Positions 1 through 32,000 of a stretch of DNA of 32,000 nt are shown one piece after another. Source of the stretch: Trichodesmium erythraeum IMS101 (GTDB lineage Bacteria > Cyanobacteriota > Cyanobacteriia > Cyanobacteriales > Microcoleaceae). Position 1 is the stretch's first letter. Each line of letters opens with the position of its first letter. The stretch spans positions 3,840,001-3,872,000 of the forward strand of contig NC_008312.1 of assembly GCF_000014265.1 (NCBI RefSeq), in the 5' to 3' direction. The notes below the pieces were generated by a model that had not been told where the DNA came from, ran no database searches, and saw nothing but the letters and a program-made list of their open reading frames with translations. The translations under genes and the position numbers were made by a program.

Positions 1-1321
1 ATTCGGTGGAGTCAAGCATCAGTGGGAGGGTCGTATTAGTCACCAGTCGCGATACCAGTTCTCGCATATCCCGTTCTCCATCACGCCCGACGTAATCCAC
101 GTTTACATCTAGCATATGGGCGCCTTCTTTGACCTGGGATTTAGCGATCGCCAATAACCCATCCCAATCATCTTCATTCAAAAGCTTGCGGACTTTCTTA
201 GAACCACTGGCATTTAATCGCTCGCCAACGATTAAAAAAGAATTATCCTGCTCATAGGTTTGGGCAGAATAAATGGAAGCTGCTGCTGGGGTATAGGAGA
301 GAGGCGTTCTAACCTTACCCACAGCATTTTTTCGTACCGATCGCTCTTTTAGTGGGGTTTCTTCCACAGCATCGGCTAATGCTTGAATATGTGCTGGACG
401 GGTACCGCAGCAGCCACCGACAATTTGAACTCCATACTGACCAATGAACTCAGACATGGACGTTTTAAATTCTAGCGGGGTCATTTTATAATGAGCCTGA
501 CCGCCAATATTTTCTGGTAGCCCCGCATTGGGAATACAAGAAATGGGGAATGGTGAATTTTCTGATAGATATTTGATATGAGAGGTCATCAAATTTGGAC
601 CTGTCGCACAATTTAGACCCAAAATATCAATGGGGAAAGGCTCCAGAATTGCTAACACCCCAGAGATATCTGTTCCCACCAACATAGTTCCCTGAATTTC
701 CATGGTCACGGATACCATTAAGGGGAGTCTGGATCCTTTTTTGGCAAATACCGCCTCAAAGGCACTCAATGCTGCCTTAATTTGCAGAACATCTTGACAG
801 GTTTCCACTATGAAAAGATCGGCTCCCCCGTCATAAAGACCTTCTGCTTGCACCATGAAGCTCGCTTTTAATTCATCATAGGTAATATGACCGAGGGTGG
901 GTAGCTTGGTTCCTGGACCGATGGAACCTGCGACGAATCTAGGTTTTTCGGGACTCGTAAACTCATCCGCACAACTACGCGCCAATTCTGCTGCCTTTCT
1001 ACTTAGCTCGTAGGCGCGATCGGCTAGATTGTACTCGGCGAGGACTAAGGGGCTAGATCCAAAGCTATCAGTCTCGACAACATCTGCCCCTGCTGCCAGA
1101 AAATCACGATGGACTTTCGCCACTGCTTCTGGCTTCGTGACGACTAAATATTCATTACAACCTTCATATTCCGCTCCACCAAAATCCTCGGCGGTCAAGT
1201 TTTGAGATTGGATGTTAGTTCCCATCGCACCATCAAAGATCAGTACTGGGCGATCTGGACTCTGGAGCCGTTGGAGAAATGAAGTCTTTAACTGAGGTTT
1301 TGGAATTTCAACACTTAGCAT
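1..1321 (-). CDS. metH: Cobalamin-dependent methionine synthase MetH, N-terminal 440 codons (gene continues beyond the window edge)
   Basis: Minus-strand frame is open from ATG at 1321-1319 to position 2. It is absent from the ORF track because no stop lies in the window. My translation begins [88 protein letters not shown] (homocysteine S-methyltransferase domain). It continues to [79 protein letters not shown] (pterin-binding domain). Confidence 0.85.
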
Positions 1322-1550
1322 AGGCGTAATGGTTATAGTTGGTCTCAGACTTCTCCTGCAACCTTTTTATTTTTTACCCCAAAGCAAGTCAAAGAATTGC
1401 AGATTGCATTCTCGCAGATTACAGATTTACCCCTACTTAAAAGACGGTGGCAAGGGAAGTGTAGATTGTAATTTTTTGGTTAATTGTTAATTTTTGAGGG
1501 TAGATTTTAGATTTACCAATGCTTGAACGCAAAGGAACCTTTATCTACTC

Positions 1551-1611
1551 AATCTCCAATCTCCAATCTCCAATCTCCAATCTCCAATCTCCAATCTCCA
1601 ATCTCCAATCT
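1551..1611. repeat. Heptanucleotide tandem repeat (AATCTCC)n, about 8.7 copies (ATTGGAG on the minus strand); STRR-like
   Basis: Read directly: aatctcc repeated without interruption from 1551 until it degenerates at 'aatcttcgg'. It lies about 230 bp upstream of the metH start. Confidence 0.95.
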
Positions 1612-2055
1612 TCGGTCAGTTTGGAAGGCTGAGGAGAATATTTTTAAGAATAATAATCATTCTCAAACTTAATATAACATAAAAATACTTTATTATTCAT
1701 TTACAATTATTTCTAGTTAGGAGCACCACAACCAATATTCATTGAAAAAAAATTTATATGATCAGGTCTCCAATAGTGAAAAGGTCAGAGGTGAGAGTTT
1801 GTCCCTTAACTTTTGGCTTTCTTCCTGTAATTGTTTAACTTTCGAGTTGAGTTATTTTACCAGATTTAGTATACTTTTAATTCTTGAAATACTCCGGCCT
1901 CTGCAATGTTTGCTGAGTAAAATGTGGGTAAAATGATTGCAGTAATTTGGCCGTTAATTTTTCTGATGATAGTTTTTGTGTCATGGTTTATCTTCTACAA
2001 CACTAGCTGCACTCCTTCTCTTCTTACTCCGGTTTACGGAGGGGATATTTTTTTC

Positions 2056-2433
2056 TTATCCATTTACCAAGTCAGGTCTCAAATTTTTTGCCTCTCGTAA
2101 ATAGGTATGCACAATTTTTTTTGGGTTAGCTTCCGGCATGTTGATATAAATTAAAAATCTAATACAACGTTTTAAACTACCTTTAACATACATTTGCTGC
2201 ACATCTAATAAAGGTATATTATTCCAGTTGGGACGTTGGCGGGCGATCGCTGCTGGAAAAATAGCATCTAAGTCATGAGTCACAGAGAAAGTTGCACTAA
2301 TAACTTGCTCTAGATCAAAATCATTCTTTTTTTCTAGCTCATTTAGTAATTCATTCACTGCCTCTCGAATTGCCTCTACAGAATTTTCTGAGACTGTAGT
2401 TGCTCCACGAATTGCTTGAACTCGCCACACCAC
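2056..2433 (-). CDS. aroH: Chorismate mutase, AroH (monofunctional) class
   Basis: Sequence WRVQAIRGATTVSENSVEAIREAVNELL...THDLDAIFPAAIARQ...KGSLKRCIRFLIYINM matches the AroH signature (IRGATT near the N-terminus, about 125 aa). The listed ORF extends to 2517 and would overlap sppA by 47 nt. GTG codons at 2433 or 2430 give the canonical length, so I place the start there. The start is uncertain. Confidence 0.8.
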   Translation of the reverse strand: MVWRVQAIRGATTVSENSVEAIREAVNELLNELEKKNDFDLEQVISATFSVTHDLDAIFPAAIARQRPNWNNIPLLDVQQMYVKGSLKRCIRFLIYINMPEANPKKIVHTYLREAKNLRPDLVNG

Positions 2434-2470
2434 ACTAAAATCCTCCCCATTAAAAGCTTTATAGTTAAAT

Positions 2471-3289
2471 TTAAGGTCGATACAGCCACAAAGGTAAGCC
2501 ACTGGTAGAAACTTCAAATTCCACCCAGCTTTGAGCAGCCGATAATTTTGATGATACCTGATTATTGTTCAAAACTTTATTTAAGAAAGTTTTGGGTTTT
2601 TCTAGAGTAAAACTCTCGGTTTTTTCTGGGTCTAAGTCCACCAGATTACAGGCCCATTTCCTAGCATCTTCTTCTGTACCTAAACGGTCTACTACCCCTA
2701 ATTCTAATGCTTGTTGTCCAGTAAAGATACGACCATCTGCAAAACTTTTAACAGTTTCTACAGCTAAATTTCGCGCTTCAGCCACTGTTTGGACAAATTG
2801 CTGATAACTAAAATCTATTAGATCTTGGAGAATTTGCTTTTCTGGAGCAGTCATTTCCCGGTCAAAGGCTAATATATCTTTATAAGGCCCAGATTTTACT
2901 ACCTTAAAAGAAACCCCTACTTTTTCTAATAGACGTTCTATATTATTGCCTCGCAAAATTACCCCAATACTACCAGTTATCGTCCCCGGATTGGACATTA
3001 TGTTTTGAGCACCCATACCAATATAAACACCACCAGAGGCAGAAATATTGCCGAAGCTCGCGACAATTTTTACTTTCTCTTGCAGCTTTTTCAGGGCATT
3101 GTAGATTTCTTGAGAGTCCGCTACAGTACCTCCGGGACTATCTATCCTAAGTAATAGGGCCGGAAATTTTCTTTCTTCTACTGTTTTAAGTGCTTCTAAC
3201 ACTTGTTTTCGGGTCTCGCTGGCAATGACACCATTAATCTCTATTCGGGCAATTTGTTTACGATATCGGGGCTTAAATGGCCAAATCAT
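2471..3289 (-). CDS. sppA: Signal peptide peptidase SppA, 36K type (S49 peptidase)
   Basis: 272-aa ORF with LLRIDSPGGTVADSQEIY and ASGGVYIGMGA motifs typical of ClpP/crotonase-fold SppA. ATG at 3289. Confidence 0.88.
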   Translation of the reverse strand: MIWPFKPRYRKQIARIEINGVIASETRKQVLEALKTVEERKFPALLLRIDSPGGTVADSQEIYNALKKLQEKVKIVASFGNISASGGVYIGMGAQNIMSNPGTITGSIGVILRGNNIERLLEKVGVSFKVVKSGPYKDILAFDREMTAPEKQILQDLIDFSYQQFVQTVAEARNLAVETVKSFADGRIFTGQQALELGVVDRLGTEEDARKWACNLVDLDPEKTESFTLEKPKTFLNKVLNNNQVSSKLSAAQSWVEFEVSTSGLPLWLYRP

Positions 3290-3546
3290 CCTGTTTTTTT
3301 TCTCTTAAGTCAAAATACAAAAGGCAAAAATAATAAGCAATAAGCAATAAATTTTTTTAGCTCATAGCATATTCAAGTGAAATTGTCAATCAAAATAGTA
3401 CTAACGAATATTTTGAAATTATTAATATATCTTACTTTATAATTTAACAAATAAGTAACAATATATGTTTTTGCTTAAAGATTGTTATAATTTGTAAAAA
3501 TATTTTAAGTAATTTAAAATACTAAACTTATAAATTATATAAACTT

Positions 3547-4557
3547 ATGCAGCTAAAACTGACTAACTCAAAACTACCCTTAGCTCCACTTTTGCTAATT
3601 GCTCCCTTCTTCTTTTGGGGAACTGCAATGGTAGCAATGAAAGGTGTTATCCCTCAAACAACACCATTTTTTATGGCAGCAATACGTATATTGCCAGCAG
3701 GTATATTATTGTTACTTATAGGAATGCTTCAGGGAAGACCTCAACCACAAAATAAATTAGCTTGGTTGTGGATATTATTGTTTGCTTTAATAGATGGTGC
3801 TTTGTTTCAAGGGTTTTTGGCGCAAGGGTTAGTCAAAACAGGTGCTGGGTTGGGCTCAGTAATGATTGACTCTCAACCTCTAGCGGTAGCTATTTTATCA
3901 TTGTGGTTATTTCAAGAGAGAATTAGATTTTGGGGTTGGCTAGGGTTAGGTATTGGTGTTTTTGGCATTAGCTTAATTGGTTTACCTGATGAATGGATAT
4001 CAAGTTTACTGCACCCGGAAACAATACAAATATCTCTGGGTATGGATACTTTTTCTCAAAGTGGAGAATGGTTAATGTTATTAGCATCTCTGTCTATGGC
4101 AGTAGGAACAGTATTAGTGCGTTGGGTTTGCAAATACAACGACCCAGTTATGGCAACTGGTTGGCATTTAATTTTAGGTGGTATTCCATTGCTTGCTATT
4201 TCAGCAGGGGTTGAGTCTCAGCAATGGGTTAATATTGATCAGTATGGTTGGATAGCTATGGGTTATGCCGCTGTTTTTGGGAGCGCGATCGCTTATGGTT
4301 TATTTTTTTACTTTGCTTCTTCAGGAAATCTTACCAGTTTGAGTGCTTTAACTTTTCTCACACCAATTTTTGCTTTGTTATTTGGCAATTTATTTTTAGG
4401 AGAAATATTGAGTCGGCTACAGTCAATAGGAGTTGGTTTAACTTTAGTAAGTATTTATTTAATTAATCAGCGGGATGTATTAGCTGAGAGGTTAAATTTT
4501 AGTAGTTCAAGACAAGAAGTTTTTTCCAATATTACTACACGCAATTTATTAAAATAG
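3547..4557 (+). CDS. EamA/DMT-superfamily membrane transporter
   Basis: 336-aa ORF with about 10 hydrophobic segments arranged as two similar halves, the pattern typical of EamA. ATG at 3547 follows an AT-rich divergent promoter region. Confidence 0.75.
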   Translation: MQLKLTNSKLPLAPLLLIAPFFFWGTAMVAMKGVIPQTTPFFMAAIRILPAGILLLLIGMLQGRPQPQNKLAWLWILLFALIDGALFQGFLAQGLVKTGAGLGSVMIDSQPLAVAILSLWLFQERIRFWGWLGLGIGVFGISLIGLPDEWISSLLHPETIQISLGMDTFSQSGEWLMLLASLSMAVGTVLVRWVCKYNDPVMATGWHLILGGIPLLAISAGVESQQWVNIDQYGWIAMGYAAVFGSAIAYGLFFYFASSGNLTSLSALTFLTPIFALLFGNLFLGEILSRLQSIGVGLTLVSIYLINQRDVLAERLNFSSSRQEVFSNITTRNLLK

Positions 4558-4798
4558 TCTCAAAAGTAAGCAGTTGAATTGAGGCTACAACTTGAAGTTG
4601 AGATATTAGAAAAAAAGTTAACTAACAGAAAATTGGCAAAGCTAAAATGTAGCTACCGATTAGATTTGCCATAACTGAGTCTTTTCAGAGCTGTTCCCAT
4701 CTCGATAATGAGAATAAACTACAACCAGATTTAGTTTGGCGACAACAGCGCTATGTTTTTTATTGGTAAGTTTTAATAATATCAAAGGTAAAATAATT

Positions 4799-7700
4799 AT
4801 GCTTGAGTCTTTTGCAATAGTAGCCAGTGGACAATTAGTAGGTTTTCTCGCTAAAGAAGTTCTGGGAAAATTGGCTAAAGAAGCACTTGAAGATTATGTT
4901 AAAGATTTTTTTAAGCAATGTATTACTGATTTTAAAGATAGGATAAGCAATACCAAAAAAAAGCATTTAGAAAAAGCTACTGCAGAAGCTCTGAAAGAAT
5001 TTTTAGAATTAGTACAGCAAGAGTTAGAAGATGCAGATTTAGAGGAAAATCAGTTACAAGAATATAATCAACCTTTGGAACAGTTTCTCAAAAATAAGTT
5101 AGTTAGAGAAACTTTGGGGAGTGCTTTTGATAATAATAGAAAAATTGTAGATACTAAGATATTAGCTAATATTGCTAAAGACATTGTTCCAGATTTGCCA
5201 CCTAATTTTGACTGGCAAAGAGTCGCAAGAAGATATGGCAAAAAAGTTAAAAATATTAGGAATAATTATGATGAATTACGGAAAATATTAGATTCAGAAA
5301 ACCTCGCTCAAATAGCAAATCAAAATTATAAAATTACACCAGAATTTGACCTCAGAAAATATCAAGAAGGTATCCAAGAACAATATGGAAAACTCAAATT
5401 AGAAAGTTTAGATACCAGTGGTTATGGTTATAATGAACTGAAATTATGGGGAATGTTTATTCCTCAAAATGTTCGAGAATCTCAAGAATTTAGGCCTCAA
5501 TTATATGAGGTTCCTAAAGAATATCTCCAACAATTAAAAGAGACGGGGCAGTTAGAGGCAGAATTTTCTCTAGAACAATTGGAAACTGTCCGACGCAGAT
5601 ATTTAGAACAGCCGGCTCGCTCGGTTTTAGAACTAATAGAAAATACCAACTATAAATATTTAGTTATTCTGGGAGACCCTGGTTCTGGCAAGTCTACCTT
5701 ATTACAATATATCGCTTTGGAATGGGCAGAATTACCTCTGAAAGATTTGCCTTTAAAACCAATTCCTCTATTAATTGAACTACGGACTTATGTGAGAAAT
5801 CATGAGACTAATAAATGCCAAAGTTTTCTAGATTTTCTGGAAAAAGGTAGCGGTTTAAATTGCCATTTTCCTCAAAAAGAACTTCATGCAAAACTACAAA
5901 ATGGTGATGCTATTGTGATGTTTGATGGGTTGGATGAAGTTTTTGAACCTGCTAAAAGAAAGGAAATAATTACTGATATTCATCGGTTTACAAATGATTA
6001 TAAAAATGTCCGGGTTATTGTTACTTCTAGAGTAATTGGTTATCAGCCACAACAACTCCGGGATGCTGAATTTTATCATTTTATGTTGCAAGATTTGGGG
6101 TCGGAACAAGTTGAGGATTTTATTCAACGTTGGCATGATTTAACTTATCAAGATGAGCGGGAAAAAGAGCGGAAAAGGGAAAGGTTGAAACGGGCAATTA
6201 ATGATTCTTCAGCTATTAAGCAATTGTCGGGAAATCCTTTGTTATTAACTATGATGGCTATTTTAAATCGTCATCAAGAATTACCGAGAGATAGGGCAGA
6301 ACTTTATAATCAAGCTTCTCGGGTTTTATTACAGCAATGGGATATGGAAAGGGCTTTAGTTGATGCTAAGATTGACCCGATAACTATTGACTATAAAGAT
6401 AAGCAAGAAATTTTGCGCCGAGTTGCTGATTTTATGCAACAAAATAAAGAAGGTTTGGCTGGTAATTTGATTGATGAAAGCAGCTTAGAAAGTATTATTA
6501 AAAAGTATCTAAAAAGTGTAGATATTAATGATGTGAGATTTGTGGCTAGGGCGTTGATGGAACAGTTGCGGGTTAGGAATTTTATTTTGTGTTTTGTTGG
6601 GGGTGGATATTATGCTTTTGTGCATCGAACTTTTTTAGAATATTTCTGTGCTTGGAGTTTTGTTTGGCAGTTTACGGTAACACAAACTCTGGGAAAAGAT
6701 GGGTTGATAAATGATGTTTTTGGTGGTCATTGGCGGGATGAAAAATGGCATGAAGTATTACGGTTAATTTCTGGGATGATAGATGCTAAGTTTGTGGGAG
6801 ATATTATTAGTTATTTGATGGAACAAGATGGGGAAGAGGAAAAGTTTCAGAATTTATTTTTGGCGGGCAAGTGTTTGTCTGAAGTTAGGAGTAGTCAGGG
6901 TATTGGTGATGTGGAAACTCGGTTATTAAATAGGTTAAAAGATTTGACTGGGTATGACCTTGGTTATTTTTATGAATCTTATGATGAAGATGATGAAGAT
7001 GCAGAGTTAGTTCGTGAAATTCGTACTCAAGCTGTGGAAATAGTGGCTACATCCTGGAGGGATGACTCTTCAACTTATGCTTGGCTTAAAGAAAGGGTTG
7101 TGTCTGATGAAAGTTCGTTTGTGCGACGTGAAGCCGTCGGACAAATAGCTACTGGTTGGAAACACGAGCCCGGAATTTTAGAATTACTCAAACAAAGGGT
7201 TGTGTCTGATGAAAGTGAGGATGTGCGAGCTGAAGCCCTCCGACAAATAGCTACTGGTTGGAAACACGAGCCCGGAATTTTAGAATTACTCAAACAATGG
7301 GTTGTGTCTGATGAAAGTGAGTCTGTGCGAGCTGAAGCCCTCCGACAAATAGCAACTGGTTGGAAACACGAGCCGGGAATTTTAGAATTACTCAAACAAT
7401 GGGTTGTGTCTGATGAAAGTCAGCTTGTGCGAGGTGAAGCCCTCCGACAAATAGCTACTGGTTGGAAACACGAGCCCGGAATTTTTGAATTACTCAAACA
7501 AAGGGTTGTGTCTGATGAAAGTTGGCTTGTGCGAGGTGTAGCCCTCCGACAAATAGCAACTGGTTGGAAACACGAGCCCGGAATTTTAGAATTACTCAAA
7601 CAATGGGTTGTGTCTGATGAAAGTGAGGATGTGCGAGCTGAAGCCCTCCGACAAATAGCTACTGGTTGGAAACACGAGCCCGGAATTTTAGAATTACTCA

Positions 7701-8818
7701 AACAATGGGTTGTGTCTGATGAAAGTCAGCTTGTGCGACGTGAAGCCGTCCGACAAATAGCTACTGGTTGGAAACACGAGCCCGGAATTTTAGATTTACT
7801 CAAACAAAGGGTTGTGTCTGATGAAAGTTGGCAGGTGCGAACTGAAGCCGTCCGACAAATAGCTACTGGTTGGAAACACGAGCCCGGAATTTTAGAATTA
7901 CTCAAACAAAGGGTTGTGTCTGATGAAGACTTGAATGTGCGAACTGAAGCCGTCCGACAAATAGCTACTGGTTGGAAACACGAGCCCGGAATTTTAGAAT
8001 TACTCAAACAAAGGGTTGTGTCTGATGAAAGTCAGCTTGTGCGAACTGAAGCCGTCGGACAAATAGCTACTGGTTGGAAACACGAGCCCGGAATTTTAGA
8101 ATTACTCAAACAAAGGGTTGTGTCTGATGAAAGTGAGGATGTGCGAGCTGAAGCCCTCCGACAAATAGCAACTGGTTGGAAACACGAGCCCGGAATTTTA
8201 GAATTACTCAAACAAAGGGTTGTGTCTGATGAAAGTGTGCGTGTGCGAACTGAAGCCCTCCGACAAATAGCAACTGGTTGGAAACACGAGCCCGGAATTT
8301 TTGAATTACTCAAACAAAGGGTTGTGTCTGATGAAAGTGAGGATGTGCGAACTGAAGCCCTCCGACAAATAGCAACTGGTTGGAAACACGAGCCCGGAAT
8401 TTTAGAATTACTCAAAGAAAGGGTTGTGTCTGATGAAAGTGAGGATGTGCGACGTGAAGCCCTCCGACAAATAGCTACTGGTTGGAAACACGAGCCCGGA
8501 ATTTTTGAATTACTCAAACAAAGGGTTGTGTCTGATGAAAGTTGGGATGTGCGACGTGAGGCAGTCAAACAAATAGCAACTGGTTGGAAACAGGAGCCCG
8601 GAACTTTTGAAATATTTTATGACAACGCCCTCAACGATCCCTTTGAACGTAAACATGAATTTCAAGACAACCCTCGACAAACAGCACTAGAAGCAATAGT
8701 CAAACAATACCCAGACCATCCCCAAACCCTCCCACTATTACAAGACAGAGCCGAAAACGACCCAGACAAAAAACTACAGAAATGGGCAAAAAGGATATTG
8801 CAGCAATATACAACATAG
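4799..8818 (+). CDS. NACHT-domain STAND NTPase with a helical N-terminal module and 15 C-terminal 34-aa HEAT-like repeats (paralog 1)
   Basis: Walker A GDPGSGKST (5672-5698), Walker B IVMFDGLDEV, then SGNPLLLTMMA and FVHRTFLEYF motifs typical of NACHT. The C-terminus is VRxEAxRQIATGWKHEPGILELLKQRVVSDESxx repeated 15 times. The ORF track starts at TTG 4736. I prefer ATG 4799 because the segment AAAGG(T/AT)AAAATAATTATG is shared with the paralog's start at 10766. Confidence 0.85.
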   Translation: MLESFAIVASGQLVGFLAKEVLGKLAKEALEDYVKDFFKQCITDFKDRISNTKKKHLEKATAEALKEFLELVQQELEDADLEENQLQEYNQPLEQFLKNKLVRETLGSAFDNNRKIVDTKILANIAKDIVPDLPPNFDWQRVARRYGKKVKNIRNNYDELRKILDSENLAQIANQNYKITPEFDLRKYQEGIQEQYGKLKLESLDTSGYGYNELKLWGMFIPQNVRESQEFRPQLYEVPKEYLQQLKETGQLEAEFSLEQLETVRRRYLEQPARSVLELIENTNYKYLVILGDPGSGKSTLLQYIALEWAELPLKDLPLKPIPLLIELRTYVRNHETNKCQSFLDFLEKGSGLNCHFPQKELHAKLQNGDAIVMFDGLDEVFEPAKRKEIITDIHRFTNDYKNVRVIVTSRVIGYQPQQLRDAEFYHFMLQDLGSEQVEDFIQRWHDLTYQDEREKERKRERLKRAINDSSAIKQLSGNPLLLTMMAILNRHQELPRDRAELYNQASRVLLQQWDMERALVDAKIDPITIDYKDKQEILRRVADFMQQNKEGLAGNLIDESSLESIIKKYLKSVDINDVRFVARALMEQLRVRNFILCFVGGGYYAFVHRTFLEYFCAWSFVWQFTVTQTLGKDGLINDVFGGHWRDEKWHEVLRLISGMIDAKFVGDIISYLMEQDGEEEKFQNLFLAGKCLSEVRSSQGIGDVETRLLNRLKDLTGYDLGYFYESYDEDDEDAELVREIRTQAVEIVATSWRDDSSTYAWLKERVVSDESSFVRREAVGQIATGWKHEPGILELLKQRVVSDESEDVRAEALRQIATGWKHEPGILELLKQWVVSDESESVRAEALRQIATGWKHEPGILELLKQWVVSDESQLVRGEALRQIATGWKHEPGIFELLKQRVVSDESWLVRGVALRQIATGWKHEPGILELLKQWVVSDESEDVRAEALRQIATGWKHEPGILELLKQWVVSDESQLVRREAVRQIATGWKHEPGILDLLKQRVVSDESWQVRTEAVRQIATGWKHEPGILELLKQRVVSDEDLNVRTEAVRQIATGWKHEPGILELLKQRVVSDESQLVRTEAVGQIATGWKHEPGILELLKQRVVSDESEDVRAEALRQIATGWKHEPGILELLKQRVVSDESVRVRTEALRQIATGWKHEPGIFELLKQRVVSDESEDVRTEALRQIATGWKHEPGILELLKERVVSDESEDVRREALRQIATGWKHEPGIFELLKQRVVSDESWDVRREAVKQIATGWKQEPGTFEIFYDNALNDPFERKHEFQDNPRQTALEAIVKQYPDHPQTLPLLQDRAENDPDKKLQKWAKRILQQYTT
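7078..8610 (+). repeat. In-frame tandem array, 15 x 102 bp (34-aa HEAT-like units) inside paralog 1
   Basis: The core caaatagc(t/a)actggttggaaacacgagcccggaattttagaattactcaaacaa(a/t)gggttgtgtctgatgaaagt recurs every 102 nt. Differences cluster in a few codons. Confidence 0.95.
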
Positions 8819-8846
8819 CCATTCCCACAGTTCTGATACACATTTA

Positions 8847-8907
8847 CGATCGCCCTCAAAATGCCACTCAGCTCTCAGCAGGAGACAGGACGATAAAATT
8901 GGCACTT
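8847..8907. repeat. 61-bp dispersed repeat, copy A (29 nt downstream of the paralog 1 stop)
   Basis: cgatcgccctcaaaatgccactcagctctcagcaggagacaggacgataaaattggcactt. It is identical to 10617-10677 except one base (8891 c versus 10661 g). Confidence 0.9.
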
Positions 8908-9055
8908 CAGTGTCATCTAGGGAAATTCCTGCATTACCTAACTCTTGTCTGAGGTCTTCTATTGCTTTAATTACTTCTTCCTTGAAACTACTACAGTAAC
9001 AAAAAGTCACCTGAAACTTTGTATCTATCTCAAACTTTTTAGCTCTTGACTTATA

Positions 9056-9985
9056 TTAAAAATCCTCAAATAAATGCAACCAACTCAACAAATCTTCCAA
9101 ATTATTAAAATCTAAAGAGTCTTCCCCTAAATTATCCAAATGTGCAACTGATAAACCCTCAATTTGACTAGTTATTGCCTCCGGAACTTCTCCAAAACGC
9201 TTTTTAAGTTGACGTATTATTAATTGCCCTCTCCCTTTTTGTTCGCCTTTTTGTTCCCCTCTTCGCTCTCCTTGTTGTTCCGCATAAGTTATCCGTCCTC
9301 TTTCATCTTGCATTGCTATTCCTCGACGCTCAACTATGTCTAACTCTTCCGCTGTCATGTTAATTTTATTAGCAATATTTAAAGCCTTTTCTATTTCCGA
9401 AACTTCTCTTAAATTCTCCGGTATCTCATCTAAACGGCTAGCACTTTTGAGAAAATAAATCCACTTATCACTTAAAGTATGTAACTCAGACAAATTTTTC
9501 TTAAACTTGGGTAATTCTACAAAAAATAGTTGTAATTCTTGTTCCAGAAACTTAAATTTTTTAGTCTCTTGTTGAAAGACAAACTTATTAATTATATCCT
9601 CATTATTTTCAAACAAAATAAAGTCTGTAATTGTTACCCCTATAGCTGGATTCAGCAAGAGATAATCTTCTCCTGTTTCTAATTGATTTGCATAAGCTTT
9701 AGCTAGGTTATAAGCTACTCGTTTATTAAAACCAGTCATTCTAGCAACCTGCATTTCAATCACTACAATAGAACCATCTACTAAAACAGCTTTGATATCT
9801 AAATATGTATCTTTTAAACTCAGCAATTGACCAGGATTAAAAGGATTAGCAATTGTCAAAGACTGAATAATTTTTTTCCCCCCATAAATTATGGCATTGA
9901 GAAAGCTAATCAAGATATCTTGACTTTGTTGCGAACCGAAGATTTTTTTAAAAGCATAATCTATTTTAGGACTAACAAATTTCAT
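9056..9985 (-). CDS. Rpn-family recombination-promoting nuclease / putative transposase (PD-(D/E)XK fold, DUF4351-like C-terminus)
   Basis: The N-terminus MKFVSPKIDYAFKKIFGSQQSQDILISFLNAI and the core DIKAVLVDGSIVVIEMQV are characteristic of this family. A low-complexity GERRGEQKGEQKG linker follows, then a LIIRQLKKRFGEVPE tail. Confidence 0.8.
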   Translation of the reverse strand: MKFVSPKIDYAFKKIFGSQQSQDILISFLNAIIYGGKKIIQSLTIANPFNPGQLLSLKDTYLDIKAVLVDGSIVVIEMQVARMTGFNKRVAYNLAKAYANQLETGEDYLLLNPAIGVTITDFILFENNEDIINKFVFQQETKKFKFLEQELQLFFVELPKFKKNLSELHTLSDKWIYFLKSASRLDEIPENLREVSEIEKALNIANKINMTAEELDIVERRGIAMQDERGRITYAEQQGERRGEQKGEQKGRGQLIIRQLKKRFGEVPEAITSQIEGLSVAHLDNLGEDSLDFNNLEDLLSWLHLFEDF

Positions 9986-10616
9986 GATTTTTTTCTCCTA
10001 ATTAATAATTAAAATTGTCAAATAGTTATCTACAGACTTTATATTTACTAACATTTTTATGATTCTCGTGTACACCATAATTATAACATTTATAGCTGGA
10101 ATATGTCACAATTTTTTAGAGACAACTTGAGGATATAATCTCCTAAAATATCAATTAGGTAATTAACAATTAATAGTACACTTTCTCTCGATATATCTAC
10201 TACTAAATTATCAATTAAAATCATTAATAGTTAATGTGAATATGAAGTATACGTAGATTTACAAAAGGTGCAATATATGTCTAGAGTGTTCAAGAAATCT
10301 TCACTTTTATTGGATTAGTTATGAGACTTTTTGTGATATTATATAAATCTTATAAAATCGAACCATTCTTATTATAAATAGGATGGATGGTACTATTAGT
10401 AGTTAAATCTAATGGTGTGTGCGATCGCCTTATATTTGGGAGGTAAATAATATGGTAAAAAAAGTAATAGATCGAGAGGTTTATTATACTCAGAAACAAT
10501 TACAGGACTTACCCATTTATCATAGGCTATATATAGTGTATTTGCGTAAGTCCTGATACTAAAATCTCAAGTTATCTGAGTTTAAATTTTGAATGTTTTA
10601 TATTTTCCTATTGACG

Positions 10617-10677
10617 CGATCGCCCTCAAAATGCCACTCAGCTCTCAGCAGGAGACAGGAGGATAAAATTGGCACTT
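10617..10677. repeat. 61-bp dispersed repeat, copy B (89 nt upstream of the paralog 2 start)
   Basis: Same sequence as 8847-8907 with one mismatch. Its 5' end sits in a HIP1 site. Confidence 0.9.
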
Positions 10678-10765
10678 ACAGGACTAGGGTAGAACGCTAG
10701 ATATTGACTAAATACAATACCCTTATATTATAATACATAACTAACATATAAAGGATAAAATAATT

Positions 10766-13700
10766 ATGATTGAATGGTTAGTTGCTTGGGGAAGTAGTGA
10801 AGCGGTTAAATTTATTGCTCAGGAAGTTGTTGGAAAGTTAGGGAAGGGTGCTGTTGAAGATTATGTTAAGGATTTTTTGAAGCAAAACATCTCTAATGCT
10901 GTTGCCAGAATAGCAAATGGAGAACCTTTAAAAAAAGCTACTAAACAAGCAATTAAAGATTTTGAGAATTTGGGATATAAAGAGTTAAAAAATACTGATT
11001 TGAGTGAAAGTAAATTAAAGGAATATGATAAATATTTCAAGTCTTTTATTCAAGAGGGGTCTGTTTTAGAGGTTTTAATTAGTGCCTTCGATAATGATGT
11101 GAAAATTTTAGATATTAATAAATTGGCTACTGCCTGGAACAAAATAAATCCACCTTTACCAGATAACTTTGACTGGGATTTTTTGGCAAAGCAACATCAG
11201 AGAAGTGTTAAAGATATTATCCGGAGTTTCCCAGAATTACGGATAATATTAGATTCTAAAAACCTCGATCAAATAGCAAATCAAAATTATAAAATTACAC
11301 CAGAATTTGACCTCAGAAAATATCAAGAAGGTATCCAAGAACAATATGGAAATCTCAAACTAGAAAGTTTAGATACCAGTGGTTATGGTTATAATGAACT
11401 GAAATTATGGGGAATGTTTATTCCTCAAAATGTTCGAGAATCTCAAGAATTTAGGCCTCAATTATATGAGGTTCCTAAAGAATATCTCCAACAATTAAAA
11501 GAGACGGGGCAGTTAGAGGCAGAATTTTCTCCAGAACAATTGGAAACTGTCCGACGCAGATATTTAGAACAGCCGGTTCGCTCGGTTTTAGAACTAATAG
11601 AAAATACCAACTATAAATATTTAGTTATTCTGGGAGACCCTGGTTCTGGCAAGTCTACCTTATTACAATATATCGCTTTGGAATGGGCAGAATTACCTCT
11701 GAAAGATTTGCCTTTAAAACCAATTCCTCTATTAATTGAACTACGGACTTATGTGAGAAATCATGAGACTAATAACTGCCAAAATTTTCTAGATTTTCTC
11801 GAAAAAGGTAGCGGTTTAAATTGCCATTTTCCTCAAAAAGAACTTCATGCAAAATTACAAAATGGTGATGCTATTGTGATGTTTGATGGATTAGATGAAG
11901 TTTTTGAACCTGCTAAAAGAAAAGAAATAATTACTGATATTCATCGGTTTACAAATGATTATAAAAATGTCCGGGTTATTGTTACTTCTAGAGTAATTGG
12001 TTATCAGCCACAACAACTCCGGGATGCTGAATTTTATCATTTTATGTTGCAAGATTTGGGGTCGGAACAAGTTGATAATTTTATTCAACTTTGGCATGAT
12101 TTAACTTATCAAGATGAGGGGGAAAAAGAGCGGAAAAGGGAAAGGTTGAAACGGGCAATTAATGATTCTTCAGCTATTAAGCAGTTGTCGGGAAATCCTT
12201 TGTTATTAACTATGATGGCTATTTTAAATCGTCATCAAGAATTACCGAGAGATAGGGCAGAACTTTATAATCAAGCTTCTCGGGTTTTATTACAGCAATG
12301 GGATATGGAAAGGGCTTTAGTTGATGCTAAGATTGACCCGATAACTATTGACTATAAAGATAAGCAAGAAATTTTGCGCCGAGTTGCTGATTTTATGCAA
12401 CAAAATAAAGAGGGTTTGGCTGGTAATTTGATTGATGAAAGCAGCTTAGAAAATATTATTAAAGATTATCTAAAAAGTGTAGATATTAATGATGTGAGAG
12501 TTGTGGCTAGGGCGTTGATGGAACAGTTGCGGGTTCGTAATTTTATTTTGTGTTTTGTTGGGGGTGGATATTATGCTTTTGTGCATCGAACTTTTTTAGA
12601 ATATTTCTGTGCTTGGAGTTTTGTTTGGCAGTTTACGGTAACACAAACTCTGGGAAAAGATGGGTTGATAAATGATGTTTTTGGTGGTCATTGGCGGGAT
12701 GAAAAATGGCATGAGGTATTACGGTTAATTTCTGGGATGATAGATGCTAAGTTTGTGGGAGATATTATTAGTTATTTGATGGAACAAGATGGGGAAGAGG
12801 AAAAGTTTCAGAATTTATTTTTGGCGGGCAAGTGTTTGTCTGAAGTTAGGAGTAGTCAGGGTATTGATGATGTGGAAAATCGGTTATTAAATAGGTTAAA
12901 AGAGTTGACTGGGTATGACCTTGGTTATTTTTATCAACCATTGTACTTAAGCTTTAGTTCTATTTCTAGGGAAATTTATAGGAAAAATTTAGACTTAGTT
13001 CGTGAAATTCGTACTCAAGCTGTGGAAATAGTGGCTACAACCTGGAGGGACGACCCTTCAACTTATGCTTGGCTCAAACAAAGGGTTGTGTCTGATGAAG
13101 ACTCGGATGTGCGACGTGAAGCCGTCCGACAAATAGCTACTGGTTGGAAACACGAGCCGGGAATTTTAGAATTACTCAAACAATGGGTTGTGTCTGATGA
13201 AGACTCGGATGTGCGACGTGAAGCCCTCCGACAAATAGCTACTGGTTGGAAACACGAGCCCGGAATTTTAGAATTACTCAAACAATGGGTTGTGTCTGAT
13301 GAAAGTGAGTATGTGCGAACTGAAGCCGTCCGACAAATAGCTACTGGTTGGAAACACGAGCCCGGAATTTTAGAATTACTCAAACAATGGGTTGTGTCTG
13401 ATGAAAGTGAGGATGTGCGAGGTGAAGCCCTCGGACAAATAGCAACTGGTTGGAAACACGAGCCGGGAATTTTAGAATTACTCAAACAATGGGTTGTGTC
13501 TGATGAAAATTGGCATGTGCGAACTGAAGCCCTCCGACAAATAGTAACTGGTTGGAAACACGAGCCCGGAATTTTAGAACTACTCAAACAATGGGTTGTG
13601 TCTGATGAAAGTGAGCTTGTGCGAGGTGAAGCCCTCCGACAAATAGCTACTGGTTGGAAACACGAGCCGGGAATTTTAGATTTACTCAAACAAAGGGTTG

Positions 13701-14815
13701 TGTCTGATGAAAGTGAGTATGTGCGAACTGAAGCCGTCGGACAAATAGCTACTGGTTGGAAACACGAGCCCGGAATTTTAGAATTACTCAAACAAAGGGT
13801 TGTGTCTGATGATAGTGAGTCTGTGCGAGCTGAAGCCCTCCGACAAATAGCTACTGGTTGGAAACACGAGCCCGGAATTTTAGAATTACTCAAACAAAGG
13901 GTTGTGTCTGATGATAGTGAGTCTGTGCGAGCTGAAGCCCTCCGACAAATAGCTACTGGTTGGAAACACGAGCCCGGAATTTTAGAATTACTCAAACAAA
14001 GGGTTGTGTCTGATGATAGTGAGTCTGTGCGAGCTGAAGCCCTCCGACAAATAGCTACTGGTTGGAAACACGAGCCCGGAATTTTAGAATTACTCAAACA
14101 AAGGGTTGTGTCTGATGATAGTGAGGATGTGCGACGTGAAGCCGTCCGACAAATAGCTACTGGTTGGAAACACGAGCCCGGAATTTTAGAATTACTCAAA
14201 CAATGGGTTGTGTCTGATGAAAGTGAGTATGTGCGACGTGAAGCCCTCGGACAAATAGCTACTGGTTGGAAACACGAGCCCGGAATTTTAGAATTACTCA
14301 AACAATGGGTTGTGTCTGATGAAAGTGAGTATGTGCGACGTGAAGCCCTCCGACAAATAGCTACTGGTTGGAAACACGAGCCCGGAATTTTTGAATTACT
14401 CAAACAAAGGGTTGTGTCTCATGAAAGTTCGTCTGTGCGAACTGAAGCCGTCCGACAAATAGCTACTGGTTGGAAACACGAGCCCGGAATTTTAGAATTA
14501 CTCAAACAAAAGGTTGTGTCTGATGAAAGTTGGGATGTGCGACGTGAGGCAGTCAAACAAATAGCAACTGGTTGGAAACAGGAGCCGGGAACTTTTGAAA
14601 TATTTTATGACAACGCCCTCAACGATCCCTTTGAACGTATACATGAAATTCAAGACAACCCTCGACAAACAGCACTAGAAGCAATAGTCAAACAATACCC
14701 AGACCATCCCCAAACCCTCCCACTATTACAAGACAGAGCCGAAAACGACCCAGACGAACAACTACAGAATTGGGCAAAAAGGAAATTGCGATCGCTAAAA
14801 AATAACCAGCGCTAG
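10766..14815 (+). CDS. NACHT-domain STAND NTPase with a helical N-terminal module and 15 C-terminal 34-aa HEAT-like repeats (paralog 2)
   Basis: 1349-aa ORF. From about residue 170 onward it is nearly identical to paralog 1 and has the same Walker A/B and NACHT motifs. The first ~170 aa are only distantly similar. Confidence 0.88.
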   Translation: MIEWLVAWGSSEAVKFIAQEVVGKLGKGAVEDYVKDFLKQNISNAVARIANGEPLKKATKQAIKDFENLGYKELKNTDLSESKLKEYDKYFKSFIQEGSVLEVLISAFDNDVKILDINKLATAWNKINPPLPDNFDWDFLAKQHQRSVKDIIRSFPELRIILDSKNLDQIANQNYKITPEFDLRKYQEGIQEQYGNLKLESLDTSGYGYNELKLWGMFIPQNVRESQEFRPQLYEVPKEYLQQLKETGQLEAEFSPEQLETVRRRYLEQPVRSVLELIENTNYKYLVILGDPGSGKSTLLQYIALEWAELPLKDLPLKPIPLLIELRTYVRNHETNNCQNFLDFLEKGSGLNCHFPQKELHAKLQNGDAIVMFDGLDEVFEPAKRKEIITDIHRFTNDYKNVRVIVTSRVIGYQPQQLRDAEFYHFMLQDLGSEQVDNFIQLWHDLTYQDEGEKERKRERLKRAINDSSAIKQLSGNPLLLTMMAILNRHQELPRDRAELYNQASRVLLQQWDMERALVDAKIDPITIDYKDKQEILRRVADFMQQNKEGLAGNLIDESSLENIIKDYLKSVDINDVRVVARALMEQLRVRNFILCFVGGGYYAFVHRTFLEYFCAWSFVWQFTVTQTLGKDGLINDVFGGHWRDEKWHEVLRLISGMIDAKFVGDIISYLMEQDGEEEKFQNLFLAGKCLSEVRSSQGIDDVENRLLNRLKELTGYDLGYFYQPLYLSFSSISREIYRKNLDLVREIRTQAVEIVATTWRDDPSTYAWLKQRVVSDEDSDVRREAVRQIATGWKHEPGILELLKQWVVSDEDSDVRREALRQIATGWKHEPGILELLKQWVVSDESEYVRTEAVRQIATGWKHEPGILELLKQWVVSDESEDVRGEALGQIATGWKHEPGILELLKQWVVSDENWHVRTEALRQIVTGWKHEPGILELLKQWVVSDESELVRGEALRQIATGWKHEPGILDLLKQRVVSDESEYVRTEAVGQIATGWKHEPGILELLKQRVVSDDSESVRAEALRQIATGWKHEPGILELLKQRVVSDDSESVRAEALRQIATGWKHEPGILELLKQRVVSDDSESVRAEALRQIATGWKHEPGILELLKQRVVSDDSEDVRREAVRQIATGWKHEPGILELLKQWVVSDESEYVRREALGQIATGWKHEPGILELLKQWVVSDESEYVRREALRQIATGWKHEPGIFELLKQRVVSHESSSVRTEAVRQIATGWKHEPGILELLKQKVVSDESWDVRREAVKQIATGWKQEPGTFEIFYDNALNDPFERIHEIQDNPRQTALEAIVKQYPDHPQTLPLLQDRAENDPDEQLQNWAKRKLRSLKNNQR
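13065..14598 (+). repeat. In-frame tandem array, 15 x 102 bp (34-aa HEAT-like units) inside paralog 2
   Basis: Same 102-nt unit as in paralog 1. Units at 13797-13898, 13899-14000 and 14001-14102 are identical base for base. Confidence 0.95.
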
Positions 14816-15818
14816 CATCTATGGCGCCATACCCAAGTCAAACAAGAGAGCCGTCGGGCTGAAGATCCAAAGAAACCAGAAATCAGATCATATCAACTGA
14901 ATTCGGCATCAAAAAACACTTCATTTTCAGCCCCTATGCAAACCCTCCTAACACCCAATTCCTCATACTATTCCTCAAAAACTTTCCTACATTTTCTTAA
15001 CTAGGAAAAGCAAAAAGTAGGGCAATAAACTTAGGAACTTTGCATAAAAGCATCCCGAAAACATAATAAGAATTAACATTAACCTAGCCAAACACAGCAA
15101 AAAAAACATTATATTTATGCAAAATATTTAATAACTAAAATCTTCCCAAACAAAGCATTAACCCACAAGAATTAGTATTACTCCTGGTTTATTATTTTTG
15201 ATTTATTACCTGTAAACTTTTACCCTTAATTATATCATTATTCTTTGATTAAATCAATCCTCTCTCCCCTCTCCAGACACAGCAACCTTCCCTGTCCCTG
15301 AAGTACAGTAACAAAAGTTAGTAAACCAGTTTTTTTAAACATTGAATATTCATTAAAACCAGCATCACCACAGATAATTGTATCAACCATTTTAGTCTTC
15401 TGTCAGACAAAAACCCCCTCAAAAACACCTCAACTGTAACCACCATAATTCTATAGAATTAAAATATCGCGAGTAAGGGAATAAACTTATAAACACTGAT
15501 CCTAGGAACTCTATTCTATCTTCAATTAATATTAGTTAATCTCCAACTAAATCATCCATCAAAACCACCCCTTATATTCATAAATCAGACAGAAAAAAAA
15601 ACCTCAATAAATACCTTAAACATAAGCCTTAACATTGAATTATTGATAAACATTAACCCTACCACCCCTTTAATACTTATTCCACCAATTATCCTAGCCT
15701 TCTAACCTCTAATCAGCACCAACAAAAAATTATTTACCCCTCTAATTTTATCTAAGACATACAGCAGAAAAACCTCAATCTGACAAATAAACATAATTCA
15801 TTTTATATTCCTGCTGCT

Positions 15819-17666
15819 TTAAAGAAAAGGACTAGTTAGTGAGGTAAACTGAAGTAGTTCATTTACACTGGAAGTTGTCAATGGCTTTGAGAAAAAATAC
15901 CCCTGTCCTTTGCGACACTTAAGTTGCTTGAGCTGATTCATTTGAGCCTTAGTTTCTATTCCTTCTGCAATTATTTCTAAATCTAAATTATTAGCCAATG
16001 CAATAACAGCACTCACAATTTTTAAAGTTTGACCGCTTGTATCCGAATCTAATTGACTCACAAAAGAACGGTCAATTTTAATAGTATTAATAGGAAACTG
16101 ATGTAAATAACTTAACGACGAATAACCAGTACCAAAATCATCTATTGATAATCTAATATTTTGATTTTTCAGTTTCTCAAAAACTGCAGTAGCTAAATCA
16201 ACATTTGTCATAATTAAACTTTCAGTAATTTCTAGATTCAAACAATGAGGTTGACAATTTGTTGCCGCCAAAATTTCATTAACTTGTTCCAAAAAATTTG
16301 GTTGTGAGATATTCTTGCTAGAAATATTGACACTCATAGTAAAATTATGAGCAATAAAATTACAGTCAGAATATGCCAAACCAGAGCAAACATGTCTCCC
16401 TGTCAACCTTTTCTGCCAAACAGCCAACTGATGACAAGCCGTTCGCAATATCCACATTCCTAGAGGAATAATTAAACCCGTTTCTTCTGCCAATGGGATA
16501 AACTTTCCTGGTTGAATTAAGCCTTTAGTAGGATGAGCCCAGCGTACCAAACATTCAAAACCAGTAATTTTATTTGTAGTTAAACAAATAATTGGTTGGT
16601 AACTTAAAAAAAACTGAGAATTTACTGGATTTTGTTTAATCATTTCTACAGCTCGTCGTAGATCATTTTCCAATTCTAATAAAGATACAACTTCTCTGTG
16701 CATTGTCAAATCAAACACCTCATACCTTGCCTTACCTAAATCTTTAGCCCGATACATCGCAATATCTGCAGCTCGCAGTACATCTTCTGGGTGGTTGTAA
16801 ATAGGACAAATAGGAAAACTATTTTCACCGAGCTGATCACTAAACTGTTTACAATTAGTAACAATGCCAATACTTACTGTAGTAAATATTTCATGTCCTT
16901 CAACATAAATTGGTTGAGCAAGTTCTTGATTAATTTTCATAGCTACTTTAGTAGCATAGTCAGCATCGGGTAGAGACCTTAGTAAGATAGTGAACTCATC
17001 CCCTCCTAACCTCGCCACAGTATCTGAAGCTTTGATATAATTCTGTAGTCGCCTGCTGATGATGACTAATACTTGATCTCCAATAACATGCCCCAAACTA
17101 TCATTAATTACTTTAAAGCGATCTAGATCTAAAAACAGAACCCCATACTTATAACTTAGGTCTTTTCTAGACTGATGTAAAACTAGTTTTAGTTCATTAA
17201 AAAACAAATTACGGTTTGGTAAACCCGTCAGCCCATCGTGAAATGCCTTATATAAAAGTGTAGCTTGTTTTTGTCTGTGTTTCTTGAGCTTTTTAACAAT
17301 TACCTGCTTTGCTACCTCATTATTATCATTATTATCATTATAATAAATTTGCATAGAAGAATCTATAGCTTGTTCATTTAGTTTAATCAACTTTTTTCGA
17401 CCACTAGATAAAACATCATCCACCTTAGACTTGAGCTTTTTCCAAAAGGCAGAGTTGAGCTGAAGTAATTTATAAATATAATGAATAAGCTGATAAATTT
17501 TATTAGTAAACTGCTTAAAGCTCTTCCAAATTGATAAATAATCACAGGTTAATAGCAAGGACGTTAACCCTTTCAATAGATGAAAAGTATGAATTCTCGA
17601 AATAGTAGCTATTAAATTTAATATCAGTCTCAATGAACAAACCCCTGGTATTTGTGTAACAATCAT
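15819..17666 (-). CDS. GGDEF-EAL dual-domain c-di-GMP turnover protein (diguanylate cyclase/phosphodiesterase)
   Basis: GGDEF domain: GLPNRNLF...RLGGDEFTILL. EAL domain: GFECLVRW, LEITES, DDFGTGYSSLSYL, KIDRSFV, AEGIET, QGYFFSKPL. The N-terminal ~150 aa are low-complexity or coiled and show no sensor domain I recognise. The start codon is uncertain. Confidence 0.85.
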   Translation of the reverse strand: MIVTQIPGVCSLRLILNLIATISRIHTFHLLKGLTSLLLTCDYLSIWKSFKQFTNKIYQLIHYIYKLLQLNSAFWKKLKSKVDDVLSSGRKKLIKLNEQAIDSSMQIYYNDNNDNNEVAKQVIVKKLKKHRQKQATLLYKAFHDGLTGLPNRNLFFNELKLVLHQSRKDLSYKYGVLFLDLDRFKVINDSLGHVIGDQVLVIISRRLQNYIKASDTVARLGGDEFTILLRSLPDADYATKVAMKINQELAQPIYVEGHEIFTTVSIGIVTNCKQFSDQLGENSFPICPIYNHPEDVLRAADIAMYRAKDLGKARYEVFDLTMHREVVSLLELENDLRRAVEMIKQNPVNSQFFLSYQPIICLTTNKITGFECLVRWAHPTKGLIQPGKFIPLAEETGLIIPLGMWILRTACHQLAVWQKRLTGRHVCSGLAYSDCNFIAHNFTMSVNISSKNISQPNFLEQVNEILAATNCQPHCLNLEITESLIMTNVDLATAVFEKLKNQNIRLSIDDFGTGYSSLSYLHQFPINTIKIDRSFVSQLDSDTSGQTLKIVSAVIALANNLDLEIIAEGIETKAQMNQLKQLKCRKGQGYFFSKPLTTSSVNELLQFTSLTSPFL

Positions 17667-19189
17667 TATATATAAAGTTTTGAAACAATATTGTAAATAA
17701 AGAATACAAATAGACCCTCATAAAAAATGTATTCAAACAAGTCGAGATTATTATATATATTGTGGTTTTTACCTAAAAATTCTACCCGATGAAATCAACA
17801 ACCTTATCTGTGTGTCTTACCAGATTTTAATACGATATTATGTCAAAGTAAACGGAAAAATATAGATCAAATTACTAACAATTTTATTAAGAAAAATTTA
17901 CAAAAAAAAGTAACACTAAACCCAGAGCTAAAATCAGATTGATTCCATTACTCAGTATCCTATTTAGCAACACGATAATCTAAAAAAAATACCCTCTCAC
18001 ACTAGGAAGATTTATATTAGATGAAATTATATTTTATTGGGAGCAAGAAGACCTTTAATAAGTTACCTGAAAACAAGATATATTTAGCCTAATAGTTTTA
18101 TTAAAAACTTTTTGTGTTTCTGGTCTAAGACTACTGTTAATACTTTACCCTCCCAGAATCTTTTATACACGAGCGTGAATATAGCTAGTAAAATAAATAC
18201 AATCATAAAAGCCAAATATCCGCTATTTATTTATTTTTACTATACTTTAACAATTCTTAACTTATTATATTATAAATTTCAAACTTTTGTTTCATATATT
18301 TAGATAAATACGATTAATAGTTTTTATCAAAAAAAAAATAATTATTATATATATTTATGAAAATACTATATTTATCTTAAGTATGATACTATTATTCATT
18401 TTTAAAATAGTATGTCACTATAAAATGAAATGTAAAAAAAAAACTAACTGAAAAGAAACTGTTAGTTATCTTGCTACCAACAAAAAGATCAAAAAAAAGG
18501 GGCTAGTTTTAGTGACGAATGCTTCCAGTTGAGGTGAGACCTTAACCCATTTGGTGATAGGCAGGGTTAATGTATTGCAGTTGTATAATTAAGATACCAA
18601 TGAAAATCTTACCCGCAAATCAAAAAAGCTCCTAGAAACTTAATTAATTAGAGTTATGCCCACAGAACCAAGTCCCAAAAATTAATTGGTGCTGCTGAAA
18701 ACAGGCCAAGGCTTGTATGCTCTTGCTCCATAGTTGTATAAAGCCATACTCAAATAGCCCATTTATAGAAATTAATACCCTAGGTTATTGATGACACCAT
18801 AGACATTAGAAGCCTCTTGAAAGTCTAATTAATTATTGGGCCTATGATCCTTTCAAGGATAAATCTCCTAATTATGCATCTTCAGAAAAGATTCTCAAGC
18901 CCTTACCCCGCCATTCCCAAATCAGCATTTTTAGAGATATCTATTAAAGCTCTATTCAAGCAAATCAAAAATCTGTATAACTTACCAGCACATTGTTAAT
19001 ACACTAGTATTATTAACATAGCTGATGAGGTGCTCTGGATTTCATTTCAACTACAGCAGAAACACCATATCCTTCAGCCTCTTCAATACCTTGAGACGCG
19101 ATATCCACTCCCATAACCCAAGCAATATATACGCTCAAGGCAGCAATTCTTACAAGAATTCATTTCACAGCTAACTTCTGAACCCAAAA

Positions 19190-19936
19190 CTAGCGCAACG
19201 CAAAATCAGAACGCAACCTCAATTCTAAATCATCCTCTGGATAAATAACAACTACCTCCCCTTCTTCCCGACCCAATAACACTCCACCTAAAGCACCTAA
19301 ACCCGCACCTATTAATATCCTTTCCGTAGCCAGAACCCGATCTCCAAGAACCGCAGATAATAAAGCAGCAGCACCACCACCCACAGCAGCACCCTTCAAG
19401 ATATCCCCAGCGCTTGCACCTTTTGTTATTTCTTCAGTCTCAGTAATTACTTGAGAAACAGCATTAATAGGAAACCTACGGCGATCGCCAATAATTAATT
19501 GTTCAGCAAAAAACTGAGTCCCATTTGAAACAGGTCGTAGTTCACCTTCTATCTCACCACCAAAAGGTATAACCACTCTTCCTTGAGCATCCCTAATATC
19601 TTTAGTCACCCTCAACCTTAACCTCATCGACTCATCTGGAGTTATCACAACCTTTTCTGCTTCCTTATATTCTATAGGAATAAGCTTTCCTGCTCGTATC
19701 CTTGCTACAGACAACGGCCCTCTTGGGTTACCTGGATATCGTCTGTGTTGGTAGCCTGGATATCGTCTTTGTTGGTAGCCTGGGTATTGTCTTTGTTGGT
19801 AGCCTGGGTATTGTCTTGGTCCGTTAAATTGAGCCATAGCTTGTTTTGACATTAAACCAGGAGTTGCTGTAGCTAATGTCATGCCTAAAGTCAACAACAA
19901 AGACGTTCCAGAATGCCAGTTTTTTGAATTAACCAT
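19190..19936 (-). CDS. Hypothetical exported protein with (Q/R)YPGYQQR tandem repeats and a C-terminal glycine-zipper segment
   Basis: Signal-peptide-like N-terminus (SLLLTLGMTLATATPGLMSKQAMAQ). Four 8-aa (24-nt) repeats. C-terminal GAAVGGGAAALLSAVLG...GAGLGALGGVLLG. I recognise no family. Confidence 0.6.
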   Translation of the reverse strand: MVNSKNWHSGTSLLLTLGMTLATATPGLMSKQAMAQFNGPRQYPGYQQRQYPGYQQRRYPGYQHRRYPGNPRGPLSVARIRAGKLIPIEYKEAEKVVITPDESMRLRLRVTKDIRDAQGRVVIPFGGEIEGELRPVSNGTQFFAEQLIIGDRRRFPINAVSQVITETEEITKGASAGDILKGAAVGGGAAALLSAVLGDRVLATERILIGAGLGALGGVLLGREEGEVVVIYPEDDLELRLRSDFALR

Positions 19937-20391
19937 AAGTAATATCTATCCTCCAATATTCAGTTATCAGTACAGACGCCTAAGGTCATTAGTTATCAGT
20001 TAAGCTCTCGTGCATCTAAATTTTTATTTCCTTTTGCCCGTTTTTTTTCACAAAAATTGAATGTATGATTATTAAGACCAAACCATTTATTAATTATCAG
20101 TTCTTGCTTTTCTAGTCTTAAGTTTGAGACCTGATTTTTTGTTCACAAACTGCTTTTAACCTCCCCCTTTAGGAGCTATCCTTAATCAACATTGAAAATC
20201 CAACTTTATTAAATAAAAAAGTTATAAATTTTCCATCAAATTGATATTTCTAAACAGTAAATATATTTAAAAATACGTTTTTTTTCTGCCACAGGAAAGA
20301 GCAGCGATCGCTATTTCCCCCAGCCCCATTTTCCCATCACCCTCAGCAAGAAAAGAGTTTTAGGAATTGCTACAGGCCCAATAGCTACATG

Positions 20392-21360
20392 TTAACTTTG
20401 AGCTTTTATCGCTTTTATAGCTTTTAAAGCTAAAATAGCTGCCCCATAAACAGGCTCATGTTTAGGCCAAATAACTTGAGCAGTAGGAGCGATCGCTGCT
20501 ATAGAATCTTCAAACTGACCGCGAAAGTTAATCATACTATTCCAGACACTTCCAATAGTAACCACTTCAAAAATTTCGTGAACCTGAAATAAGGTAGATA
20601 TCACAATTTTTGTAGCTTTACTTAACTCCTCCACAGCACCCTGAATAATTTTTTTAGCTACCTTATCTTCCTTATCTGCGGCAGCCGAGACAATGGGAGC
20701 AAGTGCAGCTATCCGTGTTACATCCCATCTACGGCGATATATTATTTCTATAATACCCTCAATATTTTTCAGGCCTAAGTATCTAGTAAAATCTGTAACC
20801 AAAATAGTCGGAGACTCACGTCCATCATAACTTTTCAAAGCCGCCTGTAAACCTCTAATAGCTATATTATAACCACTACCTTCATCTCCCAAAAGATAAC
20901 CCCAACCACCAACCCGCTTAGTTAAGCCATGACTATTCTGGCCAAATACTAGGGAACCCGTACCAGCGATCGCCACAATACCTACAGAACATCCAAGACC
21001 TCCCACCAAAGCGATATTGCTGTCGCTACAAATAACTACAGTATTTGGCTGTAAATCCCATTTGATCGGAATATCCATCATAATTTCTTTGAGAAGACTT
21101 TCTACCACTAAAAAATCTTCAGGTCTTCCCACTCCTGCTAAACCCAGGCAAATTCCAGAGATTGGTTGATAACTATTACTATTAGCAACTGCTTGAGTAA
21201 TAGCAGTTTGAATCGAATTTTTTGCTACTTCAATTCCTACACTGTGATAATTTGACGGACCGCTTTTGCCACTACCAAGAACTTGACAATTTTCATCCAT
21301 TAAAACCGCTTCTGTTTTCGTTCCGCCGCCATCAATTCCTAAAACATTTAATTTTTTCAT
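20392..21360 (-). CDS. BadF/BadG/BcrA/BcrD-type ATPase, N-acetylglucosamine-kinase-like
   Basis: The N-terminus LGIDGGGTKTEAVLMD (ASKHA phosphate-1 motif) plus GTGS and GGWGYLLGDEGSG motifs are typical of this family. Confidence 0.8.
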   Translation of the reverse strand: MKKLNVLGIDGGGTKTEAVLMDENCQVLGSGKSGPSNYHSVGIEVAKNSIQTAITQAVANSNSYQPISGICLGLAGVGRPEDFLVVESLLKEIMMDIPIKWDLQPNTVVICSDSNIALVGGLGCSVGIVAIAGTGSLVFGQNSHGLTKRVGGWGYLLGDEGSGYNIAIRGLQAALKSYDGRESPTILVTDFTRYLGLKNIEGIIEIIYRRRWDVTRIAALAPIVSAAADKEDKVAKKIIQGAVEELSKATKIVISTLFQVHEIFEVVTIGSVWNSMINFRGQFEDSIAAIAPTAQVIWPKHEPVYGAAILALKAIKAIKAQS

Positions 21361-21711
21361 ATTCTACAATTATTATCTACCCATCCACTTTATAGACAGG
21401 AAGAACTTTAGTATAAAACTAACTCTTGACAAAAATCATACTTTACTATTCAGTAGGGTTAGGGAGGTTCTATAAAGACATCATTTCTTTGCCTTTACCT
21501 ATGCTAATAATTGGTTTAGATAATTATTTTTTTATTTCATATATCATTTTTTTATTAGTTAAATATTTCAAGTAAAAACCCATTATTTTCAAGAACATTA
21601 AAAACGAATTTTTCATCATTTATTCTCTTGTGTTGATAATTATTTTATAGTTAACATTCTCAACCATAAACCATATTTAGTACATAGTAAATTTGTATCA
21701 GTTTTTTTTTG

Positions 21712-21752
21712 ACCTATAAAAATTGCTGAATAAGCGCTCAAACCTATTCAGC
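21712..21752 (-). terminator. Candidate intrinsic terminator downstream of the S1-protein gene
   Basis: 8-bp stem GCTGAATA / TATTCAGC (21725-21732 and 21745-21752) with a 12-nt loop. On the minus strand AATTTTTAT follows it. It lies 46 nt after the stop at 21798. Confidence 0.45.
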
Positions 21753-21797
21753 CTTCAAAAGTAAGTTAATAGAAAAAAATCAACCTAAAAACCAAAA

Positions 21798-22712
21798 TTA
21801 TTGTAGTTGAGGTAAAGCTTTTCTTGCCCTTTCTGCACGAGCATCTGCCGACTCCATCACTTCATCAATTTTTTCCAACATTTCCCCTGGATAATTTTCT
21901 AACACCTTAGTAGAGAGAGAAATTCGCTTTCTACCTTCATCTAAATCAACAATCATCGCCTTAACCAAATTACCCTGGGAAAAAATTGTAGATAAAGAAT
22001 CAACCCGTTTTTGACTAACTTGAGTAATATGTAGCAAACCAGTTAAACCCTCTAAATCTACAAAAACACCAAAAGGCTTTACTCCAACAACTTTTCCTTC
22101 AAGTAATTGACCAACAGCTAACTTACTAAAACCAGCAGATTGAGTGGCCAAACGTTGAGACATCACAATCTTCTTTTTTTCTTGGTCTAATTCCAAAAAA
22201 TTGACAGTTAATACCTGGTCTATCAATGACTCCAAATTATCCCTTGCCAGAAGATGGGAGCGTGGAACAAAACCCCGCAAAGATTGTATATCCACTGTTA
22301 CCCCACCCTTATTAGTACCAATCACCCGAACTTGAAAAGACTGACCACCTGCTTCTAATTCAGCCAATCTCTCCCATATTTGATTAATTTCTAGCTGCTT
22401 AATAGAAAGAAGCACTTCACCGTCTGCATCTTGCTCACGAATAATTAGAAATTCTCTTTCTTGCTGGAGTGGTAGTGCTTCAGATAAATCTTCTATATCC
22501 CCCAAAGAAGCTTCTGGAAAAGGTAAGAGAGCTAAAGACTTTCCCCCTACATCAACGTAGATACCTTCAGACTCATAACTATTAACTTTTCCAGTTACTA
22601 TTTGTCCTTTTTTAAATTCATAATTATACTGAGGTTGTTCGAGAGCTTTGGCAAAATCATCCATTGTAAAGGATTGTTTACTTCCTTGAGAGCTAATTGA
22701 TTCCGAATTCAT
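21798..22712 (-). CDS. 30S ribosomal protein S1-like protein (three S1 RNA-binding domains; resembles the cyanobacterial Rps1B/Nbp1 type)
   Basis: Repeated S1 OB-fold pattern: GQIVTGKVNSYESEGIYVDVGGKSLALLP, FQVRVIGTNKGGVTVDIQSLRGFVPRSHL, GQLLEGKVVGVKPFGVFVDLEGLTGLLHITQVS. The track start at 22742 is TTG. ATG at 22712 (MNSESIS...) is more plausible. Confidence 0.8.
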   Translation of the reverse strand: MNSESISSQGSKQSFTMDDFAKALEQPQYNYEFKKGQIVTGKVNSYESEGIYVDVGGKSLALLPFPEASLGDIEDLSEALPLQQEREFLIIREQDADGEVLLSIKQLEINQIWERLAELEAGGQSFQVRVIGTNKGGVTVDIQSLRGFVPRSHLLARDNLESLIDQVLTVNFLELDQEKKKIVMSQRLATQSAGFSKLAVGQLLEGKVVGVKPFGVFVDLEGLTGLLHITQVSQKRVDSLSTIFSQGNLVKAMIVDLDEGRKRISLSTKVLENYPGEMLEKIDEVMESADARAERARKALPQLQ

Positions 22713-23540
22713 ATGGAGTAAAAAAAACACTAAGTTACTCAAATATAACTAATCTTGAGGGCATAGTTATAAAAAATCACCAATTCATAGCATAATTCAG
22801 AAGTTTGGAGTTAAATTCTTGCTATGACTATTTGAGAGGTGCGAGAATGTCCTAACAAAAATAATGGCTTTTATCATGAGAGTATTATTATTATAATACT
22901 ACAGTTATATAATCAAATTTTTCATTGCGTTGTTTATTTGCCCTTAACAGCTAAAGAAGATGTTAATCATGATTGCTCTATAATCAAATTATCTGATATA
23001 ATCCAAAACAAAAAAGTGAGCGATCGCACTATTTATAGAAGCAAGATGGCATAGCATATAGCCACTGGAGTTGTTTCTTTCATGATACTTTCCCAGTTCT
23101 AGTAATTAACTTCAAATACTTGACATCTATATATTTTACCCCTTTTTTTACCATTTTTTTTCCCAAAGTCCTGCTCAACCACATATTATTATCAAACAGT
23201 AATTCTAATAAGATAAACATTAATTTTAGTACAAAAATGTAAGTACCTCAGCAAAATTATTTACCTATTTTAATTATCTATTCTTTTTATAAGGCCAATC
23301 ATTCAGCTTGTATAAACGTGTAATTAATTTTGCAAGGCCACTTACTACTTAAAGACAAAAAAGAAATAAGTAAGTAATCAAACATTAACCCATTAACAAG
23401 AAATACCTAAAAGACTAATAATAGTGTAGAAATAACAAAATTCCTTGACAATTATCTTGAATATCTAGTCTTTCTTAGAGAAAGACTTGAGGAATTTTTG
23501 GAGATGTCTAATAGTCAGTGCTAGATATAACTTTTTTTCC

Positions 23541-24278
23541 TTATAAATTTTGAAGAAAAAGTTGTTTGGTCAATTCCCAAGCATCAGCAGCAGCTTGAGC
23601 ATTATAACTACTACGGTGGTCACAGAAGAAACCGTGGTCTGCTTGATAACGAAATACTTGATGTTTAATTTTATGTTTCTGTAATTCTGCTTCTATTTTT
23701 TCTACCTCTTCTATGGGAATTAAAGGATCTTCTGTGCCAAAAAAGCAATATATCGTACCACTAATTTTAGGAGTGAGAGTAATAGTAGGCTCACCACCAC
23801 CAGGAGTACCAACAGCAATACCAGCCCCATAGAAAGAAGCAGTTGCTTGAATTTCTCGCAAAGTAGCTGCTAGATAAGTTACATGGCCTCCAAAACAGAA
23901 ACCCATACAACCGAACTTATCTGGTTTAACAGTAGGTAAATTTTTGAGATAATTAATAGTAGCTTGAATATCGCTGAGTAGTTCTGAAGCTCGAGTTTGT
24001 TCTTTGTACTTGCGACCTAATATTACATCCTCCTCAGTGTAGCCCACTTCAAAACCAGGAGCTTGACGTTGGTAAATTGAGGGAGCGATCGCCACATAAC
24101 CTTCTTTAGCAATTTTTTCTGTTACTTCCCGAATATGGTTATTAACCCCAAATATTTCTTGAACAACCACCACCCCTGGAAATGGACCAGTTCCTAATGG
24201 TTGTACTAAATAGGAATCTATTTGAAGGTCTCCATTAGGGACTTGAATATGAGTTTTATGGATTTCTAATTGTGTCAT
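23541..24278 (-). CDS. Dienelactone hydrolase family protein (alpha/beta hydrolase)
   Basis: 245-aa ORF with PGVVVVQEIFGVN, the nucleophile-elbow-like GCMGFCFGG and a C-terminal ADHGF motif, all typical of the DLH family. Confidence 0.8.
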   Translation of the reverse strand: MTQLEIHKTHIQVPNGDLQIDSYLVQPLGTGPFPGVVVVQEIFGVNNHIREVTEKIAKEGYVAIAPSIYQRQAPGFEVGYTEEDVILGRKYKEQTRASELLSDIQATINYLKNLPTVKPDKFGCMGFCFGGHVTYLAATLREIQATASFYGAGIAVGTPGGGEPTITLTPKISGTIYCFFGTEDPLIPIEEVEKIEAELQKHKIKHQVFRYQADHGFFCDHRSSYNAQAAADAWELTKQLFLQNL

Positions 24279-25116
24279 ATACTCGTTAAACTCAGAAGCT
24301 TTAAAGTTTTTAGTAATCTTATAGTTAAAGCATTTTCATTTTGATCAACTTACAACTATCTACATAAATCTTTGAATAGCCTTCATTATATCAATTCTAT
24401 TCAGTAGTTCTACCTGGCCACATCAGTGTGATCCAACTTCCCTGGCGCAGACTTGAGAACTCAACTCCATTGTTAGATTTCAACTAGCATTTAAGTCTCC
24501 CTTCACAAGTCAAACCAAAATGTTCACAATTGAATAACCCATACTACTAAACAGATCATCATATCTCAAGCAGGCCAGCAGTTTTGCGGTTGAATCTCAA
24601 CCAAAAGCTTATGTAGCTCAATGGCAGTGAGAAATTACATCTTAATACTCGCTGAGATTTTTAGAGATGAAAAAAGAATGTTTTTCCTTAAGCACAAATC
24701 TCAACTTATTTGTATGACCAGCTACAAAATTTTGTGTTTGGCCAGCAATGTTTTTCACTGGTTATTTGGGTGCTGTTCAATTTTGAATCCAATTAGCATG
24801 AATAAAGATAATTACAGCTAAACAAAAATAATACCAGATTATAGAACCAACAGCTTATCTGCCTCCTGCCCCTTGATAGCTGCTACATATTTACCGACTC
24901 AGATGATCGCCATACAAGAGTTTGATTATTAACGCCTTCCCCGTAAAATTCCTATGCCATGCTGTAATTTTTGTCAAGCAAAAACTCATATTAAATTTAT
25001 ATCATAATCATATATGTAGCATTACACTTAACAAGCCAAGATAAATTATTAGCTTTTAAATTTTGAGTTTTGACTTAAGCGTAGCGCTATTATTGCTATC
25101 CACTGGAGCTTAGGTA

Positions 25117-26100
25117 ATGATTGATTTTCAAATTCAAGCAGATAATGATATTCCCGCATCAAAGCAATTATATAGTCAAATTAGGTTAGCAATTGCTTCC
25201 CGTAAATTTCCTCCTGGCCATCGATTACCTAGTACCCGTCAACTTGCGATGCAAACTGGGTTACATCGCAACACTATAAGTAAAGTATACCGTCAACTAG
25301 AAGATACCGGTCTAGTAGAAGCTCAAGCAGGTTCTGGTATTTATGTGAGAAGTCAAGGAAATGAGGGAGGGTCAAACTTAAAGTCTCTCACCTTCGATAA
25401 ATATCCAAATGCCAGTAACATAGTCAAGAGTAGCTTAGATGAATTATTATCCCAAGGTTCTAGTTTAAATGAAGCTAGGGAAATGCTCCTGAGTGAGATT
25501 GACTGGCGATATCGTTGTAGTGCTAGAGTATTAGTCACAGCTCCGTTTCATGACATTGGCATTGGAAAGTTGATGACCAAAGAGTTAGAACAAGCTCTGA
25601 ATATTGCTGTAGAGTTGGTTCCCATCGAAGAACTAAATGAGGTTATAAACCAAATATCTGCTGGCACAATTATCACAAGTCGTTATTTTATTAAGGAAGC
25701 TGAAGAAATAGCTGTTCTGAAACCTGTCAGGGTTATACCAATTGATACATATGATTATGCTCAAGAACTTCAATTGCTAAATACATTACCCAAAGGAAGT
25801 TACTGTGGTTTTGTTAGTCTCAGTTCAGGTGTTTTAAGAGCTGCAGAATTAATTATTCATGGTTGGCGCGGAAATGATATAGTTTTTATGCCGGCTATAC
25901 ATACAGAAATCGATAAAATAAATGCTATAGTGCGGGTAGCTAGAATAATTGTCTGTGATAGATTTAGCTTTGATATACTTAAAGATGTCTTACAAAAAAA
26001 TAGGGAAGATATTATTCGCCCACCAGAAATTATATGTATTGAAAATTATATTGTTATAAATTCAATTAATCTATTGAAACGGGAGTTAGGTTTAGGTTAA
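25117..26100 (+). CDS. plmA: GntR-family transcriptional regulator, PlmA-like (cyanobacterial subfamily)
   Basis: N-terminal winged helix-turn-helix PGHRLPSTRQLAMQTGLHRNTISKVYRQLEDTGLVEAQAGSGIYV, then a ~250-aa C-terminal domain unlike FadR/HutC/MocR types. Size and layout fit the PlmA subfamily. The symbol is tentative. Confidence 0.7.
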   Translation: MIDFQIQADNDIPASKQLYSQIRLAIASRKFPPGHRLPSTRQLAMQTGLHRNTISKVYRQLEDTGLVEAQAGSGIYVRSQGNEGGSNLKSLTFDKYPNASNIVKSSLDELLSQGSSLNEAREMLLSEIDWRYRCSARVLVTAPFHDIGIGKLMTKELEQALNIAVELVPIEELNEVINQISAGTIITSRYFIKEAEEIAVLKPVRVIPIDTYDYAQELQLLNTLPKGSYCGFVSLSSGVLRAAELIIHGWRGNDIVFMPAIHTEIDKINAIVRVARIIVCDRFSFDILKDVLQKNREDIIRPPEIICIENYIVINSINLLKRELGLG

Positions 26101-26499
26101 CTGCAAGTATTCAACAGTCAGCTATCAGCTATTAATTAAGGTCTGCTAAAAAAGTTTTATGAGTGAGGCTAGGAGTTAAGGGTAGGTAAGGACTTTGTCT
26201 GGAACAGACTTAGGTCTAAATGAGAATTATAGAGTAGGTAGTCAGGCATGTTTATACCTTAATTTTTAAGCTGTTATTTACTTAAAATCCTTGGTGGTAA
26301 TTTTACAATTTATTATTTTCTATAAATATAAATTCTAATTACAATTAGAGTTAATTTGACCTAAGTTAGGTATGCTAATAGCTGGCAATATACCTGGGAT
26401 AAATATGTTTTAAGGTTAAATTTGTACATCAGATAATTTGAAATTTAATTACATAATTACCAAAAAATATAAATAAACTAATCAAGTATCAATATAAAA

Positions 26500-28455
26500 A
26501 TGAAAACAGAAGTCAGAAACATTAATACAGAAATATTAGAACATAATTTACAACGAAACTGGCAAGATTTAAAAAAATCTAATGATGTTTGTGAAATTAA
26601 ATGCGACTTAAAGGTAGGAACATTATTGGTTATTTTTCAACATCCAGCAAATGTAGTGATAGATAAGCAAAAAACAATTGCAGAGTTAAAAACTCTAGTT
26701 CAAAAACAGGAGTTAGAATATATAGAAAAAGTAGGTATTTGCTTGAATATAATAGGTCATACATATCCTTATGCTTATCATTCATTTTTTACCAAGGATA
26801 CCTCAGAAGAATCTATGTTCACTTTTCTGCCCAAATGGGTAGATAGAAATATAGATTCTGAAATAAAAATTACACCAGAATTACTAGATTCCTTAGATAA
26901 TCCATTTAGTTTAAAAGATTTAGAAGCAATATCTATGAGACTAGAATCTGAGGGTATGTCTGATACAAATCCTCATCTAATCAATCAGCATATCTCTCAG
27001 GATAAAAGTCAAAATTCAGAAATTAAAATCACTTCAAAAATACTGGATGATTTAGATAATCCTTTTGATATGGAAGGATTAGATTTATCCCCAAAAAAAA
27101 TTAATAGAAAAACTAGGAATTATGTAGAAAAAACATCGCCTATAATCAAAGAATCAACTATTAATTTAGCTGCCTTTTCTCAAGTAGAATTGATTAGCGC
27201 TAGTTTAAGTTTAGCAATTTTAATAGGCTGTTTTTTTGCAATAACTCAACCCTGTGTGATTGGAAAATGTATGATAATATCAACGGCAAAAGAATTAAAT
27301 CAACAATCACTAGAAACAATTAAAAATGTCAAAAATTCTTTGGCTCCAAAGTGGGCACAAGAAAATTTAGAAACAGCAATTAAAAATTTAGAAAAGATTC
27401 CATTTTGGTCAATACATTACTTAGAATCACAAAATTTAAAGTCTACTTACAAAACAGAAAATGAGCATTTGGAAACAATTAGACAAGCTTTGCGTAATGG
27501 TGCACAAGCAGCTCAAAAAAGCAAAGGTTTACCACTACCAATAGAAGAATGGATAGAAATTCAATCACTTTGGCAAGAAGCGATCGCTCTATTAGAAAAA
27601 GTACCAGAAGATAGTAGAGCTTATCCTTTTGCTAAAAATAAACTACAGCAATATCGCAAGTATTTAGTTGCTATTAAAGGAAGATTAACTAGTGAAGAAG
27701 AAGCTAATCAAAAGTTAATAGCGGCGAAAAAATTAGCTCAGTTAGCAGAGACCAGAGAGGTAATAGCTCAATTTCCTGAAAGCTGGAAAAGTGTACATTC
27801 AAACTGGAAAGATGCCTTAGATAAAGTATCTAAGATTCCTCAACAAACAACTGCTTATTTAAAAGCCAAAAATTTACTTTCTCAGTATAAACAAAAACTT
27901 CAGCAAGCAGAGGAACGTAGAATCGTAGAAGAAATTGGTCAAGAGGCTTATAATCAAGCTATTAGTTACTCTAAACAAGCTGAAGTGTTTGAGGCAAAAG
28001 ATAATTGGAGAGATGCTGCAAAATATTGGCAAAAAGCTCTAAATTATGCTGAAGACATACCAACTAATTCAAGTTATTTTATTTCAGCAAAACCTCTGAT
28101 TAAATCTTATGATACTTTGCTAAAAGTAGCACAATCAAACCAAAGGTTATTAGATACTTTAGCAAAAGCTAATCAGGACTTAAATAAGACTTGCAAGGGA
28201 AAACAAAAAATTTGTCAATATAGTGTTACTAAGGATTTAATTACTGTACGTTTGACTTTTGATTATGTAGATAAAATCAAAAAAACAGCTAAAGCAGTGA
28301 AAAATAGTAAAGACAAAAAGAGTCGTACTGAACTCGAAAAACATTTGAAAACTTTAGAGGTTGCTTTAAAGGCTATTAGTAATAATTCTAAGATTCCTTT
28401 AGAACTTTATAACCCACAAGGTTTAAAAATTGCTTCTCATTTTCCCAATAGTTAA
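26500..28455 (+). CDS. Hypothetical membrane-anchored protein with internal repeats
   Basis: 651-aa ORF. It has a duplicated SEIKIT(P/S)xxLDxLDNPF segment and one hydrophobic helix (LISASLSLAILIGCFFAITQP). A helical C-terminal part carries four W..A...L..(I/V)P......Y..(A/S)..L modules. I recognise no family. Confidence 0.6.
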   Translation: MKTEVRNINTEILEHNLQRNWQDLKKSNDVCEIKCDLKVGTLLVIFQHPANVVIDKQKTIAELKTLVQKQELEYIEKVGICLNIIGHTYPYAYHSFFTKDTSEESMFTFLPKWVDRNIDSEIKITPELLDSLDNPFSLKDLEAISMRLESEGMSDTNPHLINQHISQDKSQNSEIKITSKILDDLDNPFDMEGLDLSPKKINRKTRNYVEKTSPIIKESTINLAAFSQVELISASLSLAILIGCFFAITQPCVIGKCMIISTAKELNQQSLETIKNVKNSLAPKWAQENLETAIKNLEKIPFWSIHYLESQNLKSTYKTENEHLETIRQALRNGAQAAQKSKGLPLPIEEWIEIQSLWQEAIALLEKVPEDSRAYPFAKNKLQQYRKYLVAIKGRLTSEEEANQKLIAAKKLAQLAETREVIAQFPESWKSVHSNWKDALDKVSKIPQQTTAYLKAKNLLSQYKQKLQQAEERRIVEEIGQEAYNQAISYSKQAEVFEAKDNWRDAAKYWQKALNYAEDIPTNSSYFISAKPLIKSYDTLLKVAQSNQRLLDTLAKANQDLNKTCKGKQKICQYSVTKDLITVRLTFDYVDKIKKTAKAVKNSKDKKSRTELEKHLKTLEVALKAISNNSKIPLELYNPQGLKIASHFPNS

Positions 28456-28985
28456 AGGAAGAAAAATATCTGAGTATAGTTTTTATAGTGCTTCTCAAAT
28501 TTAGGTTGTGGAGTCTGTATTTAACTGAGATATAAGGTTGATAATTTCCGAGCCAAACTTATTACTATTTAAACCTATATTTTACACTATAAATGTAGCA
28601 TGAAAATATAATTCAAAAGTCATGCATTCAAGGCACCCTCTTGATCTTCTCCACACCCCCATGGGGTAAGTTACCTCAATTTGAAAAAAATTATAGTGGT
28701 CAATAGGATTTAAGGATTCACTAAGTATTTGTACTTAATATATTCCTAAAAACTTTACTCCTGATCAAGGTAAATGAAAATAATTTTTATAGTATAAATA
28801 TTTAACCAAGTTACAGATTTTATACTGATTTTTATGTTACAAATTGAGTTGCAGAATGTGAGTTTCAAAATTGAAAACTCCAGAGTTTTAGTTAGGGATA
28901 CTGGCTCTAGACCACTATGAGTCAGAGAATTCCTGAGCACTCAACTTCATTTTCTGAAGCTCAAAAAAAACTGCGGTATTTTGCC

Positions 28986-29014
28986 TTGCATTCACACAAA
29001 AATTTTGATATCAT
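28986..29014 (+). promoter_or_regulatory. Promoter-like element in repeat unit 1 (TTGCAT-N17-TGaTATCAT)
   Basis: -35-like TTGCAT at 28986-28991, a 17-nt spacer, and an extended -10 TG-a-TATCAT at 29006-29014. Motif match only. Confidence 0.3.
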
Positions 29015-29286
29015 AAAATTACAGTGGAGTAATTCGGGCATTTGCATGATTTTTTCTTCAACCCACTTTTAAGCAACTTAAGAGATATTACTAAAAAACT
29101 TACTAAAAAACTTACTAAAAAAATAGAATAGGTGCAAAAGCCGAACTAACCTGGGTATTGCCAATTAAGAACTTCTGTGGATATATAGGTAATAAGTGAT
29201 AAATCATGATTCAATTATGAGTCAGAGAATTCCTAAGCACTCAACTTCATTTTCTGAAGCTCAAAAAAAAACCGCGGCATTTTCCC

Positions 29287-29315
29287 TTGCATTCACACAA
29301 AAATTTTGATATCAT
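29287..29315 (+). promoter_or_regulatory. Promoter-like element in repeat unit 2
   Basis: Same TTGCAT-N17-TGaTATCAT motif, conserved exactly. Confidence 0.3.
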
Positions 29316-29576
29316 AAAATTAGAGTGGAGTAACTCGGGCATTTGCATGATTTTTTCTTCAACCCACTTTTAAGCAACTTAAGAGATATTACTAAAAAAC
29401 TTACTAAAAAAATAGAATAGGTGCAAAAACCGAACTAACCTGGGTATTGCCAATTAAGAACTTCTGAATGGCTATATAGGTAATAAGTGATAAATCATGA
29501 TTCAATTATGAGTCAGAGAATTCCTGAGCACTCACCTTCATTTTCTGAAGCTTAAAAAAAACCGCGGCATTTTCCC

Positions 29577-29605
29577 TTGCATTCACACAAAAATTTTGAT
29601 ATCAT
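29577..29605 (+). promoter_or_regulatory. Promoter-like element in repeat unit 3
   Basis: Same TTGCAT-N17-TGaTATCAT motif, conserved exactly. Confidence 0.3.
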
Positions 29606-29799
29606 AAAATTAGAGTGGAGTAACTCGGGCATTTGCATGATTTTTTCTTCAACCCACTTTTAAGCAACTTAAGAGATATTACTAAAAAACTTACTAAAAA
29701 AATAGAATAGGTGCAAAAACCGAACTAACCTGGGTATTGCCAATTAAGAACTTCTGAATGGCTATATAGGTAATAAGTGATAAATCATGATTCAATTAT

Positions 29800-31175
29800 C
29801 GGGACTTTAGTGAAAAAATAGTAAAAAAAAGGGTATAATGTATACCTGATATGTATTTTACGTTAATTACTGGCCTGGGAAAAGTTTGATGAAAGAAACA
29901 ACTTCAGTGGCCATGCCCTCTTGTTTCCATCGATGGTGCGATCGCTTTAACAATGTCTTTAAAACAAAAGCCCAAAAAACAGGGTTTAGGGAATATATAG
30001 GAGGATTACTCTTGAGAAAGCGATCGAAAAAACTTGTCTCAAATTGCCAACAACACTGTAGGTCACACGTACCACAAATTACGGCATTTTCTAGTTCGAG
30101 CAAATTGGTCTGTAGATGCTGTGAATGAGCGTCGTCTTCAAGTAATGTGGGAACGTCGCCAAACAAAACCTTCTCGATCCTATTGCTTTAATTATAGACG
30201 ATTCAGGCCACAGAAAAAGTGGTAATTTTACTGCAGGAGTAGGGCGGCAATATATAGGAGAAATAGGAAAAACAGATAATGGTGTAGTCGTGGTGACAAC
30301 TCATCTTTATGATGGAGTTAAAAGTCTACCTTTAGACATAGCTTTGTATCAGAAAGCTGATTCTTTTCCAAAAGGAAAAAAAGACCCAGAATTTGTCAAG
30401 AAACCAGACGAGTGCAATGTCTCTAGTAGATCAATGTTTGTCCAGAGGACACCAACCAGAAATTGTGTTAATTGAAATTTGGCTATGGTAACAATACATC
30501 ATTCTTAAATCAACTAGAGAAAAGAAGTTTAACTTATATAGGAGGATTAGCTAAAAATCGAAAAGTCATCATTAAAAAACAAGATGACATTAAAGAGGAA
30601 ATTAGATTAGACAAGCTGGCAGAAAGTATACCTCAGAAAGCTTTCAACTTAGTTCAACTAAGTACAAAAAATGCTAGAGAAGTTTGGGTAGCTACATTAG
30701 AAGTAGAAATATCTAGGATGTCAGGTCAAAAAACTATAGCTATCGTTATGAATGCTAAAAGTTTTTCTGAGGCCACTGATATTAACTATTATATCACTAA
30801 TAGAGAAGACAAATATGTAACTCCTGAGTGGATATATTCTACTTATTCTCAAAGAAATTGGGTGGAAGTTTTCTACAGGGAAGCCAAAGGATGGTTAGGA
30901 TTAAGAGAATATCAAGTCAGAGATAAAATCAGCCTTAAAAGGCATTTTATTTTAGTATTTTGTGCTTATACATTTATTATCTGGCATCAGTTAACAGGAG
31001 GTATAAGAAGGCGTTGGGCTAACAAACCATTAAATACGTTTACTGATACTTTAGAAGCATTTCGTACCGCAATATCTTATCGTTTTGTTGAGTGGTTAGA
31101 TGAAAACATCGACGTATTTACCGCTCATAAAGAGAGTTTAGGGTTTGTTTGGGCTTGAAATTTGCTAAAGTCCCG
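29800..31175 (+). mobile_element. IS701-family-like insertion sequence (1376 bp) with a decayed transposase
   Basis: Terminal inverted repeats CGGGACTTTAG at 29800-29810 and, reverse-complemented, at 31165-31175. Flanking 4-bp direct repeat TTAT at 29796-29799 and 31176-31179. Removing the element and one TTAT restores the normal unit junction caattatgagtc. Confidence 0.85.
29886..31158 (+). pseudogene. IS701-like DDE transposase, disrupted by at least three to four frameshifts
   Basis: The reading continues across four frames: ...FREYIGGLL / SQIANNTVGHTYHKLRHFLVRANWSVDAVNERRLQVM / ALIIDDSGHRKSGNFTAGVGRQYIGEIGKTDNGVVVVTTHLYDG / SLVDQCLSRGHQPEIVLI / GYGNNTSFLNQLEKRSLTYIGGLAKNRKV...NWVEVFYREAKGWLGLREYQVR. 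These motifs are typical of IS701/IS4-like DDE enzymes. Confidence 0.8.
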
Positions 31176-31423
31176 TTATGAGTCAGAGAATTCCTGAGCA
31201 CTCACCTTCATTTTCTGAAGCTCAAAAAAAACCGCGGCATTTTCCCTTGCATTCACACAAAAATTTTGATATCATAAAATTAGAGTGGAGTAACTCGGGC
31301 GTTTGTATGATTTTTTCTTCAACCCACTTTTAAGCAACTTAAGAGATATTACTAAAAAACTTACTAAAAAAATAGAATAGGTGCAAAAACCGAACTAACC
31401 TGGGTATTGCCAATTAAGAACTT
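31176..31423. repeat. Fourth unit of the ~290-bp tandem repeat, 3'-truncated
   Basis: It resumes with ttatgagtcagagaattcctgagc right after the IS. It matches units 2/3 up to ccaattaagaactt, then diverges at 31424. Confidence 0.9.
31247..31275 (+). promoter_or_regulatory. Promoter-like element in repeat unit 4
   Basis: Same TTGCAT-N17-TGaTATCAT motif. Confidence 0.3.
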
Positions 31424-32000
31424 TAGATTGTTATTATCAAACTTTATCTACTTGGATAGATAAATTTTTAGAAGGAGGATTAAAGAATTTAGTAGAAACA
31501 ATCATTCACCAAATATCATCAAGATTAAATATAGAGCAGAAACAGGAATTAAAAACAATGATACTGAAAGAATTACCCAGAGATTATGGGGTAGATATAA
31601 ACAAATGGAGCTGGTAAAATTATTAGTAATGTTATTGAATTAAGATGGGTAGTAAAACTGAAAACAACAAGAATATATGAAATTTTAAATTAATTAAATT
31701 TATCAGCTCAAAAAGCCCATAGGAATTATGCTAAATTTATTTTAAGTCTAAAAAAATTGGCATCTAAAAAAGAGAAGGAAAAAATAGTATTTTTTGATGA
31801 ATTTGCTGTTTATGAGCGCCCAAGCATTTTTTACGGATGGGCAAAAAAAAATACAGGTCCTGAAGTAACCAGTAATGAGAAGAGAGGTAGAAATAAATTG
31901 AATGGAATGATTTCAGTTAATGCCTTTACAGCTCAAGAGTATTTAAAATTAAAATAAAAATCTAAAATAGAGGAAGTTTCGGATTACTTTTTACAATGAG
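31424..32000 (+). mobile_element. IS630/Tc1-mariner-like transposase remnant (degraded; runs to the window edge)
   Basis: Translated fragments lie in shifting frames with stops: TWIDKFLEGGLKNLVE, IEQKQELKTMILKELPRDYGVDINKWS, RIYEILN.LNLSAQKAHRNYAK and IVFFDEFAVYERPSIFYGWAKKNTGPEV. They follow the usual order of IS630 HTH and DDE motifs. Confidence 0.65.

Follow-up and report, generated by a model that had tools for sequence, protein, structure and literature searches.

The stretch of Trichodesmium erythraeum IMS101 DNA analyzed here (the window, 32,000 nucleotides of contig NC_008312.1) contains two paralogous genes, A and B, that encode NACHT proteins with HEAT-like repeats and are separated by an Rpn-family nuclease gene (Table 1), which raises the question of whether the three genes form a single defense system or whether the NACHT proteins act on their own, and to what they respond. 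A sequence-only reading had described two proteins of about 1340 residues, each with 15 repeats of 34 residues, lying about 2 kb apart in the same orientation with the Rpn gene between them; open reading frame, Pfam, and TRF analyses place all of these elements where that reading had them, with 1947 nt between genes A and B on a shared strand. The two proteins are 85% identical overall, and the ATG start of gene A is supported by the alignment of homologues, which begins at MxEWL. The tandem arrangement is not an assembly artifact, because it recurs in contigs of independent origin (L001-L006, from a second T. erythraeum assembly and five metagenomes) that extend from the 3' end of gene A across the Rpn gene and into the core of gene B; identity to the window is 99.8% for L001 and 99.3% for L002, the two for which it was measured.

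Table 1. Coordinates of features in the window and the basis of each assignment
Feature	Coordinates	Strand	Basis
Left junction, synteny break	4558..4798		blastn, L048-L052 vs window
Gene A, NNH2-NACHT-HEAT(x15) NLR-like STAND NTPase, 1339 aa from ATG	4799..8818	+	Intact ORF; Pfam NNH2, NACHT, HEAT_2; fold match aa 1-759
Gene A, variable N-terminal helical module, aa 1-158 (first part of Pfam NNH2)	4799..5272	+	61% nt identity to gene B
Gene A, pre-NACHT linker and NACHT module (NBD, helical domains, winged helix)	5273..7075	+	98.2% nt identity to 11234-12934
Gene A, Walker A GDPGSGKST	5672-5698	+	Motif
Gene A, Walker B FDGLDE	5921-5938	+	Motif
Gene A, HEAT array, 15 x 102 nt (34 aa), hypervariable codons 7, 14, 15, 18, 21, 22	7076..8605	+	TRF, repeat table, codon and nearest-neighbor analysis
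Gene A, C-terminal cap, degenerate HEAT-like units, ~70 aa, family-conserved	8606..8818	+	tblastn
61-nt direct repeat, left copy, starts with HIP1-like CGATCGCC	8847..8907	+	98% identical to right copy
Rpn-family PD-(D/E)XK nuclease gene, C-terminal DUF4351 (RpnS-like), 309 aa	9056..9985	-	Pfam, NCBIfam
61-nt direct repeat, right copy, ~90 nt upstream of gene B start	10617..10677	+	98% identical to left copy
Gene B, NNH2-NACHT-HEAT(x15) paralogue, 1349 aa	10766..14815	+	ORF; Pfam
Gene B, HEAT array, 15 x 102 nt, units 8-10 identical	13064..14593	+	TRF, repeat table, nearest-neighbor analysis

Proteins A and B genuinely belong to the NACHT clade of STAND NTPases and show the three-part NLR layout of an N-terminal module, a NOD, and superstructure-forming repeats. 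This reading, which had been proposed from motifs, holds because the NACHT profile (PF05729) scores 43.9 bits in A and 40.2 bits in B against a cut-off of 26.7, the diagnostic motifs GDPGSGKST and IVMFDGLDEV are found in both proteins, and the predicted fold matches those of NLRC4, NOD2, and NLRP3. In 34 homologues, Walker A, the DGLDE of Walker B, TSR, GNPLLL, and FVHRTFLEY are invariant or nearly so, and DGLDE fits the D[GAS]hDE signature given by Kibby et al. The first 46 PDB matches returned by Foldseek for the model of residues 1-759 are all animal NACHT NLRs, the best being NLRC4; the NBD-HD1-WHD-HD2 fold is shared with NLRC4, NOD2, NLRP3, and NAIP5 over about 500 aligned columns (E values from 2.5e-9 to 1e-4). 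Sequence identity to these animal proteins is, however, 11-17%, HEAT repeats take the sensor position that LRRs hold in them, NNH2 stands in place of CARD or PYD, and no adaptor or caspase partner is known for A or B.

The C-terminal repeats are recognized by the HEAT_2 profile (E = 5e-51 for protein A, 8e-56 for protein B), and their TRF scores (2479 in A and 2324 in B, with 93% matches) are far above chance. The 30 repeats of the two proteins are 91% identical in nucleotide and 84% identical in amino acid sequence, but at the six hypervariable positions the codon pairs that differ comprise 1591 nonsynonymous and no synonymous pairs. At these positions pN is 0.39 and pS is 0.016, a ratio of 24 as compared with 0.41 for the other 28 codons; the positions were picked from the same data as the ratio, and independent arrays confirm them, the most variable positions in 19 such arrays, including those of homologues from Planctomycetota and Acidobacteriota, being 12-15, 18, 7, and 22. 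Only the first and last repeats have as nearest relative their positional counterpart in the other gene, and repeats differ on average by 8.7 mismatches when both are from A, 9.1 when both are from B, and 8.9 when one is from each gene. Repeats are thus shuffled inside each gene and from one gene to the other; unequal exchange and gene conversion, at work on both scales, keep the 102-nt units near-identical, and diversifying selection appears to act on four to six codons of each unit. Family members carry arrays of 5 to 28 units. The arrays are followed by the C-terminal cap, which is 46-81% identical in 23 other family loci (tblastn) and in gene A is 98-99% identical to that of gene B up to about position 8728 and 81% identical beyond it. 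Repeat exchange combined with diversification is the evolutionary regime expected for a receptor whose nonself ligands keep changing, be they cyanophage proteins or other cues of conflict, and the pattern of variation marks A and B as putative fast-evolving recognition receptors.

The hypervariable positions would probably contact the ligand. A significant sequence match for these repeats was not found in the PDB. The same ...D-x-x-x-x-V-R-x-x-A... helix-turn-helix repeat occurs in the alphaRep binders and the natural PBS-HEAT-like family, with an alphaRep repeat of 31 residues as opposed to 34 here. The randomized positions of alphaRep (18, 19, 22, 23, 26, and 30) are on the concave face and, in crystal structures, are the ones that touch the target; from the DxxxxVR register and the alphaRep consensus, we take these to be positions 14, 15, 18, 19, 22, and 26 of the present repeats, and on that register four of the natural hypervariable sites (14, 15, 18, and 22) coincide with the randomized positions 18, 19, 22, and 26.

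The nearest parallel in mode of evolution is with fungal NLRs that have highly internally conserved repeats, namely HET-D/E/R of Podospora and the NWD family, together with ANK, TPR, and HEAT NLRs (Dyrka et al. 2014). In these, the repeats are about 85% identical in amino acid sequence and variable in number, undergo concerted evolution within and between paralogues, and are under positive selection at about four binding-surface positions per repeat, and near-identical NODs are joined to different N-terminal domains. The present proteins differ in being bacterial HEAT proteins with NNH2 instead of HET, HeLo, or PNP_UDP. In fungi such repeats are regarded as a means of diversification; in bacteria they have been noted for WD and TPR in Cyanobacteria and Actinobacteria, with surveys of ANK, TPR, WD40, and LRR; HEAT is not among the bacterial repeats covered in this literature.

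The exchange of N-terminal domains has a counterpart in gene A. NNH2 (PF22734) is recognized at residues 25-206 in both proteins (E = 4e-59 in A and 4e-54 in B), and the common tripartite layout that had been claimed stands, but the N-terminal modules are not alike, with about 45% amino acid identity over the first ~158 residues; nucleotide identity switches abruptly to 98% at position 5273. The N-terminal segment of gene A is closest to those of two other family members, L007 and L042 (77% nucleotide identity), whereas that of gene B is 93% identical to its ortholog in L045 and 89% identical to L047. In the core, A is closest to B, and its identity to L045 (93.0%) exceeds that to L007 (89.5%). 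Gene A is therefore a chimera in which the first 158 residues belong to a different NNH2 lineage and the body is B-like. The model of the module is all-helical (pLDDT 84-91 for residues 51-160); it matched no structure in the PDB or BFVD, and NNH2 shows no recognizable effector fold or catalytic motif. The module is at most a putative effector, and because NNH2 is encountered almost only ahead of NACHT domains of this kind, its part may be that of an extension with a structural or regulatory task and not that of an output domain.

The tandem genes A and B belong to a large family, found mainly in cyanobacteria, of NLR-type receptors made as single polypeptides. At least five paralogues are present in Okeania KiyG1 and several in each Trichodesmium metagenome-assembled genome, in unrelated genomic contexts, and a homologue in Nostoc PCC 7120 is 57% identical. 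Because the family is multicopy and its positions differ between genomes, these are not strict single-copy core genes, the outcome that a survey of copy number had been proposed to distinguish. The term island proved too strong for the locus. The flanks encode chorismate mutase, SppA, an EamA transporter, a GGDEF-EAL protein, and other housekeeping functions, no recognizable defense island surrounds the locus, and PADLOC (PADLOC-DB v2) gave no credible match to a known system. The closest Trichodesmium relatives (L048-L052) carry the conserved chorismate mutase-SppA-EamA block, but homology ends at about position 4625 (blastn), and gene A sits past this break; none of 80 related EamA loci has NNH2 or NACHT downstream of EamA.

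The architecture itself is already known, since NNH2+NACHT+HEAT_2 is catalogued in clade 2 of Table S1 of Kibby et al. 2022/2023 (e.g. TBR56486.1 of Westiellopsis prolifica). The likeness to that entry covers domain order, Pfam families, NACHT motifs, a cyanobacterial source with multiple paralogues, and the prediction there of HEAT as an "antigen-receptor type" sensor. What is new, relative to the parts of that paper drawn on here, is the hypervariability of repeat positions, which is also family-wide, the shuffling of repeats between paralogues, and the chimeric N-terminal module. As the sequence-only reading had supposed, no functional test of this architecture was found: the Table S1 entry bears no bNACHT test number, and NNH1, but not NNH2, is named in the figure legends on tested proteins. 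The proteins chosen for experiments in that study were mainly those close to E. coli ones, and bacterial NACHT proteins protect against phage, protection being lost on mutation of Walker A. An anti-phage role for A and B would be suggested by analogy with these proteins.

The most likely function of A and B is that of a pair of single-gene nonself sensors, and we consider it reasonably probable that they are NLR-type STAND receptors in which HEAT provides sensing and NNH2 the output, with the Rpn gene separate. Each protein would work alone as a STAND switch. The C-terminal HEAT solenoid would bind the ligand, and its specificity would depend on a few residues where the second helix of each repeat begins; binding would release autoinhibition of the NACHT ATPase and allow nucleotide exchange and oligomerization, which in turn would gather the N-terminal helical NNH2 modules to produce an output that might most plausibly be growth arrest or cell death of a nonenzymatic kind. 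The N-terminal module is exchangeable, as gene A, with the module of another lineage on a B-like body, shows.

An unlikely alternative, although the best placed of those considered, is an endogenous, non-immune STAND switch in which the HEAT solenoid binds a component of the host (phycobilisome or phycobiliprotein parts, for instance, like the PBS-HEAT proteins NblB and CpcE/F) and NACHT controls a physiological response. The best NCBIfam match of the repeats is indeed NblB (E = 9e-26), but its 91 bits against a cut-off of 300 reflect only the generic repeat motif, and homologues from non-phototrophic Planctomycetota and Acidobacteriota carry the same kind of 102-nt array. The housekeeping neighbors and the lack of a defense-database match would suit such a switch, and an old family broadly kept in filamentous cyanobacteria is also compatible with a non-immune signaling role; a pN/pS ratio this high at predicted binding positions, the wide range of unit numbers, and the differing genomic positions are, however, unexpected for a fixed endogenous ligand.

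Trichodesmium is filamentous and forms colonies, a lifestyle that would suit allorecognition or colony-level programmed cell death, that is, discrimination of self from nonself filaments or altruistic death within colonies instead of phage sensing, as a counterpart of the fungal HET-D/E NACHT-WD incompatibility genes. The shuffling between paralogues, the selection at few surface positions, and the similar NODs with different N termini are what is seen in those fungal genes, and expansions of NACHT paralogues are concentrated in multicellular bacteria according to Kibby et al. This role is nevertheless improbable, more so than that of an endogenous switch: there is no sign of polymorphic partner loci, the receptors are cytoplasmic as judged by the lack of an evident signal peptide or transmembrane segment in the sequence, filaments do not fuse their cytoplasm as fungal hyphae do, and all bacterial NACHT proteins tested to date acted against phage (Kibby et al.).

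The proposal of one system of three genes, in which Rpn would be the nuclease effector of the sensors or an enzyme promoting their recombination, is very improbable: although the genes adjoin one another, the arrangement is kept in L001-L006 and in one related metagenome-assembled genome (L045), and Rpn proteins of E. coli promote recombination and defend against phage (Zhong et al. 2023), the gene is on the opposite strand and transcribed divergently, the 40 other family loci, with arrays equally conserved and shuffled, have no Rpn homologue in the surrounding sequence (up to 10 kb, as far as each contig reaches), the second B-type gene of MAG_R02 (L047) also lacks one, and Rpn with DUF4351 is a self-sufficient, toxin-antitoxin-type module (Zhong et al. 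2023). Nor is any other neighbor conserved across the family, none being present in more than 8 of 41 loci. The Rpn protein is assigned to PDDEXK_2 (E = 8e-49) and DUF4351 and to the NCBIfam "Rpn family" (TIGR01784), and resembles the anti-phage RpnL/RpnS nucleases in having a full-length PDDEXK_2 domain and, at the C terminus, the DUF4351 domain that is equated with RpnS (Zhong et al. 2023); an internal start site, toxicity, and a part in defense are putative for it. The gene has no conserved link with the NACHT genes and is a separate, self-contained module and an unrelated later arrival between A and B in the Trichodesmium lineage. The segment that carries it is bracketed by the 61-nt direct repeats, none of which would be expected by chance, and both copies are also present in L001-L006.

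Genes A and B, the tandem paralogues that lie on the same strand with an Rpn-type gene between them on the other, are found as ORFs in a window of about 33% G+C that also carries cyanobacterial housekeeping genes (see table). Pfam profiles match NNH2 ("NACHT N-terminal Helical domain 2") at E 4e-59 in A and 4e-54 in B, NACHT (PF05729) at 43.9 and 40.2 bits, where 26.7 is the cut-off (the match spans positions 2-165 of the 167 in the profile), and multiple HEAT_2 units at E 5e-51 and 8e-56, respectively. TRF resolves the 102-nt arrays into 14.9 and 15.0 copies with 93% matches; at the protein level there are exactly 15 HEAT units of 34 aa per gene, so that each protein has at its C terminus the superstructure-forming repeats that the NLR layout requires. 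The sequence-only reading had described these ORFs, domains, and repeat units, with Rpn lying between the paralogues, and it is borne out in all particulars. Long antisense ORFs within the arrays, such as that at 13063..14403 on the minus strand, are by-products of the repeats.

Coordinates of the genes, of the segments compared between A and B, and of related tandem pairs
Feature	Position	Strand	Description
Gene A	4799..8818	+	1339 aa, ORF listing
Rpn-type gene	9056..9985	-	309 aa, ORF listing
Gene B	10766..14815	+	1349 aa, ORF listing
A vs B, flanks			nt identity at random level
A vs B	4799-5255		nt identity about 62%
A vs B	5273-6955		nt identity 98%
A vs B, replaced patch	6956-7028		nt identity 59%
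A vs B, HEAT arrays			nt identity 90-97%
A vs B	8529-8728		nt identity 98-99%
A vs B, last ~90 nt			nt identity 81%
Repeat-less/HEAT NNH2-NACHT tandem pairs (Okeania, other Trichodesmium)	L013 7660-13615; L031 315-4777; also L009, L023

The Walker A motif of gene A, GDPGSGKST (aa 292-300), fits GxxxxGK[ST]; in an alignment of 34 homologues (57-84% identity), its residues Gly292, Pro294, Gly295, Gly297, Lys298, and Ser299 are invariant, as are Asp376, Leu378, Asp379, and Glu380 of the Walker B motif (FDGLDE, aa 375-380). TSR (aa 409-411), GNPLLL (478-483), and FVHRTFLEY (607-615), which we take to be sensor 1, the GxP motif, and the WHD histidine, respectively, are also conserved, all being invariant or nearly so. 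In both proteins FDGLDE matches D[GAS]hDE, which in Kibby et al. is the signature separating NACHT from other STAND clades. The fold predicted by AlphaFold2 for aa 1-759 of A (pLDDT 72.5) is like that of animal NACHT NLRs, which account for all of ranks 1-46 in a Foldseek comparison with the PDB, with about 500 aligned columns; the best match is NLRC4 (4kxf, E 2.5e-9), and NOD2, NLRP3, NAIP5, and NLRP1 are also among these first 46. A and B are accordingly NACHT-clade STAND NTPases, in which the NBD precedes a helical domain and a winged-helix extension. The earlier proposal of an NLR-like sensor is upheld by a NACHT score above the cut-off, the signature motifs, and the NLR fold matches, and the profile searches place the central domain in NACHT and the repeats in HEAT_2.

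The relationship between the two genes changes along their length. Over the initial 474 nt, the genes that group with A are L007 and L042 (77%), and those that group with B are the B-type genes L045 (93%) and L047 (89%). Over the 446 nt that follow, A and B share 98.2% identity, and A has a higher identity to L045, the B-type orthologue (93.0%), than to L007 (89.5%). This phylogenetic incongruence between the N-terminal and following segments argues that gene A is a chimera or the recipient of a gene conversion, with an N-terminal module from one lineage and a body from the B lineage; the breakpoint, at aa 158, is near the C-terminal end of a confidently modelled helical bundle (aa 51-160). 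A fresh tandem duplication would account for the tandem arrangement but not for flanks, first 474 nt, and last ~90 nt that have diverged around an interior that is 98% identical and incongruent, a combination that indicates gene conversion or a chimera. An assembly artefact is ruled out by independent T. erythraeum contigs, one of which (L001, from GBRTRLIN201, GCA_018457135.1) matches window positions 8247-13261 at 99.76%.

Exchange is also evident within the HEAT arrays. When the nearest relative of each unit was sought among the other 29, the positional counterpart was nearest only for the cap units, A1/B1 and A15/B15; for all 26 internal units (13 per gene) the nearest unit occupies a non-homologous position in the same or the other gene, and no difference separates units B8, B9, and B10. 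On average, two units differ by 8.7 mismatches within A, by 9.1 within B, and by 8.9 when one is taken from each gene, and the units of the two genes form one pool. Among complete family members, array length ranges from 5 to 28 units between paralogues and species; in other T. erythraeum samples the short-read contigs end within the arrays. The 30 units together have 91.3% nucleotide and 84.0% amino acid identity over 510 aa per gene, with a mean amino acid identity of 86.5% for the internal units. Highly internally conserved (HIC) repeats have been defined by an identity between units of at least about 85% across 100 aa or more (Dyrka et al. 2014), a definition within which the arrays of A and B fall by identity, being borderline when the cap units are counted.

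The variation that does occur is concentrated at unit codons 7, 14, 15, 18, 21, and 22, at which there are 0 synonymous and 1591 nonsynonymous codon pairs, as opposed to 459 and 782 at the other 28 codons. By the method of Nei and Gojobori, pN is 0.388 and pS 0.016 for the six codons (a ratio of 24, for codons picked from the same data), whereas the ratio is 0.41 for the remaining codons and 0.46 for the NACHT core of A versus B. Across 19 arrays from other family members, including two that are non-cyanobacterial, between-unit entropy is highest at positions 12-15 and 18, and then at 7 and 22. Positions 14, 15, 18, and 22 flank the invariant Val16-Arg17 at the start of the second HEAT helix. 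When aligned with the alphaRep consensus in the D-x-x-x-x-V-R register, they correspond to alphaRep positions 18, 19, 22, and 26, which are randomised, lie on the concave face, and make target contacts in crystal structures (alphaRep paper). No significant PDB match was obtained by sequence for the N-terminal half, for the complete HEAT region, or for a segment of four repeats. Diversifying selection may act on a few positions of a putative binding surface, as judged from pN/pS values for codons picked from the same data and a surface assigned by analogy with alphaRep. Mutagenesis of the DGR type was considered as a source of the variation and discarded because the variation is not adenine-specific (the consensus base is A at 11 of 34 variable columns and at 32 of 102 columns overall); no reverse transcriptase was found among the scanned ORFs of the window.

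The suggestion that the paralogues and Rpn constitute a single island or system does not hold, since the link with Rpn is lineage-limited, no neighbour is constant, PADLOC yields nothing credible, and the flanks are of a housekeeping character. A scan of species-representative genomes, whose hits do not include the source genome, gave 41 loci with family relatives, in Trichodesmium, Okeania, Dapis, and other Microcoleaceae and in one Planctomycetota and one Acidobacteriota MAG; when public assemblies were queried for the exact sequence of gene B, no record was returned. An Rpn homologue is nearby only at L045, the gene B orthologue of a Trichodesmium MAG, and in the T. erythraeum contigs L001-L006; none is present beside any other family locus in flanks of up to 10 kb, where the contig allows, and Rpn was dropped as a conserved neighbour. 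Clustering of all ORFs gave no conserved partner gene, no neighbour family being present in more than 8 of the 41 loci; those that recur (ABC ATPase, kinase-FGE-sulfatase, hybrid histidine kinase, and oxidoreductase) reflect the synteny of Okeania strains. A search of the three proteins against PADLOC-DB v2 gave no credible match and only P-loop- or repeat-level noise, the best E values being 5.3e-6 for B, with no single significant stretch, and 7.9e-5 for A. The flanks encode chorismate mutase, SppA, an EamA transporter, a GGDEF-EAL protein, a BadF-type ATPase, an S1-domain protein, a dienelactone hydrolase, and a GntR regulator; Rpn is the only candidate defence gene, and the region does not qualify as a defence island. 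Neither an Rfam search of the whole window nor a search for tRNA genes returned anything, and there is therefore no tRNA-linked integration site.

The Rpn protein matches PF12784 (PDDEXK_2; positions 1-228 of 229, E 8e-49), PF14261 (DUF4351; 1-59 of 59, E 8e-21), and the NCBIfam "Rpn family" model TIGR01784 (159.7 bits, cut-off 52.1). Rpn with a DUF4351/RpnS tail is a self-contained anti-phage module of the toxin-antitoxin type in E. coli (Zhong et al. 2023). A 61-nt direct repeat (8847-8907 and 10617-10677, 98% identical), which starts with a HIP1-like CGATCGCC, brackets the 1.7-kb Rpn segment and, of the loci compared, is shared by contigs L001-L006 of T. erythraeum alone; this repeat fits the location of Rpn on a separately acquired segment and may mark how this was acquired. 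A 78-aa ORF (8774-9010, minus strand), which is a called gene in GCA_018457135, overlaps both the 3' end of gene A and the 61-nt repeat; beyond the first ~35 aa it does not look protein-like, and it may be a gene remnant.

On the left, the CM-SppA-EamA block is kept in many cyanobacteria, and of 80 metagenomic loci, about half have SppA beside EamA and none has an NNH2/NACHT gene downstream of EamA. The closest Trichodesmium relatives, in which EamA is 85-89% identical, match the DNA of the window only as far as about 4625, and their EamA is followed by Tgt and CobS (contig L052) or by a split AAA_15/AAA_21 ATPase together with a deacetylase (L049); the site downstream of EamA may be a variable spot for conflict genes. 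At L049 2051-4274, the site equivalent to that of gene A, the split ATPase is OLD/AbiEii-like and is accompanied by an unknown 251-aa ORF. No right-hand "island" border is definable by synteny, as the related contigs share nothing with the window downstream of EamA. In Trichodesmium MAG_R02, the A-type orthologue is beside a phytase/PhoD gene and the B-type beside a gamma-glutamyltranspeptidase gene. Okeania KiyG1 has at least 5 copies and SIO2C9 at least 3. By these distributions, the NACHT genes are accessory, dispersed, and multi-copy rather than strict single-copy core genes, each behaving as a stand-alone gene.

The model of the NNH2 module is all-helical, with a confident bundle at aa 51-160 (pLDDT 84-91), but Foldseek searches of the PDB and BFVD gave nothing below E 0.3, and a fold like that of HeLo, MLKL, or CC domains is unsupported, the MLKL N-terminal domain appearing only at E 4. 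When aa 1-175 were run with HMMER against the full set of 1.84 billion representatives, only 235 clusters matched at E ≤ 0.001, the matches nearly always starting from about residue 1. All eight of the long representatives checked are NNH2-NACHT proteins with NNH2 at the N terminus, and seven also have HEAT_2; NNH2+NACHT+FGE-sulfatase is also present in Table S1 of Kibby et al. NNH2 therefore travels with this kind of NACHT and with alternative sensors of the "antigen-receptor type." NNH2 might be an output device or, alternatively, a regulatory extension. One NNH2-NACHT representative, P0152 (1290 aa), has a ~580-aa extension, with no Pfam match, N-terminal to NNH2; this may represent an effector in fused form, which might give a clue to the connections of NNH2. 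In some relatives (see table), a 770-782-aa NNH2-NACHT gene lacking repeats is located ~30-70 nt directly upstream of an NNH2-NACHT-HEAT gene, a recurrent arrangement that is reminiscent of sensor/helper NLR pairs and differs in type from the A/B pair.

We consider it reasonably probable that A and B are two autonomous STAND receptors, in which the concave HEAT surface would bind variable nonself ligands, binding would lead to oligomerisation through NACHT, and oligomerisation would elicit an output mediated by NNH2 that is probably non-enzymatic. A role in anti-phage defence is plausible, both by analogy and from the evolutionary signature. Trichodesmium is a globally important marine nitrogen fixer, the bloom collapse of which involves poorly understood processes of cell death and viral infection. 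Less probable alternatives are that the proteins act in allorecognition or in cell death within colonies, or that they have an endogenous regulatory function. The most far-reaching version of the former, which we regard as improbable, is that A and B are bacterial het-type allorecognition or "germline antigen-receptor" loci, in which a pool of HEAT cassettes is re-dealt between tandem paralogues to give each Trichodesmium lineage a private recognition set; NNH2 would be a new non-enzymatic executioner of cell death, like plant CC or fungal HeLo domains, and the system would govern colony self/non-self recognition or bloom-terminating death, together with or instead of phage defence.

The interpretation of A and B as autonomous receptors can be set against what is known of related proteins. 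NNH2+NACHT+HEAT_2 is already listed in clade 2 of Table S1 of Kibby et al.; that paper also reports that several bacterial NACHT proteins protect E. coli from phage in a Walker A-dependent manner and that cyanobacteria have up to 23 NACHT paralogues. In fungal NLRs, it is well described that HIC repeats undergo concerted evolution, that their number varies, that some four positions on the surface are under positive selection, and that different N-terminal domains are attached to near-identical NODs. The reshuffling of repeats within and between paralogues is shared by A and B. HIC repeats in bacterial NLRs have been noted earlier for WD and TPR, and surveys over all domains of life have covered ANK, TPR, WD40, and LRR. 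The locus is therefore a clear HEAT-type bacterial case of a known phenomenon in a known family and not a new kind of system. It provides a clean natural case of a bacterial NLR-type family whose putative recognition surface probably evolves, as in fungal NLRs, by cassette shuffling and diversifying selection, with four to six candidate specificity residues per repeat and a putative border for exchange of the N-terminal module at aa 158.

It should be noted that L011, L012, L015, L019, L020, L027, and L001-L006 are short-read contigs that end inside 102-nt arrays. Because contigs break there, family members are often reported as "partial" (~780-890 aa) and MAG surveys under-count repeats, so that such array genes are systematically truncated in surveys based on short-read assemblies. 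Elsewhere in the window, three tandem non-coding units of ~290 nt (28916-29799, 95% matches) each contain promoter-like TTGCAT-17 nt-TATCAT boxes and an internal (TTACTAAAAAAC)n tract; they have no Rfam match and could be tandem small-RNA genes. Two ORFs have no Pfam match, one of 651 aa (26500-28455, plus strand) and one of 248 aa (19190-19936, minus strand) with PGYQQR-type repeats near its N terminus. A perfect heptanucleotide array, (CAATCTC) x 8.9, occupies intergenic positions 1550-1611.

Follow-up and report, generated by a model that had tools for sequence, protein, structure and literature searches.

Hypervariable codons in near-identical HEAT-like repeat arrays of two tandem NLR-like genes of Trichodesmium

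The two arrays of near-identical 102-bp repeats in the 32-kb stretch of Trichodesmium DNA analysed here (the window) are the C-terminal arms of tandem paralogues, genes A and B, which are bacterial NLR-like STAND NTPases. We put at roughly three in four the probability that these genes represent a high-internal-conservation (HIC) NLR sensor that evolves through repeat shuffling, gene conversion and diversifying selection. The architecture of the proteins, their fold, the distribution of variation among the repeat units, its selection signature and the signs of recombination are shown here; the ligand, oligomerisation and output are proposed by analogy with characterised systems.

Architecture and surroundings of the two paralogues

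Both proteins exceed the Pfam cut-offs for NNH2, NACHT and HEAT_2 (gene A E-values of 4e-59, 3e-11 and 6e-51, respectively), and Walker A and Walker B motifs can be read in both translations (GDPGSGKST and IVMFDGLDE in gene A). The likeness to the repeats of fungal HIC NLRs suggested by the first-pass annotation holds. Both proteins are STAND NTPases of the NACHT type that carry HEAT_2 repeats in their C-terminal part. Gene A lies in a long plus-strand open reading frame (ORF; 4736-8818) that opens with TTG at 4736, and its likely start is the ATG at 4799, since the gene B start falls opposite this codon when the two genes are aligned. The features are as follows.

4799..8818, + strand: gene A, NNH2-NACHT-HEAT NLR-like protein (ORF list, translation)
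4871..5416, + strand: gene A NNH2, NACHT N-terminal helical domain 2 (Pfam PF22734, residues 46-227)
5657..6139, + strand: gene A NACHT NTPase core (Pfam PF05729, residues 308-468)
6980..7081, + strand: gene A degenerate N-cap HEAT unit (…AELVREIRTQAVEIVATSWRDDSSTYA) (unit HMM)
7082..8611, + strand: array A, 15 units of 102 bp (34 aa) (Tandem Repeats Finder, register alignment)
8612..8815, + strand: gene A C-terminal cap, helices past the array (translation, identity profile, model)
9056..9985, - strand: Rpn-family recombination-promoting nuclease/putative transposase, between the paralogues (Pfam PDDEXK_2 8e-49, DUF4351; TIGR01784 160 bits)
10766..14815, + strand: gene B, paralogous NNH2-NACHT-HEAT protein (ORF list, translation, Pfam)
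10838..11377, + strand: gene B NNH2 domain (Pfam PF22734, residues 25-204, 4e-54)
11618..12097, + strand: gene B NACHT NTPase core (Pfam PF05729, residues 285-444)
12968..13069, + strand: gene B degenerate N-cap HEAT unit (translation, unit HMM)
13070..14599, + strand: array B, 15 units of 102 bp (Tandem Repeats Finder, register alignment)
14600..14812, + strand: gene B C-terminal cap (translation, identity profile)

Nucleotide identity between the paralogues is about 65% as far as 5311 and about 98% in the C-terminal caps. The NNH2 domain of gene A is presumed to be an effector or adaptor. For the NACHT region of gene B the best Foldseek matches are NLRC4, NLRP3 and NOD2 (E 2e-12 to 1e-8), and the gene B model has pLDDT <50 at residues 1-51 and helices at residues 53-154 with pLDDT of about 66-83. 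The degenerate N-cap is a 16th, divergent unit picked up by the unit HMM; in gene A a variable, low-confidence linker lies upstream of it (pLDDT <50 at model residues 20-29), and the N-cap helix spans residues 31-51 of the model. The Rpn-family gene is probably a bystander, and in related loci such a neighbour recurs only beside a truncated gene B orthologue (L045). Neither Pfam searches of the window nor the neighbourhoods of homologues revealed defence genes or conserved partner genes flanking the family.

Variation among the units and signatures of selection and recombination

Tandem Repeats Finder placed array A at 7088-8611 (period 102, 14.9 copies, 93% matches, 0% indels, score 2479) and array B at 13073-14599 (15.0 copies, 93%, score 2324), both in frame within long plus-strand ORFs. 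In the register chosen here, LLKQRVVSDESxxVRxEALRQIATGWKHEPGILE, units start at 7082+102k and 13070+102k, which confirms the two arrays of 15 highly conserved units first annotated. Counted from s, the first base of a unit, the hypervariable codons occupy s+33..s+38 (positions 12-13) and s+45..s+47 (position 16), such that two precede and one follows a fixed Val-Arg. The 14 di-residues and the R/A/G/T alternatives that had been listed for these sites match our alignment exactly, and the reported dimorphisms L/V, R/G, R/W and L/F were found at positions 19, 20 (with K in the final unit), 5 and 33, respectively. Slight variation also occurs at positions 10 (E/D) and 11 (S/D/N), and the amino acid is invariant at 15 of the 34 positions. 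A 39-mer described as invariant in all 30 units is exact in only 16, and it stands as a near-match with at most two mismatches in 28 (chance expectation, 0 matches); the two terminal units deviate more, and the 39-mer carries two synonymous dimorphisms, GCT/GCA (8 units) and CCC/CCG (5 units).

Internal units share 93.2% nucleotide and 86.4% amino-acid identity, and codons 12, 13 and 16 hold 51% of their pairwise nucleotide differences, with a further 21% in the four dimorphic codons. The focus of variation on a few codons is borne out by amino-acid entropy, which peaks at positions 12 (1.96 bits, 6 residues), 13 (2.60 bits, 9 residues) and 16 (1.93 bits, R/A/G/T). It is likewise evident in pN/pS, calculated here between repeat units within one protein and hence different from a classical dN/dS, which reaches 39-50 at these three codons compared to 0.20 over the other 25 codons in both arrays. 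In the hypervariable codons the third base is fixed (NNG, NNT and NNT) and the first two bases vary.

The proposed shuffling of units by unequal recombination or gene conversion is supported by several observations. Four gametes are present for almost all pairs of sites, even at a spacing of 3-9 bp, and the consecutive units B08-B10 (13784-14089) are identical and spanned by an exact self-match of 284 bp. Differences between units are 6.8 and 7.0 inside the arrays and 7.06 between A and B, and same-position A/B units are no closer than other A/B pairs. In the neighbouring NACHT DNA only 25 of 1600 bp differ (1.6%). The units of A and B are one pool in which positional orthology has been erased. 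We found no exact A-B array matches of at least 120 bp, and recent large transfers between the paralogues are thus not seen. Differing unit numbers among Okeania orthologues, described below, further support shuffling.

Variable residues in the solenoid

The AlphaFold model of the repeat domain (pLDDT 90.5) consists of regular helix pairs forming a HEAT solenoid, and HEAT solenoids also head its list of structural matches. Helix B of each unit comprises positions 12-25, and the model places the hypervariable residues on one face of this second helix. At 100 degrees per residue, an arc of 100 degrees contains positions 12, 16, 20 and 13, opposite to the hydrophobic V14, A18 and I22. The unit motif D-E-[SD]-x-x-V-R-x-x-A aligns with the consensus of the synthetic alphaRep proteins, DEDxxVRxxAAxALGxIG, in which the variable positions 18, 19, 22, 23, 26 and 30 make up the concave surface that touches targets in crystal structures (PMC3754942). 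Positions 12, 13, 16 and 20 of A and B correspond to alphaRep 18, 19, 22 and 26, and because these equivalents form the binding face we would place the hypervariable residues on the concave face. From the model and the alignment we infer that these residues are exposed at the surface. The earlier suggestion that the hypervariable residues line one face of the solenoid is supported indirectly, by the predicted helix assignment, the periodicity and the motif alignment. L/V (19) and L/F (33) we take, from the pattern of hydrophobic residues, to be core substitutions outside the recognition surface. Both are conservative substitutions at hydrophobic positions.

We propose that the arrays would act as the ligand-sensing arms of two tandemly duplicated NLR-like receptors (NNH2 + NACHT + HEAT-like solenoid). 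Each 34-residue helix-loop-helix unit would stack into an alpha-solenoid on which residues 12, 13, 16 and, less markedly, 20 lie on successive turns of the second helix and form a continuous stripe, the putative recognition surface. Unequal crossing-over and short-tract gene conversion would keep the DNA of the units nearly identical within arrays and between paralogues, while selection favours amino-acid change at the stripe positions; the same recombination would reorder units and alter their number, potentially changing binding specificity quickly. By analogy with Avs/bNACHT and the fungal HET-E/NWD proteins, a non-self protein, once bound, would relieve autoinhibition and allow the NACHT module to oligomerise, and NNH2 would then produce the response, in which the infected cell of the filament probably stops growing or dies.

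Homologues, alternative readings and known systems

A different reading, which we consider unlikely, is that the solenoid has a single conserved and extended partner in the cell, such as a phycobilisome or cytoskeletal component as in other PBS-lyase-type HEAT proteins, so that differences between units are position-specific contacts rather than an arms-race repertoire. The repeats do fall in the PBS-lyase HEAT-like class, but their similarity to NblB is weak (72 bits, far under the 300-bit cut-off). The neighbours of A and B in the window are housekeeping genes, as a scaffold might suggest, and the variable di-residues SD, WD, WN, SS, EY and ED recur in several genera. The one near-identical relative, a partial protein from a Trichodesmium erythraeum MAG (P0001) that is 99% identical to gene B, ends after two units that are both identical to B01-B02. 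A fixed-ligand scaffold is difficult to reconcile with the loss of positional orthology between A and B despite 98.4% identical flanks, and with two- to three-fold differences in unit number among syntenic orthologues: the Okeania sets carry 28/10/13/21 and 10/11/21/11 units, and the 29 arrays listed range from 5 to 28, although counts from short-read MAGs may reflect mis-assembly. Furthermore, being joined to a NACHT switch and having multiplied in copy number suits receptors rather than scaffolds; the homologue family is multi-copy within genomes, which matches the expansion of NACHT paralogues reported in cyanobacteria (Kibby et al.).

The pattern could also be a neutral by-product of a young amplification, in which exposed residues tolerate change and homogeneity reflects the youth of the array, but we regard this as quite improbable. 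Nucleotide identity is indeed very high, three units are identical, and change is generally tolerated best at exposed positions of a helix. Neutral change would nevertheless hit synonymous sites too, whereas here multiple changes fall on bases 1-2 of three codons with constant third bases (pN/pS about 40-50). In addition, within-protein entropy across 42 homologues peaks at positions 5, 10-13 and 16, and pN/pS in a further 23 arrays amounts to 0.37/0.30 at these positions compared to 0.094/0.19 elsewhere. The homologues that vary at the same positions come from Okeania, Nostocales and contigs of Planctomycetota and Acidobacteriota, with different consensus units, implying that the regime is old and maintained.

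Two further alternatives appear very improbable. A diversity-generating retroelement (DGR) or other directed mutator could write the variable codons, given that DGRs diversify STAND-protein sensors in multicellular bacteria and that DGR targets have been reported in Trichodesmium (PMC10907252), but the 32-kb window holds neither a reverse transcriptase nor a template repeat, 30 separate short targets misfit a single template/variable repeat pair, many other adenines of the unit (AAA, CAA, ATA) are invariant, and known DGR targets are C-type lectin/FGS folds rather than HEAT repeats. Collapsed or chimeric assembly, to which short-read MAG homologues that routinely end at repeat onset and one apparently collapsed JGI relative (P0002) might point, is at odds with two in-frame arrays that lack indels and have distinct cap units and intact C-termini, with the distinctness of 28 of the 30 units, and with the same architecture in homologues on contigs up to 8 Mb.

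The HIC sensor reading finds a close parallel in fungal HIC NLRs, including Podospora HET-E/HET-D/NWD NACHT-WD proteins, ANK and TPR types and one NACHT-HEAT gene (Pa_6_7270), which combine NACHT with a C-terminal near-identical array. Their repeats have at least 86% amino-acid identity and three to four positively selected positions per unit, and show concerted evolution within and between paralogues and repeat-number polymorphism (PMC4986451, PMC13449251); A and B share this focus on three to four positions and the concerted evolution, and repeat number varies in their family too. They differ in their bacterial host, their 34-residue PBS-lyase-type HEAT unit in place of WD40/ANK/TPR, and an N-terminal NNH2 rather than HET, HeLo or PNP-UDP.

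The bNACHT (Kibby et al.) and Avs STAND antiphage sensors, which bind phage proteins, also combine an N-terminal domain, NACHT and a C-terminal repeat sensor, and Kibby et al. defined the NNH domains and placed HEAT repeats among 'antigen-receptor-type' C-termini. No tested member is close to A and B, PADLOC gives only weak P-loop matches on the window, and, in contrast to what is seen in A and B, descriptions of the characterised sensors do not mention internally homogenised arrays that carry hypervariable codons. The synthetic alphaRep binders share the repeat class, the DEDxxVRxxA motif and variable repeat number, but have a 31-residue unit instead of a natural 34-residue one and lack an NTPase link; two alphaRep sites, 23 and 30, have as their counterparts positions 17 (E) and 24 (T), where A and B hardly vary. 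TALEs likewise consist of some 15 near-identical helix-loop-helix units of 34 residues, each with its hypervariable di-residue where the loop meets the second helix, although its numbering as 12-13 coincides with A and B through the chosen register alone. We found no TAL-effector Pfam match, the units matching HEAT_2 instead, and nucleic-acid binding is disfavoured by a net acidic repeat domain (D+E 89-91 compared to K+R 71-74) in which E and D are the commonest residues at variable positions.

Surveys of bacterial NLRs describe WD40/TPR repeats with 80-90% internal conservation in Cyanobacteria and Actinobacteria, and propose that it allows rapid diversification in multicellular bacteria (Dyrka/Daskalov 2020; Ament-Velasquez 2026). 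The high internal conservation is shared by A and B; the surveys take in WD40, TPR, ANK and LRR and explicitly omit HEAT, and their relevant passages contain no per-site variation analysis of bacterial HIC arrays. Fungal NLRs and some bacterial ones have already provided examples of a rapidly diversifying repeat design, and what is new here is its HEAT-repeat, cyanobacterial version.

Architecture of two tandem NACHT genes and their repeat arrays

The repeats lie in frame within two long ORFs on the + strand (4736-8818 and 10766-14815), which hold tandem paralogues referred to here as genes A and B. The features of this region are as follows:

4799-8818, + strand: gene A, NNH2-NACHT-HEAT
7088-8611, + strand: array A (Tandem Repeats Finder), period 102 bp, 14.9 copies, 93% matches, 0 indels
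9056-9985, - strand: Rpn-family recombination-promoting nuclease / putative transposase (PDDEXK_2 and DUF4351, TIGR01784), between A and B
10766-14815, + strand: gene B, NNH2-NACHT-HEAT
13073-14599, + strand: array B (Tandem Repeats Finder), period 102 bp, 15.0 copies, 93% matches, 0 indels

Both genes have a tripartite layout of N-terminal domain, NOD, and C-terminal repeat sensor, made up of NNH2 (PF22734; E = 4e-59 in A and 4e-54 in B), NACHT (PF05729; 43.8 and 40.2 bits, cut-off 26.7), and HEAT_2 (E = 6e-51 and 8e-56). Walker A (GDPGSGKST, defined as GxxxxGK[ST]) and Walker B (IVMFDGLDE, defined as hhhhDGhDE) are intact in both translations. The exact product of gene B had no database record. 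A structural model of its residues 1-768 (pLDDT 73.7) found its best PDB matches in NLRC4, NLRP3, NOD2, and NAIP5 (E 2e-12 to 1e-8), and its predicted fold is the NBD-helical-winged-helix arrangement of animal NLRs. NNH2 yielded no meaningful match to the PDB by sequence, and because the first 51 residues of this part of the model are of low confidence, no effector mechanism can be assigned to this domain. The linker that joins the NACHT-associated helical region to the first HEAT unit (6912-6988 in A, 12873-12973 in B; pLDDT <50) is wholly different in the two genes, with an acidic YESYDEDDEDAE in A and YQPLYLSFSSISREIYRKNLD in B.

We set a common register of LLKQRVVSDESxxVRxEALRQIATGWKHEPGILE, with units starting at 7082+102k in array A and 13070+102k in array B. 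Amino-acid entropy in the unit alignment is greatest at positions 12 (1.96 bits), 13 (2.60 bits), and 16 (1.93 bits), which flank an invariant Val-Arg, two on its N-terminal side and one on its C-terminal side, as the first-pass annotation had proposed; the 14 di-residues and the R/A/G/T at the third site that it listed are exact. Four further sites are dimorphic, namely 5 (AGG/TGG, R/W), 19 (L/V), 20 (R/G), and 33 (L/F), and positions 10 and 11 vary slightly. Among the 26 internal units, codons 12, 13, and 16 (9% of codons) hold 51% of pairwise nucleotide differences, and the four dimorphic codons another 21%. The three hypervariable codons have the form NNG, NNT, and NNT, with up to four different bases at the first and second positions and a single change at the third.

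The remainder of the unit is strongly conserved. The signature D-x-[DNS]-x-x-V-R-x-x-A is present as SDESxxVRxEA across the 30 units with few exceptions. A 39-mer that had been described as invariant in all 30 units matches only 16 of them exactly; 28 contain it with at most two mismatches, against 0 expected by chance, and two of its sites are synonymously dimorphic (GCT/GCA and CCC/CCG). High internal conservation (HIC) has been defined as repeats more than ~85% identical across at least 100 residues (Dyrka 2014); the internal units of both arrays lie above this level, with 93.2% nucleotide and 86.4% amino-acid identity over 442 residues per array (84.4% amino-acid identity for all 30 units, terminal ones included).

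The arrays are also richer in GC than the remainder of genes A and B (0.46 vs 0.31-0.35; GC3 0.33 vs 0.19-0.26); the GC difference may reflect amino-acid composition, biased gene conversion, or both. One antisense frame of the 102-bp unit is free of stop codons, and we regard the antisense ORFs across the arrays (7075-7395, 8032-8568, and 13063-14403, all on the - strand) as by-products.

Placement of the variable residues on the predicted solenoid

A model of the repeat domain (gene A residues 723-1360, from a 30-sequence alignment) had a pLDDT of 90.5 and consists of regular helix pairs, with helix A predicted from position 32 to position 8 of the next unit, a loop at 9-11, helix B at 12-25, and a second loop at 26-31. 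Foldseek places this model among HEAT solenoids, including karyopherins (transportin), CAND1, condensin HEAT subunits, and mTOR. By sequence the signal was fainter: querying the PDB with one repeat-domain sequence gave no match, a three-unit profile gave weak matches to YibA and condensin only, and entries for alphaRep, a class of engineered HEAT-like binders, were reached with the consensus query only. Two other assignments were rejected, these being the NblB phycobilisome-degradation protein (72 bits against an NCBIfam equivalog cut-off of 300) and TAL-effector-like repeats (no Pfam TAL match; net charge of the repeat domain about -15 to -20).

With 100 degrees per residue, arithmetic on the modelled helix assignment puts positions 12, 16, 20, and 13 within a 100-degree arc of helix B, with the hydrophobic residues V14, A18, and I22 opposite. 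Alignment of SDESxxVRxEA to the consensus DEDxxVRxxAAxALGxIG, taken from alphaRep chains in the PDB, equates positions 12, 13, 16, 17, 20, and 24 with alphaRep 18, 19, 22, 23, 26, and 30. The latter are the randomised positions of alphaRep, and they form the concave face that contacts targets in crystal structures (PMC3754942). In contrast to the engineered set, arrays A and B use 12, 13, and 16 strongly and 20 weakly, and show almost no variation at 17 (E) and 24 (T). The helix assignment and the alphaRep alignment thus offer indirect evidence that the variable residues may form a stripe on one face of the solenoid; the first-pass annotation was largely right about an HIC-like regime, and its claim of a single variable face has gained only this indirect backing. 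Of the dimorphic sites, position 5 (R/W) is in helix A, and positions 19 (L/V) and 33 (L/F) are hydrophobic sites with conservative swaps that probably belong to the core.

Signatures of selection and recombination, and distribution across the family

Variation had been expected to focus on a few codons per unit, and comparison of synonymous and non-synonymous differences bears this out.

pN/pS by codon class, from Nei-Gojobori counts over every pair of units (a between-unit comparison within one protein, not a classical dN/dS)
Codons 12, 13, and 16: 39-50
Four dimorphic codons: 12.8 over all 30 units (internal units have no synonymous differences)
Codons 10-11: about 0.5
Other 25 codons: 0.20

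The pattern extends beyond these two genes. Averaged over 42 homologues of 8 or more units, within-protein entropy is highest at positions 5, 10-13, and 16. Twenty-three arrays besides A and B gave pN/pS values of 0.37/0.30 at positions 10-13 and 16 vs 0.094/0.19 elsewhere. Concentrated variation at 5, 10-13, and 16 is therefore a trait of the family. The di-residues SD, WD, WN, SS, EY, and ED recur across genera, and this shared vocabulary implies a restricted accepted alphabet. It is unlikely that the solenoid is instead a scaffold for a fixed partner. Neutral variation in a young amplification, or a local mutation hot spot, is hard to square with many states at first and second bases and a constant third base, and we regard a neutral young amplification as very unlikely.

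Several observations indicate that units are exchanged, as had been suggested in the form of shuffling by unequal recombination or gene conversion. All four gametes occur at almost all pairs of polymorphic sites, including codons 13/16 and 19/20, which are only 3-9 bp apart. The eighth to tenth units of array B (B08-B10) are identical and produce a 284-bp exact self-match, which points to recent unequal exchange. Units differ on average at 6.8 sites within A, 7.0 within B, and 7.06 between A and B, and those of the same rank in A and B are no closer than other pairs, only the first and last being positionally orthologous; the units of A and B are one pool. The neighbouring 1600 bp of NACHT DNA differs between A and B at 25 sites (11 synonymous, 14 non-synonymous), a divergence of 1.6% vs about 7% in the arrays. 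Arrays A and B have no exact match of at least 120 bp in common, suggesting that exchanges were of short tract or not very recent. On a larger scale the two genes are mosaic, with ~65% DNA identity in the NNH2 part (4799-5311 vs 10766-11272), ~98% from where NNH2 ends until shortly ahead of the stop codons (5312-8790 vs 11273-14780), and ~55% afterwards, which indicates either gene conversion across 3.5 kb or an exchanged N-terminal domain. Each of the other arrays in the family has its own consensus unit, a mark of concerted evolution.

The family comprises 2953 proteins at E <=1e-10 among the candidates scored, mostly from filamentous cyanobacteria (Trichodesmium, Okeania, Dapis, Hydrocoleum, Nostoc, Calothrix, Tolypothrix, and Oscillatoria), with several copies per genome. 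Unit number ranges from 5 to 28 in 29 listed arrays, a few of which are on truncated contigs. Arrays at orthologous loci had been expected to differ between related strains. Unit numbers vary within two sets of syntenic Okeania loci (28/10/13/21 and 10/11/21/11 units), which come from different species and short-read MAGs; both sets have common housekeeping neighbours and 77-91% identity upstream of the array. The nearest database protein (P0001, 99% identical), which assigns the window to Trichodesmium, is an incomplete NACHT protein from a MAG of Trichodesmium erythraeum and ends after two units that are identical to B01-B02. The closest loci in genome contigs (88-94%) are on Trichodesmium MAG contigs that end at the start of the repeats, and one truncated contig (L045, Trichodesmium MAG_R02) holds an orthologue of B with an Rpn gene upstream, a linkage absent from the other related loci.

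Many MAG homologues are annotated as partial and stop where the repeats begin, indicating that the family is poorly assembled from short reads. Trichodesmium MAG copies that end at contig edges (L001, L029, L036, L041, L043, L045, P0001, P0022, P0034, and P0087) break mostly inside NACHT or the first one to three units, and in one copy from JGI (P0002) the array seems to have been collapsed to 1.5 units. In metagenomes, a 38-nt pattern of the unit had no match, and a looser 20-nt pattern picked up 12 short contigs. Outside the cyanobacteria, a Planctomycetota MAG (L038, 222-kb contig) and an Acidobacteriota MAG (L042, 1.76-Mb contig) encode homologues of 41% identity with 20 and 15 units, respectively, and the same entropy peaks, suggesting that the whole NNH2-NACHT-HEAT design either spread horizontally or is ancient.

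Interpretation and wider meaning

The innate immune receptors of eukaryotes are now seen to have ancestors or analogues in bacterial NLR-like proteins. To our knowledge, how the sensors of these bacterial proteins track changing targets is largely unexplored beyond lectin domains diversified by diversity-generating retroelements (DGRs). We consider it probable (roughly 75%) that genes A and B encode NLR-like receptors with a diversifying stripe on a HEAT solenoid, and that their arrays are homogenised and reshuffled under diversifying selection. Homogeneity and reshuffling would both come from gene conversion and unequal crossing-over, inside each paralogue and from one to the other, and diversifying selection would act on the stripe residues; by analogy, ligand binding may lead to NACHT oligomerisation and then to an NNH2-mediated output, possibly antiphage defence or cell death.

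The surroundings of the genes are ordinary, with an EamA transporter, a GGDEF-EAL protein, a chorismate mutase, an S49 peptidase, and an S1-domain protein among the neighbours in the window. No recognisable defence genes were detected there (PADLOC returned weak P-loop matches only), and Rfam and tRNA scans of the window had no matches. Across 21 flanked loci of the family we found housekeeping synteny only and no conserved partner gene. Elsewhere in it are a perfect CAATCTC heptamer repeated 8.9 times (intergenic, 1550-1611); a 24-bp tandem repeat (19731-19817; 3.6 copies, 95% matches) that would encode an 8-residue repeat within a 248-aa ORF lacking a Pfam match (19190-19936, - strand); a 651-aa ORF, also lacking a Pfam match (26500-28455); three tandem copies of a non-coding 290-bp repeat (28916-29799; 95% matches) with an internal 12-bp TTACTAAAAAAC repeat and no Rfam match; and, after it, a truncated DDE transposase ORF (30472-31158).

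Other readings of the arrays fare poorly. There is only a slight chance that the arrays, and possibly further paralogues, are a pool of cassettes actively reshuffled in vegetative growth of the multicellular host, perhaps with the aid of the Rpn nuclease, such that receptors differ between the cells or genome copies of a colony; if true, this would be a somatic repertoire in a bacterium resembling that of lamprey VLRs. Less likely than such a pool is a code of the TALE or PUF type, in which the di-residue of a unit would recognise a single element of a periodic ligand; a TALE-like code is disfavoured since the domain is net acidic and matches HEAT_2 rather than TAL repeats. DGR-type targeted mutagenesis is hardly credible, as the ORFs of the window include no reverse transcriptase and adenines beyond codons 12, 13, and 16 are invariant, and an assembly artefact is equally hard to credit.

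The literature we searched contains no description of these Trichodesmium genes, but the preferred reading, that of receptors with reshuffled and diversifying HEAT arrays, has clear precedents. Fungal NLRs combine HIC, hypervariable positively selected positions, and repeat shuffling, and include one NACHT-HEAT gene with repeat-number polymorphism (PMC4986451). A preprint notes HIC for WD and TPR repeats of cyanobacterial and actinobacterial NLRs (bioRxiv 10.1101/2020.01.06.895854). Kibby et al. defined NNH domains, counted HEAT as one of the "antigen-receptor-type" C-termini found in bacterial NACHT proteins, and described paralogue expansions in cyanobacteria. The arrays are thus a new, HEAT-type cyanobacterial case of a known regime and not a new principle; the case is clean and extreme, in a repeat type and a lineage that surveys have yet to cover.

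HEAT is accordingly a repeat type for inclusion in future HIC surveys, with the warning that short-read assemblies systematically lose NNH2-NACHT-HEAT genes. The three to four variable positions are those that engineers picked for alphaRep binder libraries, and they provide defined residues to mutate or swap in a search for ligands, such as cyanophage proteins. More broadly, the "homogenise and diversify" strategy of fungal NLRs would operate on HEAT-like repeats too, in filamentous cyanobacteria and, as judged from large MAG contigs, in Planctomycetota and Acidobacteriota.

Follow-up and report, generated by a model that had tools for sequence, protein, structure and literature searches.

The closest described relatives of the genes considered here are the bacterial NLR-related proteins (bNACHT) of Kibby et al. 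(bioRxiv 10.1101/2022.07.19.500537), the study from which the NNH domain definitions come. Among fungal NLRs, Dyrka et al. (2014, PMC4986451, Table 2) reported pairs of genes from the same genome with NODs 80-99% identical and unlike N-termini, and interpreted such pairs as the result of recent N-terminal swaps. Gene conversion as a mechanism is already known, and well known in plant and fungal receptor families; in our literature search we met no account of gene conversion among NACHT genes of cyanobacteria.

We analysed a stretch of 32,000 nt of the Trichodesmium erythraeum IMS101 chromosome (NC_008312.1, positions 3,840,001 to 3,872,000; 'the window'), in which two neighbouring genes, A and B, have N-terminal parts of low identity joined to almost identical cores.

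Gene layout and domain composition

The features of the locus are as follows (window coordinates, strand, description and basis).

4799..8818, +, gene A, NNH2-NACHT-HEAT STAND NTPase of 1339 aa (ORF and translation)
4799..5272, +, gene A variable N-terminal module, A type, codons 1-158 (low identity to B; NNH2 profile positions 1-131)
5273..6973, +, gene A core, read here as homogenised: NNH2 tail, pre-NACHT helices, NACHT, post-NACHT helical region
5672-5698, +, gene A Walker A, inside the NACHT of the core
5915-5938, +, gene A Walker B, inside the NACHT of the core
6974..7003, +, gene A linker island, short acidic type ESYDEDDEDAE (by alignment non-homologous to B 12935-12991)
7085..8614, +, gene A HEAT array, 15 units of 102 nt (34 aa) (TRF, unit table)
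8615..8818, +, gene A C-terminal tail; homology to B stops at ~8795 (alignment, window identities)
8847..8907, no strand, 61-nt direct repeat, copy 1, bounding the Rpn-gene segment (98% identical to 10617-10677)
9056..9985, -, Rpn-family recombination-promoting nuclease/putative transposase gene, between A and B (PDDEXK_2 7.7e-49, and DUF4351)
10617..10677, no strand, 61-nt direct repeat, copy 2 (98% identical to 8847-8907)
10766..14815, +, gene B, NNH2-NACHT-HEAT STAND NTPase of 1349 aa (ORF, translation, Pfam)
10766..11233, +, gene B variable N-terminal module, B type, codons 1-156 (NNH2 match of this part alone; tree placement)
11234..12934, +, gene B core, read here as homogenised (alignment to A, dS, max chi-square)
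12935..12991, +, gene B linker island, long type, QPLYLSFSSISREIYRKNLD (alignment, linker survey among homologues)
13073..14602, +, gene B HEAT array, 15 units of 102 nt (TRF, unit table, unit identities)
14603..14815, +, gene B C-terminal tail; homology to A stops at ~14783 (alignment)

The start of gene A (ATG at 4799) is the same as in the gene calls of other assemblies, and its Pfam matches are to NNH2 (4e-59), NACHT (3e-11) and HEAT_2 (5e-51). The tripartite layout is present, with NNH2 at residues 25-206, NACHT at 287-447 and the HEAT_2 array at ~763-1272. The NACHT family (PF05729) scored 43.9 bits in A and 40.2 bits in B, versus a Pfam gathering cutoff of 26.7. The Walker A (GDPGSGKST, residues 292-300) and Walker B (VMFDGLDE, residues 373-380) motifs of A are identical in B, and their columns are invariant or nearly so (90% or more) across an alignment of 13 sequences. 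A HIP1 site (GCGATCGC) was seen at 14789, in the C-terminal tail of gene B.

The initial annotation had described the pair as one sensor chassis with two different output modules. The second part of this description was overstated: NNH2 (PF22734, gathering cutoff 27) was found in both divergent parts searched alone, with 138.8 bits (E = 2e-40) for A residues 1-158 and 121.2 bits (E = 5e-35) for B residues 1-156, so the two N-termini do not belong to different families. The A/B break falls at NNH2 profile position ~131/181, within the annotated domain and off any domain border. Among the best 150 of 219 representative NNH2 clusters, few depart from an N-terminal position of the module; these exceptions are mostly start offsets or truncated proteins, with one internal case (584-730). 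We infer the label 'output module' from the place of NNH2 in the protein. An AlphaFold2 model of A residues 1-267 had a mean pLDDT of 63 (below 50 for residues 1-25) and gave no Foldseek match against the PDB at E below 0.9; given such a model, we do not claim a CC-, HeLo- or MLKL-like pore-forming fold for NNH2. PADLOC gave no meaningful match for A or B, only weak partial ones with E of 5e-6 or weaker.

The Rpn-family gene between A and B scored 159.7 bits with TIGR01784 (cutoff 52.1), and the direct repeat bounding its segment occurs in two copies in the whole window, with no others (chance expectation 0). We considered this nuclease as a driver of exchange between A and B and dropped the idea, as a full-length homologue of the Rpn gene was absent within 10 kb of 80 other loci of the family, where three weak matches to the DUF4351 region were seen, all within two loci. 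The gene is probably an incidental insertion.

The step in identity and the incongruent trees

A codons 1-158 and B codons 1-156 (156 aligned codons) share 43.6% aa identity, in line with ~40% estimated earlier by eye, and 60.5% nt identity, with dS of 1.06 and dN of 0.48. At 5273/11234, at GAATTACGGA, identity jumps: directly 5' of the junction the genes are unalignable (about 50-60% identity), and the core (5273-6973 versus 11234-12934) is 98.2% identical over 1701 nt, with 31 mismatches and 0 gaps (dS 0.033, dN 0.015). The maximum chi-square break was placed at A codon 159, with an observed value of 498 versus a maximum of 17.4 in 200 permutations. The stepwise switch to near-identity claimed in the initial annotation is thus borne out and lies well outside chance, the rise being abrupt (within about 10 nt) and not gradual; the area of the break was also given correctly, with the break itself at residue 158/159 and not ~170.

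One could suppose that no recombination took place, and that after an ordinary duplication the N-terminus evolved far faster than a strongly constrained NACHT core. Family-wide, the N-terminus is on average less conserved (mean nt identity 0.68 versus 0.78 in the core), as this would have it; against it stands the ~32-fold difference in dS between the two sides of a boundary some 10 nt in width. In pairs that share an N-terminal type, dS is equal in the two regions: 0.51 in the N-terminus and 0.53 in the core for B and L032, and 0.57 in both for A and L034. Therefore, differing constraint cannot explain the step. Separate N-terminal and core phylogenies (neighbour joining on Kimura distances, 100 bootstraps), proposed at the outset as a check, turned out incongruent at 100% bootstrap in both directions. 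The core tree joins A and B as sisters in 100/100 bootstraps; the same pairing appears in 0/100 for the N-terminal tree, where A and B stand apart in 100/100, each with Okeania and Dapis genes. The B N-terminus groups with genes of Trichodesmium MAG_R02, Okeania and Dapis (75%, 69% and 67% aa identity). The core clade of A, B, L007, L008_1 and L042 (100/100 bootstraps) is made of Trichodesmium genes only and has four N-terminal types. In the light of the dS step and of the trees, we count evolution by differing rates alone as refuted.

Mosaics like that of A and B are also present in other genomes. Breaks in other pairs were found near the same codon, at 163 (L007/L008_1), 174 (L009/L025) and 172 (L013/L026); a second recurring break, at codons 696-717, coincides with the site of the A/B linker island.

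A history which does involve recombination is a recent tandem duplication, after which the first 158 codons of one copy, together with the promoter region, were replaced from a third, B-type paralog. In favour of it, the syntenic locus of Dapis M229 and M172 has a single gene of the A-type clade, located directly upstream of orf248-BadF-S1-DLH, the side occupied by B in the window. N-terminal segments do move, too. The A N-terminus is itself a patchwork, its codons 1-50 being 88-97% nt identical to a Dapis gene and its windows starting at codons 61-151 being 82-93% identical to paralog P0019, and in some pairs, e.g. L017/L028, the N-termini are closer (98%) than the cores (92.5%). However, this history needs extra events. 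The homology tract runs from 5273 to ~8795 only, with both ends inside ORFs; the flanking DNA, upstream and downstream, is unrelated (35-50% identity); the linker island differs, and duplicated intergenic DNA was not seen. It also leaves unexplained why five Trichodesmium genes have four N-terminal types and one core clade. A near-identical donor was not found for either N-terminus, the best foreign matches reaching 59% (A, whole module) and 75-76% (B). This argument does not use a word-indexed search with the A N-terminus alone, which returned 17 mostly truncated proteins and missed relatives that a longer query recovered. We regard duplication with replacement as unlikely; as the tract ends lie inside ORFs and the flanks are unrelated, an internal conversion tract fits better.

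Linkers, HEAT arrays and other assemblies

Identity of 98-99% holds for 1.7 kb and not for 3.5 kb as first proposed; it is interrupted by the linker island and falls to ~93% in the HEAT arrays. The island between core and array is non-homologous in the two genes (30 nt in A versus 57 nt in B). Among homologues, which linker type is present (short or long) does not depend on the N-terminal type, and the B copy in LEEM has the A-type linker.

In the gene A array, TRF found a period of 102 with 14.9 copies and 93% matches. The arrays of A and B are about 93% identical in register, hardly different from off-register values of 92-93%; unit identity is 0.920 within A, 0.918 between A and B and 0.930 in register. 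The 70 differing residues among 534 aligned ones cluster at six hypervariable positions per 34-aa unit (4, 11, 12, 15, 18 and 19), and 63% of nucleotide differences fall within these 6 of 34 codons (18% of the unit). In the arrays dN (0.080) exceeds dS (0.046), with the caveat that recombination can inflate dN/dS. Three features of HIC repeats, high internal identity, few variable positions and dN above dS, are all seen in the A/B arrays. GC-biased conversion was also considered and found unconvincing: array GC is 0.46 versus 0.31-0.35 elsewhere, and codon positions 1 and 2 account for most of the increase, GC3 going only from ~0.25 to 0.33.

In the last HEAT repeat and the C-terminal tail, identity between A and B is back to 97-98%, and homology ends at ~8795/14783, within the last 8-11 codons (about 8 codons before the A stop). 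The tails do diverge, as the initial annotation said, at a point somewhat later than its ~8765/~14755. With array residues, linker and C-terminal end all differing, the sensor is not common to A and B, and the 'one sensor chassis' has to be given up.

One more explanation is that of an assembly artefact, a collapsed or mis-threaded repeat that makes the cores look alike in the window. Short-read assemblies indeed break or mix at the repeat, where contigs end within an array or shortly after the junction: every other T. erythraeum assembly breaks within the arrays, and contigs L089, L090 and L092-L094 from Tara and other metagenomes have the A N-terminus and end 70-180 nt past the junction, as would be expected of a short-read assembler breaking on a repeat. 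Exact-protein look-ups of A and B gave no match, because other assemblies break in the arrays; we reached the strain copies through the neighbouring Rpn and EamA genes. For Trichodesmium MAG loci synteny was not recovered, contigs being short. An artefact is nonetheless very improbable. The window retains the 31 core differences, two unlike linkers and unlike arrays, the same mosaic pattern is seen in other genomes, and both joins of N-terminus to core recur where independent assemblies are anchored on one side by unique flanking DNA, namely in a T. erythraeum MAG and in the LEEM17-1 metagenome (five assemblies for B, one shown for A).

Unique DNA is identical among strains over 4299 nt (3547-5272 and 8661-11233), which could even mean the same strain. 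In the core, the GBR MAG differs from the window at 12 sites (Fisher p = 4e-6) and LEEM at 54 (p = 5e-20), both being short-read assemblies. Many of these differences are swaps of A and B alleles, where short-read contigs may run through A, B or some third paralog. Between the A and B cores of LEEM there are 9 differing sites (31 in the window), and 13 variants lacking in both window copies are common to the two; both LEEM counts come from short-read contigs through a 98%-identical repeat. The comparison of strains is suggestive, and exchange between A and B may be ongoing. An enrichment of differences between strains at sites diagnostic for A versus B (p = 7e-9) had first been taken as proof of conversion; we have downgraded it, as private mutations in one copy mimic it, and consider the excess of core over flank differences between strains more reliable. 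For annotation, it should be kept in mind that such genes are systematically cut short or mixed up in MAGs and short-read assemblies.

Probable gene conversion between paralogs and comparison with known systems

That recombination shaped the pair is clear. The dS step, the incongruent trees and the equal dS in same-type pairs are therefore best explained by gene conversion between pre-existing paralogs A and B that homogenised the tract of core plus repeats, to which we assign a probability of about 0.72. Of the two histories offered in the initial annotation, homogenisation of the NACHT-plus-repeat block with the N-termini kept distinct is the one that fits dS, trees and tract ends best.

Under gene conversion, A and B would be paralogs of long standing in a multi-copy NLR-like family of cyanobacteria (NNH2, NACHT ATPase, HEAT sensor array). 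In the lineage of T. erythraeum, homologous recombination would have copied a tract internal to the genes, beginning at codon 159 and ending a few codons short of the stop, non-reciprocally between them, resetting the core to about 98% identity. Conversion would halt at codon ~159 because the N-terminal types upstream, only about 60% identical, are too diverged for heteroduplex; selection for distinct N-termini may reinforce this barrier. The HEAT units would form one common pool, continually shuffled within and between arrays, with variation kept at six positions per unit that presumably contact the ligand. By analogy with the family, the array may bind a non-self ligand, upon which NACHT would oligomerise and the clustered NNH2 modules deliver or recruit the output.

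The position of the break suggests that the real module boundary in NNH2-NACHT proteins is at codon ~159 and not at the Pfam domain edge, which could be useful for the design of chimeras. A stronger version of this idea, which we consider quite doubtful, is that the first 158 residues are a separately selected cassette of 'addressing' or signalling specificity, with a handful of ancient types kept across Trichodesmium, Okeania and Dapis and insulated from homogenisation by selection as well as by divergence, the recurrent junction at codons 159-178 being the true module boundary overlooked by Pfam NNH2. If so, near-identical NACHT engines of one lineage could be wired to distinct partners or outputs, or their cross-oligomerisation could be prevented.

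As in the bNACHT proteins (10.1101/2022.07.19.500537), the layout of A and B is tripartite, with an N-terminal helical NNH, NACHT and an 'antigen receptor-type' repeat sensor (here HEAT); that study also found many paralogs per genome in multicellular cyanobacteria and N-terminal regions varying faster than the NACHT module. However, it covers variation of architecture among species, not sharply bounded conversion of neighbouring paralogs, and while architectures vary there, the N-termini of A and B share one domain family. No Trichodesmium member with NNH2 and a HEAT array is among the proteins it tested for defence. In the fungal pairs (PMC4986451) the N-termini come from different families, e.g. 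HeLo-like versus SesB-like, whereas both N-termini are NNH2 here, at 44% identity and with the break inside a Pfam domain.

In mammals, gene conversion is reported to limit the divergence of tandem immune-receptor paralogs, e.g. TLR1/TLR6 (PMC2077338) and CEACAM (PMC7042247); as in A and B, one segment is homogenised and another escapes, and the result is likewise an identity step with incongruent trees; these are other protein families, from another kingdom.

The repeats can be compared with those of Podospora nwd / HIC-repeat NLRs (PMC4986451; PMC13449251), which show concerted evolution together with diversifying selection: highly alike repeats (92% nt identity in A/B) are exchanged within and between paralogs, and in each repeat few positions vary, dN exceeding dS. 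The A/B repeats are HEAT rather than WD40, ANK or TPR, the host is a bacterium and there is no RIP. The pair A/B is a clean, quantified bacterial case of a mode of evolution shared with the NLR families of plants and fungi: the engine is homogenised by conversion, repeats are shuffled as a pool, and variation persists in the N-terminal module and at a few positions that presumably face the ligand.

Two paralogs with one domain architecture

Genes A and B have identical Pfam architecture: NNH2, then a NACHT NTPase with Walker A (GDPGSGKST) and Walker B (VMFDGLDE) both intact, then a long HEAT_2 array. The genes around the pair are ordinary housekeeping genes, and the T. erythraeum MAG GBRTRLIN201 (GBR) is 99.76% identical to the window locus across 5 kb.

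Genes A and B and other features of the window
4799-8818, + strand: gene A, 1339 aa
10766-14815, + strand: gene B, 1349 aa
Residues about 25-206 of A and B: NNH2 (NACHT N-terminal Helical domain 2, PF22734), by Pfam
Upstream of A: chorismate mutase, S49 peptidase, EamA transporter
Downstream of B: GGDEF-EAL, orphan ORF, BadF-type ATPase, S1 protein, dienelactone hydrolase (DLH)
9056-9985, - strand: Rpn-family recombination-promoting nuclease/putative transposase (PDDEXK_2 + DUF4351, TIGR01784), exactly between A and B
26500-28455, + strand: 651-aa ORF, no Pfam or NCBIfam match
30472-31158, + strand: DDE transposase fragment, 228 aa, DDE_Tnp_1_4 score under the Pfam gathering cutoff

The Rpn gene lies within a 1770-nt segment (8847-10677); a 61-nt direct repeat bounds the segment at either end (8847-8907, 10617-10677), its two copies being 98% identical. 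Were the segment absent, A and B would be about 177 nt apart, resembling other close tandem pairs: head-to-tail pairs of the family lie 10-67 nt apart at loci L008 (1-5279, Trichodesmium MAG_R03), L012 (7653-13612) and L023 (2131-8066), the latter two from two Okeania genomes. The upstream gene of each Okeania pair encodes 772-786 aa with no HEAT array, and its two genes are un-homogenised (about 81% nt identity).

A step at codon 159 and its origin

In 60-nt windows, A and B show about 40-65% identity in upstream DNA and codons 1-158; at 5273 (A)/11234 (B) identity climbs to 95-100% over about 10 nt, by global alignment and BLAST. A maximum chi-square scan placed the break at A codon 159 (chi2 498 versus <=17.4 in 200 permutations). 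The 156 aligned N-terminal codons are 43.6% identical in amino acids and 60.5% in nucleotides (dS 1.06, saturated; dN 0.48), the following 567 codons 96.8% and 98.2% (dS 0.033, dN 0.015). The abrupt switch described in the initial annotation is thus a step and not a gradient. The near-identical block described there does begin at 5273/11234; its 98.2% identity holds for 1701 nt (the core) and not for the ~3.5 kb given there. After the core come a linker island with no homology between A (30 nt, 6974-7003) and B (57 nt, 12935-12991) and HEAT arrays of about 93% identity. The last HEAT unit and C-terminal tail are again 97-98% identical, and homology stops at about 8795/14783, a few codons short of the stops.

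At the 3' end of B, the HIP1 octamer GCGATCGC (14789-14796) lies at the point where homology ends, and the terminal residues of B, RSLKNNQR, differ from the QQY-type terminus seen in A and in those homologues that were inspected. Across the start codons 13 bases, TAAAATAATTATG, are identical (4789-4801, 10756-10768), the remaining upstream DNA being unrelated; this stretch may provide a conserved context for translation initiation.

Filamentous cyanobacteria have a large NNH2-NACHT-HEAT family (3344 hits). Genomes of Trichodesmium, Okeania and Dapis each carry several members, and from the loci of these genera we recovered 43 full-length genes for comparison. Neighbour-joining trees (100 bootstraps), built separately for N-terminus and core, are flatly incongruent, A and B being sisters in the core tree only (100%). 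There they join L007, L008_1 and L042 in a Trichodesmium-only clade (100%), so that one core clade carries four N-terminal types. The N-terminal tree places A with L007 and Dapis genes, and B with genes of Trichodesmium MAG_R02, Okeania and Dapis; A and B are apart in 100% of replicates. In pairs of the same N-terminal type dS is equal in both regions, indicating that without recombination N-terminus and core diverge together.

Synonymous divergence in same-type pairs (pair, dS N-terminus, dS core)
B/L032, 0.51, 0.53
B/L014, 0.52, 0.41
A/L034, 0.57, 0.57

This calibration, the incongruent trees and the abrupt step support recombination behind the mosaic. Faster N-terminal evolution without recombination is rejected by the equal dS and the incongruence.

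N-terminus/core discordance is general among the 43 genes, A/B being the most extreme pair. Breaks very close to that of A/B fall at codon 163 in two paralogs of Trichodesmium MAG_R03, at codon 174 in L009/L025 and at codon 172 in L013/L026, a pair more alike in the N-terminus than in the core. A second break recurs at codons 696-717, the site of the A/B linker island. The linker between NACHT and HEAT is of two types, one short and acidic, the other long and ending in SxEIYxKNL, which assort independently of N-terminal type among homologues.

Of the two histories proposed in the initial annotation, we favour the one in which two paralogs already existed and an internal tract was converted between them, since both ends of homology lie within the ORFs, the intergenic DNA bears no duplication, and several Trichodesmium paralogs with unlike N-termini fall in one core clade. 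The same two observations on homology ends and intergenic DNA tell against the retained rival, duplication of one gene and subsequent replacement of its N-terminus, which we regard as unlikely even though in two Dapis genomes the syntenic locus has just one gene, from the A-type clade, adjoining orf248-BadF-S1-DLH, and N-terminal pieces do move. Indeed, A codons 1-50 are 88-97% identical in nucleotides to a gene of Dapis sp. BLCC M229, while 20-codon windows starting at codons 61-151 are 82-93% identical to P0019, a different, Trichodesmium-like paralog. The N-terminal module of A (4799-5272, compared with L096 8001-10417 and L095 6001-8679) is itself a mosaic, switching near the conserved EFLELVQQELE patch.

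The 248-aa ORF (19190-19936, - strand) has no Pfam or NCBIfam match and is conserved (73% aa identity); its counterparts (L034 14222-14890, L036 15005-15742) lie in the two Dapis genomes, syntenic beside the NLR gene and BadF-S1-DLH. In the window, unlike in Dapis, a GGDEF-EAL gene (15819-17666) is interposed at this locus.

If conversion is the history, its barrier at codon 159 could be wholly mechanical, the 60% nt identity upstream being too low for heteroduplex formation; it is possible that selection for distinct N-termini adds to it.

The GBR MAG and LEEM17-1 metagenome contigs (LEEM) match the window exactly across 4299 nt of unique sequence (3547-5272, 8661-11233) and differ in the cores.

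Core differences from the window
GBR copy B: 10/1701 nt
GBR copy A: 2/668 nt
LEEM copy B: 29/1701 nt
LEEM copy A: 25/1701 nt

For the excess over the flanks Fisher p is 4e-6 (GBR) and 5e-20 (LEEM), and at many of the differing sites the allele is that of the other paralog. In LEEM, copy B has an A-type linker; its copies A and B differ at only nine sites, versus 31 between window A and B, and share 13 variants missing from both window copies (10 of them found in L007, several being the family-majority state). This pattern is suggestive of ongoing concerted evolution; we weighted it lightly, because the contigs are short-read assemblies and an assembler may follow the wrong copy across a repeat of 98% identity.

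Diverged N-termini and hypervariable arrays

The initial annotation saw one sensor chassis with two different output modules, and neither half is supported. The divergent residues alone match NNH2 (158 aa of A, E = 2e-40; 156 aa of B, E = 5e-35), covering positions 1-131 of the 181 in the profile, so one domain is present in two deeply diverged versions, rather than two kinds of output module. The recombination boundary, as read from the sequence, is within NNH2, away from the Pfam domain edge. In an AlphaFold2 model of A residues 1-267 (mean pLDDT 63, confident at about 50-165) the break coincides with a predicted helix-helix junction (helices 139-156 and 158-175); a Foldseek search of this model against PDB gave no match with E <0.9. 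NNH domains owe their name to Kibby et al. (10.1101/2022.07.19.500537). A search across 1.84 billion representatives matched the module to only 219 clusters, and in nearly all of the best 150 of 219 the module stands at the extreme N-terminus; the exceptions among these are mostly start offsets or truncated proteins, with one internal module.

Each HEAT array has 15 units of 102 nt (34 aa). The identity of units to one another is 0.920 in the array of A and 0.916 in that of B; units of different genes show 0.918, or 0.930 when compared in register, positional matching being confined to the last unit. Six hypervariable codons (unit positions 4, 11, 12, 15, 18 and 19) hold 63% of the nucleotide differences among units, and in-register dN (0.080) exceeds dS (0.046). 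With arrays only about 93% identical and varying in this manner, A and B most likely differ in what they sense. The arrays (7085-8614, 13073-14602) have GC 0.46, whereas the other parts of the two genes have 0.31-0.35 and the surrounding DNA about 0.33; the excess is mostly at codon positions 1 and 2, with GC3 up only to 0.33.

Possible function and known precedents

By analogy with characterised NLR/STAND proteins, the HEAT solenoid would bind a foreign or altered-self ligand, binding would release the NACHT module for nucleotide exchange and oligomerisation, and the clustered NNH2 modules might then serve as effector or adaptor. Our data bear on the evolutionary regime only, and show an engine homogenised, repeats pooled and diversified, and N-terminal types ancient and retained.

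In the literature searched we found no report of gene conversion in cyanobacterial NACHT genes. The recurring junction within NNH2 is a useful detail; the kind of event, gene conversion among tandem immune-receptor paralogs, is well known, as are the precedents of concerted evolution in fungal nwd genes and of fungal NOD pairs with unlike N-termini. The HEAT arrays of A and B likewise resemble the fungal NLR repeats described as "highly internally conserved, hypervariable" (PMC4986451, PMC13449251).

Follow-up and report, generated by a model that had tools for sequence, protein, structure and literature searches.

A lineage-restricted array of 290-bp non-coding tandem units in Trichodesmium erythraeum IMS101, probably a young and neutral duplication

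Tandem arrays in filamentous cyanobacteria

VNTR and macrosatellite loci are intergenic tandem duplications that are kept by unequal recombination. About 40% of the Trichodesmium genome is non-coding, with much of that portion being transcribed, and a tandem array with no known function is the source of the most abundant RNA of the genus. In T. erythraeum IMS101, intergenic positions make up 26.7% of the start sites (PMC4143802; PMC6596454), and an array near Tery_0080 (ncf103766-ncf109467) accounts for 44.7% of primary reads; it consists of seven tandem repeats, every one of which has a start site of its own and gives rise to an RNA of ~260 nt (PMC4143802). Transcription of such arrays is thus already known in this organism. 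A further precedent is NsiR1, an RNA of about 60 nt encoded upstream of hetF in Anabaena and at least 19 other heterocystous cyanobacteria, the expression of which is heterocyst-specific and dependent on both NtcA and HetR, and each repeat of which has a terminator (Ionescu et al. 2010, cited in PMC6596454).

Here we describe an array of 290-bp units located downstream of Tery_2505, within a 32,000-nt stretch of the T. erythraeum IMS101 genome (the ‘window’). As in the type reported by Pfreundt 2014, these are tandem repeats in IMS101 non-coding DNA; the two arrays have in common their genome, a head-to-tail arrangement, adjoining transposase debris and near-identical repeats, and ncf103766-ncf109467 was likewise without similarity to other genomes when described. 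However, the units of that array are 736-973 bp in length and carry a duplicate of the 3′ portion of the gene next to them, whereas those described here span 290 bp and do not duplicate any part of an adjacent gene, as judged by blastn and tblastx against the whole window; these same searches, which returned the units themselves and no other copy, led us to reject an origin from neighbouring genes. In each unit of the published array, moreover, a start site has been mapped, and the ~260-nt RNA is confirmed by Northern blot.

With NsiR1, the comparison initially drawn for this locus, the array shares direct repeats, a promoter-like element in each of them, and a filamentous, diazotrophic cyanobacterial host. 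Unlike NsiR1, the array belongs to a non-heterocystous host and does not lie upstream of hetF, and its conservation is confined to a single subclade. Nor does the unit match any RNA family by sequence or structure (cmscan, Rfam 15), and there is no sign of an NtcA/HetR-dependent promoter, with NtcA (GTA-N8-TAC) and DIF (TCCGGA) motifs being absent from all units, the sole GTA-N8-TAC falling inside an insertion sequence; each repeat has a promoter-like motif but not the intrinsic terminator. Like bacterial VNTR or macrosatellite loci, the array combines high unit identity with apparent differences in copy number, nested microsatellite and homopolymer variation, and absence from sister lineages, although a 290-bp unit sits at the long end of the typical range and the copy-number differences come from short-read assemblies.

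Architecture and lineage distribution of the array

The array is flanked by Tery_2505 and an IS630-family transposase pseudogene, adjoining the latter, and is located within DNA that is specific to T. erythraeum. Two genes upstream is a member of the GntR family, no + strand gene lies downstream, and a tRNA/tmRNA scan returned nothing. Running from the stop codon of Tery_2505 to the first unit is an AT-rich spacer (28456-28916, + strand), whose identity on sequence comparison is 100% among IMS101-like contigs and falls to 96% in the lineage represented by MAG_R01 and St19_bin2; its conservation in other Trichodesmium species is restricted to the first ~74 nt, such that L006, L007, L029 and L030 match at nt 3-73 only (78-81%).

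Tandem Repeats Finder reports a period of 290 at 28916-29799 (3.0 copies, 95% matches, score 1560), and with copy alignment confirms the four head-to-tail units first noticed in the sequence; three of them are full-length (28917-29799; 290-300 bp each) and the fourth measures 246 bp, all on the + strand. Unit 1 (28917-29216; 300 bp) is the most diverged and contains three copies, one extra, of the 12-bp TTACTAAAAAAC; it is followed by unit 2 (29217-29507; 291 bp) and by unit 3 (29508-29799; 290-292 bp), whose last four nucleotides, TTAT, form an insertion sequence target site. Unit 4 (31178-31423) ends, by alignment, at AAGAACTT, where the conserved downstream flank starts. The 95-99% identity originally claimed stands for units 2 and 4 (98.6% and 98.8% to unit 3 by BLAST) but not for unit 1 (92.4%, with gaps). 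Within the unit, the 12-bp TTACTAAAAAAC behaves as a microsatellite (29088-29122, + strand), present in 2 to 4 copies by unit and strain, and an A-run varies from A7 to A9 among unit copies.

An imperfect palindrome, TGATTCA-ATTA-TGAGTCA, is formed at every unit junction (alignment-fold pairs 2-10 with 303-312), and is intact at about 29201-29218 and 29492-29509; its left half, seen in the sequence, the alignment fold and as a local hairpin, is found at 29782-29799 and has no strand assigned. The units are contiguous, in contrast to the 24-48 bp repeats and unique spacers of a CRISPR array, and abut head to tail with neither the terminal inverted repeats nor the target duplications of a MITE or IS-derived repeat.

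Units 3 and 4 are separated by an IS4-like element of 1376 bp (29800-31175, + strand) with a frameshifted transposase. That an insertion sequence splits the array had been proposed from the outset, and is borne out by its 11-bp inverted ends (CGGGACTTTAG), the duplication of its 4-bp target (TTAT, 29796-29799 and 31176-31179), and a 228-aa ORF that matches DDE_Tnp_1 and DDE_Tnp_1_4, with an identical ORF being annotated at many IMS101 loci. Its position falls in the loop of the palindrome at the unit junction. T. erythraeum GBRTRLIN201 (L001, L021) carries this insertion too, and L012-L014 lack it. Independent assemblies, of GBRTRLIN201 and several metagenome contigs, carry the same array; it is not an assembly artefact. 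Beyond unit 4, the downstream flank (31424-32000, + strand) comprises the IS630-family pseudogene (..LDCYYQTLSTWIDKFLEGGLKNLVE..), recognised by translation and a weak DDE_3 match (a 66-aa fragment at 31757-31957), which continues past the end of the window; after the last unit, this flank is 99.7-99.8% identical in L012-L014 and 88.6% identical in L018 and L020.

Full units are restricted to contigs that match IMS101 at 99.8-100% over the upstream flank. In MAG_R01, itself T. erythraeum at 97.3% ANI (PMC9189399), and in St19_bin2, both with an upstream flank 96% identical to that of IMS101, there remain only GAGCACTCACC and a 33-nt piece of the unit; positions ~33-220, promoter motif included, are absent. 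No unit at all was found in the T. nobis-like MAG_R03 or in another Trichodesmium species. Between intact flanks there is one unit in L012, two in each of L013 and L014, and 3.9 in IMS101 and GBRTRLIN201, where the insertion sequence is present as well; these differences depend upon short-read assemblies (L012-L014), which may collapse repeats. The L012 unit is chimeric between units 1 and 4, a structure consistent with either a collapse or a real deletion. Exact-pattern scans with three parts of the unit, including a degenerate pattern covering the sister-lineage variant, gave no match in 185,579 species-representative genomes, JGI metagenomes or IMG/VR, the genome scans not returning the window itself and probably not extending to the remainder of the IMS101 chromosome. 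A BLAST search against phages and plasmids was empty, and the competing possibility, voiced with the original prediction, that the unit belongs to a mobile element with many copies gained nothing from any collection searched.

Synthesising these findings, we consider it probable that the array arose by a recent tandem duplication of non-coding DNA confined to one lineage, that is to say that it is a VNTR or macrosatellite, and a neutral one; it displays the head-to-tail units, high identity and confinement to a young lineage that such loci have. The intergenic region has been inflated by mobile-element debris. In other Trichodesmium species, 260-360 bp separate the Tery_2505 orthologue from a convergent 312/314-aa gene; in T. 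erythraeum the spacer has gained both the IS630-family element, since reduced to a pseudogene, and some 0.8 kb of AT-rich sequence, a 290-bp piece of which is present as head-to-tail copies in the IMS101-like subclade, with the IS4-like element having landed later, at the junction of units 3 and 4. We speculate that unequal recombination or replication slippage amplified the 290-bp piece, perhaps aided by the imperfect palindrome at each junction, and that gene conversion may hold units 2 to 4 near-identical; such an array would need no function. Judged from the sequences, variation in the A-run and the 12-mer, the substitutions that follow the -10 element (see below), and two substitutions in L002 that disrupt the sole decent local hairpin all look neutral. 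We also note that a 33-nt block, invariant and retained in every unit, counts against neutral duplication.

Promoter-like motifs and the case for a multicopy RNA

This block brings together a -35-like hexamer and a TG-extended -10 element (TGaTATCAT), and is unchanged in about 18 unit copies. In unit 1 (28986-29019, + strand) the motif reads TTGCAT, 14 nt, TGa-TATCAT, and overlaps TTCACA-17-TAAAAT; its counterparts are found at 29287-29320, 29577-29610 and 31247-31280 (+ strand), such that the identical promoter-like motif foreseen for each unit is present in all four, with predicted start sites near 29021, 29322, 29612 and 31282, each of which would shift some 5 nt downstream were TAAAAT the -10 element. 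A consensus scan gives 10/12 matches in each unit. Saying this, the region contains 14 promoter-like sites against 14.8 expected in shuffles, and the invariance of the motif across copies is not exceptional.

The motif invites an alternative, namely that the array is a multicopy non-coding RNA locus in which each unit is transcribed from the TGaTATCAT promoter, the product acting in trans or as a sponge with its dosage set by copy number, as likened to NsiR1 in the Nostocales and to the ncf104733 array of IMS101. We regard this as unlikely. In its favour are a promoter-like motif that is invariant in all copies, units that do not code for protein (see below), and the seven-repeat array of the same genome, which is transcribed extremely strongly (PMC4143802) and makes transcription of the 290-bp array plausible; moreover, a short product could have been missed, since the published libraries left out RNAs shorter than 300 nt. 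Against it, hexamers of this kind occur at chance frequency in the AT-rich DNA of the region, the promoter-bearing part is missing from the sister T. erythraeum lineage and from all other species, and substitutions are concentrated just after the -10 element, making the first ~25 nt past the predicted start the most variable part of the unit.

Searches for the attributes of an RNA gene point the same way. NsiR1 is counted among the Rfam families; cmscan of the unit against all 4227 families of Rfam 15 gave nothing at the gathering score, and at E<=10 only chance matches (snoR12 and SAM-II; E 1.8-6.3). For one unit taken in transcript phase, folding z-scores were -0.57 and -0.77 on the + strand and +0.61 on the - strand, with no fold signal above that of shuffled sequence on either strand or in sub-segments, and no local hairpin better than shuffles. 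No terminator-like site was found in any unit, the best hairpin before a U-run (about -1.4 kcal/mol) being no better than shuffles; the UCGGGC-AUUU-GCAUGA hairpin that precedes U6 was considered as a terminator and rejected as too weak. In an alignment fold of 10 units, none of the 67 predicted pairs was compensatory (covariation term -0.08), although with a divergence among copies of 0-8% the missing covariation does not weigh strongly against an RNA. Rfam searches, covariation and conserved synteny had been suggested as checks on the idea of an array analogous to a small-RNA locus, an idea that thus draws no positive support from Rfam, folding, terminators, covariation or motif frequency; the promoter-bearing part of the unit does not extend even to the nearest sister lineage.

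Of the 6080 start sites reported in PMC4143802, the 23 strongest, listed in its Table 1, do not include the locus, and no mention of Tery_2504-2507 was found in searchable literature. One entry of that table, ncr3647195, is described as ‘in between repeats’; we rejected it as the array locus on position because Tery_2505, extrapolating from Tery_2341 at 3.616 Mb, is estimated to lie near 3.87 Mb.

Stated in its fullest form, the array would be a second, undescribed T. erythraeum multicopy non-coding RNA locus, with a TG-extended -10 promoter to each unit, a read-through or unconventionally terminated RNA, and a role as a dosage-dependent regulator or sponge, having arisen in a single subspecies. 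This we think quite unlikely; if true, it would exemplify how tandem amplification can give rise to an RNA gene family de novo. Returning to a neutral duplication, the sigma-70-like motif of each unit may still fire, and since no terminator follows it, firing would be expected to yield heterogeneous, read-through non-coding transcripts and not a defined small RNA.

Coding remnants, DNA-level sites and growth of the intergenic region

We have also considered whether the units are the duplicated remnant of a once-functional sequence, either a decayed small protein gene or mobile-element cargo that arrived with IS630, with an ATG-led ORF as the trace of that gene. Each unit does start with such an ORF, 51 codons long in units 1 and 4, and all three units of contig L002 have one of 65 codons, since two A-to-C changes have there converted the pair of downstream TAA stops to TCA; the array also lies directly upstream of the IS630 pseudogene, in DNA specific to T. 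erythraeum. However, as originally described, the ORF is frameshifted by an A9 run in unit 2 and closed by a TAA stop in unit 3, here placed at codon 16. Across 17 unit copies there are 9 non-synonymous, 3 nonsense and 5 synonymous changes, and six copies are frameshifted, a neutral pattern of substitution. The longest version of the ORF (65 aa), used as the query, found no homologue among 5.8 billion protein clusters, with no cluster sharing even three 5-residue words, and an exact look-up of seven unit ORFs in the protein collection found none called as a gene on either strand. The frameshifts, nonsense changes, 9:5 ratio and want of a homologue argue against a protein-coding repeat or small-protein gene, and the initial view of the units as non-coding is upheld. 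Neither is the unit homologous to the intact IS630 5′ region in L018, and its derivation from the 5′ end of that element was rejected; together with the failure to find another copy in the phage, plasmid, viral, metagenome and genome collections searched, this leaves a remnant of either kind very unlikely.

Least probable of all, to the point of being hard to credit, is an element acting at the level of DNA, whether the repeats bind a protein, such as the nearby GntR-family regulator, or form a structural array of curved DNA. Each unit contains, besides several A-tracts, a perfect palindrome of 10 bp, AATCATGATT, which the L018 relic retains; however, by our estimate chance would give about one palindrome of this kind in 290 bp of AT-rich DNA, the A-tracts are not phased, there is no + strand gene downstream to regulate, and close lineages that retain the GntR gene lack the array.

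Finally, on the reading that we favour, of a young tandem duplication that is probably neutral, the locus mainly documents how an intergenic region of about 300 bp came to exceed 5 kb by way of IS insertion, tandem amplification and further IS insertion, which fits the known expansion of the T. erythraeum genome and will not surprise a specialist. Should the 290-bp array prove to be transcribed unit by unit, it would offer a young, copy-number-variable case in which to ask how such arrays arise and whether they act.

Structure of the array and of its interruption

Tandem Repeats Finder places one array at 28916-29799 (period 290, 3.0 copies, 95% matches, score 1560), downstream of the gene for Tery_2505 of T. 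erythraeum IMS101, a 651-aa protein matched residue for residue at 26500-28455, which assigns the window to IMS101 or an almost identical strain. Sequence reading and alignment resolve it into unit 1 (28917-29216; 300 bp, with one additional copy of the 12-bp TTACTAAAAAAC), unit 2 (29217-29507) and unit 3 (29508-29799), with a 246-bp unit 4 (31178-31423) beyond an insertion sequence; relative to unit 3, identity is 98.6% for unit 2, 98.8% for unit 4 and, with gaps, 92.4% for unit 1. The array is real and non-coding, and the original prediction described it correctly in all particulars.

The block separating units 3 and 4 (29800-31175; 1376 bp) is a bona fide IS4-like insertion sequence: its inverted ends measure 11 bp (CGGGACTTTAG), and a 4-bp stretch of the target, TTAT, is duplicated. 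The transposase is split over several frames, the largest piece of which matches DDE_Tnp_1 and DDE_Tnp_1_4 and is annotated at many IMS101 loci. Until the element inserted, the 3.9 units formed one uninterrupted run of ~1.13 kb. Every unit junction carries an imperfect palindrome, TGATTCA-ATTA-TGAGTCA (29201-29218; 29492-29509; 29782-29799 with 31176-31186), and the element sits exactly in the loop of one of these, with TTAT duplicated; this suggests either a preference of the element for ‘hairpin’ or palindromic targets, or a role of the palindrome in promoting the duplication. A 102-nt inverted copy (79% matching) of the element's left-end region (29813-29914) also lies at 23058-23159, a solo IS-end relic in the gap between two ORFs, one ending at 22742 and the other starting at 23541; the related T. 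erythraeum contigs all have it.

Other repeats occur in the window. Two ~1350-aa paralogues on the forward strand (4736-8818 and 10766-14815), each with an NNH2 N-terminal domain, a NACHT NTPase domain and HEAT repeats, contain ~15 tandem 102-bp (34-aa) repeats apiece (7088-8611 and 13073-14599); these are 93% identical both within and between the two genes, which is indicative of strong concerted evolution, or of a very recent expansion, in these STAND NTPases. Between them, on the reverse strand (9056-9985), lies a gene for a PD-(D/E)XK nuclease-family transposase-like protein (PDDEXK_2 and DUF4351). There is also a perfect heptanucleotide microsatellite, CAATCTC x 8.9 (1550-1611; 100% matches), and a 24-bp repeat x 3.6 (19731-19817; 95% matches) that forms an in-frame 8-aa repeat within a 248-aa ORF (19190-19936, reverse strand), whose product has no Pfam family on record.

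Coding potential and tests for an RNA gene

The ATG-led ORF of the unit runs for 51 intact codons in units 1 and 4, but a frameshift disrupts it in unit 2 and a stop codon in unit 3. Among 17 copies of the unit, drawn from IMS101 and eight further assemblies, A7 or A9 runs frameshift it in six and nonsense changes interrupt it in three, with the other substitutions (9 non-synonymous vs 5 synonymous) close to neutral expectation. An exact look-up of seven unit ORFs from both strands returned no called protein among ~15 billion sequences, and the longest version had no relative among 5.8 billion protein clusters. Judged on these sequence comparisons the units are non-coding, as had been proposed.

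In one metagenomic contig (ENA ERZ23497920, LEEM17-1 scaffold_353; L002:12418-13287), both TTAAG motifs read TTCAG in all three units, turning two TAA stops into TCA in the ATG frame and opening a 65-codon ORF in every unit; they also disrupt two pairs at the centre of the unit's only respectable local hairpin. Concerted evolution, selection or a systematic sequencing/assembly effect are all possible causes of these parallel changes.

The original prediction held that the array, with a promoter-like motif in each unit, may be a multicopy small-RNA or regulatory locus, and suggested a search of Rfam. No family in Rfam 15 matched the window at gathering thresholds, and relaxation to E<=10 yielded chance matches only. 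Folding z-scores for one unit in the predicted transcript phase were -0.57 and -0.77 on the forward strand and +0.61 on the reverse, and sub-segments folded no better than shuffles. A consensus scan found no terminator-like site in any unit; the sole U-run with a preceding hairpin has a stem of ~-1.4 kcal/mol. An alignment fold of ten units gave no compensatory change in 67 pairs and a covariation term of -0.08 kcal/mol, a weak negative given that the copies differ by only 0-8%.

Each unit does carry a promoter-like TTCACA-17-TAAAAT (10/12 matches), overlapping TTGCAT-14-TGa-TATCAT, with 14 such sites across the region vs 14.8 expected in shuffles. The TAAAAT version varies among ~18 unit copies (T to C in contigs L012 and L013, A to G in L016 and L017). 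By contrast, none of these copies shows a change in the TG-extended TATCAT or its surrounding 33-nt block; a promoter-like motif is indeed kept in every unit. By our estimate, ~24 sites per 290 bp vary and the unit has other invariant stretches of 35-40 nt, which makes the invariance of this block unexceptional. Variation within the unit peaks in the ~25 nt directly downstream of the -10, which would form the 5' end of the putative RNA.

Distribution among Trichodesmium genomes

Orthologous loci were gathered through relatives of Tery_2505 and of a 66-aa ORF downstream of the array. Units are carried by contigs in which the 461-nt spacer upstream matches that of IMS101 at 99.8-100% identity. 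GBRTRLIN201 agrees with IMS101 in its three units, insertion sequence and unit 4, and L002 has three units followed by the start of the insertion sequence; between intact flanks, the short-read metagenome assemblies L013 and L014 have two units each and L012 one, all three without the insertion sequence. Copy-number polymorphism is likely rather than proven, as the lone L012 unit combines parts of units 1 and 4, a chimera to be expected from assembler collapse or a real unequal crossover alike. Beyond unit 4, from 31424 on, all IMS101-like contigs share a conserved downstream flank; this is a pseudogene of an IS630-family transposase and does not represent a fresh truncating insertion.

In the sister lineage (MAG_R01 and St19_bin2) the upstream flank is 96% identical to IMS101; MAG_R01 is itself T. 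erythraeum, with 97.3% ANI to IMS101 (PMC9189399). Both retain just GAGCACTCACC, joined to a piece of 33 nt (ACTAACCTGGGCATTGCCAATTAAGAACTTCTG), plus a junction-segment relic 130 nt further on, with unit positions ~33-220, including the promoter-like block, missing. In the T. nobis-like MAG_R03 and in a further Trichodesmium species, a convergent 314-aa gene lies only 263-358 bp after the Tery_2505 orthologue, and just the first ~74 nt of spacer are shared with IMS101. The spacer measures 263-358 bp in other Trichodesmium (L007:2065-2328, L029:7956-8314), ~2 kb in the MAG_R01 type and >5 kb in IMS101. These flank and unit comparisons place the array within DNA confined to T. erythraeum, and the intact amplified unit within the IMS101-like subclade.

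Within the window the unit matches only itself. Three separate stretches of the unit, one of them made degenerate so as to include the sister-lineage variant, served as exact patterns and had no match in 185,579 species-representative genomes, JGI metagenomes or IMG/VR; BLAST against phage and plasmid collections was likewise empty. The species-representative scans did not return the window's own sequence (exact 22- and 24-mers), placing the IMS101 locus, and perhaps its whole chromosome, outside their coverage, so further copies elsewhere in IMS101 are possible. A multicopy mobile element containing the unit, which the original prediction had considered, did not appear in these collections, whose coverage probably excludes the rest of IMS101.

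Origin of the array

We consider neutral, VNTR-like duplication the probable explanation. An IS630-family element and a stretch of AT-rich DNA enlarged a short ancestral spacer in T. erythraeum, and a 290-bp piece of the AT-rich DNA occurs head to tail. We infer that unequal recombination or slippage amplified this piece, that gene conversion homogenised units 2-4, and that a right-hand deletion fused the last unit to the IS630 pseudogene; such an array would need no function. Should the unit promoter fire, the absence of a terminator predicts mixed-length read-through transcripts, whether into the unit that follows, the insertion sequence or the IS630 pseudogene.

A unit-wise transcribed ncRNA array with a role seems unlikely to us. 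Trichodesmium fixes nitrogen but forms no heterocysts, so that the proposed parallel with NsiR1, the tandem sRNA array of heterocystous cyanobacteria, is not directly applicable; the array departs from that family on every feature tested, and NtcA boxes and DIF motifs are absent from all units. The closest known case is in the same genome, near Tery_0080: an array of >6 kb with seven 736-973-bp repeats, a start site mapped in each, and a ~260-nt RNA that makes up 44.7% of all primary reads and has no assigned function, in a genome where 26.7% of start sites are intergenic (PMC4143802; PMC6596454). By this analogy the small-RNA hypothesis is a fair one; Rfam, folding, terminator and covariation tests, however, lend it no positive computational support, and the unit's extremely recent origin and restricted distribution weigh against it. 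The array of 290-bp units is not among the 23 start sites in the main text of PMC4143802, and Tery_2504-2507 have no mention in the searchable literature.

That the units are the duplicated remnant of a lost gene or element we regard as improbable, and that they form a DNA-level binding array as more improbable still.

The array adds to the repeat arrays for which this genome is known, and its main use is as a dated example of stepwise non-coding inflation, through IS630 insertion, tandem amplification and IS4-like insertion.
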